Assembly (NCBI GenBank): GCA_964035575.1
Contig: OZ037834.1
Span: forward strand, 496,001-560,000
Length of the DNA: 64,000 nucleotides
Direction of reading: 5' to 3'
From: Rhynchopus sp. YZ270_cl-10
Taxonomy: Eukaryota
The notes below the pieces were generated by a model, which had not been told where the DNA came from, ran no database searches, and saw only the letters and a list, made by a program, of their open reading frames with translations. The position numbers were made by a program, and so were the translations under genes. Of the stretch, positions 1 to 64,000 are shown piece by piece. Within the stretch, counting starts at the first letter, position 1, and each line of letters starts with the position of its first letter.

Positions 1-403
1 AGTGACACATCTCCGTGCATTGCTCACCTCGCAAGAAACTGCGCTGACAAATTGCAGGGAAAAATGCCTCCCGAAAGAGTAGAGCTCTTTTTTTTTTTGA
101 AAAGATTCCAGCCAGTGCTCCCCCCCTCCCCTGCGTCTGTTGATGAATTTAAATGCGTTTGTTGTCAAACTTCTCCTCTATTCAGGAGCATCCGCGGGGG
201 GTTCGATAACTGGAGATCTGGTGGCAGAAGGCCCCCTTTTTTTTATTGATATTGTTTTCCAGCTTTGAGCGCACAAAAGACCCGATCTTTATTTTTGTAT
301 TTCCAATTTCCATTTAGGAGTAACAGGAGGGGGGGAGGGGTGGGTTAGGGTAGATAACACTTTTGAAAAAAAAAAAAAAAAAAAAAAAAAAAAACAGTGG
401 AGA

Positions 404-1276
404 CAGAGCTCGCGCTAAAGTCCATCCCTCATCCCGGGATTTTTGGGGGTTTTGGTAGGAACGTTTTTTTTTTGCAGTACGGGGATTTCATTAAGAAACC
501 AGAAGTTCTAATATTGTTGAGTAAGACCACCACATGGTGGACTTGCATATGCATGTGACCCCGCCGTGGAACGCAATTGGCTCGGAAAGTCAAAAGAAAG
601 AGGAGAAAAAAGAAAAGGAAAAAAAAAAATAGTTGGTTACCGTGCGCCTGCGGCGCTGCCTGTTCCCTTCCAGTTTCTACAGGCAAACACTTGCCCCCTT
701 TACCTTACACTGACGGGTTTTGACCAAAACCAAGAACTTGTCCATTTCGGCAAATTGACCCCACCACAGAACGGACGAATTCCGGAAATGCAAATGCCGG
801 TGTTTTCGCGCATTTTCATGTTGCAAGACGTCAGGATCAGGGAGAGAAAATCTGGTTGTGGGATTTACATTGGCCCTCTTTACCCACATGGATTTTGACC
901 AAAACCAAAAAATTGGCCATTTCGGCAAAGTGACCCCACCACAGCGCGGACGGATTCCGGAAATTCCAATCGCGGTATGTTTTGGGGCTGAAAACCCACT
1001 GATTTTCAGGAGAAAAATTGCTTCCAAATCTCGGAATTTTCCGAATTTTCCTGAAAATGACCCTTGTTTACGAGTATGGGTTCATATTTTGCGAAAATTT
1101 AAGTCACTAAAATTTTGTCCATTTTTCCGTATATACCCCACCACAAGCCGGGATTGGCCCGGAAATGCCACAAAACGGGGTTTCCGGGCCTCCCCAGCTA
1201 ACCTTTTCAAGGAACGTTTTTCCGTACCCGAAATCCATTTTTTCCCCATTTTTTCCCATAATTAGCGCGACCACTG
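404..1276. mobile_element. hAT-like non-autonomous element (873 bp) inserted into a family-B short repeat
   Basis: Imperfect TIRs CAGAGCTCGCGCTAA / TTAGCGCGACCACTG. Exact 8-bp TSD AGTGGAGA (396-403, 1277-1284). Removing it restores the family-B start CAGTGGAGATTGCAC. Confidence 0.8.
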
Positions 1277-1344
1277 AGTGGAGATTGCACAAACTGTGGC
1301 AACACAACCCGAGGCAACTACACTACTCCAACAATTTATCAAAA
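1277..1344 (+). repeat. Short structured repeat family B (~68 nt). Other copies: 6890-6970 (-), 12436-12507, 36526-36596, 39872-39942, partial 17955-17985 (-)
   Basis: Consensus AGTGGAGATTGCACAAACTGTGGCAACACAACCCGAGGCAACTACACTACTCCAACAATTTATC(A)n recurs at these sites. Confidence 0.85.
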
Positions 1345-1571
1345 TAAAATGGGTATTAACGAGAGTGGGTGGTTATGGAGTTGGGGAGTAATAGAGAAGT
1401 GAACACACCTCCCCTCTTTTTTTTAAAAATTGGGATTTTTGCGCATTCAGGGCACTCCCTCACAACTCATTGCTAGCCTTTTATTTTGCTGAACAAAAAG
1501 AAGAGGAAGGAAAAAAACACAAAACTGGGGGAAAATTATTGGAGTTATGTCAAATGATGATGATGGAAGAT

Positions 1572-1710
1572 GAGTGACGACACCTCCCCCTTTTTTTTTC
1601 CAGTTGTGTGTGCACGTTTAGGAAACGGTAACTTCCTCTGTAGCCCCACCGACTCCATTTTCTTGGAGCTTCCAGGACATTGATCTGTTCCCCCTAAAAA
1701 GGAATGGTGA
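1572..1710 (+). repeat. Dispersed structured repeat family G (~135 nt), second copy 16760-16892
   Basis: Shared GTGACGACAC...GTGCACGTTTAGGAA..G(C/T)AACTTCCTCT..AGCCCCACCGACTCCATTTT.TTGGAGCTTCCAGGAC...AAAAGGAATGGT. Confidence 0.75.
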
Positions 1711-1989
1711 AAAAAAAATTGCAAGAAAAAAAGAACAACCGGAACAACAACAACAAGCGAACACAACGACACATATAAAAAAAAAGTAACAATAAAAATA
1801 GAGTGACACCACCTTCGTTTTTGATACAGCAAACTGTACGCTGCATGCTTTATCTTTTAGCGATCTTATTCCCGCCCAAATTAGCGACTCACGGTTTGTA
1901 CTCCTCTATATCCTCCCCCACACTGCGAAACAGGCAGATGACCCCCCAACCGGACCCTAACACCACACAGGATTCATGTCTCTGTGTTT

Positions 1990-2175
1990 TGCAATGATCC
2001 TTTCATCTGATGAGGTGGAAAGCGGGAGGAGCACATTCTCAGATGTAAACCACAAAATGGATTTGTAGGACTGCTGTTGGGGGGTGTCCACCCCCTCCCC
2101 TGTCCATACACCCGGTAATACATAAAGGTACACTGTTCACGAGAGGGCTGTTGTATTTCAACTCTACTTTTTTTT
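1990..2175 (+). repeat. Repeat family C, 5'-truncated copies with a shared 3' end (LINE 3'UTR/SINE-like). Others at ~7080, 8690, 11100, 11455, 17578, 35838, 35878, 37138+39009 (split), 39596, 43015, 43725, 61027, 61505
   Basis: Common 3' block GTACC(A)nGGTACACTGTTCACGAGAGGGCTGTTGTATTTCAAGTCAACTTTT, with variable 5' extension (GATGTAAACCACGAAATGGATTGTAGGACTGCATGG...). Confidence 0.8.
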
Positions 2176-2558
2176 CAAACCCCTTTATCCCTCACCACCC
2201 CCTCTCCTCATTCTCCCCCCTCACAACCAGAACACACAACCACACAAAAAAAAAACCCCTCTTTTTTTTTTTTTTTTCCTTCTTCCATTTTTTATACACA
2301 AATCATTCGTATTCCAGAAAAGCTGACCTCACATACAACCACACCTTAGATTCATCTACACAAAAAAAGTTCTTTTCTATTGTATTAGTCTCGTCAAATA
2401 TCTCTATCTTTCATTCTCAAAAAAACCCCCTTTTGTAAGGCTACACCAGACCTTCAGCCCTTTTCTAGTACATTCCGCTTATTTACCTAGGGAGGGGGAC
2501 CTTGGTGATTCATCGATTGGTATTGTTTGATATATTAAAAAAAAGGGGCAAAAATATC

Positions 2559-3836
2559 ATGCAAACCGCGACAGTATTCGCTCCGTCAGCATCCTCTCTG
2601 ATTCGCACCGCATTGGGCCGTTCTAACCACCAGAGGAGTCTTTTGTTACAACATCGATCTATCAGTCAAAACAATTACAACAATTTTTACGAGCCAGAGA
2701 TCGCCCCAGCAGACGAGGATGTAAACCATATGCACACTGTGGTCAAAAAGGAGCGTTTGCGGGTGATGACCACTGTTCCTGGAGAGTATGCTTCTGCAGG
2801 GACCAGAGGGCGTGTTTCCATGCAGATCCATGCACCAATCACAAACCACAACCAGGCCCATCTGCAACAACAGATTCGACTGAACAACCCCGCCTTTCAC
2901 CACTTTGAGATGCTTGACTCTGTGACCCCCGGGGCAATCGAGGGGCTCTGGTATTACCCATTCTTCTTCGACGCAAAGGAACAGGCAAATCTACAGGGCG
3001 ACATCGCACCGTTGTTCAGAGACCCGCAAAGTGTGATGAGAGTCAAGAATACGTGCACACTCATGAGAGGATCTCATGCAGCAGCTCCGGGGAAGGATAT
3101 GTCGACAATACGGCATGGCTGGGGGGAGCGGAACCATCCTTCTCTTGGTCGTGTTGGGCGGAGGAATGTAGCGCATATAAGCACCGTAGAGTGTGCTGCG
3201 AGAAAGCAGAACTTTGCGGATATCTCCGCCACCCCTTCCGTTGCGGCAGCGATGGCAAAGGTTTGGGAGGTCTTTGGCGCACAGCAGAACTCTTTTCAGG
3301 GTGAAGGTGAAGGTGGGTTTGGATCTACAGAGTGGCATCCGGTGTTAGATAGGGTACCGAATCTGGTGCGGTGCAGTGAATGGTTGGAGCAGACCTCTGG
3401 CATGAACGCTCACATCAAGCCGGCTGCATTCGGGAACTATATTGGTATTATCAATTTGGCCTCGTCAACGGTGTTGCAGCTATGCCACGATGAGGACGAC
3501 GTCGAAGCCTTCACTGATGAGGAATCTCCGGATGGGCTACGAGCTTCAAAGGTTGTGCTCCACCCTGGTTCTCTCACAATTCTTAAGCATTCTGCACGTT
3601 GGTCTATCCCCTGTGGCTACTCATATGAAACGCAACACATCTTCCGTAGAAACGGCTGGCCTAAAGACTACCGTTCCTCGCTCATGTTCTCTCACTATTC
3701 AAAGACCTCCCCAGGTGTTGCAACCACGCAGCCAAACGCAGGAGAGGTGCGGGATAGTTACAACCCTGACGCGCCGTCAATCAATCCAGCCACCGTCACT
3801 GCGAGGCAAAATGCGCCGCAAAGTCCAGTGTGTTGA
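2559..3836 (+). CDS. AlkB/2OG-Fe(II) dioxygenase-fold protein (ALKBH7-like), probably inactive, possible mitochondrial presequence; 425 aa, intronless
   Basis: Motifs GLWYYPFFFDAKEQANL, PNLVRCSEW..SGMNAHIK..FGNYIGIINLAS, VVLHPGSLTILKHSARW and RSSLMF follow the AlkB DSBH order. The N-terminus is R/S/A-rich with no acidic residues in its first ~40 aa. Confidence 0.7.
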   Translation: MQTATVFAPSASSLIRTALGRSNHQRSLLLQHRSISQNNYNNFYEPEIAPADEDVNHMHTVVKKERLRVMTTVPGEYASAGTRGRVSMQIHAPITNHNQAHLQQQIRLNNPAFHHFEMLDSVTPGAIEGLWYYPFFFDAKEQANLQGDIAPLFRDPQSVMRVKNTCTLMRGSHAAAPGKDMSTIRHGWGERNHPSLGRVGRRNVAHISTVECAARKQNFADISATPSVAAAMAKVWEVFGAQQNSFQGEGEGGFGSTEWHPVLDRVPNLVRCSEWLEQTSGMNAHIKPAAFGNYIGIINLASSTVLQLCHDEDDVEAFTDEESPDGLRASKVVLHPGSLTILKHSARWSIPCGYSYETQHIFRRNGWPKDYRSSLMFSHYSKTSPGVATTQPNAGEVRDSYNPDAPSINPATVTARQNAPQSPVC

Positions 3837-4231
3837 ATTTTTTTTTTTTTGAAAATTTCACGTTTTTTTTGGGGGTGTGTTGTTGATATGAGTTGTTTGC
3901 GAGAATAGTGGACTCCAAACATGCGGGACGCGGCATTTTTCATTATTTTTGTGTGGATGGAAACCAAAAGATCAAATAAAAAACTAGCTGGGGGGAGGTT
4001 ATGGGGAAAAGTCTTACCGTACTTCTGTACTAAACGTATTCAGCCTAAAATCTCAAGTGTGAAGCACCATTTAACGCAAGCTGTTTAAGACAACTGTATT
4101 AAACCCTGCCAGCACTGGGGTAATGACAGTATTGCATGGGAGGAGGGAGGTTGTTGCCCTCTCCTCTCTGTATGTAGTGAAGAAAAGATGGAACGGCAGA
4201 AATTGCATTTCCTCCCCTCCTCCCTCCCCCC

Positions 4232-5519
4232 CAGGGTAGATCCTTATTTTCGCTAAAAACGCTGAAAATCCCAGATTGATTTTCGTTTTTTTCCTTTTTT
4301 TTTCTCTCCCGTTTTTGAAATTTTTCGGCGCAGGCCTGACGCTAACTTTCAGGTTTTTGGGAAATCGTGTGGTGTTGATGGTTTGTCCGCGAGCGAAGCG
4401 AGCGAAAAAAAATGTAAGGTGTACCTCCGCGAGCGCAGCGAGCGGAAAAAATGAGTGACGGTCTAAAAAAAAATCCAACAAGCAGGTTGGTACCGTACTG
4501 AGGCAGAATAGTGGTGTTTTTTTACACATCTCAGCTGTCGTAGAACTAGACCCCAGGGGATAATATAGGTTTTGGGGGTTTTCGCTGAAACTCGGTCGAG
4601 CCCAACCCAGCTCGTTAGGGCCTCCGGCGGAATGTGAGAATTCCTCGGTTATCCTACTGCGGAGTTCGGCACTGCATTGATGTTTGCACCAGGCACACGC
4701 AGTGACCTCAGTATATTTACAAAAAGAAACGGCGGTCGTGGCACCCATGGCGAAGCCACGGTACACAACATTTCTAAAAATTGCGCTCAAAATTGCAGAT
4801 ATTTACTGCCAAATTAGTCATGGGAAGGGTGGGTTGCAATCTTGCGCCGCAGGCACGGTGCGCTACTTTTTTTCTTTCGCATGCTTCCTTTTCCTTCGGC
4901 GTTTGACCAATTAAATCGCATTCTGGCTGTGACCCTTGTCGGACACTGCGCCCTCTGACAAGGGTAATACTGGGCCCCTATGGGTTTTTGGATTTTGGCC
5001 TAACAGTGTTGTGTTTCTGCCTTGGTCCGGTTGAAGTCTTTATTACTGGATCTCATACTCCGTACAGGTGACCCATACCCGACCTTTAACACACATGCAC
5101 TTCTTCGAAACCTCCACCCTCAGCACCAACCTTTTTACAATGGTCCGCTTTGCGGGTTTGCGGACATAGTAATTGTGTTCTTCAAGGTTATGCTTCAAAA
5201 TCGTCTTATGCAAGGTGACACTGAGAATTGACACTCATTGGTCCTTGTCTTATGAACTGAAGACAAATATTAAAGGGGCATTAAGGGGCGGGCCGAAGGC
5301 CAGCCAAAAAAACGGTAGCGAACTTTTCTTTTTTTTTCCTTTTGGTTTCCCCCTTATTTTGACTTTCCGGATCGATTGCGGACCGTGGTGGTGCCACTCT
5401 GTGCCTGGAAATTAGTAGGTAACCAAAAAAATGGGCCAGAGAAAAAAGGAAAAAAAGAAAGGAAAAAAAAATAAAAAATCACGAATCCTTATTTTCACTT
5501 TCGCTAAGGATCTACCCTG
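4232..5519. mobile_element. hAT-like non-autonomous element (1288 bp) carrying internal repeat J (4588-4912)
   Basis: Perfect 15-bp TIR CAGGGTAGATCCTTA / TAAGGATCTACCCTG. TSD CTCCCCCC vs CTCGCCCC (7/8). Confidence 0.8.
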
Positions 5520-5779
5520 CTCGCCCCCTCCATTTTTTTTTTTCTTTCTCGCTTTTCCTCTCCTTCTCTCCCTTCTTGACAATCTAAGTTCCTTAACTGA
5601 AGACGAAGTAGACACAAACCCATCCCCTCAACTTTCACTTCATCTTTCACTTCATCTCACACCTTCACACTTCATCTTTTCACTCATTGTCACCCAGCGC
5701 TAAGGCCAGGCGTCCTTCGTGGAAGCTGTGTGTGTGTGTGGGTGAAGATTAGCTATTGGCATCGTAGTATTTTTTGTAC

Positions 5780-6330
5780 CCCAATGATGGATGACCCTCC
5801 ACGCAACAACCCACCTAAAAAACATTGTGTTGCGTAATACGGGGTGCAGTAAACAAGTGGCTGGAGGAAGTCGACAGCGCCCTGCAGCCAGGCGAACGCC
5901 CTTTTCTCATTACTCCACCGGCAAGCTGGAAAAAAGCGGACGAAGCAAATAGAGAACAAGCGGATGATGGGATTGCGAGCGACCTGTTTGCGAGCGATGG
6001 GATTACAAGCGATGGGTTTATACCGTCAGGTCACGTGGGACAAGGTGGGGGTAATAGCCAGGTTGCAAATGGAGGTAAGAGGGGGAAGAAGAGGAAGCGG
6101 AAGAGGGTGAAGCAGGAGGAGAAGCAGGGTGGGAAGAAGGGGAAGGGGAATAGGAACTATGTGAAGCAAATTACTTCCAGTTATTATTGCTGACACCAGC
6201 ATACTGCAGAGTGAGTCATGCAAGAAGTGCAGAAAGTAGTGCACTTATCCAGTAGTGATGTGCATATTGTTGCAATAAACCTCTGCTTGTTCTGCAACGT
6301 GTTTGCATGACGTTCTGCACGATTTGTTGC
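5780..6330 (+). pseudogene. Degraded coding remnant, possibly a piggyBac-type transposase C-terminus
   Basis: Basic NLS-like tract (KRGKKRKRKRVK) followed by a stop/frameshift-broken Cys-rich segment (YCRV...CAYCCNKPL). No TIRs identified. Confidence 0.3.
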
Positions 6331-6832
6331 ACACTCTTTATTGACATTTAAGCAATCTTCTTCGAACCCACAACCAAAGCTGTGCCAAGAATAATATCAC
6401 GCACATAGTTTTACAACATGACATTCTCTCCGTTAAAAAGGCTGGGATTTAAAGATGTCACGCAATTTGCCGAGCAGTTGTGAACCGCTTCCGTTCTCTT
6501 ACGATACGGAACACCCACGTCCCACCCTTTGCATGAGCTCGACTGAGATGTGTTTCAGCACGTTTTAACTCTTTCTTTTAACTTCTTCTAAAAACCCCTC
6601 TGCTCTCCCTTATCTGCGTCCTATAAGAACACCAAAAACGGCACACAGAAAAAAGAAAGCAAAACAAAATAAAAAAGCATGTCCTTCTTGTTAAAAGCCC
6701 CCTCTTTCCCTCTTTCCCTGTCTACTTCTGACAAGAATGTCAAATATAATTCCCCTGCAACTACAGAACGGGCACGCATACACACACACACATAATCGGC
6801 CTGCCTGAAAAAAACCAATAAAATAACTACCA

Positions 6833-9800
6833 ATGTCGACACGCAATGGCGTGTACGTGCCTCAAATGGTATGCAATTTGTCCGTCTTTTTTTTTTTTTT
6901 TGATAAATTGTTGGAGTAGTGTAGTTGCCCCAGGTTGTGTTGCCACAGTTGTGCAACCTCTCTACTGTTTTTCTCATTATGAATCTAATCATTTTGACGG
7001 GGACGACGCTGGTGGAAAACCCCATCTTTCGATTGAAAATAATATCTTAATCATTTTGACTGAGAGCAAAACACACATCAGATGTAAAACCACGAAATGA
7101 TTTCTAGGACTGCATGCTTCGGGAATGCCCCCCCTCGGTACACCCCGGTTATTTGTACCAAAAAAAGTACACTGTTCACTGGACTGTTTGGATTTCATCT
7201 ACATCTTCGTTGAGAAAATTTTCATAATGTTCGACCTTTTTTTACGAACCTTATTCCGAATATGGTATCTGATAGACCTTTAGTATGCTTACCGCTTTTG
7301 TCAAGATCGAATGAATTTGTTAATTGAGGTCAACGTTTTTTTTGTGTCTTTTCATTATACTGCCACCACAGCCCGCCTTCCAGCCCGCCACTGACGACGC
7401 TGCGAAGGCCAGCATGCTGAGCCAGGCTGTTACCGAAAACGACCACTTCTCCTTCCCCGCAGACCGCGACTTCTGGAACAACTTTGTCACCCAGGTTCGG
7501 ATGTACCCCGGCGCCATGAACCACCCTCAGTTCCATGTAGACGCTTCGCACACCGATGAGAGCGTTCTGGTCAACCAGGAGTTCATGCGGCGCTTTGTTG
7601 CTGGGTGGCAGAATGCGAATCCTCACGTTGTGACGATCAACTCACCGCAGGGGCAGGCAACGTTTCATAGCAGCGAAGACTTTTGGAGTGGGTTTGTTAT
7701 GTTAGCTGGGGAACGGAGCCGGGCACGTGCTGCGAGAGGCGAAGGTGGTCTGGAGGACTACACTGTAGCATCCTCCAGACATCCCAACCAGCCACCAATC
7801 CGCACCACCGCAGCCGACTGGAACGAATACTGCCACGACTGGGACGCGAAGCTCCAGCAGCCTCCACAAGAACAGTTCTTCCAGCCCTCCCCCATGGCCG
7901 TCCGTGAACCTGAGCCAGTCATGGCGATGCCCATGCCTGTAGCCCCCATGCCCCAACCAGACCCTATGGTACCTCAATTAAAGGCACAGCTGGAAACCCA
8001 AAGACAACAACTCGGAAATGCAGTATGTAAAAAAAAACCCCTTTTTAATGATGTTCATGCGATGTACCTCGTTACCCAAGGGTATCGGGTGATGGATTTT
8101 TTGCAAATTCCGGATTCATCGGGTATTACCAAGGATGGTGCAAAAAAGTACTCAAAAAGTGCGAATCACCCCAGCCACACCAGAGGAGGGGTTTTATTTA
8201 AAACCTGGTACGGAAAATACCCGACATTGGACGGTATTACCTAATGAAAGATTAAAAAAAAAACCCCCCTGGTAATTCTCACCCCCTCTCTTCTTATACA
8301 CAATCCCTATTAGACTGCGCAAATCGATGGTACCCGCCGGCAAGCCGAAGAACTGCAGCGACAACTGAACAACATCAACCACCAGGCACAACTCTCTTCC
8401 TCACAGCTCCAGGACGAACTTCGCAGAGCGCAGGGCGAGGCACAGCGCAATGCCACTGATGCTGAGGCTCTCAGAGTATGACAAAAAAAAACATTCTTCC
8501 TTTACAAACAGCCCCCCTTACCCTGAACAACAGCTCTCTCTCTCTCTCTGAGGAGGTCCGTAAAATGTAGGTGAATATGGGTTTTAAACCGATGGCTCTT
8601 TTGAAACCGACATTTTCAAGGTGTTTTTCAAGGTGACTAATCACGAGAGAAGCTTAAGATCATCTTATAAACTTTTCTTTTCTTTAGATACACTACGAGA
8701 GGGCTTTGTATTTTCAGCTCTTATTTCTACTTTCCTTCCGACATTTTAACCCTCCTCATCTTACATTTTCAAACCTTCTTTTTAACTCTTTTGTAGGACG
8801 CAAACCGCAAGCTGCATGGAGAAAGGGATGGGCTTGCGTCACGTGTAAAGAAGCTTGAGCATGCGTTGACCACATTGCAGGGGGACATGCAGAAACAGCG
8901 TGACATCTGCCACAAGGAGCTGGCCCAGAAGGAGCGGGATATGGAAGAGCTGCAGCAGCTTGCAGACCTGGCGGACCTGAAGAAGGAGCTGCAGATGCGC
9001 GAGCTGATGCAGGAGGAGCTCTTCAAGGCAAAGGAGGAGGTGCAAAGGGAGGCTGACGAGAAGTGCCGCATCGACCTCATGAAGCACGAAGCCAAGAATA
9101 TGCGTACACAGCTCTGCTACAAACAGCAGGCGCAGAACCAATGCCTCCAACAAAGACCACAATGTGTGCCCCAATGTGGCCCGCCTGCAATTCATGTATG
9201 TTTTTTTCTTCTATTTTTGGTGTGTTGACCCTCTCAATATACTTTCAATTCTGTGAACTGAAAATGAATGTATTCTATTTTTCAACGGAGGAAAAAAAAA
9301 GACAAATAAAAATGGAAAAATGTTAGTGTTGTTTTTAGTGTGTTTCGGTTATACGTTATTAGAAAACTGATCATAAGCGTGGTTAACCCTTTATGGACCA
9401 CGGCCGTATTTTGCGTTTTGCTATGATTGTCTCTCACATAGGTAAAATGAGATCCGATGCATATTTTTGATCGTACCTGGCCGCAATTGAAAGATTTTGA
9501 GCAGATCTTTCAAATGGAGCAGAAATCGAAATAAAATGAGAAAAATGGAAAATGGAAAATTGAGGAGAGCTGATATTTTTTCCTGAAAATTTTGAAGAAA
9601 AAAATTATTCCGGCTGCGCACCTGTTTTTTCGGTATTCGAAAATGGCTTTATTTGAAAGATCGGTTCAAAATCTTTCAAAAGAAAGAAAAATCGATCAAA
9701 AAGTCCTAGTAGATAATGTCTCACTGCATGGAGAGAAGGTACCAACCAGCTAAATATACCGTAATTGTACAGAGGTTGGACAGTACAAAAGTTGGGGCTT

Positions 9801-10989
9801 TTGGGGCTTTTGGCCAACTTGGCCTGGTGTTGAACGCCGCATCCCCCGCACATGTAATCTGCTTTTAGCCGCCTGTTTCCCAAGCAAGAAGAAGTTGTCG
9901 ACCAACACCCTCCTGCCAGTGTCTCTGTACCTTGACTGTGTTGATACAGCTTCTTTTGTACAATGTCCCCCAAAAGACAAAGGGCAATAAATACACGGAG
10001 AAGAGGCACAGCCAGTTCAGGGTCAGGAACTGCTACGACGAGTGTTACTTTGCCCGGTCGCAGATATTTTCCATTATTTTAGTTTTGTTCTGAAAACCGT
10101 ACAAAATGGTTCCCTTCACACCAAAGTTTGAATCCTCTGATGACTCAAGCTCGCCAGAGTAGTTCATTATTCCCAAAATATACCCGAAAAAGTCGAAAAT
10201 TTGGAAATGCCTCGATTTGGTGACAGTGTATGAGAGTGTCAAAATAAATTGAATCTTGCTTCTTTGGAAAGATTTCACATCAAATCTTTCCACTAAAAAA
10301 AAAATCGCTGAAAAAGTCCGAGTAGAAGCCATGTTAAGCATTTTCGTGGATATATATATCCTCTTGGTCCATAAAGGGTTAACACAATATATTTGTCTTT
10401 TTACGCTCCTTCATTCCCTTCCCCCCCTCACCCATTCTTTGCCACTCAAGGCAAAAATTCCTCAAAGCCTAAAATGGCTGCGCTCAACCAAAAAAAAAAG
10501 TTACTCTTAAGGGTTGAGGATGATCTGCGTCTATACCTTCTGTAGTACATAGGCTTCGGCCGACATTGAGTACAGATCGTTATACCAGTAGGTATAACGT
10601 GATTGTCGATACAACAAAAAAGGGTGACTAGATTACAGAACAGTTTGCCATTCTATTTCTCTCTCTCCCCTCTCATTTGATTATTTTTTGTCTTATTTTC
10701 CCTTTTCACACAGTTTGCGGGTCAGCGAACGGTTGCGACGCAGACGGCTCCTAAGGCACGCCCTCCGATGTGTTTCCCAATCAGGGACGGCCCGACGTCC
10801 CCTGTACACGCAGCGTCCCTTCCGTATCCACAGATCCAGTACGGAGGGGGAGGTGACGGCGGCGGTGGTGGTGGTGGCTTCACCTCACCCACCTTCGGAG
10901 GAGGTGGTGGACCACGTTCCCCACCCCACTCCAACCCACCTCCCGGGCATACTACAGCCTATTCTCACGGAGGTCCCCCGCGATGGTGA
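6833..10989 (+). CDS. Unknown coiled-coil, Q/P/G-rich protein, ~507 aa; exons 6833-6868, 7372-8022, 8314-8475, 8797-9195, 10714-10989
   Basis: Four phase-0 GTATG...AG introns join five coding-like segments into one open frame (MSTRNGVYVPQM|PAFQ...LGNA|TAQID...EALR|DANRK...PAIH|FAGQ...PPRW*). Exon 1 is the least certain. Confidence 0.75.
8631..8685 (+). repeat. Short hairpin repeat family A (~50 nt). Others at ~21934, 28162, 28763, 35990, 36329, 37101, 40521, 61410, 61760, 61893
   Basis: Consensus AAGGTGACTAAGCAC(A/G)GAGAGGCTTAGG(T/A)TCATCTTATAAACTTTTCTTT, with stem CTAAGC/GCTTAG. Confidence 0.85.
9387..10378 (-). mobile_element. piggyBac-like deletion derivative (992 bp) in intron 4 of the coiled-coil gene
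   Basis: TTAA on both sides. 14-bp TIR CCCTTTATGGACCA / TGGTCCATAAAGGG. Minus-strand Cys-rich remnant (CIYC...YMCGGC...LLYC) across frameshifts. Confidence 0.9.
10500..10621 (+). repeat. Structured RNA-like repeat family D (~120 nt). Others ~36768-36883, 39735-39849, 41795-41895, 62290-62416, partial 22337-22380, 59031-59072
   Basis: Conserved linkers GGGTT.AGGATGA.CTGC.TCTATACCTT, TACA(A)GA and GTGATTGTCGA, separated by hairpins of variable sequence. A-rich tail. Confidence 0.85.
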
Positions 10990-11163
10990 ATGTCTTGATC
11001 CATTTCTGAAAAAGACCCCCCAAAAAAAATCTCTGAATTTCAATAGGGAGATGTGTTTGTATATGGTAGAGGTAGTTTGATGAGGGGTTTTTTTTAAAAG
11101 ATACAATGTTCACGAGCGGGCGTTGTTGTATTTCAAGTAAAAAATTTTTTTTTCTCCTTAGCG

Positions 11164-11267
11164 CACAGTGGAGTCTGACCAAAATGGTCGGACCCTTTTG
11201 GCCGGACTCTTGGACGGACTCCTGAGTCCGGTTTGACCTCAGGCCAAGCTGGTCAGACTCCACCGTT
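11164..11267. mobile_element. Small MITE (~104 bp) with a CACAGTG-type terminus
   Basis: TIR AC(A/G)GTGGAGTCTGACCA at both ends. TSD not clean. Confidence 0.65.
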
Positions 11268-11610
11268 CAGTGACTATGTGTTTGCTCTCCCTAGAGGGGA
11301 GAGTGTTCATACGGGGCAATTCCCGTTTTTTTTTAGTTTTTTTTAGTTGAAAACTTGATTGCATTGGTGTGAACACACCCCCCCGAGGATGAGCGTTCCA
11401 CCAGCTCCGTTGCACAGCGAGTTTTGGTTGGAGGTGTGCACCTACATCAATGACCATTTGTGTAAGGTGCACTGTTCAACGAGAGGGGGGGGCTTTTTTG
11501 TATTTCAAGGTCAACTTTTTTGTTTGTCGTCTCTAGAACGAATTTGTACCGTAGAAAAAAAAATGAAACAAAAAACATACAAAAAAAAATATTCTTCCTA
11601 CTCTTACTAT

Positions 11611-11700
11611 CACGGATGCTGCCAGATCTGGCTCGTTTTCCAGATGTGGAGATCTGGTTTCCAGATCTGGGAGATCTGGGCAGATCTGGCAGCATCCGTG
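11611..11700. mobile_element. 90-bp MITE
   Basis: Perfect 20-bp TIR CACGGATGCTGCCAGATCTG. Internal AGATCTGG repeats. Flanks TACTAT / TACTAC. Confidence 0.8.
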
Positions 11701-12769
11701 TACTACGCCTCTCTTCCTTTTTTTCAATGAGGCTAGACAAAAAAAGATTTTTTTGCAATGGGCTCAAAGGTACCTCTTGCAGAGCCTTTATGTACCTTTT
11801 TTTTTTTTCAACTCCACTTTTTTTAGACTGTTCATTTTGATTTTTCTCCTCTCCATTTGGAAATCCACCACGGTGTCTTTCCTCCTTTTTTGTTTCCCTC
11901 CTTTTTTTAGAACCCACAAAAAACACACTCTGCCATACTTTCCGTAAGATATCCTCTAACGCTATAGAACTCAATCTTACCAATTTTCCCCTCTTTTTTT
12001 TTTTTTTTTTTTAATTGTCCGAATAATCCGTTGTTTGTATCTGTACTGTCCCCCTTCCCCCCACAATCACCTTTTTTTTTTGTACCTATTTTCTGACGTC
12101 CCAACGTCGTTTTTTTTTTTTTGAATCCCGATTTTTTGAAGCTCTCAAGTGACCGACTAAAACAAAATGAGGGGAAATGATGTAGTCTTTTCCGAGACAT
12201 TTTTTTTTGTCTTTCAAAAAAAAAAATAATTTTTTCTCTCTTTTTCACTGTAACCTACCTGCTCTTGGGTTTCTATTATGTCTCCGTTCGTTTCTTGATG
12301 AGTAGTGAGGAGGAGGGACGGAGAAAAACGGTAACCACGAAACGGCAATAGGACAGACGATGGCTGCGTGCTGACCACCTATATGGGTAGCATCCCGCTT
12401 GTCGAAGTGTCAAAAAAAAAAGAAAAGGTTGGAAAAGTGGAGAGGTTGCACAACTGTGGCAACACAACCTGAGGCAACTACACTACTCCAACAATTTATC
12501 AAAAAAAGAAAAATTTACCGTTTGTCAGTGTCACGCTGCCCATCTCGTAGGTTACAGCACAGCAAAGCAATGTAGTGAAAAGACGTGTCGAAAAGGTGAC
12601 TACATAAACCCCCAACAGATAAACAATAAAAAATACATCTGGTTGGTTAGGTACCTTACTTTGTTCACAAAAAAAAAGAAAAGAAAAAGTAAATGTCAAA
12701 ATTTTCTCCCTCCTCTTCTTCGCACCCTCCCTCTCCCCCCAGCAATCTCGCAGTGTTGCTATTTGGGGA

Positions 12770-12925
12770 TTTTTTTTTTGCGCGCCTGCTGCCATCCTTA
12801 GATGTGGTAGCCGTGTTCTGGTGCTCCCTCTCCGGAATCGAACCCTAATTCCCCGTTACCCGTTACAGCCACGGTAGTCCACTACACTACCATCAAAAAA
12901 GCTGATATGGCAGATACTCCTGCGG
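12770..12925 (-). pseudogene. 18S (SSU) rRNA gene fragment
   Basis: Reverse complement reads ...CTGCCATATCAGC...GATGGTAGTGTAGTGGACTACC...ACGGGTAACGGGGAATTAGGGTTCGATTCCGGAGAGGGAGC...CGGCTACCACATCTAAGGATGGCAGCAGGCGCGCAAA, the conserved eukaryotic SSU 5'-domain block. No flanking rDNA. Confidence 0.9.
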
Positions 12926-13217
12926 GCTTTGCACCAGATCAAGTCTTTGTGTTCTATCGCTCGGTTGACCTGTTTCATCCAAAGAACCACTGCTATTGCT
13001 AGCGTCGCTGCGGAGCAACACCCACAACATCACCCCCAAAGAAAATCATCTTACAGTGCTACACACCCACATAAAGGCACCCCCCCTTCCCTGACAAAAA
13101 CCAAAAAAGACCAAACATCAGTCTTGATTGGTTGCTTGGCAGCTTCTCTCCCCCCCCTTCCCCCCCTTTTTTTTTTGTTTTCTTAAGTAACCCCGAAATC
13201 GAAAAGAAAAAGACAAA

Positions 13218-16149
13218 ATGTCAGCAAAACAAGGTGTGGTGGAGAAGATGCTCCAGAAGGACAGAGCAATCCCTGATGTCCCACCACCGAACTGGGAGCC
13301 GTTACCGAGGAACAAGGTATGGATCAGACATATTTTATTTAAAAATGACACAACAGACCACCATATCATGGGCACACTACTAGTTTTTTTTAAAGGGACA
13401 TGCAGTGTAGTGGGGGAATAAACTAGTAGATGCTTCAACGCAACAAACGAACAACAACAGACACAAGTAACTTTTTGGAGGAAAGTGGTACTACTAAGTC
13501 ATAACGACTCAGTGCTAAACTCTACCAATAGATCTCATAGAACTATTCATAAAAAAACAAGCACTGTTTGCTTGACCTACTATTCATTTGAACTAAGTGT
13601 TTTGAAGCACTACTAGTAGTCCCCCCCCCCTCTGACTATTCTGCTGTGGTTACAGTCCCGCCTCTAATTAGTGAATTTCTAATTTATAAATTCGACCAAA
13701 TCTGAAAATATTTAATTAGCGACTTTATAAATTAGAACGTCACTAATTAAGATTTTATAAATTAGCTTGTCCACCCAAATCCCAGTCTGAATCTCTACAA
13801 GACTATCTGCATCTTTCTCTCCGACCATCATGTCTGTCTCCACCACGGAATGAACGGAAAAAATGAAAGAAATATGCCGAAGATGTGACCATCGTCGAGC
13901 AGGCTGTCCTCACCGCCCCGGAGATTGTCACCATCACAGACAACGCCATGGCGGATGACAGAGAAGTTGAAAGTGCCAGCCTCACCGTTCATCGGCGGAC
14001 GCAGGCACTGATGACAGACCGCACGCTGATGTGATGGCGTGGTGGAATGACGCTCACCCAGGACGCCATATTTCTGCTCCCACCATCTCCAAGTACAAAA
14101 CCCACAAAAAGAGAGCGGTTCGTACTTCACCCAAGGCTCTTTTGAACCCCGAGGAGCTGAAGAGGTTTCTCAACCTTACGGGGATGACCCGCAAGTTCAA
14201 CAGCCAACCGATTTGCGTCGCTTGCGAGGGGGATGGTGGTGAAGACGAGGCGGGACACGCCTCGGTGTAACCGACTCCTGGTGCCAGGTCTTTTCATCTC
14301 GTGGGCGAAATAGACCATGGAGGTGAACGGCATGCGCGTCCGCACAGCCACCACCGACCGCACCGTTTTTTACCTCCGTGTATCACTGATTACACACCTC
14401 CTTTTCCACATATTCCTCCAACAGAACCCGCACAAACCCGTCGTCACTTGTGCAGGCAAAAAAATTTTTTTCGGCTCCGCCGGGGAAAATAAATTCAATA
14501 ACTTAGTATTCCCCCCCGAAAAATAAATTAATTCACGACTTTATAAATTAGAACGTCACTAATTAGGATTTTATAAAATAAAACGCTATTAATAATAGGC
14601 GGGACTGTAACATTTTCTCTCTCTTCTATCATAATTTTATCTTCTTTTTTTGTTCTCCTTTTTGTCAGGTATTCGACAGCAAAAACATGCCCATTTTGGC
14701 AAATCTGAAGGCACATTTCTTGAAGGAAGGCCTCCTCGCAGAACGGGACGCAGCAGAGCTGGTCAACCGCGCCGCAACGATTCTGAGAAAAGAACCGAAC
14801 CTGCTGCGTCTGAACGACCCTATCACCGTCTGCGGCGACGTGCACGGCCAGTTTTACGATCTCTGCAAATTGTTCGAAATCGGAGGCGATCCGCACGACC
14901 AGCAGTACCTCTTTTTGGGCGATTTTGTGGACCGTGGGTGCTTTGGGTGCGAAGTGGTGTTTTATTTGATGGCAGTTAAGCTGCGACACCCGGACACCTT
15001 CTTCATGCTCCGTGGCAACCACGAATGCCGCCACTTGACCGCATACTTCAACTTCAAAGCAGAATGCCTTTACAAATACAGCCAAACGACCTACGACCAG
15101 ATCATGTCCTGTTTCGACTGTCTCCCGATTGCCTCTGTTCTCAACGGAAGATTCCTTTGTGTACACGGCGGGTTGAGTCCTGACATCCGTAATGTTGAGG
15201 ACATCAACGCTATTCATCGTTTCAGGGAACCGCCATCTTCAGGACCTATGTGCGATCTGCTCTGGAGCGACCCCATGGACGAAGAGGAGGAAGAGTATTC
15301 CCCAGAGGCCCTGTACGTGCACAACGACCTGAGAGGGTGCTCCTATGTGTTCTCGTACAACGCGGTGTGTCAGTTCCTGGTGAACAACAACCTGCTCTCG
15401 GTGATTCGTGCGCATGAAGCCCAAGATGAAGGGTACCGTCTATACAAGAAATCCTCCACAGGGTTCCCGTCAGTGATCTGCATCTTCAGTGCGCCCAACT
15501 ATTGTGATTCGTACGACAACAAGGCAGCGATCATCCGTTTCCAGAACAACCTGATGAACATCAGGCAGTTCAACAGCAGCCCCCATCCGTACTACCTCCC
15601 GAACTTTATGAACGCCTTTACCTGGTCCATGCCGTTCGTTGCAGAAAAGGTATGAGGCATTCTTTTTGAAAATACTGGTGTGGCTGAAAGGGGGTGCTAC
15701 TTTCTGCTATATTCTGCTATTCTGGGCATCTGTATTTTTTGGTGTGGCTGAAGGGAGGTGCTATTTGTGCTACTTTCTGCTATTTTGGGGTCGTCAGCCA
15801 CACCATGAATCTAATTCTTTGTTAACCCCCTTTACCACAGGTGACCGACATGCTCATCACAATCTGGGATCTGGTGAAGGAATCCGAACAGGAACAAGAA
15901 GACAAACTGCAGGAACGGGGTCAGCACCTCAAGAACAAGATCATGGCAATGGGCAAGATGGCAAAGATCTTCAAGACATTGAGAGAGGAGAACGAGTCAG
16001 TTGTTATGCTGAAGGGGCTGGCAGGGGGGCAGGTGCCGGTGGGTGTTCTGCAACAAGGCCCTGATGCGGTCAAAGCATCGATCTGTTCCTTCCAAGGCGC
16101 AAGAACGATGGACCGTGGAAATGAAAAACGCCCCAATTTCCAGGGATAA
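13218..16149 (+). CDS. CNA: Calcineurin A (PP2B catalytic subunit), ~462 aa; exons 13218-13316, 14669-15649, 15841-16149
   Basis: GDVHG, GDFVDRG, LRGNHE, SAPNY; CnB-binding [16 protein letters not shown]; CaM-binding [22 protein letters not shown]; autoinhibitory [16 protein letters not shown]. Splicing restores [14 protein letters not shown]. Confidence 0.95.
13653..14607 (+). mobile_element. Tc1/mariner/pogo-like deletion derivative (955 bp) in calcineurin intron 1
   Basis: TA|CAGTCCCGCCT ... AGGCGGGACTG|TA. Subterminal repeat GACTTTATAAATTAGAACGTCACTAATTA near both ends. Internal decayed frame with CVAC...RSFHL (PHD-like). Confidence 0.85.
15676..15805. mobile_element. TGGTG...CACCA MITE (compound copy) in calcineurin intron 2. 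Clean copies of the same subfamily: 58704-58780, 63886-63958
   Basis: TIR TGGTGTGGCTGA / TC(A/G)GCCACACCA. Clean copies have 5-bp TSDs TATAT and ACTTC. Confidence 0.85.
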
Positions 16150-16179
16150 AAAAAAAATAACAAAAAAATGGTAAAAAAA

Positions 16180-16230
16180 TAGTGAAGCGCATCCTCGGGG
16201 TGTTTACACTAATCCAAGTTTTCAAAAAAA
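16180..16230 (+). repeat. Short hairpin repeat family F (~48 nt). Others 11346-11403 (-), 17329, 18851 (split), 22238, 28515, 40649 (split), 59076
   Basis: Consensus TAGTGGAGTGCATCCTCGGGTG(T/G)CTACACTAATCCAAGTTTTC(A)n. Flanking direct repeats CAAAAAAATGG (16180 copy) and AATAAAT (59076 copy). Confidence 0.85.
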
Positions 16231-18867
16231 TGGCAATCTTGGAATGATAACATATACTAGGGTTTGGGGTGAAGGGTGGGGTGCAATTCTACACATTTTA
16301 TATCAACAGTTTTAATTTTAAATACCAGAGGCGTAAAATATGCGTTTATGGAAAATACAAAAAAAAAAAACACAAAAAAACAAAACAAAACAAAAAAAAA
16401 GCGGAACGAAATTTGACCAACAAAAGAAAAACTGTATCAAATATTGTTTCTCAGAACTGGTACACAGAAAAAGACAAAAAAAAAAAAATACGTATTGCAC
16501 GTGAGCAAGATCTTACACAGAAGGGGTGAGGGGGATGGGGGGGATTGGTTCATGTATAAAAAAACAAAAAAAAAACACACACACACACACACACACACAT
16601 ACTGTGCAGTGCACATTCGGGTTTTGAGATTGGAGCAGGTTATTACCGTACATTTTGTATTTTCCTTTTTGGCAAAACACAAAAAAGTGAAAATAAAACA
16701 CGGGGCGGGGCAACAGTATTGTGTATCATTGGTAAATCAATGTTATTTCAATATAGGTGAGTGACGACACCCCCTTTTTTTCCAGTTGTTGTGTGCACGT
16801 TTAGGAAGGCAACTTCCTCTTTAGCCCCACCGACTCCATTTTTTTGGAGCTTCCAGGACCGTGCACTGCTCCGTTCCCTGAAAAGGAATGGTAATAGTTT
16901 TTACAAAACAAAACAAAAAATGGAAAAAAAAATGGGATCGAGTTGATGTAGCTAATTGATGTTCTATTTTTATATGCAGTGTGTGTGCACATTCAGCTTT
17001 TTCATTTTCATTTTTTTTTTTTTTTATATTTTTTTGCTTCTCCTCTTTCCCATACAGGCTCTAGTTCTTCGCCTCCCACTGCCCCCTTCCCCACCTCCTT
17101 CACACATTTATTGGGTCTTACTCCGAGCAGGAATTACCCATTAGTTAACATGCCTGATTTCAAACACAACGCGTGGAGTTCACACACAGGTTGTGGTCTA
17201 CACGGTGTCAATTTTTCAAAATAAGGGTTTGGATGACATTGGATGATCGTTACCCCACCCCGGCTGGTGTAAAAGATCAATAGATGTTTTTCTGTCGAGA
17301 CAATGGAGAGAAAAAGAGAGAAAAAATATAGTGAAGTTCATCTTCGGGTGTCTACACTAAAACAACCAAGTTTTTCAGAAGAAAAAGAAAAAAAAAATAG
17401 CACACACTCACTCCACACACCCTCTTGAAAAACCCGCTTTGCAGCCCTATGAATAGAGCTGCATCTTCCTCACTGTATTGTACCAATCTCTGCAGTGAAG
17501 CTTTTTTGAGGTTTTTTTTGAGGTCTTTTGTGCGCACAAAACAAAGTACCCGTCTTCTTCCCCCTTTTTCTTCTCCAGATACTCTGTTCACGAGAGGGCT
17601 GTTGTATTTTCAAGTCTACTTTTCTTTTTGTGTGTGTACAAAGCTTGTGAGATACTTGCTACCCCCCTTTTTTAAAAGGAAAGTGTGTGTGTGTGTATTT
17701 CCCCCATTCGGGGAGACATGACTAAGCAGTTTTTGTGTGGAAAAAAATCGGGTCATTTCTTGTTTTTTTTTGGCTGGCATCGTACAGTGGGTCAGTTGGA
17801 GGTGCCTGCATTTATAACTTCACTTTTTTTTTTTCTTCTTGAGAAGGGGTAACATTGTGATGATTGTGTTTTGCAAAAAAAGGGGAAAATGGTGGTCATG
17901 TCTGCAAAGGCTCAAGCAGCGTTTTTCCTTTTTATTTTATTTTATTTTTGAAGTATTGCTGGAGTGTAGTTGCCACCTCTGCAAGCATTTTTTTTTTTCC
18001 TCTTCTTGCTAGGTGACCAAGCACTGTTGGACTTACTATTCACTCTTACCACTACTACTTTTTTCTTTTTAAAACCCCCTCTCGCCTAATATTCACGTAC
18101 GCCTATTATACAAGTTATGCGTATTATTCACGTTTAGAAACGTGAATATTAGGCAAGGGGGGGGATTTACTTTTTTTCTATTTCATTTTCTTAAAACGGG
18201 TTTTCGGGTATATGGGTGGGCAGCAGAGTTAACACTTCCTGTTTTTTTTTTTTATATCTCTCCTTTTTCCTTTTTCTACTGTATTTGCATTCAAATATAC
18301 TGTGGTAGTGACGGCCCAGTCCACATTTTATTTTTTTCAATTTTTCTTTTCCCCCTCTTTTGTTTGAACGCGAGTCTTCTTTTTTTTGTCAAATGAACGA
18401 ACTAAAAAAGGTCCCTTTTTTTCCAAAAGAAATAAAAAGTGAAAGTGGTGTGGAGTGGAAAAAAATATATATTTCACAAAGAGGGGGGTGTGTGCATAAT
18501 GGTAGTGGCCACGACTCAATAACAATGTCAGCTTGCTTCCATATTTTTTTTCTTTTTTCCGGTCTCAAAGAGGTTTCCTCTTGGCCAGGTAGTCAGTGGG
18601 AGCGTATTTTGCAGTAATAAAAATATATCAACACAGAAATATTTTATTACACACTTTTACGCACACAAAACAATGTCAATGCGTTTTTGTGGGGGTTTAT
18701 ATTTATACAGCAAGGATGTATTGAGGCTTTTCTAAACCTAAATTGGTAAAGTGAAGACATTAATACATAATGGAAGAATGGCAATGCCAAGAAAACAAAA
18801 AAATCCAAAGAATTTGTTGAACGAAAACATAAAAGTGGAAAAAAATAATATAGTGGAGTGCATCCTA

Positions 18868-19401
18868 CTGGGGGGGAGCTATTAAAGTATACGTATACTT
18901 TATTCGGCGGGAATTACTGCTTAAATGGCCAAAAAACGAAAAGGGAAAAAAAAAAAAAATCACTGTTCTTTTGGGGCTTCTAGTGGCCGAAACCTCGCGA
19001 AAACACCACCATTGACATTTTTGGGCCAATCCCAGCCAGTGGTGGGGTCAATGTGGAAAAATGAACAATTTTTTGGTGACTTAAATTTTCACAAATCTGA
19101 ACCCTATCAGCACCAATCGTGTAAAAACTGATACACGCGTTTTAGGTCAAAAATACTCATTTCTCAGCGCAAAGTGACCCCATCACAGCACGCACAGAAT
19201 CCGGACCACCGAAATCAAAAAAAAATTTTTTCGATTTTTTGTGCAAAAAATGCTGTAAAAAAATTTTAGTAAGAAAAATGTACACAAAAACCGTATACTT
19301 TATTTCACAGATTTCCACGCTCAAAATGGGTTTCCGCACCGTATACTTTATTACCCCCGTATACTTTATTAGCACCGTATACTTTATTAGCCCCCCCCCA
19401 G
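18868..19401. mobile_element. TA-flanked MITE (534 bp) inserted in a family-F copy
   Basis: TA|CTGGGGGGGAGCTATTAAAGTATACG ... CGTATACTTTATTAGCCCCCCCCCAG|TA. Repeated CCGTATACTTTATT motifs. Confidence 0.85.
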
Positions 19402-19412
19402 TAGGGGGGCTA

Positions 19413-19619
19413 CACGACGGTGAAGTATAGTACATTACAAGTGAAGTTACATGTAACGTTACAAGTGAAAAACCGTTACAAGTGAGTTACAAGTGGGATA
19501 CATGAATTACAGGCAAAATCAGGTTGTAACTGGTGGGTTACAAGTGAGTTACATGTAACAAAAGTTACATGTAACTCACTTGTAACTCCACTTGTAACAC
19601 CCGTTACTTCACCGTCGTG
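19413..19619. mobile_element. CACGACGG-ended MITE. Relatives 20179-20319, 37166-39008, 59949-60153
   Basis: TIR CACGACGGTGAAGT or CACGACGGGACCCAGTGAC. 2-bp flanks TA, TA, TA and AA. Interiors made of (T/G)ACAAGTGA / ACATG repeats. Confidence 0.9.
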
Positions 19620-20977
19620 TACACTCAGAGATTTATACACCATAGTAGAACTGAGGCTGAACCTCACTTTTGAAAAAAAAAAAAAACTTTTGCAGATTTC
19701 GGGAACCCTCCCTGGGCAGTACAACGATGATACTTCAATCTTAAGTTCATTTCTTCCAAAAAAAGCCCCTCCGTGCCTCCAGCCCCCTCAGGAACAGCAA
19801 CCTCACTTTTTTTGCACTTTTGGTAAGGAAAAAAATCGTATATAATAGCCTGGCTACACTACTACAAAAAAAAAAAAAGAAACGGACAAAAAAAAAAAAT
19901 CTTTTCAACACAACAAAAGCAAAAAAAAAAGCAAGCAAAACAAACAAAATAATAAAAACACTCACATCTGGTCCCCAATTATCTGTGTTCCCATTTATCC
20001 TCATTCTTTTCCTCTTCCCCCCTTTCCCCCTTTCCCCCCATCCCGCCCCTTTTCCTAAAAAGAGATACTTAAGAAAACTTTAATATGCAAGGAGAAAATC
20101 GATGTTTTTTTTGTACTGTGCTGGTTTTTTTTGTGTGCACATAGCAGACTACTCAGGGGGTGACTACTAGTAGTGTTACACGACGGGACCCAGTGACAAG
20201 TGAAAATGACAAGTGAAAAAGGTGACAAATAAATCACTTGTCATGACAAGTGACTTTTTTGAGTGACAAGCGACAAGTGAAATGACATGTGATTTCACTT
20301 GTCACTGGGTACCGTCGTGTACTAGTCCTAATGATGAATCTAACAACATCTGAATTTCACGACTCCTTTTACTATGTCATTAGCTAGAGTAGGTAGTTCC
20401 ACTATACAGGTGGCCTCGAGACCGAGGATATAAAGGTAGATCGCTGAGGGGCAAAAAAATGTGGGGAAAATATCGCAACATTTTTCTTTTCCCCAAACAC
20501 CCCGCAAACCCGCAAACGCAAAAATCCAAAAGGCGCCCTGCAGGGACAGGCAGTGTTGCTGGACTGCTTGCAGAGGACGTCGTCATGACGGGGGTCACCC
20601 TCGATAATGACGTTCGTCATGATGCCTTATAACGCCCTTACGAGACCACCATGTAGTGCTGCCCCTGACTAGTCTGTCATGAAATCAAAGGGTAGGTAAG
20701 AGCAAAGGGTGAATGAATACATGATGTTTTGCATTCATGATTTCATTTTTTTTTTTTTTTTTCTTTTTCTTCTTCTTTTCCCCCCCTTTCCCCCCGCCTT
20801 CTTCTCAAAAGAAATGAGAGTCTTGCGTATATCCAATGATATCCACAAAAACCTCTTCTTTTCAAAAAAAAAAAAAGTTCAAAAAAAAGTGTCATTGAGG
20901 ACTACCGTCTTCAATCTACCGACAGAAAAAAAATGGGGGGTTTTAGTTTTTTTTTTTTTTTTTTTTTGAAATTTTGT

Positions 20978-21600
20978 CAGGGGTTAAGTTAGCTTTTTTT
21001 TTTTCTCGCTGAGTCGGGTTTTCTGGGTTTTTTTCGGTTTTTCTGGATTTTGCGAAAAATAACCCATTCCCTCCGCGAGCGCAGCGAGCGGGAAAATTTT
21101 TAAGGTGCACCTCCGCGAGCGTAGCGAGCGGGGAAAAAATTCCGCAATTTTTGGGCAAAGTTCAAAAATCCCACTAAAAAATGGGGGGACCCTGGGGATT
21201 TTTGGATTTGTCCTAACAATTTTGGAGCATAAATTTGAAGAACAGGACTGGTGTACCCCTCACCAACCTCAGTTCCCACTTCCTGCCTCATCCGCACTCT
21301 CGCAACACTAGTACTGAACCCGAAGTTCGCCAGAGATCCCTGTTGCCTCTTCATATGAATAATTCCCAGTTCTGACGGGGGTTTGTTTGGGTCGGGAGGA
21401 TATTTTTTTTCTTAGAGGGTGGGGCGGGAGGGGGCTCCGCCCCCACCCCTACCCCACCTTCCCAGCCTACACCACCCAAAAATTTGGATTTTTCGTTTTT
21501 TTTTTTTTCAGATTCCATTTTTTTTTTTTTTTTTTGAAAAACCCGAAAACCCGAAAACCGGGTTTTGAAAACCCAGAAACCCGCCCTAACTTAACCCCTG
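20978..21600. mobile_element. CAGGG-ended (hAT-like) element, 623 bp, 7-bp TSD
   Basis: TIR CAGGGGTTAAGTTAG / CTAACTTAACCCCTG. ATTTTGT on both sides. Shares GCGAGCG(C/T)AGCGAGCG motifs with the 4232 element. Confidence 0.85.
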
Positions 21601-21735
21601 ATTTTGTGCAGGCTGTGAGCTTTAATTCATTTTTCCAGCCATGGTGTTGTGGTAGGGTCCATGCACCACAAAAAAGGTACCACTGATATAAGAGGGATTT
21701 ATAACCCAAGTAACAGAACATTGCTCTCCTGGGGG

Positions 21736-21868
21736 GTAATGGTGGCAGTATTGTGATGGAAGCCCATTGGAATACGCAAAAATACATCAAAATACATCAC
21801 AATACACGTGCATTGTGATGTATTTTGCGTATACCAAATGGCACCCATCACAATACTGCCACCATTAC
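21736..21868. mobile_element. Near-palindromic MITE (~135 bp), second copy ~22512-22646
   Basis: GTAATGGTGGCAGTATTGTGATGG ... CCATCACAATACTGCCACCATTAC. Confidence 0.85.
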
Positions 21869-22931
21869 TGGGGGGGTTTGATAACATGAAGGACATTGCG
21901 TCCCCTGGTGTCTCGGAGAGGGCGTTGTTATTAAGGTGACTAAGGACAGAGAGGCTTAGGTTCATCTTATAAAACTTTTCTTTTTTATTTGCACATAACA
22001 GCTTCACATTTCATATTTCAAGTCGTAAATATTCTTTAATCTAGATGTTCTTGCTTTGTACACAAAAAAAGGTTATATTTATGGTGAAAAATACACAAAA
22101 TCTTCCCCCCCCCAAAACTGCCCCACAAAAAACCTTGCACTCAACAAGACAAAAATACAGAAGCAAAAACGGCAAATAAAAGCAGAAGGAATCTTAAATA
22201 GGAAAAAGGAAACAAAAAAAAATGCAAAGAGTTTTGTATAGAGTAGTATTCTTTGGGTGACTACGCTAATACAGACTTTCAGTTTTTCAAAAAAACTAAA
22301 AAAAAAAAGAGAGAGAGAGAGCGGACGGCTTTATGTTTGTACAGAACCCGTCCTCGTACATTGTGATTGACGATACTATTAAAATAAGACAAAAAAAAAA
22401 AACAACAAAAAAAAGCTACAAAAATATTACAAAAACAAAGTACCCGCCCAAATCCCTTTTTCCTTCATATCACTATCTATCTAGCGTTCAGGTTCCATAC
22501 CTTCACCACCAGGGTAATGGTGGCAGTATTGTGATGGGGACTCCATTGGAATACGCAAAAAATACATCAAAAATACATCACAATGTATTTTGCTGTATTT
22601 TTGCGTATTCCAATGGGCTTCCCATCACAATACTGCCATCATTGCCACAGGGGGTCCTGTTTCCTCTGCATCTGGAGAGATGACATTATCCCTGACAACT
22701 CCGTTTGTGGAAGACATGGATGATTTTTCCTCCTCTTTTTTGGTCAACAAAAAAGAGGAGACGACGTTGGACAAAACTTCATCTTTCGATTGAAAATGGT
22801 ATCTTAATCATTTCTTCCGTGTACACCACCACCACTCACAACGCAGGGGCATTCATTGGGGATATATTATTGACTTTTGTTTTTTTTGTTTTTTTGTGCT
22901 ACACACAACGCAAGTCCTGCAGTCCAGCACA

Positions 22932-25900
22932 ATGCGCGCACTGCTGCTGCTCTCCATGTCGGTGGGGGTGCTCTCCGTCTCTCCAAGCTTCGACACGTCG
23001 CAAGCATCGCTGATCCAAAAGGAGTTTGAAGCCTTTGCCTCTGCCAACGGAGGACGTGGCGTGAAGCTTGTGATCGGAAACGCAAAGACAGGAGAACAGC
23101 AGGTGTTCTCTGCAGGAGATGCGTCGAAGGGAACACCTGTGTCGGAGAAGACGATCTTCAGGATGGGTGGGATGACAAAGGTGATGGCAGGGATGCTGAC
23201 TGCAATCGCATTTGAGGAGGGTGTGGTGAAGCCGACAGACGCAATTGCGAAGTTTGTTCCTGAGCTGGATGCGGCAGGTCTGAAGGCTGTGAGCTCGCAG
23301 GGAGGTGTGACGGTGACGTCGCCGCTGAACAGGAACTTCACGTTCTGGGACTGTCTTGGCATGAAGTGTGGGTTCAGCTACTCACACTGGGGTATGGGCA
23401 CAATGCGTGAGGCTTCCACCATTTCCCCTGCTGATGGTGTGTTCCCCCTTCTCACCAAGAACAAGTGTGCAGGTGCGTACACAACTGCACACGGAGGAAA
23501 GCTGATCCGCGAAGCTGCTTGGCTTGAGTGCAGAAAGCAGATCCCACTTGTGTCGCAGCCAGGACAGCGTTCGTACTACGGATACGACTACGACGTGATT
23601 GGTCTTGCTCTGTCGCGTGCGTACAAGATGAACGCAGAGGAGCTGATGCGGACGAAGATCTGGAGCAAGCTTGGAATGGACTCTGCCTTCATGAGCTGGC
23701 TGCCACAGGGCACGTCCCCGAGTGGTGATGTTGCGGACCTGCGCTTCACGGCACCTGGTGGCTCTGCTTACACCTCTGGATTTGCACCGAGCAACATGCC
23801 TGCAGGAAAAGACCTGTGGGCCAGTGAGGTGAAGACGTGGGACCAGGACATGTGGAACTTGATGGGACCCTTCAAACACGAGACCTCAGCAGATGCAAAG
23901 TACCCAGGTGTGTCTGGGTTTGGTGAGGGTGCCATGATGACGTTTGAGGACTACGCGAAGTTCCTTGTTGCCGTTGTGAACAAAGGGACTTCTGGGAATG
24001 CAACAATCATCTGCGAGACCATGTGGCAGAAGTTCACGAACCCCACTGTCCTGAGCACAGAGGGCATGCGCGCGAACCCCTCCGTTGGCTACCTTGAGGA
24101 AGGGAGCGACTTCTCGAAGCAGAGCGAATGGAAGTATGTCCACACTTCCCCCCCACACTACGTAGGTGATAACCCACCCCACGTCAGTACATACATCTCA
24201 AAGATGTTATAACCGCCACTTCATAACCTTCACCCTTGTGTTTTGTTTTGTTGTTGATTTTCTTGTACTTGGCGGAAATTGAGTGAAACGTTGGAAAAGG
24301 TTTTCAATGGATTCAATGGATGGAAAAGGTTTTCAAAAAAACCTGTGACAAAAAAAAACACCACCTCACAGATGGGGCTTTGCTGGGAGGAGAGGTGGCA
24401 GCGTGGCAAAGAGAGGCAGCCCGCAGTACCCATTCTTCTCTGAGGCGTCTGGCACGACAGGAGAGTGGCAGGGTGTCTTCGGCACCATGTTCAAGGTATG
24501 GTGCTTGGCTTTGAGTGGAGTCTTGAGAGAGGAGTACAGCTCAGTAGACGCTCTCTGCAAGTCCTTGGAAAAGTTCTCGTTTTTTGCCATGTGCAGAAAA
24601 AACAGTTTGTCTGTGCATACCAATGCACCACACACTAGAACGGTACTTGATTGAGTCACAGAACAGAATCACTTCCTTCTTGAACGCATTGAAACGACAA
24701 AACACACAAAACAGTTTGACTTCGAAAGCGGCATCTACGGTGTGGGAGGAGAGAACACACTGCCCTCGCAGAGTGGTGTGGACCAGGCAGGTGCACGGTT
24801 TGTGAAGGAGCACTTCAGCCGCTGGGCATCGCAGCTGTACCGAGGTGACGCTGTGCAGGCACCTCCAGCAAAGGAGGACGCGTTCGATGCCACTGTGCTG
24901 AAGGAGATCCAGGACGAAGTCACACAGTGGTCCAACGCAAACGGTGGGTGGGGTGTCAAGCTTGTGGTTGGAAACACAAAGTCTGGTGGCAGCCACACAA
25001 TCCAGGCGGGAAAGGCGTCGAAGGGAACACCTGTGTCGGAGAAGACGATCTTCAGGATGGGTGGGATGACAAAGGTGATGGCAGGGATGCTGACTGCAAT
25101 CGCATTTGAGGAGGGTGTGGTGAAGCCGACAGACGCGATTGCGAATTTTGTTCCTGAGCTGGATGCGGCAGGTCTGAAGGCTGTGAGCTCGCAGGGAGGT
25201 GTGATGGTGACGTCGCCGCTGAACAGGAACTTCACGTTCTGGGACTGTCTTGGCATGAAGTGTGGGTTCAGCTACTCACACTGGGGTATGGGCACAATGC
25301 GTGAGGCTTCCACCATTTCCCCTGCTGATGGTGTGTTCCCACTTCTCACTGCTGACAAGTGTGCAGGTGCGTACACAACTGCACACGGAGGAAAGCTGAT
25401 CCGCGAAGCTGCTTGGCTTGAGTGCAGAAAGCAGATCCCACTTGTGTCGCAGCCAGGACAGCGTTCGTACTACGGATACGACTACGACGTGATTGGTCTT
25501 GCTCTGTCGCGTGCGTACAAGATGAACGCAGAGGAGCTGATGCGGACGAAGATCTGGAGCAAGCTTGGAATGGACTCTGCCTTCATGAGCTGGCTGCCAC
25601 AGGGCACGTCCCCGAGTGGTGATGTTGCGGACCTGCGCTTCACAGCACCTGACGCCTCTGCTTACGCCTCAGGCACAACACCGAGCAACATGCCTGCAGG
25701 AAAGGACCTGTGGGCCAGTGAGGTGAAGACGTGGGACCAGGACATGTGGAACTTGATGGGACCCTTCAAACACGAGACCTCGACAGATGCAAAGTACCCA
25801 GGTGTATCTGGGTTTGGTGAGGGTGCCATGATGACGTTTGAGGACTACGCGAAGTTCCTTCATGTGCTGTCGAACAAAGGTGTTGGGAGCAACGGTGTGC

Positions 25901-28365
25901 GTCTTGTGAAGGAGAGCACGTGGACGTGGTTCATGTCTCCCGTTCAGGAGGCTGCTGAGGGAATGTCCTCCGCTCCCGCAGTGTGCTTTGCATCTGCAAC
26001 AGGTGAGATGTCGGCCCAGGCACTTTGGAAGTGGGGCTTTGCGAGTCTGACGAAGGAGGCTGCATCCACAGAAGCAGGAGGTCCGTCCCCTTCACTGGCA
26101 CAGCAGGACACTGTTGCAGCTGGGCAGTGGAGTGGTGAGTTTGGAACGATGTTCAAGTTTGATGCTGAGGCAGGGGTGTACGGAGTGGGAGGAGAGAACA
26201 CACTTCCGGGACAGTCAGGCGCTGGGAGGAAGGGTATTGACTTCATCCGCAGCAACTACGACAGGTGGATGGGGAAGCTGGCTCGTGGTCGCCACACAAA
26301 GCCTGCACAGACTGTCGCAGACGTGCAGAAGTCGGCATCTGTGGTTGAGATCCAGAAGGAAGTGGAGGTGTGGTCGAAGAGCTTCGGACGTGGTGTGAAG
26401 CTTGTGATCGGAAACGCAAAGACAGGAGAGCAGCAGGTGTTCTCTGCAGGAGATGCGTCGAAGGGAACACCTGTGTCGGAGAAGACGATCTTCAGGATGG
26501 GTGGGATGACAAAGGTAATGGCAGGGATGCTGACGGCAATCGCATTTGAGGAGGGTGTGGTGAAGCCGACAGACGCGATTGCGAAGTTTGTTCCTGAGCT
26601 GGATGCAGCAGGTCTGAAGGCTGTGAGCTCGCAGGGAGGTGTGACGGTGACGTCGCCGCTGAACAGGAACTTCACGTTCTGGGACTGTCTTGGGATGAAG
26701 TGTGGGTTCAGCTACTCGCACTGGGGTATGGGCACAATGCGTGAGGCTTCCACCATTTCCCCTTCTGACGGCGTGCTTCCTTTCCTGTCGAGCAACAAGT
26801 GTGCAGGTGCGTACACAACTGCACACGGAGGAAAGCTGATCCGTGAAGCTGCTTGGCTTGAGTGCAGAAAGCAGATCCCACTTGTGTCGCAGCCAGGACA
26901 GCGTTCGTACTACGGATACGACTACGACGTGATTGGTCTTGCTCTGTCGCGTGCGTACAAGATGAACGCAGAGGAGCTGATGCGGACGAAGATCTGGAGC
27001 AAGCTTGGAATGGACTCTGCCTTCATGAGCTGGCTGCCACAGGGCACGTCCCCGAGTGGTGATGTTGCGGACCTGCGCTTCACAGCACCTGACGCCTCTG
27101 CTTACGCCTCAGGCACAACACCGAGCAACATGCCTGCAGGAAAAGACCTGTGGGCCAGTGAGGTGCAGACGTGGGACCAGGACATGTGGAACTTGATGGG
27201 ACCCTTCAAACACGAGACCTCAACAGATGCAAAGTACCCAGGTGTGTCTGGGTTTGGTGAGGGTGCCATGATGACGTTTGAGGACTACGCGAAGTTCCTC
27301 TCTGCGTTGCTGAACAACGGCAACACACAGACAGAGAAGCTTCTTGGCGACGCGATGCTGCGTGCGATGGCTGGGAGCACAACAAGCGAGGACACGGGTC
27401 TGGGTGCCACCCCTGCGGTGCCGTTCGTTGGCGACGAATACGCATCGACCACCGAGTGGAAGTGGGGCTATGCACACACCACCACCGGGGAGGGCTGGAG
27501 CGGCGAATTCGGCACCGTCTTCCGCTTCAACCGCGAGACGGGCGACTACTTGGTGGGTGGCGAGAACACTCTACCTGCACAGGCAGCACGCCACCATGCG
27601 AAGGAGTTCATCCTGGCCAACGCACAACGCTGGACTGGCATGCTCCGTTGTGACACCACAAACAACTTTGTCGCCCCGAACGTTACCAACGGCACAGAAC
27701 CCCTCACTACCACTGAGGGCTCTGGAGATGGAACCACTACGGGTGGCGCAGCAAACGAGGAAGGTACCAGCTCAAGCAGCGGCGCTGGCGCGTGGTTCTT
27801 GATCCTTATTGTGGCTGCCAGCACGCTGCTGCTGTGCACTGCAGCAGGCATCTTCATGCTGCAGAACATTAAGGAACAGCGCCTGCACCTCTCCGACATC
27901 GGCAACATCGAGGACGAAATCATGCAAGAAGACGTATGTAACCCATCTTCTAACACAGACTCTTTTTTTTAGCAACTGTGGACGAATGGTTGCTCTGCAC
28001 TGTCGGAGGATATACTGTACCACTTCCAAATAAAGTAGTCAAATTACCCGTAAAAGGACCAGATCCCCAAAACTTATTTGGAGAATTTCTGTACCTGGAA
28101 ACACTTGACAACAAACTTGTGGAAAACCAGCGCTGCTGATGCTCCGTGATAACGAATATGATAAGGTGACTAAGCACAGAGAGGCTTAGGATTATCTTAT
28201 GAACGTTTCTTTCTTTTCAACCTCTCTTTCCCCCTTAAGTACCCTATCCACACCCCCTCTTAACAACAGTCGAAGGAGCTTCAAGAACCCCACGAGTCTT
28301 TGACTGACTACTCTGGCGGCAGCATGAGCCGTTCCCAGGGGCCTGGGCAGGAGTTTTCGCTCTAA
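22932..28365 (+). CDS. Type I membrane protein with 3 beta-lactamase/EstB-fold (serine hydrolase) domains, catalytic Ser->Gly, ~1546 aa; exons 22932-24133, 24372-24495, 24715-27933, 28270-28365
   Basis: Signal peptide MRALLLLSMSVGVLS. Each domain has KTIFRMGGMTK, PLVSQPGQRSYYGYDYDVIG, IWSKLGMDS and W(Q/S)G(V/E)FGT. T/G/S stalk, TM AWFLILIVAASTLLLCTAAGIFML, tail ending EFSL. Introns 1-2 are supported by alignment to the intronless domains 2 and 3. Confidence 0.9.
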
Positions 28366-29710
28366 AACGAAATGACATCTTTTTTTGCAAAAAAAAATAT
28401 AACAAAAAACCTTTTTTGTTTGTCTCAGCTCTTGGTTGAAGCTCAGTGTGTTCCACCCTTTTGCTGTCCCCTCTCCTCCTTCGCACCCCCATATTTAGTA
28501 GCAAAACAAACATATAGTGGAGTACACTCTAGGGTGGCTGCACTGATCCAACTAAGTTTTCAAAAAAAAAGAAGAAAAATAGAACCCATTCAGTCTGACA
28601 CTAATATCAGCATTTTTTTCAAAAAGAAAAAGGCTGTGTCCCCCAAGATGTATTTTCATGACAGGCTTGCCTTGAACATGTCATCACCTCTCCCTCTCGT
28701 ACATCCCCCCCGTCTTCTTTTATTCATTAAATTTTCTTTTTCTTTTTTGACACTTTGTGATCAAGGTGGCTAAGCACAGAAAGGCTTAGGTTCATCTTGT
28801 AAAAACGTTTTCTTTTAAAAGGCGCAAATCAGCTTATTATAGGCTTCTATCTTGTGATAGGCTGTAATCAAACGATTTTGTTTCTTTTTGCACAAAACAA
28901 AGGGTATATAGAGTGATGCTGTAATGCTTGAAGTGTACCGCATAATAGACAAAATAGGGTTTACAGTGGATACAACACTGCCACCCCTGTCTTTTGTGGT
29001 GCTCGTTGCTGGTGGGGTGAGTGTGTATGCGTGTCCGAGGGTTTTCATACTTGAGAGAGAAAACCAAGGGGTTGTCAAACTGAAGGCAAAAACGATGATG
29101 GGTAGTTACATCCCCTTAACCCTTTGTGCGTGAGATTACAGTCAAAGAAAACCCAGTTTCTAGTTGGGTGATGGTTTTATGCAACAGAAATAATCAAGCG
29201 AGAGAGCACGTCTGTATCCGCAGTTTTCCTTCTTTGCTGAAGGAAAATGAAAATATGTTGGAAGGGAAGGAGAGAAATGAGTATGTTTTTTAAATTGAGT
29301 TTTTTTTTTTTTTTTTTGTTACATGCGAAAATGAACACAGTGTGTAATCGGTACAAATGACGTCCATCTCTTTACTGAGATGGCTGTGTGACCAAAGGGG
29401 GGGGGACAATACGATACAGCTTTTGGAGAGTTGAAGACGGTTTACGTCTTCTTTTAAGCACCTTTTTTTTTTCCTGTTTTTTTTTTTTTGTTTTTTGTTT
29501 TTTGTGACACTCTAAACACAACGCAAATCCAAGTGGAACACCTCACACAAAACAGAGGATACATTCCTCCCACAAGGGTTCTGTGTTAAATGCATGCTTG
29601 CCACCCCTCCCGTAGTGGTGCCCTGTATTGTGATGTTTGCCCTATCAGAATACATCATACACACCACAAGACAGCTTGTATTGTGGTGTGTATGATGTAT
29701 TCTTTATTAT

Positions 29711-29833
29711 TGGTGTGATTCAGGGGGTACGCACAACCCACGGAAGTACCACGGAGAACTGTTTCGGGTTATATTAAGATTTGCGGAGCACCTTCGGGGG
29801 AACCACGGAGAATCCGTTTGGGTGATCACACCA
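29711..29833. mobile_element. TGGTG...CACCA MITE, subfamily 2 (123 bp). Interrupted relative at 62582-63360
   Basis: TIR TGGTGTGAT / ATCACACCA. TSD ATTAT. Confidence 0.85.
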
Positions 29834-30687
29834 ATTATTATGGGCAATTCTATCACCAATACAGCCACCACGAACCCCCCGTACCCCTCCACCACCACCA
29901 CCGTCGCCCCCTTTAGGACCGCCTGGCTCCCCTTATGCAGATCGATGTGGTGGCGCATTTAGCCTTTGAGATGCTTTGAGGGGGGATTTTTGTTTATTTC
30001 ATAGCTGCAAAAAAAAAACCCTTCTTTTGTTCTCAGATTCGAAAGAGGGGTTTTTGTTTTTTTATTCAAACTAAAAAGATGGGATCATTTTTTTGTTGAT
30101 CCCGAAACCTATGCTATCAATTTATTGAAGGCATATGTTGAAATAATTTTTGACATTGTTTACGCAATATTTTTTCGACAAAAAGCATTTCCCTTCGTCA
30201 TGTCTCTCTGTGAGACAGCATGGTTCGTGTGTATTTCACATCAAAAAGATTTTTTTTTTGGAGTTCGTCCGGAAATGATGGCGTTCACACAAAAAACAAA
30301 GGCATCTATCTTTCTCCCCATCACTTTTGCTTTTTTTCCCCCTAAGGTCTCACGGAACCATGTGGGGTGACAAATACGTGACTATTACCCCCAACGGGTT
30401 CCCCTCTTGGCTGTCTTCAAAAATTGAAGAAATTAAAGACATCTAAGACCGACAGAAGACAGAAGACAAGGTGTACCCTTACCTACCCCGCCACGTGTCG
30501 CGTGTCGAGGTGTATTGTGTGTCTTCGTATTGTACGTGTTTGTCACCCCGGTGGTACCCACACTGCACCCACAACTAATATTACTATATCAAAAAACACA
30601 GGTAGAATAGTCTCTTATTAGGGTAGTTGTGTGTTAGCAACAAAGAAATAAAAAAAAATAAAGACGCAAGTCCTGCAGTCCAGCACA

Positions 30688-33600
30688 ATGCGCGCACTGC
30701 TGCTGCTCTCCATGTCGGTGGGGGTGCTCTCCGTCTCTCCAAGCTTCGACACGTCGCAAACATCGCTGATCCAAAAGGAGTTTGAAGCCTTTGCCTCTGC
30801 CAACGGAGGACGTGGTGTGAAGCTTGTGATCGGAAACGCAAAGACAGGAGAGCAGCAGGTGTTCTCTGCAGGAGATGCGTCGAAGGGAACACCTGTGTCG
30901 GAGAAGACGATCTTCAGGATGGGTGGGATGACAAAGGTAATGGCAGGGATGCTGACGGCAATCGCATTTGAGGAGGGTGTGGTGAAGCCGACAGACGCGA
31001 TTGCGAAGTTTGTTCCTGAGCTGGATGCAGCAGGTCTGAAGGCTGTGAGCTCGCAGGGAGGTGTGACGGTGACGTCGCCACTGAACAGGAACTTCACGTT
31101 CTGGGACTGTCTTGGGATGAAGTGTGGGTTCAGCTACTCGCACTGGGGTATGGGCACAATGCGCGATCTTTCCACTATTTCCCCTGCTGATAGTGTGCTT
31201 CCTTCTCTCGCGAGCAACAAGTGTGCAGGTGCGTACACAACTGCACACGGAGGGAAGCTGATCCGCGAAGCTGCTTGGCTTGAGTGCAGAAAGCAGATCC
31301 CACTTGTGTCGCAGCCAGGACAGCGTTCGTACTACGGATACGACTACGACGTGATTGGTCTTGCTCTGTCGCGTGCGTACAAGATGAACGCAGAGGAGCT
31401 GATGCGGACGAAGATCTGGAGCAAGCTTGGAATGGACTCTGCCTTCATGAGCTGGCTGCCACAGGGCACGTCCCCGAGTGGTGATGTTGCGGACCTGCGC
31501 TTCACTGCACCTGGTGGCTCTGCTTACGCCTCAGGCAAAACACCGAGCAACATGCCTGCAGGAAAAGACCTGTGGGCCAGTGAGGTGAAGACGTGGGACC
31601 AGGACATGTGGAACTTGATGGGACCCTTCAAACACGAGACCTCAGCAGATGCAAAGTACCCAGGTGTGTCTGGGTTTGGTGAGGGTGCCATGATGACGTT
31701 TGAGGACTACGCGAAGTTCCTTGTCGCAGTTGTGAACAAAGGTGCTTCTGGGAATGCAACAATCATCTGCGAGACCATGTGGCAGAAGTTCACGAACCCC
31801 ACTGTCCTGAGCACAGAGGGCATGCGTGTGAGTCCCTCAGTTGGCTACCTTGAGGAGGGGAGCGACTTCTCGAAGCAGAGCGAGTGGAAGTATGTGCACA
31901 CTTTCCCCCCACACCACGTGATAACCCACCGCATGTCAGTACATTCATCCCAAAGATGTTATAACCACCACTTCATAGCTTCGCCCTTGTGTTTTGTTTT
32001 GTTTTGTTTTGTTGTTCATTTTCTTGTACTTCGCGGAAATTGAGTGAAACTGGAAAAGATTTTCAAAAAAAAACCTGTGACAAAAAAACACCACCTCACA
32101 GATGGGGCTTTGCTGGGAGGAGAGGTGGCAGCGTGGCAAAGAGAGGCAGCCCGCAGTACCCATTCTTCTCTGAGGCGTCAGGCACGACAGGAGAGTGGCA
32201 GGGTGTCTTCGGCACCATGTTCAAGGTATGGTGCTTGGCTTTGCGTGGAGGCTGAGAGAGGAGAACTATAACAAAACAAACGTGTTCGCTTTCTTTGCTT
32301 TGTGCATTCAAGAGGTCATTTTGATTTGTTACTCAATCAAGTATCACCACGGCGCTTGATTGAGTATAGTGGTTCCTGGCACGGTGTAGACCTTGCTCGT
32401 ATTCTGCATTGAAACCACAAAACACACAAAACAGTTCGACTTCGAAAGCGGGATCTACGGTGTGGGAGGAGAGAACACACTGCCCTCTCAGAGTGGTGTG
32501 GACCAGGCAGGTGCACGGTTTGTGAAGGAGCACTTCAGCCGCTGGGCATCGCAGCTGTACCGAGGTGACGCTGTGCAGGCACCTCCAGCAAAGGAGGACG
32601 CGTTCGATGCCACTGTGCTGAAGGAGATCCAGGATGAAGTCACACAGTGGTCCAACGCAAACGGTGGGTGGGGTGTCAAGCTTGTGGTTGGAAACACAAA
32701 GTCTGGTGGCAGCCACACAATCCAGGCGGGAAAGGCGTCGAAGGGAACACCTGTGTCGGAGAAGACGATCTTCAGGATGGGTGGGATGACAAAGGTGATG
32801 GCAGGGATGCTGACTGCAATCGCATTTGAGGAGGGTGTGGTGAAGCCGACAGACGCGATTGCGAATTTTGTTCCTGAGCTGGATGCGGCAGGTCTGAAGG
32901 CTGTGAGCTCGCAGGGAGGTGTGACGGTGACGTCGCCGCTGAACAGGAACTTCACGTTCTGGGACTGTCTTGGCATGAAGTGTGGGTTCAGCTACTCACA
33001 CTGGGGTATGGGCACAATGCGTGAGGCTTCCACCATTTCCCCTGCTGATGGTGTGTTCCCCCTTCTCACCAAGAACAAGTGTGCAGGTGCGTACACAACT
33101 GCAAACGGAGGAAAGCTGATCCGTGAAGCTGCTTGGCTTGAGTGCAGAAAGCAGATCCCACTTGTGTCGCAGCCAGGACAGCGTTCGTACTACGGATACG
33201 ACTACGACGTGATTGGTCTTGCTCTGTCGCGTGCGTACAAGATGAACGCAGAGGAGCTGATGCGGACGAAGATCTGGAGCAAGCTTGGAATGGACTCTGC
33301 CTTCATGAGCTGGCTGCCACAGGGCACGTCCCCGAGTGGTGATGTTGCGGACCTGCGCTTCACGGCACCTGGTGGCTCTGCTTACACCTCTGGATTTGCA
33401 CCGAGCAACATGCCTGCAGGAAAAGACCTGTGGGCCAGTGAGGTGAAGACGTGGGACCAGGACATGTGGAACTTGATGGGACCCTTCAAACACGAGACCT
33501 CAGCAGATGCAAAGTACCCAGGTGTGTCTGGGTTTGGTGAGGGTGCCATGATGACGTTTGAGGACTACGCGAAGTTCCTTCATGTGCTGTCGAACAAAGG

Positions 33601-36203
33601 TGTTGGGAGCAACGGTGTGCGTCTTGTGAAGGAGAGCACGTGGACGTGGTTCATGTCTCCTGTGCAGGAGGCTGCTGAGGGAATGTCTTTTTCGCCTGCC
33701 ACTAGGTTCACTTCGGCCACTGGTGAGATGTCGGCCCAGGCACTTTGGAAGTGGGGCTTTGCGAGTCTGACGAAGGAGGCTGCATCCACAGAAGCAGGTG
33801 GTCCGTCCCCTTCACTGGCACAGCAGGACACTGTTGCAGCTGGGCAGTGGAGTGGTGAGTTTGGAACGATGTTCAAGTTTGATGCTGAGGCAGGGGTGTA
33901 CGGAGTGGGAGGAGAGAACACACTTCCGGGACAGTCAGGCGCTGGGAGGAAGGGTATTGACTTCATCCGCAGCAACTACGACAGGTGGATGGGGAAGCTG
34001 GCTCGTGGTCGCCACACAAAGCCTGCACAGACTGTCGCAGACGTGCAGAAGTCGGCATCTGTGGTTGAGATCCAGAAGGAAGTGGAGGTGTGGTCGAAGA
34101 GCTTCGGACGTGGTGTGAAGCTTGTGATCGGAAACGCAAAGACAGGAGAGCAGCAGGTGTTCTCTGCAGGAGATGCGTCGAAGGGAACACCTGTGTCGGA
34201 GAAGACGATCTTCAGGATGGGTGGGATGACAAAGGTAATGGCAGGGATGCTGACGGCAATCGCATTTGAGGAGGGTGTGGTGAAGCCGACAGACGCGATT
34301 GCGAAGTTTGTTCCTGAGCTGGATGCAGCAGGTCTGAAGGCTGTGAGCTCGCAGGGAGGTGTGACGGTGACGTCGCCGCTGAACAGGAACTTCACGTTCT
34401 GGGACTGTCTTGGGATGAAGTGTGGGTTCAGCTACTCGCACTGGGGTATGGGCACAATGCGTGAGGCTTCCACTATTTCCCCTGCTGATAGTGTGTTCCC
34501 ACTTCTCACCAAGAACAAGTGTGCAGGTGCGTACACAACTGCAAACGGAGGGAAGCTGATCCGTGAAGCTGCTTGGCTTGAGTGCAGAAAGCAGATCCCA
34601 CTTGTGTCGCAGCCAGGACAGCGTTCGTACTACGGATACGACTACGACGTGATTGGTCTTGCTCTGTCGCGTGCGTACAAGATGAACGCAGAGGAGCTGA
34701 TGCGGACGAAGATCTGGAGCAAGCTTGGAATGGACTCTGCCTTCATGAGCTGGCTGCCACAGGGCACGTCCCCGAGTGGTGATGTTGCGGACCTGCGCTT
34801 CATGGCACCTGACGCTTCTGCTTACGCCTCAGGCAAAACACCGAGTAACATGCCTGCAGGAAAAGACCTGTGGGCCAGTGAGGTGCAGACGTGGGACCAG
34901 GACATGTGGAACTTGATGGGACCCTTCAAACACGAGACCTCAACAGATGCAAAGTACCCAGGTGTGTCTGGGTTTGGTGAGGGTGCCATGATGACGTTTG
35001 AGGACTACGCGAAGTTCCTCTCTGCGTTGCTGAACAACGGCAACACACAGACAGAGAAGCTTCTTGGCGACGCGATGCTGCGTGCGATGGCTGGGAGCAC
35101 AACAAGCGAGGACACGGGTCTGGGCGCTTCCCCTGGAGTTCCTTTCTTTGGCGACGAATACGCATCGACCACCGAGTGGAAGTGGGGCTATGCACACACC
35201 ACCACCGGGGAGGGCTGGAGCGGCGAATTCGGCACCGTCTTCCGCTTCAACCGCGAGACGGGCGACTACTTGGTGGGTGGCGAGAACACTCTACCTGCAC
35301 AGGCAGCACGCCACCATGCGAAGGAGTTCATCCTGGCCAACGCACAACGCTGGACTGGCATGCTCAACTGCGACGCCACCATGAACACGACTACCGACAC
35401 AACGAATGTCACCTTCCCCACTGACGCACCCTCTAACGACAACACCACCAATGGCACAGACGTGCCCGACGCAGACGACACCACCTCCCCCTCTGATGCT
35501 GACAACACGACCTACAGCAACACCACCGTCACACCTGACGACGCATCCAGCACCAATTCCCCTAACGAGACCAACTCGACCACCTCCCCTGTCAACATGC
35601 TCGACAGCGCGGTGCACGAAAAGATTGGCGACAACGACGACGGTGCGAGCATCTGGCTCATCCTCCTCGCAGTACTGGGAGGGCTCTGTGTGGTGCTCTC
35701 TGTCATTGGGGCTGTGATCTACAAGAAAACCAGGAAGCAAAGACTGCACCTTTCTGACCTTACCAATATGGATGACGAAATCTTTTATGAGCACTACGTA
35801 TGTAAACGCATTTTCAAAGGAAAAAAAATACCAAAATAGAGGGTTTCGTATTTCAAGTCAACTTTCATTATGTTCCTGATGTAAACCACGAAACAATCGA
35901 TGTAGGACTGCAGTTGGGGGTACACCCACAACCCCGGTACATTGTCATTAGAGGGTTGTTGTATTTCAAGCCAACTTTTCTTTCATCACGGTGACTAAGC
36001 ACGAGAGACTTAGGATCATCTTATAAACCTTTCTTGATTTGCCTCAATAGAGTTTCCCTTACCACCACCCCCCATCCCCACAGGACCAAGAGCTCAGCGG
36101 ATTCGAGTCCCCCTCTGATGGAGCAGCACCAAGCCCCACAGCATCTGGGGGCAACGCCAGCAGTATGCATTCCTCTTCAGAGAACGTAAACTTCCGCCTG
36201 TAA
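30688..36203 (+). CDS. Paralogue 2 of the triple pseudo-beta-lactamase membrane protein, ~1602 aa; exons 30688-31889, 32102-32225, 32435-35797, 36084-36203
   Basis: Same exon structure and near-identical domains. Longer T/D/N-rich stalk with many N-x-T/S sequons. TM IWLILLAVLGGLCVVLSVIGAVIY. Tail ending NFRL. Confidence 0.9.
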
Positions 36204-37165
36204 GATTTTTTTTCTCTCTCAAATTGATTTTTTTTTTTTTTTTTTGAAAAGTTATGTTTTTTTTTTCCAATTATTTCAAAGTTGCAATTTCTTTCATTTT
36301 TCATTTTATTTTTTTTTCTATTCTTTACGGTGGCTAAGCACAGAGTGGCTTAGAACCAGTCAAAAACAATCCTTCCTTCCACCCCTCTCCCCCCTTCTTA
36401 TCGCGTATCCCTCAAGGTTGTACCATAGTATCAATCATTTTCCCCGTTCCCCTCTGCTTTTTTAAAAAAGTTTTTGCCCCGAGAGTGAGATGATTTATCA
36501 CAAGAGTTATGCAAAAAAAAAAAGACAGTGGAGATTTGCACGAACTGTGGCAACACAACCGAGGCAACTACACTACAACAATTTATCAAAAAAAAAGGGG
36601 GCACGTTTTTCCTGTTCAGTAAATCCCCCGCTTATGTGTATACAATGGTGAAGTAAATGGATTGGTTTGTGGTTTTGTGGTTTCACCGTTGATTTAAAAT
36701 GATGAAATTACAATTAAGGACCATGTGTTTTCTCTAAGACAAAAATTTCAAAAAAAAAAAAAATACAAAATTCTCGGGTTAGGATGAACTGCATCTATAC
36801 CTTTGAAATTCCTCTAGCCTTAGAGGGTCGTTGTGCACAAGAACCCATCCTCAGATAGGGTGATTGTCGAAAACTACAAAAAAGCAAAAAAAAGCCAAAC
36901 ATTAAGTATGTATACTAACTCATGCGGGGGGGTATATAGACTGGAGTACCGTGCTTTTGCAATAACACACTTCCACTTAGATGGGGGAAGTGTTTTGTCT
37001 CACCGTAGCAAAACTAAAAGAAAAAAAGAAAATGCGCCATTTCCCCCTATTTTTCCCCCAAATGGAGCAATCGTTCAAAACTGTTTTTTTTTTCTTCTTC
37101 AAGGTGACTAATTATAGGTTCATCTTATAAACTTTTCAGAATGTAAATCACGAAAATGGATTGTA

Positions 37166-39008
37166 CACGACGGTGAAGTCAATGACATGACATCTGCATT
37201 TGACATGTGCTTACCATGTAACTTGTTTTTACATGTGCGGTAACGTATATTGGCCGTAAAAATGTCATGTGTTTCACATGTATTTCACGTGTCATTTTAC
37301 ATGTAAAAGCACATGTCTGGGGTGGCGACAAGGGGGGTCGGAACTGGGCAGTCACGAAAAATCACGAAAAATCACAAAGAATCATTTTTCTTCTTTGTGA
37401 TTCTTTGCGACAGGTCGTGATTTTTTGTGACCTTTTTGCGATTTTTTGTGATTTTTTGCGATTTTTTGTGATTTTTTGTGATGTTTTGTGATCTTTTGTG
37501 ATTTTTTGTGATCGGCATATTTTGAGATGAGCTTTTTTTTGTCCCACTCTGGCACTGTGTATGCTGTGTATACCGTGAAAACTGTGTATACTGTGGAAAT
37601 TGACCAAAAACGAGAACTTGTCCATTTCGGCAAATTGACCCCACCACTGGCCAGACGGATTCCGGAAATGCAAATGCCGATGTTTAAAAATTTCACCAAT
37701 GAAAACAAAACAAAAATTTCCAACAACAAACAACACATGAATGCCCCCCAAAACGGCATGACATCTGGTAGAAACAGGGTAGGGAATCGGTTATGCAGCC
37801 ACGCCGAAAAAGTTCAATTTTAAGCGAAACTTACACGCAGAACTGAGAACAACTGAGCACAACTGAACACAATTCCACCACAATTACAGCACAATTGCAG
37901 CAGCCCAAAACGGTACACTTTTGTGATTTTTTGTGATTTTTTGTGATTTTTTGTGATGTTTTGTGATCTTTTGTGATTTTTTGTGATCGGCATATTTTGA
38001 GATGAGCTTTTTTTTGTCCCACTCTGGCACTGTGTATGCTGTGTATACCGTGAAAACTGTGTATACTGTGGAAATTGACCAAAAACGAGAACTTGTCCAT
38101 TTCGGCAAATTGACCCCACCACTGGCCAGACGGATTCCGGAAATGCAAATGCCGATGTTTAAAAATTTCACCAATGAAAACAAAACAAAAATTTCCAACA
38201 ACAAACAACACATGAATGCCCCCCAAAACGGCATGACATCTGGTAGAAACAGGGTAGGGAATCGGTTATGCAGCCACGCCGAAAAAGTTCAATTTTAAGC
38301 GAAACTTACACGCAGAACTGAGAACAACTGAGCACAACTGAACACAATTCCACCACAATTACAGCACAATTGCAGCAGCCCAAAACGGTACACTTTTGTG
38401 ATTTTTTGTGATTTTTTGCGATTTTTTGTGATTTTTTGTGATGTTTTGTGATCTTTTGTGATTTTTTGTGATCGGCATATTTTGAGATGAGCTTTTTTTT
38501 GTCCCACTCTGGCACTGTGTATGCTGTGTATACCGTGAAAACTGTGTATACTGTGGAAATTGACCAAAAACGAGAACTTGTCCATTTCGGCAAATTGACC
38601 CCACCACTGGCCAGACGGATTCCGGAAATGCAAATGCCGATGTTTAAAAATTTCACCAATGAAAACAAAACAAAAATTTCCAACAACAAACAACACATGA
38701 ATGCCCCCCAAAACGGCATGACATCTGGTAGAAACAGGGTAGGGAATCGGTTATGCAGCCACGCCGAAAAAGTTCAATTTTAAGCGAAACTTACACGCAG
38801 AACTGAGAACAACTGAGCACAACTGAACACAATTCCACCACAATTACAGCACAATTGCAGCAGCCCAAAACGGTACACTTTTGTGATTTTTTGTGATTTT
38901 TTGTGATTTTTCGTGATCGAGAGAATTTGAAAATATTTTTTGTGAATATTTTTTTCCACACCCCCCCTGTCGCCACCCCAATGTCATGTCATTGACTTCA
39001 CCGTCGTG
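37166..39008. mobile_element. CACGACGG-ended element (1843 bp) containing 3 tandem ~475-485 bp units
   Basis: Long TIR CACGACGGTGAAGTCAATGACATGACAT. It splits a family-C copy at GGATTG-TA-GGACTG with TA duplicated. Equivalent unit positions at 37527, 38002 and 38487; units differ in (TTTTGTGATT)n count. Confidence 0.9.
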
Positions 39009-39149
39009 TAGGACTGCATGGTTCGGGGGGGTCCCCCCAACCATGTAGTCCTACATTCGGTACACCCCGGTCATTGTACCAAAAAGTACACTGTTCAGCG
39101 GGCTGTTTGTATTTCAAGTCAAGTTAATTTTCTTTCTCTTCAAAACATA

Positions 39150-39323
39150 CACGGTGGCCAGTTTGAGTGGGAGAGCGTCAAAAATTTGACGTTTTTTTGG
39201 GAGAGCGCCTGGTAGCCACTGGGTGTGGAGACGCTCTCCCAGACACCCTCCCGCAGGAGAGCAATTACAAACCTGTATTTTCATCCACTTTTGACGCTCT
39301 CCCACATCAAACTGGCCACCGTG
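39150..39323. mobile_element. 174-bp MITE, TA-flanked
   Basis: TIR CACGGTGGCCAGTTTGA(T)GTGGGAGAGCGTCAAAA. Confidence 0.85.
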
Positions 39324-40689
39324 TACCAAAAAAAAAAAGCAAGGGTACATTTTCCCCCTTTATGTCTTTCTTTTCGTTTAGAAAAGAATGTATGTGAAAT
39401 AACTTCTTTTTGCTCTGCTGAAGGGGGAAGGGGGGGAAGCCAACTATAGAGCTTTTCCCCACCCCGTATCGTATCCCTTGGGAGATGACTGGCTTGTTAC
39501 CTGCAATGCTGTCTATCTCTGAGATTTGTCTATTTTTTTTTATATACGACACCCCCCTTCATTGCAACACAAGAGCATTTATTTTTTGTTCGGTTGGTAC
39601 ACTCTTCACGAGAGGGCTTTTGTATTTCAACACTGCTTTTTTTCTATTGATGTTTTTGCGTGACTACTCCCCCTTCCCACTTCCCCGGTTTCCCCCCAAT
39701 ATTCCAATTGCACGACAGAAATACAAAAAAAAAGTAATTTCTTTGGGTTGAGGATGATCTGCATCTATACCTTTGAAATTCATTAGCCTTCGGGCGACTT
39801 TGTGTACAAGAACCCGTCCTCGGACAGGTGACTGTCGAAACTACAAAAACGTCGTGACTGAACTTTTGGAAAAGTAGAGATTGCACAATTGTGGCGACAC
39901 AAACCGAGGCAAACTATACTACAACAAATTTATCAAAAAAAATTTTGGAAAAAAAAAGCAAAAAACCTCCAAAGAGATAGAGACAGGAAGAAATTCATAT
40001 GTAGAAAGTCTTTCCGCAGCAGTAGCGATTGCTAGAATTTAAAAAAAAAGGAAAAGGTATCTCTCTCTCTCTTTTTTTTAAAGATTGGATTCCTCCCTTC
40101 AACGCTGCTTCTACGTTACTGCCCTTCTGTGTCTCTGTTTTGAGTTTTTTTTTTTTTAAATATCCCCCCTCCCCCAGGTCAGCACCACCCAAACACTCCG
40201 GGGGGGGGGGTTCCCCTGATACCCCACGGTGTGTCAGTGCCTGCGTTTGCCAAGGTGTTTTGCATTCTCACCTTCACCCCTCTTATTTTTCGATTTTTTT
40301 TTTCCTCTACTTTCTGTGCCAAAAAAAAAGAGCGCTTCTCTCCAGACACACTCTCGTTTAAAGGATTATTAAAAGGACAATGAAAGTGTGGGTCGTGCGG
40401 TATACAAACATATTCTCCTTCGGGTTGACAAATTGTTTAGTATTTGCACAGCGAGCAGCCTTCTTTTTTGCACTATTTTTTTTTTCCCTCCTAATTTTAT
40501 CCCCTACCCCCTTTTATAAGATGACCCGAGAGAGGCTTAGGCCCATCTTTACAATCTTTTCATTTTTTTTTTTTAAATTTGGTGATATCCTCAATGTGTG
40601 TTTTTCTTTATGTCCGGACAAAAAAAAAAACTATCTTTTTGGCGGTTATAGTGGAGGACACTCTAGGGTGGCTACACTAATACAACCAA

Positions 40690-41060
40690 CATGGAAAACA
40701 AAAGATCTTAGTAAGGGGAATTTTTTTTTGAGCGGGGTTTTGATATCTTCTTAGTTTTTTTTTTCCACTAAGATCTTAGTTTTTTTTTTTTAAGATCTTA
40801 GTTTTTTTGTTAAGATCTTAGTTTTTTTTCCACTAAGATCTTAGTTTTTTTTGTTAAGATCTTAGTTTTTTTTATTAAGATCTTAGTTTTTTTTTGTGAA
40901 AACTAAGATCTTAATAAAAAAAACTAAGATCTTTTAAAAAAAAAATCTAAGATCTTAAGAAAAAAACTAAGATCTTAACAAAAAACACTAAGATCTTACT
41001 TAATTAAAAAAAAAACACTAAGATCGGTCATATCTTAATTAAGATCTTTTGTAATCCATG
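40690..41060. mobile_element. CAT-ended foldback-like element (371 bp) built of TAAGATCTTA palindromes, inserted in a family-F copy
   Basis: TIR CATGGAAAACAAAAGATCTTA / TAAGATCTTTTGTAATCCATG. 6-bp TSD AACCAA. Confidence 0.85.
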
Positions 41061-41546
41061 AACCAAGTTTTCAAAAAAAAAAATCTGACGTTTTTTAGTT
41101 TTCAAGCCCCTTTTGGGTTGGTGTTTTGAGCAGTCAGAATCCCACCTCGGTGAAGAGGGGGGGGTGATTGTCAATGCAGTATATATGGTGTTATATTCTT
41201 TTCCCCACCCCCCATTGAAAATTTTACCTTTCATTTGCGTCGCTACAAAGGTACTATAATACCTAGAGACTGCGTTCAATGGGGAAAGAGGAAGAAGAAG
41301 CACTCCAAAAATTTTGAACTTATTTTCTTGTATAGTGTTTTGTTTTGATGTGTACGGTAAACTATATTGGGACATGCTATGCGTTGGGAATTTATCGAAA
41401 CCCCCCCTTTTTTTTTTTCTGTTGCATTTCCAACTTCTTAGTACAGGGCCCAGCTTCTTTTCGTACAACAATTTTTTCTTTTAATATTTTGTTTGGACAT
41501 TTGACGCATGAGGTTTAAAAAAGATTGCCAAAAAAATAAACGTATG

Positions 41547-41708
41547 TGGTGCTTTCGGAAGTCGGTCAACGACCTGTCAGTATCAGGGGGGTGTGTGTAT
41601 AGAGCCCCTGTGTCAGCGACCTGTCAACGACCTGTCAGTATCAGGGGGGTGTGTGTATAGAGCCCCTGTGTCAGCGACCTGTCAATATCGACCCCTCCCG
41701 GAGCACCA
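41547..41708. mobile_element. TGGTG...CACCA MITE, subfamily 3, with an internal tandem duplication. Short copy 62017-62085
   Basis: TIR TGGTGCTT(T)CGG / CCG(G/A)AGCACCA. TSDs GTATG and GTTAT. Confidence 0.85.
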
Positions 41709-43289
41709 GTATGATTTCTTTTTCCCTCTTTTTTCCTTTATCATTACTTTCACTCTTTTTTGCGTGTATTTCAACTCAGCTATCTTTTTAAAAATCTATA
41801 CCTTCCGTAGTACAAAAAGGCTTCGGCCAACATTGAGAACAGAACCTTAGTCAACCCTACGTGGGTTCTTCGGTGATTGTTCGACACAACAAAACAAAAA
41901 AAAAAATTACAAAAAGACACCACCCTTCCCAAACTATTCCATTATTTTACTTCAAAACACACACTCCGGGGTTTGATAGCCCACGGAGCACATCAGTGGT
42001 GTCGTGACGTCCTCGAGGAGGGCGGGCTTTGCACTTCCGATTTTTTCCCTCCCTCCCTCCCCTCCCCCACTTTTCAAATCCCCCCACCTTTTTTTCCCTC
42101 AACTGCTGACTAAACAGAGAGAGAGGTTTTCACCATTTCAATCTCTCTCTCTCTCTTTTTTTTGCTGGGTACATTTAGTGCACCCTATTATACCATCTAT
42201 TCAGTAGAATAGTTAGTATATGAAACAATTTTTTTTTGCTGTTTTTTGTCTTTCTTGTTGTTATTCTTTTGACTACTTTTGGAAACCAAACAAATATTAT
42301 CCGCCTCTTCGTCTCTAAACAACAATCCTCCAGGAAAACTATCGTCTTTTTTTTTCATTGAACGTCAAAAAAAAGGGTGTCTGCTTTTGGCGGTGAGAGG
42401 GGAATTTCTAGGAAATACTATGTTGTAAAGAGATCTTGGGGTGGCTTCTAAATTTGCTGGTTTTTAATCACGCTTTTTTGTGTTGGGGGAAAAAAAAAAA
42501 CCTCGGTCACAAAAAAAAAGGAAAAAGTTTGGAATGTTCAGTTGTTCAGTGCATAATGTTATACCACATACAACAACGTAGTGTGGTTGAAGCTCGCATA
42601 TTACACCAGGTCAAGATTTGTGTTAATTATTGGTAGAGAGGGGTTTTTTTTTCATCCGTCATATTCGATTGTGATCCCCCTTTTTTGCCTTATGAACACA
42701 TTGTGAAGATTTTGTAAAGATTTGCGCTTCGATCATCGCTTCAAAAGTGGAAAAAAAAAAATACTCGGTTTCTTCCGAACAAAAAAAATATTGTGTAAAA
42801 GAGAACAGAACTTTCACAGGGGGGGTGTCAGTGTCACTACACTGCTCTTCCCCCCCCAAAACCAATTTATCGGAAAACTACAACAGAGTTTTCAAAATAA
42901 AAAAGGAATAGTATTTTGCACACCTTCATGCTTCCCACACACACACCTCCCGATTTATTGTACCTCTTCTCTTTTTGTTCGAAACGGATGGACTCTTGAT
43001 TCTGGAGTCTGGAGCTTCAATGATCTCCGTTCATCTGATGATAGATGATGAGAGGAAGCGGGAGTAACGCATATCCGGTATATTCCTTGAAATGGATAGT
43101 AGGACCATGGTTGGGGGAGGTCCACATCCCCACGGTGCACCCGCTCATTTGTAGCAAAAGGTGCACTGTTCACGGGAGGGATTTTTTTTTTGTATTTCAA
43201 GTCAATTTTTGGCTCCACACTCCACTTATCACACCTACCATCCTTCCCTGCAGGACAATCCTCTACAACACCCCCCTTTTTTTCTCAAA

Positions 43290-44219
43290 ATGCCCGGAAA
43301 GAAGATCGTCAAGGTGAAGGAGGAGGCTACACGCATTGGACCCAACGTGCCCGCTGACACCACTGTATGGTTCACTTTCCCCCCTCCACACCTTTATTCC
43401 AACTAAAGCAGTGGCAGGACATTGCGTTCCCTGTTAAGATACTCTACTACCACCAAGGGTGTATATGAAGACATTCGTGTCAAATGCTTGTACAGAAGTT
43501 CATCTTGGAACACCTTTTTCCATCTTAAATCATTTTCCTCCTCCACAGGTCTTCGGTGTGTGCCACATCTTCGCGTCCTTCAACGACACCTTCGTGCACG
43601 TGACCGACATCAGCGGTATGCCTACTGTCCAACCCCCTTCCACCTCCCAACCTCAGAAAAACAACCCCCGATCAAAGTCTTATCATGACAAGAGAGCTTA
43701 TAAACTTTTTTTTCTTCCACCGCCGATGCATTGGGTGGTTCATTTGTACCAAAAGTACACTGTTTATGGGTTTTGTTTGTATTTCAAAGTCAACTTCTTT
43801 CTATTCGTTATTTTCACGAATTATGTGAGAATTTTCTTCTCTGGGGGTGGGGGTTCGCTAACCCCCACCAAGAGGAAGACCCCCACATTTCACACCCACA
43901 CCCCACAGGAAGAGAGACCTACGTGCGTGTGACCGGAGGAATGAAGGTGAAGGCCGACCGTGACGAGTCCTCCCCTTACGCCGCCATGCTTGCCGCCCAG
44001 GACGTGGCGGCCCGCTGCAAGGAGATCGGCATCACCGCGCTCCACATCAAGATGCGCGCCACCGGAGGAGTGGGCACCAAGTCCCCTGGACCGGGAGCAC
44101 AGTCCGCCCTCCGTGCCCTTGCCCGTGCCGGAGTCAAGATTGGCCGCATTGAGGACGTGACCCCCACCCCCACCGACTCCACCCGCCGGAAGGGAGGACG
44201 CCGTGGACGTCGTCTGTAA
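43290..44219 (+). CDS. RPS14: 40S ribosomal protein S14 (uS11), 150 aa; exons 43290-43364, 43549-43615, 43909-44219
   Basis: [54 protein letters not shown]...[25 protein letters not shown]. Confidence 0.98.
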
Positions 44220-44851
44220 GCGCTCTCTTCCTTCGCTTTTTTTCTCTTTTCTTGGCCGAGGTGAGAGGGTCAAGGGCGGTCTATAAGATGGTGTAGAGAA
44301 AAAAAAAAGTTGGGGAAATGGGTGATGTTTTGTCTGTGTAGTGGGAGTGGGATGGTGTGGACTCCAATACGCACAACAGAAGCCAGTCCAATAATCAAAA
44401 AAAAAAAAATATTAGCTCTCTCTCCCCCGATTTCTTTTTTTGAAGCCTTCCTTTCCCCTTCCCAAATAATTCCTCAGAAGGTTCATCGCATAAACGTTGC
44501 TTTTCTCACTTCAGATGGGGAAAATGACTGTGTGCCTGTTGACAGTTTTCCTTGTCGGCAATTCCCCATGGTGCAACGATCCGTGTGTGTGGGGCTTCGA
44601 TAACATAACCCCTCCACGGAGTGTCCATGCAGTGCCCTATGTCCCAGAGGGGGGGTTTTGTACTATGAAGTTGTTGGATTAAAGTGCGAGGGTTTCGCCC
44701 CGGTCGTGCGATCACATCCTTTTTTTATTGCACAGCGGGCACCGTAGTTCTAATGAGGGGTCTCTCACTAAGAGGCAGGTCGTCTTAACTTACACTTACA
44801 CACCACAGATCTGAAAACGTAAAGACACATACCCCCACCCAACAGTCTACA

Positions 44852-46288
44852 ATGCGTGCCACAGTTGCGTCGGTGCTGCTGCTCTCAGCGTGTGTGGATG
44901 TTGCGAGCGCAAGCCACCTGTGCACGTCGTTGGTGCCGCGCCTGATGTCGACGGTGCGCTGCCGCAACGATGCGAAGTGCATGCGGCACATTGGCGTCCA
45001 GCTCTGTGGTGGTGTCGCAACGTGCACTGCAGCGGGCTTCTGCGACTGGAGTGCTGAGCCCGCACCCACCTGTGACGATATCAAAGCCGACTTCACCAGC
45101 TACCTTGCGACCATCCAGACCTGCGACACTGCGAGCGAGTGTGGTACTGTGCTGACCGGGACAAGCTGTGGGTGCACACGCAACCTGGTGGCACGTGCTG
45201 ACCTGACCGCACAGCAGGTGGCAGACTTCGAGGCCCTGAAGGCGCAGTACTCAGTCTGTGGTGGCAGCTTCCTCTCGACCTGCGACTGCCCGGCTGCCTC
45301 TGGCTTCAAGTGCTCGGAGAACCGCTGCTCGTTCAACCTTGTGACTGCACCTGTGCCCGTGCCCGTGCCGGAGCCGACCTGTGATGAGATCACAACTGAC
45401 TACAACGCATTCCTGGCGAGAATCCAGACCTGCTCGGCAGCAAGCGACTGTGGCACTGTGCTGTCCGGAACCGGCTGTGGATGCACACGCAACAAGGTGG
45501 CACGTGCTGACTTGAGCGCAACCGACCTGGCGACGTTCAACACCCTGCTCGGACAGTACCAGACCTGCAACGGGCCCCTGATCACCATCTGCGACTGCCC
45601 GGCCTCTGACGGCTTCAGGTGCACGGACGCGGGTGTGTGTGCACACAACTTTGTGACTGCACCTGTGCCCGTGCCTGTGCCGGAGCCGACCTGTGACGAG
45701 ATCACAACTGACTACAACGCATTCCTGGCGAGAATCCAGACCTGCTCGGCAGCAAGCGACTGTGGCACTGTGTTGTCAGGGACCGGCTGTGGATGCACAC
45801 GCAACAAGGTGGCACGTGCTGACTTGAGCGCAACCGACCTGGCGACGTTTGAGACCCTGCTCGGACAGTACCAGACCTGCAACGGACCCCTGATCACCAT
45901 CTGCGACTGCCCGGCCTCTGACGGCTTCAGGTGCACGGACGCGGGTATGTGTGCGCACAACCTTGTGGGCACACAGCCCGCACCTATTGTTTCTGTTTGC
46001 AGCACCGCGGAGGCAGAGTACGAAGCCGCCCTCACCACCGTGCAGACCTGCAGAGAGAGTGCCGAATGCGAGCCGGCACGCCCGCTGGTGGGAACGAGCT
46101 GTGGGTGCACCAGGAACCTGCTTGCGAGTGTGCGTGCGACAGACGCCGAGATGGCCGCATTCAGCGCGAAGAAGGATGTCCTTGTGGAGTGCTTCGGCAG
46201 CAGCAGGTTCATCAGCACATGCGACTGCCCCGCACGCGTGCCACAGTGTGTGGCAGGGAGGTGTGCGTACAGCGCAGCCCTGGCGTGA
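44852..46288 (+). CDS. Secreted Cys-rich repeat protein, copy 1 (478 aa, 4 modules)
   Basis: Signal peptide, 6-Cys N-domain, four ~104-aa 10-Cys modules (GT(S/G)CGCTRN...CDCP), APVPVPVP linkers, no TM segment. Confidence 0.9.
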   Translation: MRATVASVLLLSACVDVASASHLCTSLVPRLMSTVRCRNDAKCMRHIGVQLCGGVATCTAAGFCDWSAEPAPTCDDIKADFTSYLATIQTCDTASECGTVLTGTSCGCTRNLVARADLTAQQVADFEALKAQYSVCGGSFLSTCDCPAASGFKCSENRCSFNLVTAPVPVPVPEPTCDEITTDYNAFLARIQTCSAASDCGTVLSGTGCGCTRNKVARADLSATDLATFNTLLGQYQTCNGPLITICDCPASDGFRCTDAGVCAHNFVTAPVPVPVPEPTCDEITTDYNAFLARIQTCSAASDCGTVLSGTGCGCTRNKVARADLSATDLATFETLLGQYQTCNGPLITICDCPASDGFRCTDAGMCAHNLVGTQPAPIVSVCSTAEAEYEAALTTVQTCRESAECEPARPLVGTSCGCTRNLLASVRATDAEMAAFSAKKDVLVECFGSSRFISTCDCPARVPQCVAGRCAYSAALA

Positions 46289-46968
46289 GCGTGATGCGTC
46301 CGCGGGGTCCGGGGAGTGACTGACTGACACTGTGCTGTGTCTTTGTTGCTTCTCTTTTCTATTCTTTTAGTAAACGCGTTTTTATCTTCTTCTGCTGTTG
46401 ACGAAGTGTTTCGTGCCGCAAAAAAAAAGACGCTTTGTTTTCAGCCTGTCTTTTCGTTTTCTTTGTTTCCCCCCCCCCCCTTTTTTTTTTGTGATGCCCA
46501 CTGTGCTGGGGAATGTGCAGCTGCGTTTTTTGGATAGCGTTTCACAACAGAAGTGGGGATGGATGTGTGTAGTGTATGTGGGACAGATGTCCGGGTGTTC
46601 AGTTGTACCCCGGCCCTGTCCCCGCTCCATCGTTCTATCCCTTTCTGTTGCTGTTTTCCTGTTGCACACAACACACGTTCCCACAAAGCTTGTGCGGACG
46701 ATGCTGTGTCAACTGGGGGCTGAAACGTGAAATAGGAGAGAAGGCTGTGTTATGTATCATATCATATGCCTGAGCCTGTCCAAAGTACGCAAAAACTAAA
46801 GCAACCCCTCGCTGCCCTTCCCTTTCCTTTTCACCTCTTCTTGTCTTTATCAGCACAAAAGACATCCTCGTGTCTTTTATTCTAAAAGATGGCATGTGTC
46901 CGCGTCCATCCATCTGATAATGTCGTTATTTTTGGTTGTTTTTGTTTTGTTTGTTTTGCGTCTTTTTT

Positions 46969-47874
46969 CATACTTGGACCGCCCGAAATATATTTCGGGC
47001 GAATTCGGGCGGATTTTTCGGGCGCGGATCCCGAGCGCCCGAAATGTGCCCGAAATATCTTTCGGGCGTTTTAAAGGGAATTTATACGTAATTCGGGCGA
47101 ATTCGGGCACATTTCGGGCGAATTCGGGCGATTTCGGGCAGATTCGGGCGAATTCGGGCGCACAACCAGTATCTTATGTGTGCTGGGAAGCATGCTATCA
47201 GTGTAAAAATCTAACGCTTTATTTGAAAGATTGGCACAAAATTTGTTCAAAGAAAAAAAAATTGAGCAAAAATTCCTAGTAGAACCCAACTTATATGAGT
47301 GCAGCTCTGTTAGCAGCCACGTATAAAACCGATTTCCCTAACAATTTACACTAAAATACTACTAAAAACATAAAAAGGCGATTTTTCACGTGTTTTTGGG
47401 CATCTCCTGAGCAACTACAGGCCCGAAACACCCCCAGAATGGGTCAGAACCACCCTGTGACCCGAAAATTCACAAAAATTCACCCTGAAATACGAAAAAA
47501 TAGTGAAAACCCTGTTCATAGTGTGTTTTGGGTGGGAATAAGCAAATGATAGTCAGAAAACCCGTAATTTGGTGGTGATTCTCACGGGCCTCCAAAGTGC
47601 ACTCAGGTGTACAAAAGTTTTCGACTCTTGCTTATTTTGACAGATTTGGCATCAAATATTTCCAAATATAAAAAGTTTTTTGCGAAAATGAGTAGAACCC
47701 TACCTAGTCGGTTTTCACTACGGAAAAAGCGCCCGAATTAGCCCGAAATCTGCATTTCGGGCGATTTCGGGCGTTTTCGGGCGATTTCGGGCGTTTTCGG
47801 GCGACTTCGGGCGCAAAAAATCGCCCGAAATCCGCCCGAAATGCCCGAAATATATTTCGGGCGGTCCAAGTATG
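46969..47874. mobile_element. CAT-ended TIR element (906 bp) present in only one of three paralogous spacers
   Basis: TIR CATACTTGGACCGCCCGAAATATATTTCGGGC. TTTTTT duplicated. Empty sites GCGTCTTTTTTATCATC at ~50390 and ~53211. TTCGGGC subterminal repeats. Confidence 0.95.
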
Positions 47875-48600
47875 TTTTTTATCATCTCTTTTTTTGACAT
47901 TGTTGCGTGTGCCCAAGCAGTCTTCTTCACACCCTTATTGTGTGTCGCGATCGTATATCCCTGGCAGTGGGGCTGGGATGGTATGGGTTCCACCTCTGTT
48001 TTTGTATGCAGTCCTGTGTGTGTCGTTGTTGCTCTCTTCTACCCCTGCACCTTAGGTTTGTGCCGTTTGCACTTTCATGACCTTTTTTATTGTATTTGCC
48101 CATCCCCTCCCGCAGCTCGGTTCCTATTTCCTGTTTGGGTTTTTTTTGTGTGCGGTGTTCTGTTGTCCATCTGATGTTTCGGGGACGATAGAGGCTCGCA
48201 AAACTAACCGATTTTTCTGTGTCTTGCATTTGAAGTTTTTGAAGGCAGAGACACATGAACAAAAAGAACGGGAACGAAAAGTAGGAACCGTACTGTGTGG
48301 GGGGTGGGAAACAAAGGTGATGCGGGGGCAAAAGGTAGAGAGCATCTGTGAAAAAACACAGTGGGACGAATGCTGCGAAAAAGAAAAGAAAGTCTTTATT
48401 TTTAAACAATACACGTTTACCAGTGCACAAGAGAAAATAGCAAAACAAACGGAAAAAAGAAAAAAAATAAAAAGGCGTTGCCACCCTCTCTATTTAATGC
48501 CATCTGTCTGAAGTGAAGGGGTTCGTCTCAACTCACACTCACACTTACACACTACAGATCTGAAAACGTAAAGACACATACCCCCACCCAACAGTCTACA

Positions 48601-49725
48601 ATGCGTGCCACAGTTGCGTCGGTGCTGCTGCTCTCAGCGTGTGTGGATGTTGCGAGCGCAAGCCACCTGTGCACGTCGTTGGTGCCGCGCCTGATGTCGA
48701 CGGTGCGCTGCCACAGCGATGCGAAGTGCATGCGGCACATTGGCGTCCAGCTCTGCGGTGGTGTCGCAACGTGCACTGCAGCGGGCTTCTGCGACTGGAG
48801 TGCTGAGCCCGTACCCACCTGTGACGAGATCAAAGCCGACTTCACCAGCTACCTTGCGACCATTCAGACCTGCGACACTGCGAGCGAGTGTGGTACTGTG
48901 CTGACCGGGACAAGCTGTGGGTGCACACGCAACCTGGTGGCACGTGCTGACCTGACCGCACAGCAGGTGGCAGACTTCGAGGCCCTGAAGGCGCAGTACT
49001 CAGCCTGTGGTGGCAGCTTCCTCTCGACCTGCGACTGCCCGGCTGCCTCTGGCTTCAAGTGCTCGGAGAACCGCTGCTCGTTCAACCTTGTGACTGCACC
49101 TGTGCCCGTGCCTGTGCCGGAGCCGACCTGTGACGAGATCACAACTGACTACAACGCATTCCTGGCGAGAATCCAGACCTGCTCGGCAGCAAGCGACTGT
49201 GGCACTGTGTTGTCCGGAACCGGCTGTGGATGCACACGCAACAAGGTGGCACGTGCTGACTTGAGCGCAGCCGACCTGGCGACGTTTAACACCCTGCTCG
49301 GACAGTACCAGACCTGCAACGGGCCCCTGATCACCATCTGCGACTGCCCGGCCTCTGACGGCTTCAGGTGCACGGACGCGGGTATGTGTGCGCACAACCT
49401 TGTGGGCACACAGCCCGCACCTATTGTTTCTGTTTGCAGCACCGCGGAGGCAGAGTACGAAGCCGCCCTCACCACCGTGCAGACCTGCAGAGAGAGTGCC
49501 GAATGCGAGCCGGCACGCCCGCTGGTGGGAACGAGCTGTGGGTGCACCAGGAACCTGCTTGCAAGTGTGCGTGCGACAGACGCCGAGATGGCCGCATTCA
49601 GCGCGAAGAAGGATGTTCTTGTGGAGTGCTTCGGCAGCAGCAGGTTCATCAGCACATGCGACTGCCCCGCACGCGTGCCACAGTGTGTGGCAGGGAGGTG
49701 TGCGTACAGCGCAGCCCTGGCGTGA
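48601..49725 (+). CDS. Secreted Cys-rich repeat protein, copy 2 (374 aa, 3 modules)
   Basis: Near-identical to copy 1 minus one 312-bp module. Confidence 0.9.
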   Translation: MRATVASVLLLSACVDVASASHLCTSLVPRLMSTVRCHSDAKCMRHIGVQLCGGVATCTAAGFCDWSAEPVPTCDEIKADFTSYLATIQTCDTASECGTVLTGTSCGCTRNLVARADLTAQQVADFEALKAQYSACGGSFLSTCDCPAASGFKCSENRCSFNLVTAPVPVPVPEPTCDEITTDYNAFLARIQTCSAASDCGTVLSGTGCGCTRNKVARADLSAADLATFNTLLGQYQTCNGPLITICDCPASDGFRCTDAGMCAHNLVGTQPAPIVSVCSTAEAEYEAALTTVQTCRESAECEPARPLVGTSCGCTRNLLASVRATDAEMAAFSAKKDVLVECFGSSRFISTCDCPARVPQCVAGRCAYSAALA

Positions 49726-51122
49726 GCGTGATGCGTCCGCAGGCTCCGGGGAGTGACTGACTGACACTGTGCTGTGTCTTTGTTGCTTCTCCTCCTTTTC
49801 TTTTAGTAAACGCGTTTTTATCTTCTTCTGCTGTTGACGAAGTGTTTCGTGCCGCAAAAAAAAGAAGCTTTGTTTTCAGCCTGTCTTTTCGTTTTCTTTG
49901 GTTCCCTCCCCCCCTTTTTTTTGTGATGCCCACTGTGCTGGGGAATGTGCAGCTGCGTTTTTTGGATAGCGTTTCACAACAGAAGTGGGGATGGATGTGT
50001 GTAGTGTATGTGGGACAGATGTCCGGGTGTTCAGTTGTACCCCGGCCCTGTCCCCGCTCCATCGTTCTATCCCTTTCTGTTGTTGTTTTCCTGTTGCACA
50101 CAACACACGTTCCCACAAAGCTTGTGCGGACGATGCTGTGTCAACTGGGGGCTGAAACGTGAAATTGGAGAGAAGGCTGTGTTATGTATCATATCATATG
50201 CCTGAGCCTGTCCAAAGTACGCAAAAACTAAAGCAACCCCTCGCTGCCCTTCCCTTTCCTTCCCCCCCTCTTCTTGTCTTTATCAGCACAAAGACATCCT
50301 TGTGTCTTTTATTTTGAAAGATGGCATGTGTCCGCGTCCATCCATCTGATAATGTCGTTATTTTTGGTTATTTTTGTTTTCTTTGTTTTGCGTCTTTTTT
50401 ATCATCTCTTTTTTTGACATTGTTGCGTGTGCCCAAGCAGTCGTCTTCACACCCTTATTGTGTGTCGCGATCGTATATCCCTGGCAGTGGGGCTGGGATG
50501 GTATGGGTTCCACTTCTGTTTTTGTATGCAGTCCTGTGTGTGTCGTTGTTGCTCTCTTCTACCCCTGCACCTTAGGTTTGTGCCGTTTGCACTTTCATGA
50601 CCTTTTTTTTTTGTATTTGCCCATCCCCTCCCGCAGCTCGGTTCCTATTTCCTGTTTGGGTTTTTTTTGTGTGCGGTGTTCTGTTGTCCATCTGATGTTT
50701 CGGGGACGATAGAGGCTCGCAAAACTAAACAATTTTTCTGCGTCTTTGCTTTTGAAGTTTTTGAAGGCAGAGACACATGAACAAAAAGAACGGGAGCGAA
50801 AAGTAGGAACCGTACTGTGTGGGGGGTGGGAAACAAAGGTGATGCGGGGGCAAAAGGTAGAGAGCATCTGTGAAAAAACACAGTGGGACGAATGCTGCGA
50901 AAAAGAAAAGAAAGTCTTTATTTTTAAACAATACACGTTTACCAGTGCACAAGAGAAAATAGCAAAACAAACGGAAAAAAGAAAAAAAATAAAAAGGCGC
51001 TGCCACCCTCTCTATTTAATGCCATCTGTCTGAAGTGAAGGGGTTCGTCTCAACTCACACTCACACTTACACACTACAGATCTGAAAACGTAAAGACACA
51101 TACCCCCACCCAACAGTCTACA

Positions 51123-52559
51123 ATGCGTGCCACAGTTGCGTCGGTGCTGCTGCTCTCAGCGTGTGTGGATGTTGCGAGCGCAAGCCACCTGTGCACGTCG
51201 TTGGTGCCGCGCCTGATGTCGACGGTGCGCTGCCACAGCGATGCGAAGTGCATGCGGCACATTGGGGTCCAGCTCTGTGGTGGTGTCGCAACGTGCACTG
51301 CAGCGGGCTTCTGCGACTGGAGTGCTGAGCCCGCACCCACCTGTGACGAGATCAAAGCCGACTTCACCAGCTACCTTGCGACCATTCAGACCTGCGACAC
51401 TGCGAGCGAGTGTGGCACTGTGCTGACCGGGACAAGCTGTGGGTGCACACGCAACCTGGTGGCACGTGCTGACCTGACCGCACAGCAGGTGGCAGACTTC
51501 GAGGCCCTGAAGGCGCAGTACTCAGTCTGTGGTGGCAGCTTCCTCTCGACCTGCGACTGCCCGGCTGCCTCTGGCTTCAAGTGCTCGGAGAACCGCTGCT
51601 CGTTCAACCTTGTGACTGCACCTGTGCCCGTGCCCGTGCCGGAGCCGACCTGTGATGAGATCACAACTGACTACAACGCATTCCTGGCGAGAATCCAGAC
51701 CTGCTCGGCAGCAAGCGACTGTGGCACTGTGTTGTCCGGGACCGGCTGTGGATGCACGCGCAACAAGGTGGCACGTGCTGACTTGAGCGCAGCCGACCTG
51801 GCGACGTTCAGCTCCCTGCTCGGACAGTACCAGACCTGCAACGGACCTCTGATCACCATCTGCGACTGCCCGGCCTCTGACGGCTTCAGGTGCACGGACG
51901 CGGGTGTGTGTGCACACAACTTTGTGACTGCACCTGTGCCAGTGCCTGTGCCGGAGCCGACCTGTGATGAGATCACAACTGACTACAACGCATTCCTGGC
52001 GAGAATCCAGACCTGCTCGGCAGCAAGCGACTGTGGCACTGTGTTGTCCGGAACCGGCTGTGGATGCACACGCAACAAGGTGGCACGTGCTGACTTGAGC
52101 GCAGCCGACCTGGCGACGTTTGAGACCCTGCTCGGACAGTACCAGACCTGCAACGGACCCCTGATCACCATCTGCGACTGCCCGGCCTCTGACGGCTTCA
52201 GGTGCACGGACGCGGGTATGTGTGCGCACAACCTTGTGGGCACACAGCCCGCACCTATTGTTTCTGTTTGCAGCACCGCGGAGGCAGAGTACGAAGCCGC
52301 CCTCACCACCGTGCAGACCTGCAGAGAGAGTGCCGAATGCGAGCCGGCACGCCCGCTGGTGGGAACGAGCTGTGGGTGCACCAGGAACCTGCTTGCGAGT
52401 GTGCGTGCGACAGACGCCGAGATGGCCGCATTCAGCGCGAAGAAGGATGTTCTTGTGGAGTGCTTCGGCAGCAGCAGGTTCATCAGCACATGTGACTGCC
52501 CCGCACGCGTGCCACAGTGTGTGGCAGGGAGGTGTGCGTACAGCGCAGCCCTGGCGTGA
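51123..52559 (+). CDS. Secreted Cys-rich repeat protein, copy 3 (478 aa, 4 modules)
   Basis: Near-identical to copy 1. Followed by a third copy of the spacer to ~53780. Confidence 0.9.
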   Translation: MRATVASVLLLSACVDVASASHLCTSLVPRLMSTVRCHSDAKCMRHIGVQLCGGVATCTAAGFCDWSAEPAPTCDEIKADFTSYLATIQTCDTASECGTVLTGTSCGCTRNLVARADLTAQQVADFEALKAQYSVCGGSFLSTCDCPAASGFKCSENRCSFNLVTAPVPVPVPEPTCDEITTDYNAFLARIQTCSAASDCGTVLSGTGCGCTRNKVARADLSAADLATFSSLLGQYQTCNGPLITICDCPASDGFRCTDAGVCAHNFVTAPVPVPVPEPTCDEITTDYNAFLARIQTCSAASDCGTVLSGTGCGCTRNKVARADLSAADLATFETLLGQYQTCNGPLITICDCPASDGFRCTDAGMCAHNLVGTQPAPIVSVCSTAEAEYEAALTTVQTCRESAECEPARPLVGTSCGCTRNLLASVRATDAEMAAFSAKKDVLVECFGSSRFISTCDCPARVPQCVAGRCAYSAALA

Positions 52560-54312
52560 GCGTGATGCGTCCGCAGGGTCCGGGGAGTGACTGACTGACA
52601 CTGTGCTGTGTCTTTGTTGCTTCTCCTCCTTTTCTTTTAGTAAACGCGTTTTTATCTTCTTCTGCTGTTGACGAAGTGTTTTCGCGCCGCAAAAAAAAAG
52701 AAGCTTTGTTTTCAGCCTGTCTTTTCGTTTTCTTTGTTTCCCCCCCCCCTTTTTTTTGTGATGCCCACTGTGCTGGGGAATGTGCAGCTGCGTTTTTTGG
52801 ATAGCGTTTCACAACAGAAGTGGGGATGGATGTGTGTAGTGTATGTGGGACAGATGTCCGGGTGTTCAGTTGTACCCCGGCCCTGTCCCCGCTCCATCGT
52901 TCTATCCCTTTCTGTTGCTGTTTTCCTGTTGCACACAACACACGTTCCCACAAAGCTTGTGCGGACGATCCTGTGTCAACTGGGGGCTGAAACGTGAAAT
53001 AGGAGAGAAGGCTGTGTTATGTATCATATCATATGCCTGAGCCTGTCCAAAGTACGCAAAAACTAAAGCAACCCCTCGCTGCCCTTCCCTTTCCTTCCCC
53101 CCCTCTTCTTGTCTTTATCAGCACAAAGACATCCTTGTGTCTTTTATTTTGAAAGATGGCATGTATCTGATAATGTCGTTATTTTTGGTTGTTTTTGTTT
53201 TGTTTGTTTTGCGTCTTTTTTATCATCTCTTTTTTTGACATTGTTGCGTGTGCCCAAGCAGTCTTCTTCACACCCTTATTGTGTGTCGCGATCGTATATC
53301 CCTGGCAGTGGGGCTGGGATGGTATGGGTTCCACTTCTGTTTTTGTATGCAGTCCTGTGTGTGTCGTTGTTGCTCTCTTCTACCCCTGCACCTTAGGTTT
53401 GTGCCGTTTGCACTTTCATGACCTTTTTTATTGTATTTGCCCATCCCCTCCCGCAGCTCGGTTCCTGTTTCCTGTTTGGGTTTTGTTGTGTGCGGTGTTC
53501 TGTTGTCCATCTGATGTTTCGGGGACGATAGAGGCTCGCATAAGTAACCGATTTTCTGCGTCTTTGCTTTTGAAGTTTTTGAAGGCAGAGACACATGAAC
53601 AAAAAGAACGGGAACGAAAAGTAGGAACCGTACTGTGTGGGGGGTGGGAAACAAAGGTGATGCGGGGGCAAAAGGTAGAGAGCATCTGTGAAAAAACACA
53701 GTGGGACGAATGCTGCGAAAAAGAAAAAAACTATATTTTAAACAATGCACAGGAGAAAATAGCAAAACAAACGGAAAAAGAAAAGAAGATTGTATTTATT
53801 TATTTCCCCTTTGCACGAGCTCGACCGAGATGCGTTTTAGCACATTTTCAACTTCTCTTTATTTCACCGCCTGCATCCACTTTGAGGCATCATAGCTGAT
53901 ACCACACACACAATACCACTTGGGACCATATTCTACACAAAGAATTACCCTTATTAGTTATCAAAAACACACACAACACTTTAGTGGGCTATACTCCGTT
54001 CAGGCGTTACCCCACTCTATATTCGTTATCAATCGTACACACACAACCTTGGGACCATATTCCACAAAGAATTACCCTTATTATCAAAACACACACACAC
54101 CACCCCACCCCACAAAAACCTCCAGGGGGAGAGGGAGACCGTCCAACACACCGGACGTAAGGGGGTGGTCAGAAGGTGATCACACAAAAGGGGGTTATTA
54201 TCCCCAATATCGACGGGGAGTTATTTTTTTTTCCTTTTCTCCTTTTCTTTGCGGTACACCAAAGACACCTCTCTCTCTCTCTCTTTTTGTAACATTTTAA
54301 GAATTTGGAGTG

Positions 54313-57300
54313 ATGTCTCGCGATGTGAAACAATGCAAAGCGAGTTTAGTTTCGTTGAGCAAAGCTCATTTGGGGAAGAAGGCACCGGTTTTGGCTGAAA
54401 CTGCGAAGCAATTGGAAGCACTGGTACCCTGCATGAGAGAGGAAGGTGTCGCTGCCGCTTTTGTGAAGGAGAACGGTGTTGCCATTTTGCATGCAACGCT
54501 TTCTGAGGCAAAACGCCACCCATATCCTGGAGCCTGCGCCGCGCAATGTATTAAGGCGATGTCGTATGTCGCGCCTAACGCTATTACGAAGGATTTTGTT
54601 GCAGAGATGCTGCCCGCAAGCAAGCTTGGGAATGAGACGTATGCACCATCAGTCGAGGTGTTGTCCGCTGTGTTGACCAAAGGCGATGTGGAGAAGGTGG
54701 CTGGGGTGCCCGGATTGCTCGATTTTTTGTTGGTGTTGAACGGTCATTCGACAAGGTTTGTTACAAAGTGTTTGCTGTGCTTTGCTGCAGTGGCGAGATA
54801 TGTACCGACAGCGGCTGCAGTTCTGCGACGCGAAGGGATCGCAAAGGACATCATCAAGGACGGCAACTTCCAAGGCAAAGAACAGCTTACTGCGGCAAGC
54901 GCCTTTCTCTGCTCCGTCATGGATACCGACACTGCCGCCCTTCTGCTCTCCTACAAGCAGATCGCTCCGCTGCTAGAGCTCATCCAACACCTCCCTGCGG
55001 TCAACCTTCTCGCATCGTTCTTAGAGCACCTCGACGTCCGCAAGGAGATTGATCAGAACTCTCTCACCTCTTTCGTTGATTATGTGGCCACAGAAACCCG
55101 CAAGCAAAACGTTACCACAGAGGCGGTGTCGCTCATGAGGGCGTTGTTATCAAGCGAAAAACGGCTGCTTCGTGTCCTCCACATTCATGCTGTAGGGTCT
55201 GCTGGAGGGGTTGGGGTGGTGGAGTTGATACAACCGTTTATTACGCATACCGATCAAAAGGTGTTGGAGTTTGGCTGTGCGTTGATGCGGATCATGGCAG
55301 AACTGCGCTTCCACTGCGAAGAATGTGGGTCATTAATCTCAGACACCAGAAGATACTGCTCCATCTCCCGAACCTCCTTCTGCAGGGACTGCAGTTCCGC
55401 GATGTCAGAGGGTTACGTAGTAGAAAATGCGGATTTTAGATGGCCGATGGTTCCGTTGTTGAGTCCTGCATTAGATGTGTTACTATGCGAGGTAGACAGA
55501 GCAGGGGCGAATTTGCAAAAGGAGTGTGGGGTAGGGTCAAAAGTGGAGAATCTCATGGCAATGTTTGACACCATGTTTGACTGTGTAGGGGATACCATGT
55601 TTACTGGGATTTCGGGGGATTTTTTGCAGGTTGCGGCGAATTTGACGCAGAATATTAAGGATAAATCGCTTGCAGTAGTAACCCATTCACTCTCCGTGCT
55701 TCGAAGGGCGGCTTCCTCTGATGAATACTCCGCTGTCGTCGCTGTCTCCGTGGTACACTACTTTGCGAAATCTATTGACGAATTTGATGAGTTTCTGGTT
55801 CTCCAGATTCTCCGTGAATGCATCACCTACGCTTCTCCTGCGGCAATTAAAGCGGCATTGGCGAGCATTATCCCAAAGGCGTACTCCCACTCTGCAAGGG
55901 TAAAGGAGTTGGTCGCGCATGTGGTCCGCGCTGGGCTTGATTCGTTACAAGATGATTTGGTAGGGGATGTGGTGCGTGAAGGGCTAACCGGGGCGTTAAT
56001 GGAGATTGCGCGGTCCGTCGGAGGGCAGGCTGCAAAGGATGACACCATCGCCGCCTTCGCGATTTCGCTGCATCATGAGCACCGATCCGACTTTTTGAGC
56101 AGCCCGCTGCTCTTGGATACGACACTCAGGATTTTTTATAGTTCTGAAAACAAAGAGAAAATCGCTCCGTTCATGGCAACCGTCATGCGGCAGGTCTGCG
56201 GCCTAGGACAACGCATCCGACCAGAACCCAGCACCCCAGGAAGAAAGCTGTCCTCCAACCCAAATACCCCTTTAAGCACGAACTCCGACCCTCGGGGGTC
56301 CTTCCTCTCCACCTGCTCACCATTGATTACCGGGAGGGATACGAGGTCGCCAAGCGACGCATTCATGTCAACCACCACCAGCCCTATGTTCAGCTCGCAA
56401 ACCATCAGAACCGCAGTACCCTTGATAGACGGGGTGCTTCCACAGAAGGGGTCAGCGGAGAAGGCAGCTGTGGTGTTTGGGGATGAAGGGTTTGAAGTAT
56501 TGTTTCATTTTACACAATGCAGTGACTCCGTAAAGGAGGATGTCTTAGCAGCGATAGCTGGGCTTGCACCGTATATTGGGTCGTTACGGAATGACCATGT
56601 ACGTACCCTTCTTAACATTGTAGTGGAGTTGTCGTCTGGACAGCGTCATGAAAAGCAAGGGGCATTGTCATCAACGATATTCCTTGCTGTTGCGCTGGAT
56701 GAGTCGTTGAGGACGCATTTCACAGAGCATGCACTTTCCGTTGTGATTGAGCTCGCTGGATCGAAGGTAAGAGAAACGCAAGAAAAGGCGGTTAGCACAC
56801 TACGTTATCTCAACTCTGGGGTAATTTCGTTGAAGACCGAAACCTCAATGTCACTATTCATGATATACAAAGACCAAAAGGAGCGTTTTACACTAACCGG
56901 TAAGGCGACAGTGGAGAAGGTGAAGCAACATTTTGCGGAGATCTTCCAAAATGGAAATTTAGGGGGATCCGCGAGTTTGTCGATGTCTGCTTCGCAAAAA
57001 TCGGGTCCTTCTAGTCCAAAAACACCAAAAAGTCCGGCGCTAAAGAGGTTATCTACTGCATCGTTATCTGCAGCAAGTATTGCTGTGTTTATTGGAGAGA
57101 AGGAGATTGTGACGGACGCGGAGTTGTGCGTTCAGCTCTCGAGAGGAGCTGGGGTGATCAGTATCAATGAGAAGGCTCCGAAGCTGAGTGTCTCCCCTAG
57201 GAGAAATAGCGCGCAACCTAAACGAAAATGGAAGCTAGGTAGAGAGCTTGGTTCTGGTGCGTTTGGTACAGTACACCATGTGGTCGATGAGGAGACAACA

Positions 57301-58560
57301 CAACAGTACGCTGCAAAGGTCTTCAAACTGAAGCGTGGCGATGCACGGCAGAAGATGCAGGAATCCTTCATGAACGAAATCGACCTTCTCCGAACGCTCG
57401 ACCACGAAAACATTGTACGCTATATTGACACACAAAGGAAAGGGGAGGTGGGGTACATCATCCTCGAGTACGTCCCAGGAGGGTCATTGTTGGATTTTAG
57501 ACGGAAATTTAACACAATCCCTGAAAGGGTGGCATCGCAATTCATTAAGCATGCGTTAAGCGGATTGGCATACCTTCATGAACACAACGTTATTCACCTT
57601 GACGTAAAATCGGCGAACCTTCTTGTCAACACAAACGGTGTTGTTAAGGTTGCCGATTTTGGATGCGGGGTTCGCTTCGAAGTTGATGGTGGACAAACTG
57701 CAGCAGATGGACGCACTACTGGAACACTCCCTTTCATGGCGCCAGAGGTGATAACGGAACGTCGTTTCTCTACGGCATGCGATATTTGGTCGATGGGTTG
57801 TACTGTATTGGAGATGGTGTGTGGAGGGTTGGTTTGGTGTCCTAAATGCAAAGATCCTATCGAATTTGTTCACAAAGTCAAACAGGAGTGGAAGCAACGG
57901 ATGACCCCCTTAGACCATTTGAAAGGAGGCCAGGTGAGTGCAATGTGCCGCTCCTTCTTGGAAAGGTGTTTGGTGATCGAACCACAAAAGAGGGCCTCCG
58001 CTGTGCAGCTCCTAGATGACCCCTTTGTGAACCGCATAGTAACAAACATGGCGGAGAGCGATGCAACCCTCTTCTGCAGCAACGCAATCCTCGGGGATGT
58101 CCACGATGTGCACGACGACCCCACCGTCACAACCATGTTTGAATCCGTCCAAACCGGTACCTTCTGCACCAGCGCACCCCCCACTGCCCGCACCGCTGTC
58201 CACATGGGGAGTCCCAACACAGCGATACACCAAACTGGAGGGCCAACCTTGGTGACCCAAGCTCCTCTTACCTTTGCGACAACGATGACGCAGCCGCCGA
58301 CAATAGCATCGACAGTATCCTCTACACAAAGACCGAAAAGCCCAGGGGGGGCGAAGACGCCGATCAAAAGGGTGGGAAGCGTGAAAGGGATTAAGGCGAG
58401 CACAAAGACTCCGAAGACAGCCACGAAGGTGCCGCCGAAGAAGGCGGCGTCGGGGTCGAGTGGGGGCACGCCAAGGACAAGGAGTCTGAGGTCGGCAAGG
58501 AGTCAGACAGGGAGTTCCACGGATTGGAAGGATGGGACTGATGATACGTATGTGAAATGA
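54313..58560 (+). CDS. STE11/MEKK-like Ser/Thr kinase with N-terminal ARM-like helical repeats and a ZZ-like Cys cluster; 1415 aa, intronless
   Basis: WKLGRELGSGAFG, YAAK, LEYVPGGSL, HLDVKSAN, DFG, GTLPFMAPE, CDIWSMGCTVLEM. CEECGSLI...YCSI...FCRDC. Confidence 0.9.
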   Translation: MSRDVKQCKASLVSLSKAHLGKKAPVLAETAKQLEALVPCMREEGVAAAFVKENGVAILHATLSEAKRHPYPGACAAQCIKAMSYVAPNAITKDFVAEMLPASKLGNETYAPSVEVLSAVLTKGDVEKVAGVPGLLDFLLVLNGHSTRFVTKCLLCFAAVARYVPTAAAVLRREGIAKDIIKDGNFQGKEQLTAASAFLCSVMDTDTAALLLSYKQIAPLLELIQHLPAVNLLASFLEHLDVRKEIDQNSLTSFVDYVATETRKQNVTTEAVSLMRALLSSEKRLLRVLHIHAVGSAGGVGVVELIQPFITHTDQKVLEFGCALMRIMAELRFHCEECGSLISDTRRYCSISRTSFCRDCSSAMSEGYVVENADFRWPMVPLLSPALDVLLCEVDRAGANLQKECGVGSKVENLMAMFDTMFDCVGDTMFTGISGDFLQVAANLTQNIKDKSLAVVTHSLSVLRRAASSDEYSAVVAVSVVHYFAKSIDEFDEFLVLQILRECITYASPAAIKAALASIIPKAYSHSARVKELVAHVVRAGLDSLQDDLVGDVVREGLTGALMEIARSVGGQAAKDDTIAAFAISLHHEHRSDFLSSPLLLDTTLRIFYSSENKEKIAPFMATVMRQVCGLGQRIRPEPSTPGRKLSSNPNTPLSTNSDPRGSFLSTCSPLITGRDTRSPSDAFMSTTTSPMFSSQTIRTAVPLIDGVLPQKGSAEKAAVVFGDEGFEVLFHFTQCSDSVKEDVLAAIAGLAPYIGSLRNDHVRTLLNIVVELSSGQRHEKQGALSSTIFLAVALDESLRTHFTEHALSVVIELAGSKVRETQEKAVSTLRYLNSGVISLKTETSMSLFMIYKDQKERFTLTGKATVEKVKQHFAEIFQNGNLGGSASLSMSASQKSGPSSPKTPKSPALKRLSTASLSAASIAVFIGEKEIVTDAELCVQLSRGAGVISINEKAPKLSVSPRRNSAQPKRKWKLGRELGSGAFGTVHHVVDEETTQQYAAKVFKLKRGDARQKMQESFMNEIDLLRTLDHENIVRYIDTQRKGEVGYIILEYVPGGSLLDFRRKFNTIPERVASQFIKHALSGLAYLHEHNVIHLDVKSANLLVNTNGVVKVADFGCGVRFEVDGGQTAADGRTTGTLPFMAPEVITERRFSTACDIWSMGCTVLEMVCGGLVWCPKCKDPIEFVHKVKQEWKQRMTPLDHLKGGQVSAMCRSFLERCLVIEPQKRASAVQLLDDPFVNRIVTNMAESDATLFCSNAILGDVHDVHDDPTVTTMFESVQTGTFCTSAPPTARTAVHMGSPNTAIHQTGGPTLVTQAPLTFATTMTQPPTIASTVSSTQRPKSPGGAKTPIKRVGSVKGIKASTKTPKTATKVPPKKAASGSSGGTPRTRSLRSARSQTGSSTDWKDGTDDTYVK

Positions 58561-59168
58561 GGGGGTGATTTTTCTTGTTCTCTTTTGTTTTCCAATGAAG
58601 CGGTGAAGCATTGTTTTTTTCCCCCTATTTTTCCTTCGTGTAAAGATGTATGTGTTACGAAAGAGGCGAATTTGTAATATTTTAATGCGCAGACAACCTA
58701 TATTGGTGTGGCTGAAGGGAGGTGCTGTTTTGTGCTACTTTCTGCTATTTTCTGCTATTTTGGGGTCGTCGGCCACACCATATATGCTCTGTTTTAAGGA
58801 TCCTGTGACATGCTATACCTGTGATAGTAGTCTAAAATCAATCAAGTTTTGTTTTTTCGTTTCCATCCTGTAGTTTAAAAAAAAAACATCCTAAAGTTTC
58901 CCCCCCACCGACTTCACAAAAAACAATCACCACAGTTGGAACCAAGGGTCGTGAAGTATCTATTGCTAGAGGCGTGGTTGTGAGAGAGTAGTGAGAAGAT
59001 TTTAAAAAAAATAACAGTAGTGCACTTGCTAGTACAGATCCTGCACTAGCAGGTGATTGTCGACACAACAATAAATAGTGGAGTTCATCCTCGGGTGCCT
59101 ACACTAACCAAGCTTTCAAAATAAATGAAAAGAAAAACCATCTCTCTCCACGTTGTGTCGTGAGGAGC

Positions 59169-59888
59169 CAGGCCTCAGCCTAACTCCCGGGCCTCAGCCA
59201 AAACCATCGACCCATTTGAAAAAAAAAAAAAAAAAGAGAGAAAAAAGTGATTTTTACTAGTGCTTCCCGAGCTTTCTCCGCTGACAAGCTAGTCACAAGA
59301 AGAAGAAGATCAAAACTCGGTCGAGCCCGGGCGCGCTTCGCGCGCCCGGGTCCCCACCCCAGCTCAAGTTGGGGGCCTCCGGCGGAATGTGAGAGTTCCT
59401 CGGTGATCCAACGGCGAAGTTCGGCACTTCATTGATATTTGCACCAGGCACACATGGTGCACGAATTATCAGTAACCTCAGTTTTTTTTACAAAAGAAAT
59501 GGCGACATGTCTCCCAAAGGTTCCAGGCGAAGCCACGGTACGCAACATTTCAAAAAAATGCGCTTAAAATTGCACATTTTTACTGTCAAATTATGTCATG
59601 GGAAGGGTATGATGCAAGCTTGCGCCGCAGGCGCACGGTACGCTACTTTTTTCCTTTCGCCATGATGCATGCTTCCTTTTCCTTCGACGTTTGACCAATT
59701 GAGTCCGGCTCGATGGAATCTCAAAAAATACCCCATCACCCCCTACGGGTTGATGGTAAAAAACCCTGGGTCAACCCGGTACCCATCGACCCGGGTATCC
59801 GGGTTGATGGGTTGATGGGTCGATGGGGAAAAAAAAAAAAAAAGGCCAAAAACATGGGTTGATGGGTCGATGGTTAGGCTGGGGCCTG
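59169..59888. mobile_element. hAT-like non-autonomous element (720 bp) carrying repeat J (59313-59700)
   Basis: TIR CAGGCCTCAGCCTAAC / GTTAGGCTGGGGCCTG. Exact 8-bp TSD TGAGGAGC. Confidence 0.9.
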
Positions 59889-60177
59889 TGAGGAGCAGGG
59901 AAAAAAAAAAAAAAACGAAACTTTATTGACTGGGTGGGGTGAAGGAAACACGACGGGACCCAGTGACAAGTGACAAGTGAAAATGACAAGTGAATGACAA
60001 GTGAAATGGGTGACAAGTAAATGACAAGTGAATGACAAGTGAGCCACTTGTCCACTTGTCATGACAAGTGATTTTCTATGGGGATATAGGCTATTCACTT
60101 GTCATAAATATGACAAGTGATTCACTTGTCACTTGTCATTGGGTCCCGTCGTGAAGACACTACCGCTCCCCCCCCCT

Positions 60178-60536
60178 TAGGGGGTCCGACTCTTAAGGAA
60201 TAGGTGTAAAACCGTTTGTAGTGGACTCAAAACACATTTTTGGGTCGAAATTGTGGCAAGAGACGCCTTTTTCCGTCTATTTTTGAGGCTTTTTTTGATT
60301 TTTTTTTGGAAATTTAGCCAAAACTGGCCATTGTGCCCAAAAGGCCAAAAACCCGATTTTTCACCATATTTTTCAATTTTTTTTGTATTTTGGGGTACCT
60401 AGAGGGTGAATTTAGCCCCACAGGGCCCAGAAACCCTATTTTGGGGGCAGGATTCACCCGGGGGTGCCCGGGAAATGGCCCAATGCTGAAAAAAATGAAA
60501 AACGGACAAAATTTTACTAGGGAGTCGGACCCCCTA
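60178..60536. mobile_element. TIR element (359 bp) with apparent 11-bp TSD
   Basis: TIR TAGGGGGTCCGACTC / GAGTCGGACCCCCTA. TCCCCCCCCCT on both sides. Confidence 0.8.
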
Positions 60537-62645
60537 TCCCCCCCCCTACTTTCCCACTTCTCCCGCTGTCTCCCCGTTCTTCCCGCTACGTTTATTTTCT
60601 TTTATATTACGGCTTTTTTAGCGGGTGTGTTTCTAGTACAGGTTTGCTCTAAGCAAGAGTAAAAGCTTTGGTAGCGCCTCTGTCCAGTCCGCGTTATGGG
60701 GGAGGGGGTAGGGAGGGGGGTGAAAAAAAACGTATTCTGTTCACTGGTGAATTTTTTTTCTCCATCTGGGGATGGTTGGTGTTACATTCGACAACGAATG
60801 TAAAAAAAAGGGGGAGGGTTACTGGAATTGTGGGAAATATGGGGGGGGGGGAAAGTAGTATGTGTGTGTGGTGTGTGGGGTATTCTCAATTAGAACTAAC
60901 GAAAAAAAAAAAAGGAAAAAAATTGCAAACCATAATTTCAGCTGAGTGTTTTTCTCTCAACTCACTGCAGACTTCTTTTTCGCTGACCCTGTTTTTTGAA
61001 GGGTGCCCTTTTTTATATTTTATATCAGATCTAAACCACGAAATGGATTGTAGGACTGCATGGTTGGGGGGTGTCCACCACCCGGTGCACCCAGTTATTG
61101 TAGCAAAAGGTACACTGTTCATGAGAGAACTGTTGTATTTCAAGTAAAGTATTTTTTTTTTTAGTGATTTGGTACCCTATTTTTCTGTCTTGCAGTGCAA
61201 AACGAGACTTTTCTTTTCTCTTTTATTTTTTTTCTTATTTTTGCATGATTTTATTTTTTGAAAAAAATAGATGTCGTCGTGTTCCTCAGAGAGGAGTTCT
61301 CTTTTTGTCAAGAGGTAAAGATTTCTGAGCAAAATCAAATAAAAAACGAAACTTTGTCATCACGAACACATTGTAATTTTGTGGGAGCACATCCTTCGCG
61401 CGAAAAGCCGACGAGAGGCTTAGGGTCATCCTCCCAAAAAAAATCCTTTTTTATATCGAGATGTGAGTGCTAAACATGCATCTTTCAAGTATTTTTTTTT
61501 TTTGGTCATGTACCAAGGTACACTGTCACGAGAGGGCTTTGTATTTCAACTCTTTTTTTCTCTTCCGTCTTGTATCTCTCCTTCCCCTTTCCCTTCTGTC
61601 TTTTTCCTTGCGACGACATTTTTATGGTTTTTTTTTTGTCTGAAATTGATTGACCCCTTTTCACTATTGTGGGAAAGCTAATCTTCTGCAAATCTTCAAC
61701 GGAAAGGGTATATCTTCTTCCTGGCCACCCGATCACCCTCTTTTTTGTTTTATGTGAACAAGGTGACTAAGCACCAGAGGCTTAGGGTTCATCTACAAAC
61801 CTTTCTTTTAAGAAAGTTGGGAACATTTTCCCCTATACCTATGCCAGCAATTTATTGAATGCATAGGTTGAAAAAAAATTGTTTTGTGTGTACAGGTGAC
61901 TAAGCCCAAAGGAGAGGCTTAGGTTCAACTCATAAGCAATTTATTGTTTAGAAGCTCTGAGCAAAAGTACAAGAGGGCCTAAGTATCTCATCACAAAAAA
62001 AATATGTTTCTGTTATTGGTGCTTTCGGAAGTCGGTCAACCCCTGTGTCAGCGACCTGTCAATATCGACCCCTCCCGAAGCACCAGTTATTTTTTTTTCT
62101 TTTGTGTGCGTGTTGTACCCATTTGGTGTCTTTGTAACCCTTCTCCTCCCCCCCTCTCGTTCTAGCGTTGTTCTGGCTGCCCTTATTTCTTCTCCCACTG
62201 TTTTAAACAAAAATTCTCTGTTCAACAAAATAATAAAAAATAGCACCTTGTTGCGGACTACCCCTTTGAAGGTTCTTTTTCATCCTAAAAGTTGCTCTTA
62301 AGGGTTCAAGACGAACGACGTCTATACCTTCCGTAGTACAAAAGGCTTCGGCCAACATTGAGTACAGACCCGAATTCTCCCACCTGGTGGGATTACTCGG
62401 CGATTGTCGACAAAAGAAAAGAGGGATTGTGACTGTGTCAGACCAATAATTCGCTTACCTTAGCAGGTTTGTTGATGTTTATTGTATTGACGAACAAAAA
62501 AAAATATGAAAAATGAAAAAAAAAAGACAACTGTATCCTGAAAAAACAACGCACATGATTTCAGGGAAAAAAATTAGGTTATGGTGTGACCACCCAAACC
62601 GATTCTCCGAGGTTCTTCCGTGGTTCTTCCGTAGGTACTCCGGTA

Positions 62646-63296
62646 AGGGGGGTATACTTTTTTTGTTGTTTTCGGTTTTCGCCACCCGGGGGGCTTCGAG
62701 ACCTGGCAACCGCACGTACCCTCAGGTTGTGTAAAAGTGGTTTTGCTGACCAAAACATAAAAGTAACGACCAAAAAAAAAAAACCCCCGAAAAATGAATT
62801 TTCTAAAGCAAACTGACGGTGTTGACTTGGCCGTGCAGTCAGACACAGGCCCCTCGACAAGTCAGGACAGTGGCACGTGGGGCACTACTTGGCTGTGCAG
62901 TCAGCCACCGCGACCCGGAGGAAAGGGAATGTGATGCACCACCACCGCACGCGGGTGCCACAAACACTGGGAAAGCCCCCAAGGCGGCCATGGGATATTG
63001 TTGCGTATTGCACACAGTAGACATAATATACACAGTATACACAGTATACACAGTATACACAGTATACACAGTATACACAGTATACACAGTATACACAGTA
63101 TACACAGTACACACTATATACGGGCGGTTCATTTTTTTTTTTTTTCAACGGATTTTTTCCGTTATTTTCGCGCGAAAATGCCATTTTTGGCACGTTTCAA
63201 CCAATACAAACCCGTGGTGACCTCTCTCAGTCAAATTTGTGGTCATTTTCCCCTTGTGCCAGAAACTGAGAACAACAAAAAAAAAGTATACCCCCT
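62646..63296. mobile_element. TIR element nested in the TGGTG MITE 62582-63360
   Basis: AGGGGG(G)TATACTTTTTTTGTTGTT ... AACAACAAAAAAAAAGTATACCCCCT. Confidence 0.75.
63010..63118. repeat. 9-bp tandem repeat (TACACAGTA)n, ~10 units
   Basis: Directly visible. Confidence 0.95.
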
Positions 63297-64000
63297 AGCA
63301 GTTCTCCGAGGTTCCTCCGTGGTTCTTCCGTGGGTTCCCCGTACCCCTTGAATCACACCATCAGGTTATTTTTTTTTTTTTTCCTCCTTTCCCACGAACC
63401 GTTCATTTGAACGCACACGACGCCATAGCACACATTTCTCTTTCTCTGTAGTTAGTTAGTTTTCTTTTCTTTTTCTTTTTTTTTTTTTTTCTTTTTCTTC
63501 TTTTTTGAAGGGATAACATATTCTCTACTATCACTCCCATCACCACACCGTATCGTGTGTCTCTACCTTCCGCCACACTGTCTCCCCACAAAAAAAAACA
63601 AAAAAAACAAAAACTAAAGGGCACACGATACGATATCCATCCCCATCTTATCCACCTCCCTCCCCCCCCGAGAGATTCGATGGCATGAAGAGAAAAATCC
63701 AAAAAAAAGCGACGTTTTTTTACGAAATTATCTCATTTTTTCACCTTTTTTGCCCTATCTCAAACCTTCTCCTCACCACACCTTATTCTAGCCATATTCT
63801 GCGCAAGAATTGCCTTCACTATGTATCAATCACCTCATAACATCCCAACACAATGTCTTTATTTGTATTTTGTTTTATGTACTTCTGGTGTGGCTGAAAG
63901 GGGGGGGTGCTATTTTTTTGTGCTATTTTCTGCTATTCTGGGGTCGTCGGCCACACCAACTTCACAATGTTTTTGTCCCATCTCAAAAAACCCCCTCTTC

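What the first reader, a model, noticed from the sequence alone, without database searches (positions are those of the whole stretch)
10500..10621. Family D: a dispersed ~120-nt RNA-like element with clear structural covariation
Seen in 7 copies, all on the + strand. A C(UUCG)G hairpin covaries (GGC-TTCG-GCC at ~10552, ~41819, ~62344 vs GCC-TTCG-GGC at ~39787). The helix between TACAGA and GTGATTGTCGA changes sequence and length but stays paired (CGTTATACC/GGTATAACG, GTCC/GGAC, TCCCACC/GGTGGGA, CCTGC/GCAGG, AACCC/GGGTT). A small 5' hairpin uses G-U pairs. Linkers are near-invariant and four copies share a 5' end. Known: UUCG loops and compensatory changes indicate selection on RNA structure. 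Inference: an undescribed structured RNA motif, either a SINE/LINE 3' recognition element, a ribozyme or a small RNA. I could not match it to hammerhead, HDV, twister or U3.
Basis: partly seen in the sequence, partly recalled or inferred. Interest (0 to 1): 0.75.

Follow-up and report, generated by a model that had tools for sequence, protein, structure and literature searches.

The report
Structured A-tailed retroposon in a diplonemid
A 115-base repeat found seven times in this window and at hundreds of other places in the genome of what is likely a diplonemid flagellate is likely a small jumping element copied through RNA, whose predicted hairpins would be what the copying enzyme recognises, rather than a new ribozyme or cellular RNA.

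Summary
The repeat is real: 7 copies, all on +, 4 full-length and 3 lacking the 5' part. Public contigs show hundreds of loci and summed depth about 1,400-1,800 times the flanks for each of two subfamilies. Copies end at a fixed point followed by poly(A), and depth fades towards the 5' end. This is the anatomy of a SINE-like retroposon, in a host that is likely a diplonemid. A three-hairpin fold fits the copies, and 6 of 7 variable caps fold better than shuffles. But 'clear covariation' is overstated: 2 of 15 pairs change on both sides, 27 of 500 shuffles match the score, and whole-element z-scores are no better on + than on -. No Rfam family, tRNA, conserved Pol III box, hammerhead core or HDV-like fold was found. 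No reverse transcriptase remnant lies in the window. The + strand bias is shared by four other short repeat families. Verdict: an unnamed SINE-like family; partner LINE, promoter and parent RNA remain unknown.

The parts
10496..10621 (+). Full-length copy, subfamily A, inside a predicted GT-AG intron (9196-10713), about 90 nt before the 3' splice site
   Evidence: the flanking exons join in frame; splicing is predicted only
10501..10545 (+). H1: predicted long irregular hairpin (outer TTAC/GTAG, middle GGGT/ACCT, inner GGATG/CGTCT, 5-nt variable loop)
   Evidence: it is the lowest-energy fold in the other 3 of 4 full copies, but not in this whole copy
10552..10561 (+). H2: GGC-UUCG-GCC hairpin
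10566..10609 (+). H3: predicted 3' hairpin with TTG/CGA, ACA/TGT, facing GA/GA dinucleotides and a variable cap (10578-10599)
   Evidence: the lower TTG/CGA stem was set by hand
10610..10621 (+). A-rich tail; other genomic copies continue as poly(A) from this point
   Evidence: table 7: 44, 42 and 34 contigs in X1, X3, X4
62287..62423 (+). Full-length copy, A-type with a longer cap; 74% identical to 10500
39730..39851 (+). Full-length copy, subfamily B; 69% identical to 10500; followed closely by a copy of another short repeat (39876-39930)
36761..36884 (+). Full-length B-type copy with H2 replaced by a different hairpin; about 560 nt after the stop codon of a beta-lactamase-like gene
41795..41897 (+). 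5'-truncated A-type copy beginning right after TTTTT-AAAA
59031..59076 (+). 5'-truncated copy (H3 top and tail only), third cap type; about 470 nt after the stop codon of a kinase gene
   Evidence: the same cap joined to a B-like 5' half in one contig each of X7 and X9
22324..22386 (+). 5'-truncated, decayed B-type copy; its cap no longer folds

Best explanation
Family D is a ~115-nt non-coding repeat with a fixed A-tailed 3' end, 5'-truncated copies and at least two high-copy subfamilies, and it is likely a SINE-like non-autonomous retroposon, copied from its RNA by a LINE reverse transcriptase that would prime on the A-tail at A/T-rich targets. Shown: dispersal, high copy number (order of magnitude), A-tail, truncation, subfamilies, sense orientation, and sequences compatible with three hairpins. 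Inferred: RNA-mediated copying; selection on master copies for the fold, above all the 3' hairpin next to the tail, as the handle for the enzyme; and, since no internal Pol III promoter is conserved, a template supplied by read-through host transcription or by an upstream promoter at a few master loci. Not shown: the partner LINE, the transcript, target-site duplications.
For: Depth inside the element peaks at 1.5-1.7e5 in X1 against 80-105 in the flanks; ratios of 1,430-1,780 for A and B in X1 and X3, an order of magnitude only. In X1, 234 of 502 and 272 of 561 laid contigs fit only in part, and the flank-bearing contigs listed have single-copy depth (about 80-120), so the loci are many and dispersed. 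Loose ends behind the 3' end are poly(A) with mixed flanks (agreement 0.41-0.42) in 44/42/34 contigs for A (X1/X3/X4) and 64/57 for B (X1/X3). Depth near the 5' end is 3-4% of the peak against 41-47% near the 3' end, and 3 of 7 window copies keep only the 3' part. Head-to-tail joints occur (table 5c). Structure: 6 of 7 caps fold better than shuffles (0-60 of 2000). The H1 outer stem is TTAC/GTAG in A and ATTTC/GAAAT in B, and one H1 pair is seen as U-G, C-G and U-A. Among listed transitions at Watson-Crick pairs 10 keep a pair (G-U) and 3 break it, against 6 and 9 for the same classes at unpaired sites (one-sided Fisher p 0.055). An 18S rRNA piece ending in an A-run (12783-12968) suggests an enzyme that copies A-tailed RNAs here. 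D. papillatum has LINE-1, SLACS, R2 and jockey ORFs and about 3600 scattered 28S pieces (PMC10161547, passages). Stem-loops with compensatory changes mark the 3' ends of stringent SINE/LINE pairs (PMC3747384, passages).
Against: No unambiguous target-site duplication: the shared words at the edges are 5-9 nt and almost all A in 5 of 7 copies, TAGTG in one, none in one. No reverse transcriptase or endonuclease domain in 171 non-genic frames and 5 long ORFs; the rest of the genome could not be searched. Part of the 5' fall in depth may be 5' divergence among subfamilies. Of the 23 listed substitutions at paired sites, 11 keep and 12 break the pair when the partner is held fixed; linkage cannot be seen. 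Whole-element z-scores are -0.4 to -2.2 on + and -0.7 to -2.2 on - for the 4 full copies. The lowest-energy fold of the 10500 copy differs from the common model. In X9 the 2 contigs that pass the 3' end show no A-run. X1 may be the sample behind the window, so it is not independent.
Confidence: 0.72

Rival explanations
1. The copies are processed pseudogenes of a host small RNA (an unrecognised diplonemid snRNA, 7SL, snoRNA or rRNA piece); the fold belongs to the parent RNA.
For: Fixed 5' and 3' ends, ~115 nt, a UUCG loop and facing GA dinucleotides. rRNA pieces are scattered in this window and in D. papillatum (PMC10161547, passages). A resemblance to kinetoplastid U4 and 7SL is recalled only and comes from no call.
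Against: No Rfam hit on + at E up to 10 for three copies scanned singly other than a lncRNA match upstream of the element. No tRNA. C-box-like word in 3 of 4 full copies, no D box and no Sm site in any. Two subfamilies 69% identical, each with on the order of a thousand near-identical copies, do not fit one parent gene. Depth drops to single-copy level outside the element.
Confidence: 0.1
2. The element is a retroposon, but its hairpins arise largely from DNA-level template switching and CpG decay, not from selection on RNA.
For: The caps are perfect Watson-Crick inverted repeats that fold on either strand, and they are unalignable between copies. H2 of 36760 is replaced by a new perfect inverted repeat. 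3 of the 10 pair-keeping transitions at Watson-Crick pairs are at CpG. Covariation is borderline.
Against: The model holds 5 (A) and 3 (B) G-U pairs that exist only on +. The same H1 fold is the lowest-energy fold in 3 of 4 full copies that are 53-82% identical. H1 alone folds better on + than on - in 3 of 4 copies and about equally in the fourth. The UUCG loop is kept across a stem swap.
Confidence: 0.15
3. The fold is a self-cleaving ribozyme of a new class that frees the element from polycistronic pre-mRNA, as the HDV-like ribozyme does for L1Tc/NARTc.
For: A fixed 5' end without a recognisable promoter. All copies lie in the sense of host genes. Related kinetoplastid retroposons carry a ribozyme in their first 77 nt (PMC12278014, passages; PMC3383444 and PMC4035085, search listing only).
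Against: No match to Rfam ribozyme models. No exact CUGANGA on + in 4 of 4 full copies. No HDV-like fold in 0 of 8 strands by a home-made descriptor that had no positive control. The fold is three simple hairpins; the H1 loop varies freely, which speaks against a conserved pseudoknot.
Confidence: 0.07
4. The copies have been kept as cis-regulatory elements of host mRNAs, like Leishmania SIDERs in 3' UTRs.
For: 7 of 7 are in gene sense (p 0.016). Two lie 470-560 nt after a stop codon. SIDERs are about 4-fold enriched in sense (PMC2689281, passages).
Against: SIDERs are described as extinct and degenerate (PMC2323293, passages), while B copies are nearly identical (31 listed substitution rows, each at most 8% of the depth at its site in X1). 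Four other short families show the same bias: 13 of 14, 4 of 5, 5 of 5 and 10 of 10 on +.
Confidence: 0.06

Closest known systems
[quoted passage not shown]
   Same: Euglenozoan host, non-coding, A-rich 3' end, on the order of a thousand copies, mostly in gene sense (PMC2323293, PMC2689281, PMC12278014; passages).
   Different: About 115 nt against about 550 for SIDER; no HDV-like fold found at the 5' end; no 11-19-bp target duplication; subfamilies look young; no link to an ingi-like element shown.
SINE-like elements of unknown promoter (Entamoeba EhLSINE1/2, Chlamydomonas SINEX)
   Same: Short non-autonomous elements with no identified tRNA/7SL/5S head (table 1 of PMC3747384, passages); SINEX-3 ends in poly(A).
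   Different: Those have an identified LINE sharing the 3' tail; here the partner could not be sought.
Classical Pol III SINEs (tRNA-, 7SL-, 5S-derived)
   Same: Size, A-tail, 5' truncation, subfamilies, structured RNA.
   Different: No conserved A/B box and no similarity to tRNA, SRP or 5S models.
Dispersed 28S rRNA pieces of Diplonema papillatum
   Same: Thousands of short dispersed RNA-derived pieces in a diplonemid genome (PMC10161547, passages).
   Different: Family D does not match rRNA models and falls into divergent subfamilies with different caps.

Membership tests
SINE-like non-autonomous retroposon | Short, non-coding, dispersed in many copies | tested here: met
SINE-like non-autonomous retroposon | Fixed 3' end with an A-rich tail | tested here: met
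   (table 7)
SINE-like non-autonomous retroposon | 5'-truncated copies | tested here: met
   3 of 7 window copies; 5' depth 3-4% of peak, partly confounded by 5' divergence
SINE-like non-autonomous retroposon | Target-site duplication | tested here: inconclusive
   only short A-rich shared words
SINE-like non-autonomous retroposon | Partner LINE sharing the 3' tail | not testable with these tools
   no genome held; none in the window
Classical Pol III SINE | Internal A and B boxes | tested here: not met
   B-box word with 1 mismatch in 1 of 4 full copies, near the 5' end; A-box words only at a loose setting that also matches the minus strand (box patterns recalled)
Classical Pol III SINE | Head derived from tRNA, 7SL or 5S RNA | tested here: not met
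   a very divergent diplonemid parent RNA could be missed
RIME/NARTc/SIDER | 79-bp signature with HDV-like ribozyme | tested here: inconclusive
   no Rfam hit; descriptor negative in 8 of 8 strands, without a positive control; no direct alignment to the signature was made
RIME/NARTc/SIDER | About 12-13-bp target duplication | tested here: not met
   longest shared word 9 nt, A-rich, exact matches only
Box C/D or H/ACA snoRNA, U3 | Conserved C and D boxes, or H and ACA boxes | tested here: not met
   no CTGA on + in 4 of 4 full copies; B copies end in CTAC, not ACA; no Rfam hit
Known self-cleaving ribozymes | Match to the class model or catalytic core | tested here: not met
Known self-cleaving ribozymes | Self-cleavage in vitro | not testable with these tools
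   needs a bench assay

The most novel reading that the evidence does not exclude
A promoter-less, ~115-nt retroposon that lives on polycistronic pre-mRNA, whose three-hairpin fold is a new self-cleaving or processing signal that defines its 5' end and hands the RNA to a LINE enzyme, evolving through swappable hairpin caps.
Probability: 0.08. Interest if true: 0.85.

Novelty: new member of a known kind. Interest (0 to 1): 0.36.

Why it matters
[quoted passage not shown] A very short, young, high-copy retroposon with no recognisable promoter raises a testable question: how does such an RNA get its 5' end in a lineage with polycistronic transcription? Thousands of natural copies would make it a good set for covariation and for mapping what a LINE enzyme recognises. 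As it stands it is a lineage-specific repeat of a known kind.

Tried and rejected
No whole genome is held, so copies could not be collected genome-wide. No RNA holder was listed among 11 runs; this says nothing about expression. A pattern scan of metagenome contigs gave 21 matches; none scored better than E 0.16 with the family HMM and by eye they lack H1 and H2, so I treat them as chance. Viral contigs gave 0; prokaryote genomes were not scanned. Rfam: 1 hit at gathering level in the window (an SSU rRNA piece) and 35 at E up to 5, none on a Family D copy. Hammerhead, HDV, C/D, H/ACA, Sm site and Pol III boxes were rejected. A canonical kink-turn in H3 was considered and left open: the facing GA pairs are there, but by eye the adjoining canonical stem is poor. 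A pairing of the H1 loop with ACAGA exists in 10500 only and the loop varies freely, so it was rejected. A helix TCTGTA/TACAGA is broken in 62290 and by variants at 10541 and 10543, so it was rejected. Minus-strand polarity was rejected because truncated copies keep the + 3' end, and G-U pairs and UUCG are on +. A mitochondrial or rDNA source for the depth is not needed, since the listed flank-bearing contigs have single-copy depth, but it is not excluded. The variant 10560 C>G (41% of depth in X1) may be the GCC/GGC swap with its partner clipped; linkage cannot be seen, and it was counted as breaking. Literature: four motif words searched in full text gave 33 papers (30 listed), none on protist repeats by title; one was opened and held a primer. 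Topic searches listed no description of this element. Seven supplements of PMC10161547 lack the motifs; its Additional file 1, with the repeat and RNA sections, was too large to read and may bear on novelty. Earlier scan notes: nothing. The protein atlas did not resolve the lineage.

Full report
Host. The window is eukaryotic, with GT-AG introns and all recognised genes on the + strand. The calcineurin at 14687-15652 has its best named match in Diplonema papillatum (79%), a record with the prefix Hpha at 86% (I read this as Hemistasia from a table) and unnamed transcriptome records at 87-97%. A diplonemid host is therefore likely. No genome is held.

Observation. BLAST, nhmmer and a covariance model give seven copies, all on +: 10496, 22324, 36761, 39730, 41795, 59031 and 62287. 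The model was built from these copies; the next of its 19 hits is at E 0.25. Four copies are full-length and 53-82% identical; three keep only the 3' part. They fall into an A type (10500, 62290, 41790), a B type (39730, 36760, 22330) and a third cap type (59030). The 10500 copy lies in a predicted intron, 9196-10713, whose exons join in frame. Two copies follow stop codons by 470-560 nt and the rest are intergenic, so they are not a set of intronic snoRNAs.

Copy number and ends. I laid contigs of six of the 11 listed runs on one A copy and one B copy. In X1 the summed depth is 80-105 in the flanks and up to 1.7e5 inside. Ratios are 1,430-1,780 for both types in X1 and X3. The tool warns that this is no copy number, so I use it as an order of magnitude. 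More direct: 234 of 502 and 272 of 561 contigs in X1 fit only in part, and the flank-bearing ones listed have single-copy depth. Behind the 3' end the loose letters are poly(A) with mixed flanks in 44, 42 and 34 contigs (A; X1, X3, X4) and 64 and 57 (B; X1, X3). The few contigs of X6, X7 and X9 are less clear, and the two in X9 show no A-run. Loose ends before the 5' end are A-rich and mixed (agreement 0.5-0.6), so there is no sign of a common upstream extension, although the tables were cut (341 and 213 rows not shown). Depth near the 5' end is 3-4% of the peak and near the 3' end 41-47%. Divergent 5' ends may account for part of this. B copies are close to identical: each of 31 listed substitution rows is at most 8% of the depth at its site in X1, and one single-A deletion at 39808 is at about half, which makes TACAGA the common form in B as well. 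X1 may be the source of the window and X3 may be the same species, so these runs are not independent support.

Structure. One model fits the copies. H1 is a long irregular hairpin: outer stem TTAC/GTAG in A and ATTTC/GAAAT in B, an invariant GGGT/ACCT, and an inner 5-bp stem with a free 5-nt loop. H2 is the UUCG hairpin. H3 has ACA/TGT, facing GA dinucleotides and a variable cap, followed by the tail. For it: H1 is in the lowest-energy fold of 3 of 4 full copies; one inner pair occurs as U-G, C-G and U-A; 6 of 7 caps fold better than mononucleotide shuffles (0, 2, 6, 23, 47 and 60 of 2000; the decayed 22330 does not fold); the model has 5 and 3 G-U pairs that exist only on +. Against overstatement: on 15 alignable pairs only 2 change on both sides; 27 of 500 shuffles reach the covariation score and 188 of 500 the pair count; whole-element z-scores are -0.4 to -2.2 on + and -0.7 to -2.2 on -; caps were delimited after seeing them; 36760 has replaced H2. 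In the 45 substitution rows, transitions at Watson-Crick pairs keep the pair 10 times and break it 3 times, against 6 and 9 for the same classes at unpaired sites (p 0.055). Counting all 23 rows at paired sites, 11 keep and 12 break. The fold is plausible and probably selected, but it is not demonstrated.

What it is not. Rfam gives nothing on any copy in the whole-window scans or when three copies are scanned singly to E 10 (only weak minus-strand or flanking matches). ARAGORN finds no tRNA. There is no conserved B box, D box, Sm site or exact hammerhead core (patterns recalled). An HDV-like descriptor is negative on 8 of 8 strands but had no positive control. No mobile-element domain appears in 176 frames scanned against Pfam. 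The 21 metagenome matches are chance and viral contigs give none. Resemblances to kinetoplastid U4 and 7SL are recalled only and are not backed by any search.

Mechanism. A fixed 3' end with poly(A), loss from the 5' side, young subfamilies, head-to-tail joints and a start after TTTTT-AAAA in one copy are what target-primed reverse transcription leaves (established knowledge). I infer that a LINE enzyme copies the RNA from its A-tail and that master copies keep the fold, H3 above all, because it is recognised. Such 3' stem-loops with compensatory changes are described for stringent SINE/LINE pairs (PMC3747384, passages). An 18S piece ending in an A-run lies in the window, and D. papillatum carries LINE ORFs and about 3600 28S pieces (PMC10161547, passages and section 7). 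Target duplications are unreadable because both edges are A-rich. How the RNA is made is open: read-through of host transcription or an external promoter are both possible.

Strand. Seven of seven on + has p 0.016, but four other short families are 13 of 14, 4 of 5, 5 of 5 and 10 of 10 on + (the single minus hit of the first is an internal palindrome). The bias is a property of this region, as for SIDERs, which are about 4-fold enriched in gene sense (PMC2689281, passages).

Comparison and verdict. It works like the short non-autonomous retroposons of trypanosomatids (PMC2323293 and PMC12278014, passages) and like SINE-like elements of unknown promoter. It is not shown to be a member of the RIME/NARTc/SIDER group or a classical Pol III SINE. 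My searches found no description of it, but the main supplement of the D. papillatum paper could not be read. It is a new member of a known kind, with a small chance that the fold has a processing activity of its own. Interest 0.36.

Noticed in passing
window 12783-12968 (-): A piece of 18S rRNA followed by an A-run, likely a retroposed rRNA fragment.
   Followed up: partly
window 2040, 7080, 8686, 11095, 11425, 17576, 35876, 39006, 39595, 43076, 43717, 61026, 61511 (+): A second ~120-nt family, 13 copies all on +, that keeps its 3' part in short copies but ends in a T-run instead of an A-tail; several lie in introns. The copy at 35876 begins with a hammerhead-like CTGATG...CGAAAC arrangement by eye, most copies lack it, and Rfam gave no ribozyme hit.
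   Followed up: partly
window 8632, 21935, 28165, 28765, 35990, 36329, 40526, 61411, 61762, 61895 (+): A ~40-nt hairpin family, 10 of 10 on +, also ending in T-rich sequence. Its 3' end and that of the family above are the reverse complement of the AAAAGTT start of Family D type A, perhaps a shared target word.
   Followed up: no
window 1280, 6961(-), 12441, 36535, 39876 and 16180, 17329, 28515, 40649, 59076: Two further short families (about 65 and 35 nt) sharing start and end words; the longer one has an A-tail. One copy of each sits just behind a Family D tail.
   Followed up: no
window 59019-59031: Just upstream of the truncated copy lies a near inverted copy of its cap, which may be a 5' inversion made during insertion.
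   Followed up: no
window 22900-35840: Two tandem sets of genes with repeated beta-lactamase-family domains (Pfam PF00144) and a predicted C-terminal hydrophobic segment.
   Followed up: no
window 44780-53800: Three tandem genes for a cysteine-rich repeat protein with no Pfam match in the one copy scanned.
   Followed up: no
window 19425-19620, 20175-20320, 21735-21868, 22513-22646, 59949-60153: Several palindromic elements with terminal inverted repeats, likely MITE-type DNA transposons.
   Followed up: no
window 37434-38917: Three near-identical tandem copies of a ~480-nt unit.
   Followed up: no

Follow-up and report, generated by a model that had tools for sequence, protein, structure and literature searches.

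Two tandem genes for predicted membrane-anchored proteins with glycine at the nucleophile position of beta-lactamase-fold domains

Described relatives of the fold and of the design

The closest described systems, by both sequence and structure, are the family VIII carboxylesterases (EstU1, 4IVI; Est-Y29, 4P6B; EstB, 1CI8; EH7, 7PP3; EstG, 7U1C). The domains that we analyzed share with these enzymes the Lys of SxxK, the catalytic Tyr within P-G-x4-Y and a W-x-G box in place of K-T-G. They differ in carrying Gly at the nucleophile position (6/6 domains in the window, by which we mean the whole 64-kb stretch of DNA analyzed, and 15/15 in the clade described below), in an identity of 17-19%, and in several insertions, e.g. 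at model residues 135-148, 255-276, and 281-290. Unlike the carboxylesterases, the window proteins are eukaryotic and combine three tandem domains with a stalk, a transmembrane (TM) helix, and a tail.

Class C beta-lactamases are defined by the Ser of S-x-x-K, the Asn of Y-x-N and a K-T-G box, and R61-type DD-peptidases and low-molecular-weight PBPs by an acylatable Ser and an H/K-T-G box. The window domains have the overall fold (Z about 31) and the position of the SxxK helix in common with class C and R61 proteins but are without the Ser, the Asn of Y-x-N, and a K-T-G or H-x-G box. LACTB and other metazoan PBP/beta-lactamase homologues are eukaryotic and of the same fold, LACTB being a distant match (Z 32.3), and PMC2266909 describes the catalytic Ser as conserved in all the metazoan homologues. 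The LACTB family thus keeps the Ser where the window has Gly, and its members are not surface-anchored multi-domain proteins.

Serine-hydrolase-derived pseudoenzymes are well known. Neuroligins, for instance, have Gly where the catalytic Ser would be, and they combine an O-glycosylated stalk with a C-terminal PDZ ligand. Together with gliotactin/GLIT-1 they are cholinesterase-like adhesion molecules. In these, according to passages of PMC5773152, a carboxylesterase-like domain that lacks its catalytic residues lies outside the cell and is joined by a single-pass TM helix to a short intracellular segment. In their predicted topology, the window proteins resemble this group in carrying a dead esterase outside the membrane on a stalk, followed by one TM helix and a short tail, a likeness by analogy and not by descent, since the adhesion molecules are metazoan and have one domain of the alpha/beta-hydrolase fold, whereas the window proteins have three of the beta-lactamase type. 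The same nucleophile substitution is found in engineered S70G class A beta-lactamases, but these are laboratory mutants of a different class. In CTX-M S70G, according to passages of PMC5829062, acylation is prevented and the intact substrate is trapped in the pocket with its carbonyl in the oxyanion hole.

Gene models, fold, and the nucleophile position

The window, which is probably from a diplonemid protist, holds two tandem genes of four exons each, at 22932-28365 (gene 1, 1546 aa) and 30688-36203 (gene 2, 1602 aa). In the predicted product of either gene, a signal-like N-terminus is followed by three PF00144 domains, and these by a Ser/Thr-rich stalk, a single TM helix, and a tail of 55-65 aa. 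Their parts are as follows.

22932..24133, + strand: gene 1 exon 1; start codon, signal-like N-terminus MRALLLLSMSVGVLSV (by inspection), most of domain 1 (HMM positions 2-382); donor ATGGAA/GTATGT
24372..24495, + strand: gene 1 exon 2; 124-nt mini-exon with the W-Q-G box of domain 1 (HMM positions 376-420); acceptor CACAG/ATGGGG, donor TTCAAG/GTATGG
24715..27933, + strand: gene 1 exon 3; end of domain 1, domain 2 (24895-26292), domain 3 (26335-27660), then stalk, TM helix, and start of tail
27661-27798, + strand: gene 1 predicted stalk, Ser/Thr/Gly-rich, within exon 3
27799-27861, + strand: gene 1 predicted TM helix, within exon 3; the tail begins after it
28270..28365, + strand: gene 1 exon 4; end of the predicted cytoplasmic tail, ...QEFSL then stop; C-terminal F-x-[LV] also in orthologues
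30688..31889, + strand: gene 2 exon 1
32102..32225, + strand: gene 2 exon 2; mini-exon with the W-Q-G box
32435..35797, + strand: gene 2 exon 3; end of domain 1, domain 2 (32615-34012), domain 3 (34055-35380), then stalk, TM helix, and start of tail
35381-35656, + strand: gene 2 predicted stalk, rich in N-glycosylation sequons (8 NxS/T), within exon 3
35657-35719, + strand: gene 2 predicted TM helix, within exon 3; the tail begins after it
36084..36203, + strand: gene 2 exon 4; end of tail, ...NVNFRL, then the stop codon, which ends at 36203

All introns of both genes are GT-AG with GTATG donors, and the pieces of domain 1, one per exon, tile the domain HMM (positions 2-382, 376-420, and 419-464). 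Together with the PF00144 matches and the stalk, TM helix, and tail, this bore out the splice model and architecture that had been proposed for both genes from sequence inspection. The signal peptide and topology were assigned by eye and with a hydropathy window rather than a dedicated predictor and are therefore given as predicted. We found the locus in contigs of DNA runs from three studies (four runs compared); these contigs are DNA because they span the introns. A six-frame HMM search found no further PF00144 copy in the window beyond the two genes. Elsewhere in the window, an SSU-rRNA-like fragment was the sole Rfam match.

The long open frames at 22794-24212, 24655-27972, 30652-32043, and 32390-35839 scored 68, 108.8, 67.5, and 112.1 bits against PF00144, all above the gathering cut-off of 27. 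By sequence, family VIII was matched with E 2e-8 by phmmer and E 2.5e-19 with the family profile. NCBIfam matches to class C, AmpH, and AcmB models all fell below threshold, with 38.6 and 35.5 bits for the bla_class_C equivalog against a cut-off of 415, and the ESM Atlas returned generic bacterial PF00144 clusters only. Our AlphaFold (AF2) model of gene 1 domain 3 (pLDDT 86.8, pTM 0.91) predicts the two-domain PF00144 fold, alpha/beta plus all-alpha, in which helix 2 starts at the nucleophile position. The best Foldseek matches of the model were EstG (top), EH7, EstU1, and Est-Y29 (E 1e-20 to 1e-22). In VIA-align, Est-Y29 scored Z 37.6 (rmsd 2.8 over 361 residues), EstU1 36.8, and EstB 36.5; the esterases and transesterases spanned 33.5-37.6, ahead of LACTB (32.3), the R61 DD-peptidase (31.1), and class C enzymes (30.6-30.8). 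The beta-lactamase/family VIII esterase fold that had been read from motifs is thus upheld by the profile search and by structural matches at Z 36-38. The comparison with EstB that had been suggested as a check gave the Z of 36.5 above, and in the model the nucleophile position is G58, the start of helix 57-73.

FRMGGMTK occurs six times in the window, with a GGG codon at each of the six positions that the sequence-only reading had given:

23169..23171, + strand: Gly (GGG) at the nucleophile position, gene 1 domain 1
25063..25065, + strand: Gly (GGG) at the nucleophile position, gene 1 domain 2; aligned by HMMER to Ser100 of 4IVI
26503..26505, + strand: Gly (GGG) at the nucleophile position, gene 1 domain 3; model G58, N-terminus of helix 57-73
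30925..30927, + strand: Gly (GGG) at the nucleophile position, gene 2 domain 1
32783..32785, + strand: Gly (GGG) at the nucleophile position, gene 2 domain 2
34223..34225, + strand: Gly (GGG) at the nucleophile position, gene 2 domain 3

In HMMER alignments, Ser100 of the family VIII carboxylesterase EstU1 falls on the second Gly of this motif, the single sequence and the family profile agreeing. The six window copies are not independent because of duplication and gene conversion; independent support comes from Gly at the same position in orthologues of 44-58% identity from four other sources. Across the clade, Gly at the nucleophile position (15/15), the Lys (15/15), and the W and G of W-x-G (13/13 each) are fixed, as had been claimed for the Gly, Lys, and W-x-G of the window copies, while Ser stands at the nucleophile position in 48/48 bacterial-like rows. 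The residue preceding the nucleophile position is likewise Gly in 15/15. Retention of a motif-2 Tyr also held (15/15), with a refinement as to which Tyr is catalytic: the residue is model Y194 (within PGQRSYYGYD), the counterpart of EstU1 Y218 of P-G-x4-Y. The Tyr of GFSYSHWG (model Y128) was rejected for this role, as EstU1 Y218 aligns with Y194; both Tyr residues are kept. The active-site motifs read G-M-T-K, Y-G-[YAQ], and W-x-G (W-Q-G in domain 1, W-S-G in domains 2 and 3), the Asn of Y-x-N and the K-T-G box being absent.

A glycine clade and its copies

Gly is fixed in all 15 domains from five sources, and on our 80-row tree these form one clade (SH-aLRT 98) that requires one change of state. 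Its only named members, both diplonemid and both from transcriptomes, are Artemidia motanka, with a complete transcript ORF of one domain, stalk, and TM helix, and Diplonema ambulator, with a transcript fragment. Stalk, TM helix, and tail recur in 6/6 Gly-clade C-termini examined and in two relatives outside the clade (P0021 and P0024, whose sequences include the C-terminus). The stalks are Ser/Thr/Pro-rich, 44-192 aa long, and differ in composition among paralogues and species. The tails conserve a juxtamembrane K/R-rich stretch, and F-x-[LV] ends 5/6 of the C-termini examined.

The clade is nested among Ser-bearing relatives that are likewise multi-domain and TM-anchored. These relatives, from metagenomes and assemblies (P0009, P0020/P0169, P0026, P0028, P0035-P0037, and P0041), are members of one divergent clade with the Gly domains (SH-aLRT 99), at 31-39% identity, and P0009 and P0169 are multi-domain like the window proteins. 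They differ in reading F-R-[LM]-A-S-M-T-K, with Ser, and in having no counterpart of the Cys pair specific to the Gly clade (model C119, 14/15, and C124, 15/15, where other rows have Leu and Ser/Ala/Gly, respectively). Two other Ser-less relatives, P0033 and P0049, have lost the Lys too, while the Gly clade keeps the rest of the site. The Gly-domain proteins are a lineage-specific pseudoenzyme family, not a resistance gene. The locus has no bearing on antibiotic resistance, given that the domains lack the nucleophile and score below the cut-off of every class C model.

Between gene 1 and gene 2, dN/dS was 0.175, 0.222, and 0.246 for the three domains. At the level of sequence, this purifying selection points to a functional pseudoenzyme and is consistent with the earlier proposal of a pseudo-enzyme with open frames. 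A core of ~285 codons is homogenized across all six domains (dS 0.02-0.11), whereas the C-terminal third is saturated (dS above 1.6). This contrast, newly found here, is by its distribution of dS the pattern of gene conversion, and it makes the locus a clean case of sharply bounded concerted evolution over six domain copies in two genes. Differences within the core are confined to two patches, which fall on insertions relative to the bacterial-like relatives; patch 1 lies within a stretch of pLDDT 52-60.

Proposed function and competing explanations

We consider it likely, at a probability of roughly 60%, that the two genes encode predicted type I membrane proteins whose Gly-for-Ser domains are non-hydrolysing ligand-binding modules of the cell surface. 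Since the catalytic Ser is Gly, the domains likely bind a target rather than cleave it. An acyl-enzyme would be unable to form, and the preserved pocket would hold an ester- or amide-bearing ligand without turnover, in the manner of the engineered S70G beta-lactamases. With three of these pockets raised on a glycosylated stalk, the protein would be a multivalent receptor or adhesin, linked to sorting or signalling through its short tail, which has the conserved K/R-rich stretch and the C-terminal F-x-[LV]. Gene conversion would keep the ~285-codon core nearly identical in all six domains, and the two variable patches may tune specificity. Diplonemids are among the most abundant marine heterotrophs and, to our knowledge, their cell biology is almost unknown; if the domains bind ligands, they offer a handle on diplonemid contact with prey, symbionts, or substrates. 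Our full-text literature search found no description of a conserved membrane-anchored multi-domain family of dead beta-lactamase-fold proteins in protists, and the word "lactamase" does not occur in the main text of the genome paper on Diplonema papillatum.

A bolder version, to which we give a low probability, is that diplonemids independently invented a neuroligin-style receptor from another esterase fold. Through the Ser-to-Gly change, a family VIII esterase anchored at the surface would have become a clamp that holds, uncleaved, an ester- or amide-bearing molecule from the envelope of prey or symbiotic bacteria. Gene conversion would keep three serial pockets identical, while the two inserted loops would stay free to vary as specificity determinants. 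If true, the clamp would be a pattern-recognition module of a kind undescribed in eukaryotes.

That the domains are still enzymes seems unlikely to us. Such enzymes would use a non-canonical mechanism, either water activated by the retained Lys and Tyr in the space left by Ser-to-Gly or C124 as a substitute nucleophile. A residual or altered catalyst would be equally expected to keep the Lys (15/15), Tyr (15/15), and W-x-G (13/13); the Gly before the nucleophile position would enlarge the cavity, and C124 is present in 15/15 Gly-clade rows versus 0/65 others. However, the C124 column aligns to the small residue of a conserved H-T-S-G turn, which matches no known catalytic position, and C119-C124 may simply be a disulfide of an extracellular protein. 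In class A enzymes, the engineered nucleophile Ser-to-Gly change is used because acylation is blocked (passages of PMC5829062). We hold it just as doubtful that the proteins are a structural glycocalyx or coat, in which dead domains serve as stable, protease-resistant spacers on a mucin-like stalk and the old pocket has no specific ligand. The variable Ser/Thr/Pro-rich stalks would suit a coat, as would tandem duplication and concerted evolution, which keep the copies uniform. Yet a spacer is not expected to hold Lys, Tyr, and W-x-G invariant at 44-58% identity, and in the other Ser-less relatives the Lys is gone too.

It is improbable that the proteins came recently from a bacterium and act as receptors for D-Ala-D-Ala peptidoglycan stems or beta-lactams. 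The fold is common to DD-peptidases and class C enzymes (R61 Z 31.1; class C Z 30.6-30.8), and PMC10161547 reports many horizontally acquired genes for diplonemids. The D-Ala-D-Ala ligand raised by the sequence-only reading is nevertheless not favoured, as the best structural matches are esterases and transesterases and EstG is reported to have shown no activity on cell-wall substrates. The class C models also score far below their cut-offs, and the domains have neither the Asn of Y-x-N nor a K-T-G box. Nor did the analysis support the accompanying suggestion of a possible bacterial derivation in the form in which it was made. The nearest relatives are Ser-bearing, multi-domain, TM-anchored, and non-bacterial-looking, and bacterial-like sequences separate from the divergent clade with support 100. 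Against a recent transfer, the first intron position is common to three genomes, and none of the 131 pattern stretches that the family alignment matched among 185,579 prokaryote species was confirmed by tblastn as a relative. Any bacterial origin of the family would be ancient.

Decaying pseudogenes or an assembly artefact are very hard to credit: the repeats are highly similar and a sequencing-run search gave no RNA run with the locus, but the two genes keep open reading frames of 1546 and 1602 codons through all four of their exons, dN/dS is 0.18-0.25, the locus recurs in DNA-run contigs from three studies, and two other genomes as well as the transcriptomes of the two named species have orthologues of like architecture.

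Gene models and domain layout

We found six occurrences of FRMGGMTK in the window, all on the + strand, and the GGG codon for the second Gly falls at 23169, 25063, 26503, 30925, 32783, and 34223, exactly where the sequence-only reading had placed it. The motifs are carried by four long open frames, and in a PF00144 HMM check all four scored above the gathering score (68-112 bits vs 27). A six-frame search of the window with the domain HMM returned no further domain copy.

Open frames carrying the motif and predicted exons of the two genes
22794-24212, +, long open frame
24655-27972, +, long open frame
30652-32043, +, long open frame
32390-35839, +, long open frame
22932-24133, 24372-24495, 24715-27933, 28270-28365, +, gene 1, four predicted exons, 1546 aa
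30688-31889, 32102-32225, 32435-35797, 36084-36203, +, gene 2, four predicted exons, 1602 aa

All six predicted introns are GT-AG with GTATG donors. Contigs from four sequencing runs cover these introns and are DNA; a look for RNA runs from the organism gave none. Several observations support the gene models. Domain 1 is encoded in three pieces that together tile the domain HMM (positions 2-382, 376-420, and 419-464). After splicing, it runs collinearly with domains 2 and 3, neither of which has an intron, and also with an Artemidia motanka transcript whose ORF is complete. Moreover, the predicted last exon restores a C-terminal F-x-[LV], with which the orthologues likewise end. The two genes are tandem duplicates, collinear between 22908-27645 and 30664-35365 at 93.7-97.3% identity, a stretch running from 24 nt upstream of the ATG through the end of domain 3; outside it, divergence extends to the sequences upstream, the stalks, and most of the 3′ portions.

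Both proteins begin with a hydrophobic N-terminus, judged signal-like by eye, followed by three domains of ∼440-465 aa with linkers of ∼15 aa, a Ser/Thr-rich stalk, a hydrophobic segment, and a tail of 55 or 65 aa. There is one strongly hydrophobic segment of 21 residues per protein (Kyte-Doolittle mean 2.5 and 2.9). Stalk length is 60 aa for gene 1 and 106 aa for gene 2, counted from 14 residues upstream of 27661-27798 and 35381-35656, respectively. With eight NxS/T sequons, the gene 2 stalk is rich in this motif, and it has just under double the length of its gene 1 counterpart. We also noted an R-G-D tripeptide (LYRGDAVQ, protein residues ∼484-486) in the domain 1-2 linker of both genes. 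Since orthologues read LMKGES and LNLPTK there, its occurrence is probably due to chance.

Fold and the nucleophile position

When searched with phmmer against PDB sequences, the top match was the family VIII carboxylesterase EstU1 (4IVI, E 2e-8). The alignment pairs IFRMGGMTK with IFRIYSMSK of EstU1, and this register places the second Gly at the position of EstU1 Ser100; the family profile aligned identically here (E 2.5e-19). Gene 1 domain 3 was modeled with AlphaFold2 from an alignment of 108 sequences (mean pLDDT 86.8, pTM 0.91), and in this model G58 sits on the first turn of helix 57-73. Foldseek ranked EstG, EH7, EstU1, and Est-Y29 at the top (E 1e-20 to 1e-22). By VIA-align, the model superposed on Est-Y29 with Z 37.6 (rmsd 2.8 over 361 residues) and on EstU1, EstG, and EstB with Z 36.8, 36.7, and 36.5, while R61 DD-peptidase reached Z ∼31 and class C enzymes 30.6-30.8. 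Assignment to class C beta-lactamase was rejected, all NCBIfam class C models being far under cut-off (e.g. 38.6 bits vs 415). Taken together, these results indicate that the domain is a family-VIII-esterase-like member of PF00144, and neither an AmpC nor a PBP.

We then counted residues at the catalytic positions in an 80-row alignment, comparing the rows with Gly at the nucleophile position (the Gly clade) with bacterial-like rows.

Residues at catalytic positions (Gly clade; bacterial-like)
Nucleophile position: Gly 15/15; Ser 48/48
SxxK Lys: 15/15; 48/48
Catalytic Tyr (P-G-x4-Y; model Y194 = EstU1 Y218): 15/15; 48/48
W of W-x-G: 13/13; 42/48
G of W-x-G: 13/13; 46/48

The Lys, the W-x-G box, and the catalytic Tyr are therefore retained, as the sequence-only reading had stated, with the qualification that the catalytic Tyr is Y194; the Tyr of GFSYSHWG (Y128) is another, likewise common Tyr. 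Between the W and the G of W-x-G, any of Q, S, F, Y, and D can occur, which rules out the Ser of W-S-G as a conserved substitute nucleophile. Among the changes found only in the Gly clade are a Gly preceding the nucleophile position (15/15 rows) and a pair of cysteines, C119 in 14/15 rows and C124 in 15/15; at these columns every other row carries Leu and Ser/Ala/Gly, respectively. Residual or altered catalysis, by way of water or a clade-specific Cys in a site that keeps its Lys and Tyr, is in our view unlikely.

Relatives, descent, and homogenization of the core

Close relatives were sought in 5.8 billion clusters by single-sequence and profile searches. Three-domain orthologues (50-58% identity) were found on two other long contigs, one with two tandem genes and the other with one gene, and A. 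motanka has a one-domain protein at 44-47% identity. Beyond these and the window genes, the clusters yielded only one Ser-bearing relative, and the next matches were bacterial-like proteins whose identity falls to ∼25%. A profile search run exhaustively over 1.84 billion representatives gave 4705 matches at E ≤1e-3, only 17 of them at E ≤1e-30. Among the close matches, a transcript fragment of Diplonema ambulator also reads FRMGGMTK, so that both named sources of Gly-motif relatives are diplonemids. On this ground, the organism from which the window comes is probably a diplonemid too. The Ser is kept in P0009, P0020, P0026, P0028, P0035-P0037, and P0041.

For the tree (IQ-TREE quick search, LG+G4, 80 rows), we used all family matches in which at least ∼216 residues aligned. 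To these we added eleven members of a second clade that is also eukaryote-like (MRWMSMTK type), the first 45 matches on the list with a single domain and a length of 370-470 aa, and three bacterial-like proteins from earlier searches; fragments under ∼250 aa, including that of D. ambulator, were omitted. The 15 Gly rows form a single clade (SH-aLRT 98). Its sister is P0021, whose sequence lacks the N-terminus and hence does not cover the nucleophile position, and the next branch outward is a Ser-bearing group (P0009, P0020, P0022, and P0023). These, together with the MRWMSMTK clade, are separated from the 48 bacterial-like rows with support of 100, and one Ser-to-Gly change is enough on this tree. 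The stalk, TM helix, and tail are also present in P0021 and P0024, relatives that reach the C-terminus, and the Ser-bearing P0009 and P0169 are multi-domain too, so the ancestor was probably already multi-domain and surface-anchored, with the Ser in place. Within the MRWMSMTK clade, the nucleophile motif is IIWEAFSL in P0033 and LRWGAFSQ in P0049; both proteins have Ala at the nucleophile position and lack the Lys as well. Judged by these motifs, they are further, separate pseudoenzymes of the wider family, more fully decayed than the Gly clade.

Identity among the three domains of one gene is at least 93% in alignment columns 31-325 (the core) and only 10-50% over the first 30 and last 140 columns. 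Core dS between domains (0.065-0.114) is the same as between genes, and only 0.016 for gene 1 domain 1 vs gene 2 domain 2, whereas in the C-terminal third dS runs from 1.65 to saturation between domains and is 0.10-0.15 between genes. By blastn, the core of gene 1 domain 1 shares 98.5% identity with that of gene 2 domain 2, vs 93.7% with its positional counterpart, the latter over a longer collinear alignment. A core-column tree unites all six window domains in a single clade (100), while in a C-terminal-column tree window domains 3 and 2 group with domains 3 (98) and 2 (86) of another species. The three-domain layout is thus older than the species split, and the core has been homogenized since, most simply by gene conversion. 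Differences between the six copies are limited to 30 of the 295 core columns, which cluster in mosaic patterns at model positions 139-156 and 252-264. Both patches match insertions relative to bacterial-like relatives; the first falls in the model's only low-confidence stretch (pLDDT 52-60).

Proposed function, precedents, and other features of the window

The fold, the absent nucleophile in an otherwise intact site, its conservation, and the architecture are established. Without the Ser, an acyl-enzyme presumably could not form, so the pocket would hold a ligand without turnover. The same substitution has been engineered in CTX-M (S70G) to block acylation, so that the substrate is trapped intact, its carbonyl occupying the oxyanion hole (PMC5829062). 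Carried in threes by a glycosylated stalk that leads into a TM helix and a short conserved tail, such pockets would fit a multivalent receptor or adhesin. A coat protein of purely structural role seems to us an improbable account of the same architecture. Still less probable is the bacterially derived peptidoglycan receptor proposed at the outset; D-Ala-D-Ala in particular is not favored as ligand, because esters are the substrates of the nearest relatives with solved structures, and EstG was reported to be inactive on cell-wall substrates. Lastly, a pseudogene or artefact is very improbable, dN/dS between the genes (Nei-Gojobori) being 0.175, 0.222, and 0.246 for domains 1-3 at dS 0.07-0.10.

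By descent, the domains belong to PF00144 as a divergent branch of eukaryote type, whose nearest neighbors are the family VIII carboxylesterases. As they lack the Ser that defines family VIII carboxylesterases, class C beta-lactamases, and PBPs, they should not be classed with any of these. Neuroligins have Gly in place of the catalytic Ser. Cholinesterase-like adhesion molecules resemble the window proteins in design: their carboxylesterase-like ectodomain lacks the catalytic residues and is joined to a single TM helix and a short tail (PMC5773152). The fold, however, is unrelated. Metazoan LACTB-type homologues differ in that all retain the Ser (PMC2266909). Our literature searches found no description of a Gly-type PF00144 surface-protein family, and "lactamase" is absent from the main text of the Diplonema papillatum genome paper, whose supplements could list such genes. 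The proteins are probable pseudoenzymes of a known fold; the architecture and lineage are new.

Elsewhere in the window, we observed the following features, along with six further open frames (187-506 aa) that had no Pfam match.

Other features of the window
12783-12968, -, SSU-rRNA-like fragment (Rfam RF02542, 76.4 bits, E 4.8e-19), matching model positions 44-293 only; isolated, far from any full rRNA gene
14582-15652, +, calcineurin-like metallophosphoesterase frame (PF00149, E 1.4e-37)
54301-58557, +, 1419-aa frame with C-terminal protein kinase domain (PF00069, E 1.8e-61)
21940-21959, 28170-28189, 28770-28789, ∼35996-36015, 36334-36353, +, conserved ∼40-nt element

The ∼40-nt element has the core CTAAGCACAGAGNGGCTTAG inside AAGGTGACTAAGC...GCTTAGGWTCATCTTAT, a predicted hairpin (-7.6 to -11.4 kcal/mol), and a T-rich tract after each copy. 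Four copies were found by pattern search, vs none expected by chance, and the fifth, weaker copy near 35996 was spotted by eye. Each gene has one copy in its last intron, ∼90-100 nt ahead of the acceptor, and one downstream; another lies ∼1 kb upstream of gene 1. It could serve in processing, as a signal, or represent a mobile element of small size.

Follow-up and report, generated by a model that had tools for sequence, protein, structure and literature searches.

The closest described relatives of the domains reported here are the family VIII carboxylesterases with a class C β-lactamase fold (PF00144), including EstG (7U1C/7UDA), EstU1 (4IVI), Est-Y29 and EstB. In EstG, the Ser-to-Ala mutant S101A is inactive and the loop of residues 346-357 may occlude the active site, and in this fold the R1 segment and the omega-loop define the R1 subsite (PMC4844572, PMC10725956). 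The domains at our locus resemble these enzymes in fold, in the Lys of SxxK, the Tyr of motif II and WxG, and in an EstG-type hairpin, but differ in that Ser is replaced by Gly, in the tandem arrangement of three domains on a membrane stalk and in clade-specific insertions in the pocket loops.

Peaks of divergence under gene conversion are known in duplicated genes such as the red/green opsins (Innan 2003; Teshima and Innan 2008; reviewed in section 3.2 of PMC3924837), and the same review treats MHC, self-incompatibility, R genes and Ig as recognition families shuffled by conversion (PMC3924837). As in the opsins, the homogenised paralogues at our locus are interrupted by narrow islands in which both silent and replacement divergence is old, at sites of likely function. 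In contrast to the opsins, conversion also acts between non-equivalent domains within a gene, so that six units take part, the units exchange island alleles instead of each paralogue having its own fixed set, and the coding sequence is homogenised while the introns have diverged, the reverse of the opsin case. As in the recognition families, and in the clustered protocadherins in which Noonan reportedly described conversion in 2004, variable segments of surface proteins are recombined. Such families comprise many paralogues, often with pseudogene donors, and commonly have dN/dS above 1, whereas the present locus has two genes and a pN/pS below 1, and a donor pool was not seen. The trypanosome VSGs, which undergo mosaic antigenic variation by segmental conversion, are likewise euglenozoan surface proteins; unlike in that system, a silent archive, an expression site and a GPI coat were not seen here, and the alleles are old and few.

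The mechanism of conversion is already known, and a description of this protein family was not found in the literature searched. Diplonemids, to which the locus most likely belongs, are among the most abundant marine microeukaryotes (PMC10161547). The words 'receptor' and 'lactamase' are absent from the main text of that diplonemid genome paper, and among its supplements is an orthogroup gained in diplonemids and annotated as 'beta-lactamase', which may or may not be the family at the locus (PMC10161547).

Two tandem paralogues and their predicted products

The window, the whole 64,000-nt stretch of DNA analysed, contains two tandem, intron-bearing paralogues (genes 1 and 2; Table 1). Each encodes a signal peptide, three β-lactamase-fold (family VIII esterase-like) domains, a stalk, a transmembrane helix and a tail, and sequence prediction places many N-glycosylation motifs on the stalk; the product is predicted to be a single-pass surface protein on a stalk. 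Exon 3 of gene 1 encodes the end of domain 1, domains 2 and 3, a Thr/Asn-rich stalk, the transmembrane helix and the start of the tail. The linkage of domain 1 to domain 2 across two GT-AG introns adds to the initial annotation of this DNA. The spliced joints come from run X5, though no run with sequence of the locus was recorded as RNA. Introns, stalk and tail are hardly alignable between the genes, and identity elsewhere outside the variable patches is ~100%. An assembly of two haplotypes in tandem is unlikely, given the unalignable introns and tails and the presence of three paralogues on one contig in a related genome (relative B).

Table 1 Features of the two paralogues, in positions of the window
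Feature	Positions	Strand	Remarks
Gene 1 exon 1, signal peptide plus the bulk of domain 1	22932..24133	+	ORF, GT donor; spliced joint 24133>24372 in run X5 contig
Gene 1 exon 2, C-terminal strands of domain 1	24372..24495	+	both joints GT..AG in one X5 contig
Gene 1 exon 3	24715..27933	+	5' joint seen in contig; 3' donor inferred from GTATGT motif
Gene 1 transmembrane helix	~27793-27861		
Gene 1 predicted last exon, cytoplasmic tail	28270..28365	+	inferred from AG acceptor and open frame
Gene 2 exon 1, signal peptide plus the bulk of domain 1	30688..31889	+	ORF; homology to gene 1
Gene 2 exon 2	32102..32225	+	sequence-based model
Gene 2 exon 3, domains 2 and 3, longer stalk, tail start	32435..35797	+	sequence-based model
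Gene 2 transmembrane helix	~35651-35722		
Gene 2 predicted last exon	36084..36203	+	inferred
Core, gene 1 domain 1	23124..23965	+	
Core, gene 1 domain 2	25018..25859	+	
Core, gene 1 domain 3	26458..27299	+	
Core, gene 2 domain 1	30880..31721	+	
Core, gene 2 domain 2	32738..33579	+	4 nt from gene 1 domain 1
Core, gene 2 domain 3	34178..35019	+	
Gly at catalytic Ser position, gene 1 domain 1	23169-23171		
Longest invariant run in six copies, gene 1 domain 1	23511-23748		238 nt
Patch 1, gene 1 domain 1	23406..23462	+	core codons 95-113, R1 segment
Patch 1, other copies	25300, 26740, 31162, 33020, 34460	+	
Patch 2, gene 1 domain 1	23748..23786	+	core codons 209-221, omega-loop hairpin tip
Patch 2, other copies	25642, 27082, 31504, 33362, 34802	+	
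Patch 3, gene 1 domain 1	24069..24083	+	paralogue copy 31825-31839
Patch 3, gene 1 domain 2	25966..26001	+	paralogue copy 33686-33721; aligns with EstG loop 346-357
Patch 3, gene 1 domain 3	27403..27429	+	paralogue copy 35123-35149

A profile search found PF00144 above the cut-off in all four ORFs, and matches in the Atlas were to generic PF00144 clusters only. The AF2 model (pLDDT 85, pTM 0.91) matched EstG in Foldseek with an E of 1e-22, and its best structural matches were EstG and EstU1 (Z 36-37, with a VIA Z of 36.8 to EstG; rmsd ~3 Å over 380-387 residues). Gly replaces the catalytic Ser in each of the six domains, aligning with Ser100 of EstU1 and Ser101 of EstG, and also in every diplonemid-type homologue checked. 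Of the 115 homologue motif matches, 110 had Ser and 5 had Gly. Retained are K65 (Lys of SxxK), Y198 (Tyr of motif II) and W417-S-G419 (WxG), in the numbering of the domain-2 model. The domains of the two products, lacking the catalytic Ser, likely bind a ligand rather than cut it. A bacterial β-lactamase or resistance gene was rejected based on the introns, the missing Ser and the membrane anchor.

Homogenised cores and variable patches

The core common to all six domains is 842 nt long, somewhat shorter than the ~870 nt of the initial annotation, whose near-identity across the six domains held: pairwise differences are 4-35 nt and protein identity is 95-100%. Domains 1 and 3 have ~60-70 nt of extra common sequence upstream of the core. 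Immediately beyond the core end, identity drops from 30/30 nt to 13-15/30 nt, and the C-terminal domain flanks are 25-35% identical. Within the cores, the densest 54-nt windows hold 22/53 and 14/53 of the variable sites, and these densities and the longest invariant run were each reached in 0/20,000 permutations, p-values that are optimistic since clustered sites are not independent. Incompatibility was found in 111/300 pairs of informative sites, with Rm = 4 for the six cores as assembled, and identity runs were significant at ≤0.01, uncorrected, in 7/15 pairs. In the tree, the six cores form one clade (96/100) and the flanks group by domain position.

Because identity between domains over these cores is only 55-72% in two related genomes, the homogenisation is most likely due to lineage-specific non-allelic gene conversion, as judged from these sequence comparisons, and the segmental conversion proposed earlier is borne out by the incompatible pairs, Rm, the core clade and the non-homogenised relatives. 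One of these genomes (relative C) has 100% identity of domains 1 and 3 over core codons 151-200, which is where the invariant run lies here. Homogenisation between domains forms a compact natural series: relative B lacks it, relative C shows part of it and here it is complete. The resemblance of domain 1 of gene 1 to the non-equivalent domain 2 of gene 2, pointed out before, is confirmed, the two cores differing by 4 nt, compared with 31 nt from domain 1 of gene 2. This 4-nt distance marks a very recent transfer.

All patch sequences quoted in the initial annotation are present, and its clustering of differences was reproduced, with 15/20 variable core residues in patches 1 and 2. Patch 3 differs between the paralogues in every domain, as had been described, and holds 10/12 of their amino-acid differences in 579 flank codons. 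Patch 1 of gene 2 domain 1 reaches further upstream than had been noted, with DL at core codons 96-97. The alleles of patches 1 and 2 are mosaic, in the phase given by the assembly (contigs do not phase the patches), and the same alleles occur in different domains; since they move between domains, the patches are not sealed against conversion.

By alignment, patch 1 corresponds to the R1 segment, patch 2 to the omega-loop and patch 3 to the 346-357 loop of EstG, the last with 7.6 bits only. In solved relatives these segments frame the pocket. The three patches are therefore predicted to frame the old active-site pocket, and their earlier description as pocket loops stands to the extent of this alignment. 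The pLDDT of the model is only ~56-70 at patches 1 and 3, and patch 2 lies within a clade-specific insertion absent from Artemidia; the β-hairpin insertion is present, as in EstG.

Relative B, which has three paralogues on a single contig, shows variation at the same places but with other alleles. Its paralogues have different versions of patch 1 in every domain and of patch 3 in domain 3, with one difference only in patch 2, and 20/58 variable sites fall inside the patches, compared with 157/915 in background comparisons. They also vary in the hairpin at core codons 46-69, which is nearly invariant here.

Age of the patches and competing explanations

Silent divergence (pS) is 0.25-0.64 in the patches and 0.037 elsewhere, and that of patch 3 (0.64) approaches that of the unconverted transmembrane and tail region (0.68). 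By uncorrected Nei-Gojobori, pN/pS is 0.47, 0.62 and 0.22 in patches 1, 2 and 3, respectively, so that positive selection was not found by pN/pS in the three patches. The patches are old islands rather than fast-evolving sites. We consider it fairly probable that the genes are old tandem paralogues in which conversion homogenised the six cores while selection keeps old variants of the predicted pocket loops, which conversion recombines. Starting at the most conserved stretch, conversion would have extended outward as far as flanks that had become too divergent to pair, and conversions erasing the last copy of a loop variant would have been selected against, leaving peaks of divergence. Six pockets per cell with different loop combinations may widen the range of ligands or partners.

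Neutral relics offer a rather unlikely alternative, in which conversion swept the divergent domains and left tolerant loops with functionless variants, mismatches blocking the tracts. The near-saturated silent divergence and the pN/pS below 1 of the patches fit this, and the patch-1 allele of gene 1 domain 3 starts like the domain-3 allele of relative B. Patches 1 and 2, which lie in poorly conserved clade-specific insertions, have some of the lowest conservation between species (43% and 40%), so tolerance contributes. However, comparably tolerant stretches (core codons 41-70 and flank codons 281-314) are homogenised, and patch alleles travel between domains and are thus open to conversion. 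Moreover, three independent flanks (199, 200 and 116 codons long) carry patch 3 at one offset: in each, the window richest in paralogue differences is located 32-37 codons past the core (p ~0.003 by our own arithmetic), where the adjacent flank is no less tolerant (32% vs 38% identity among homologues). Neutral models, which are crude, readily leave 1.5-5 islands, and one multi-lineage island arose in 43/213 homology-dependent runs, the third setting of which completed only 3 runs; two islands of at least three lineages arose in only 15/2,400 neutral and 0/213 homology-dependent runs.

Less likely still, it is not ligand choice but docking enemies (viruses, bacteria or predators) that keep the exposed pocket rim of a coat protein or uptake receptor variable, through frequency-dependent selection. 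The expected genetic signature is the same as for selection-kept pocket variants, surface exposure on a stalk bearing numerous N-glycosylation motifs is predicted for the protein, and by analogy the trypanosome transferrin receptor has variable patches; however, amino-acid changes are not in excess (pN/pS below 1), and old alleles fit a stable function better than an arms race.

We regard it as very unlikely that frequent, perhaps somatic, segmental conversion actively makes new loop combinations from a donor pool, as the mosaicism of the patch 1 and patch 2 alleles (Rm = 4) and the very recent transfer between the two genes might suggest. Against this stand the pN/pS values and the content of the window, where cassettes, recombination signals and pseudogenes were not seen. 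In addition, 39 of the 40 alternative letters listed from public contigs already occur in the six copies, the remaining one being an alignment shift. The core depth in contigs, ~2-3 times that of the two-copy flank, is consistent with about six cores, although contig depth is not copy number and contigs drop rare variants. The initial annotation of a diversifying receptor system was therefore overstated, considering also that patch 3 matches the unconverted tail in silent divergence and that a donor pool was not seen in public contigs. One X5 contig carries a patch 1-2 allele combination absent from the assembly, which we treated as a bubble-popping mosaic, not as evidence.

In Logan contigs the core continues into three different flanks downstream and two upstream, and these contigs also show the patch alleles and two introns. 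It is most improbable that the mosaics are assembly or polishing artefacts of a six-copy repeat, for although the data are contigs only, none spanning the core from flank to flank, contigs of three studies (one of which may be the assembly source) have the same junctions and alleles, with no other letter between 25404 and 25644, another genome shows partial homogenisation of the same stretch, and an artefact could affect only the assignment of alleles to domains.

If the islands were neutral relics, the locus would still be a clear case of intragenic concerted evolution, and little more. A wider reading, tentative and rather doubtful, is that diplonemids use dead-esterase surface receptors in which tandem-domain conversion acts as a combinatorial shuffler, a fixed scaffold with three exchangeable pocket loops giving a free-living predatory protist tunable recognition of prey, partners or small ligands, with new combinations among isolates. 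The locus is a candidate for a receptor family derived from inactive esterases, in which the pattern of conversion singles out three loops.

Three-domain genes with altered catalytic motifs

The DNA of the window is eukaryotic with GT-AG introns, and carries two tandem plus-strand genes of four exons each. By sequence prediction and profile matching, each product consists of a signal peptide followed by three PF00144 domains, a stalk rich in Thr and Asn, a single transmembrane helix and a short tail. A contig from the public sequencing run X5 carries the gene 1 joints 24133>24372 and 24495>24715, both GT..AG, indicating that introns 1 and 2 are spliced and that a single transcript covers domains 1 and 2; the last intron is a putative one deduced from motifs. 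The only close homologues with a name are from the diplonemids Artemidia motanka and Diplonema ambulator, which makes a diplonemid the most probable source of the DNA. A dispersed ~45-nt element with the inverted repeat CTAAGC...GCTTAG, possibly a small repeat or a signal for RNA processing, has one copy inside the last intron of gene 1 and another in that of gene 2. Further downstream, the Cys-rich proteins of three tandem genes have ~103-aa internal repeats, with no Pfam family above cut-off and no usable Atlas match; copies a and c, which have ~700 nt of 3' flank in common, show 21 differences over 1437 nt, and close relatives of these genes lie on two other large contigs.

Features of the window and their coordinates
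Feature	Position (nt)	Strand	Basis
Calcineurin-like phosphatase exon	14687-15655	+	profile match
Inverted-repeat element, ~45 nt	8632, 21935, 28165, 28765, 35990, 36329, 37103, 61762, 61895	+ (every copy)	
Tandem units of 475-485 nt with 10-nt microsatellite runs	37434-38900		
Predicted secreted Cys-rich protein, three tandem genes	44852-46288, 48601-49725, 51123-52559	+	
Protein kinase ORF, 1416 aa	54310-58560	+	profile match

Profile and AF2 domain model (pLDDT 85, pTM 0.91) place each domain with the family VIII esterases, the best fold matches being EstG and EstU1 (Z 36-37, rmsd ~3 A over 380-387 residues). In the motif, FRMGGMTK, a Gly is aligned to EstU1 Ser100 and EstG Ser101, and Lys and Tyr are retained. 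Ser is found in 110 of the 115 motif matches among the scanned homologues and Gly in five, four of which are diplonemid-type proteins; the closest environmental relatives retain Ser. Since the catalytic Ser is replaced by Gly and the EstG S101A mutant is reported to be inactive (bioRxiv 2022.04.12.488081), the six domains are likely pseudo-enzymes, for which we infer a ligand-binding role. The unnamed environmental proteins P0005, P0015, P0021, P0024 and P0031 are close relatives with the catalytic Ser; P0015 and P0021 have tandem domains, and a further relative, P0022, has a hydrophobic segment at its C-terminal end. The Ser-type relatives suggest a wider surface-esterase family from which the Gly-type forms may have originated.

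Homogenisation of the domain cores

The six cores are near-identical as initially annotated, though 842 nt long rather than ~870 nt, and differ pairwise at 4-35 nt. Gene 1 domain 1 is 4 nt from the non-equivalent gene 2 domain 2 and 31 nt from gene 2 domain 1, in agreement with the kinship first noted. The 53 variable sites in 840 nt are clustered, with 22 and 14 in the densest 54-nt windows and a longest invariant run of 238 nt, values equalled in 0/20,000 permutations. Correspondingly, the variation does concentrate in short patches: patches 1 and 2 hold 15 of the 20 variable core residues, and patch 3, in the C-terminal flank, holds 10 of the 12 paralogue replacement differences in 579 flank codons.

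The public data compared comprised six of the ten runs listed for the locus, all as contigs. In these, the core is joined to every distinct flank and the patch alleles are present; among the alternative letters listed, with 20 more rows beyond the list, 39 of 40 already occur in copies within the window, and the remaining one sits between two paired 1-nt gaps. Relative to the two-copy flank, core depth is ~2-3-fold, which fits about six cores, although depth is no copy number. The six-copy pattern is thus not an artefact of assembly collapse, while the domain assignment of each allele is taken solely from the assembly.

Two other genomes share the three-domain layout and its exon breaks: B, with three paralogues on a single 476-kb contig, and C, in which a 1.47-Mb contig carries one gene. 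Core identity between domains is 55-72% in these genomes, compared with 95-100% in the window. C-terminal flanks between domains in the window are 25-35% identical, with a sharp fall where the core ends; in the tree, the six window cores form one clade and the flanks cluster by domain position. Moreover, the ectodomains of the two genes are ~100% identical whereas introns, stalk and tail scarcely align, indicating an old duplication whose coding part was homogenised afterwards. The four-gamete test was failed by 111 of 300 informative site pairs (Rm = 4). These data indicate that the near-identity of the cores is due to gene conversion, which is segmental as proposed. In genome C, core codons 151-200, a stretch invariant in the window, show no difference between domains 1 and 3; C's assembly as it stands suggests that homogenisation begins at the most conserved segment. 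Conversion rate reportedly varies within genes, giving mosaic divergence (HMA4 preprint, 10.1101/2025.10.29.685298), which is a reason for caution.

Location and persistence of the variable patches

Judged by alignment and by distance along the sequence from the Ser and Tyr positions, with loop limits from PMC10725956, patch 1 maps to the R1 segment and patch 2 to the tip of the omega-loop hairpin; R1 segment and omega-loop are reported together to define the EstU1 R1 subsite (PMC4844572). Patch 3 shows a weak alignment to loop 346-357 of EstG, described as turning ordered on sulfate binding and possibly occluding the site (bioRxiv 2022.04.12.488081). Each patch lies partly within clade-specific insertions, and all three are predicted to share one surface.

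The patches are old islands, with pS of 0.29, 0.25 and 0.64 in patches 1, 2 and 3 and 0.037 elsewhere, showing the same 'peak of divergence' signature as reported for opsins (PMC3924837). Because pS is 0.68 in the unconverted transmembrane segment and tail, patch 3 and the tail have been free of conversion between the paralogues for roughly equal times.

That the patches are neutral relics is unlikely. Neutral simulations do leave islands, with one multi-lineage island in 43 of 213 homology-dependent runs; patches 1 and 2 lie in regions tolerant between species, and genome B has almost no patch-2 variation and an additional variable hairpin. This segment of B's paralogues (P0003/P0010/P0011, P0007/P0008), core codons 46-69, shows hardly any variation in the window and corresponds to the beta4-beta5 hairpin of EstG. 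However, the densest paralogue window recurs 34-36, 36-37 and 32-36 codons past the core in three unrelated flanks, and the flank adjoining patch 3 is no more conserved among homologues. Among B's paralogues, patch 1 is also variable in each of the three domains, as is patch 3 in domain 3 (20/58 sites within patches against 157/915 in the background, sites not being independent), and two islands of at least three lineages arose in only 15 of 2,400 neutral runs and in 0 of 213 with homology dependence. Therefore, we prefer selection on the patches over neutral relics. Variation of the pocket rim driven by enemies is improbable, and an active diversifier is more doubtful still: the segmental mosaic proposed in the initial annotation stands, but its diversifying receptor system goes too far, as pN/pS of 0.47, 0.62 and 0.22 in patches 1-3 gives no excess of replacements. 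Mis-phasing of the patch alleles is very improbable.

Implications for the protein family

The observation at this locus is real, and the evolutionary process is already known. A literature search, with subscription journals outside its scope, found no description of this protein family, nor of a free-living protist in which non-equivalent domains undergo conversion and exchange pocket loops. In the D. papillatum genome paper (PMC10161547), 'lactamase' was absent from the main text as accessed, and the supplements give one 'beta-lactamase' orthogroup as a diplonemid gain. We consider it fairly probable, as a whole, that frequent conversion would maintain one scaffold at six places, that selection would remove conversion events erasing a loop variant, and that short tracts would recombine these variants, so that the cell would display six somewhat different pockets.
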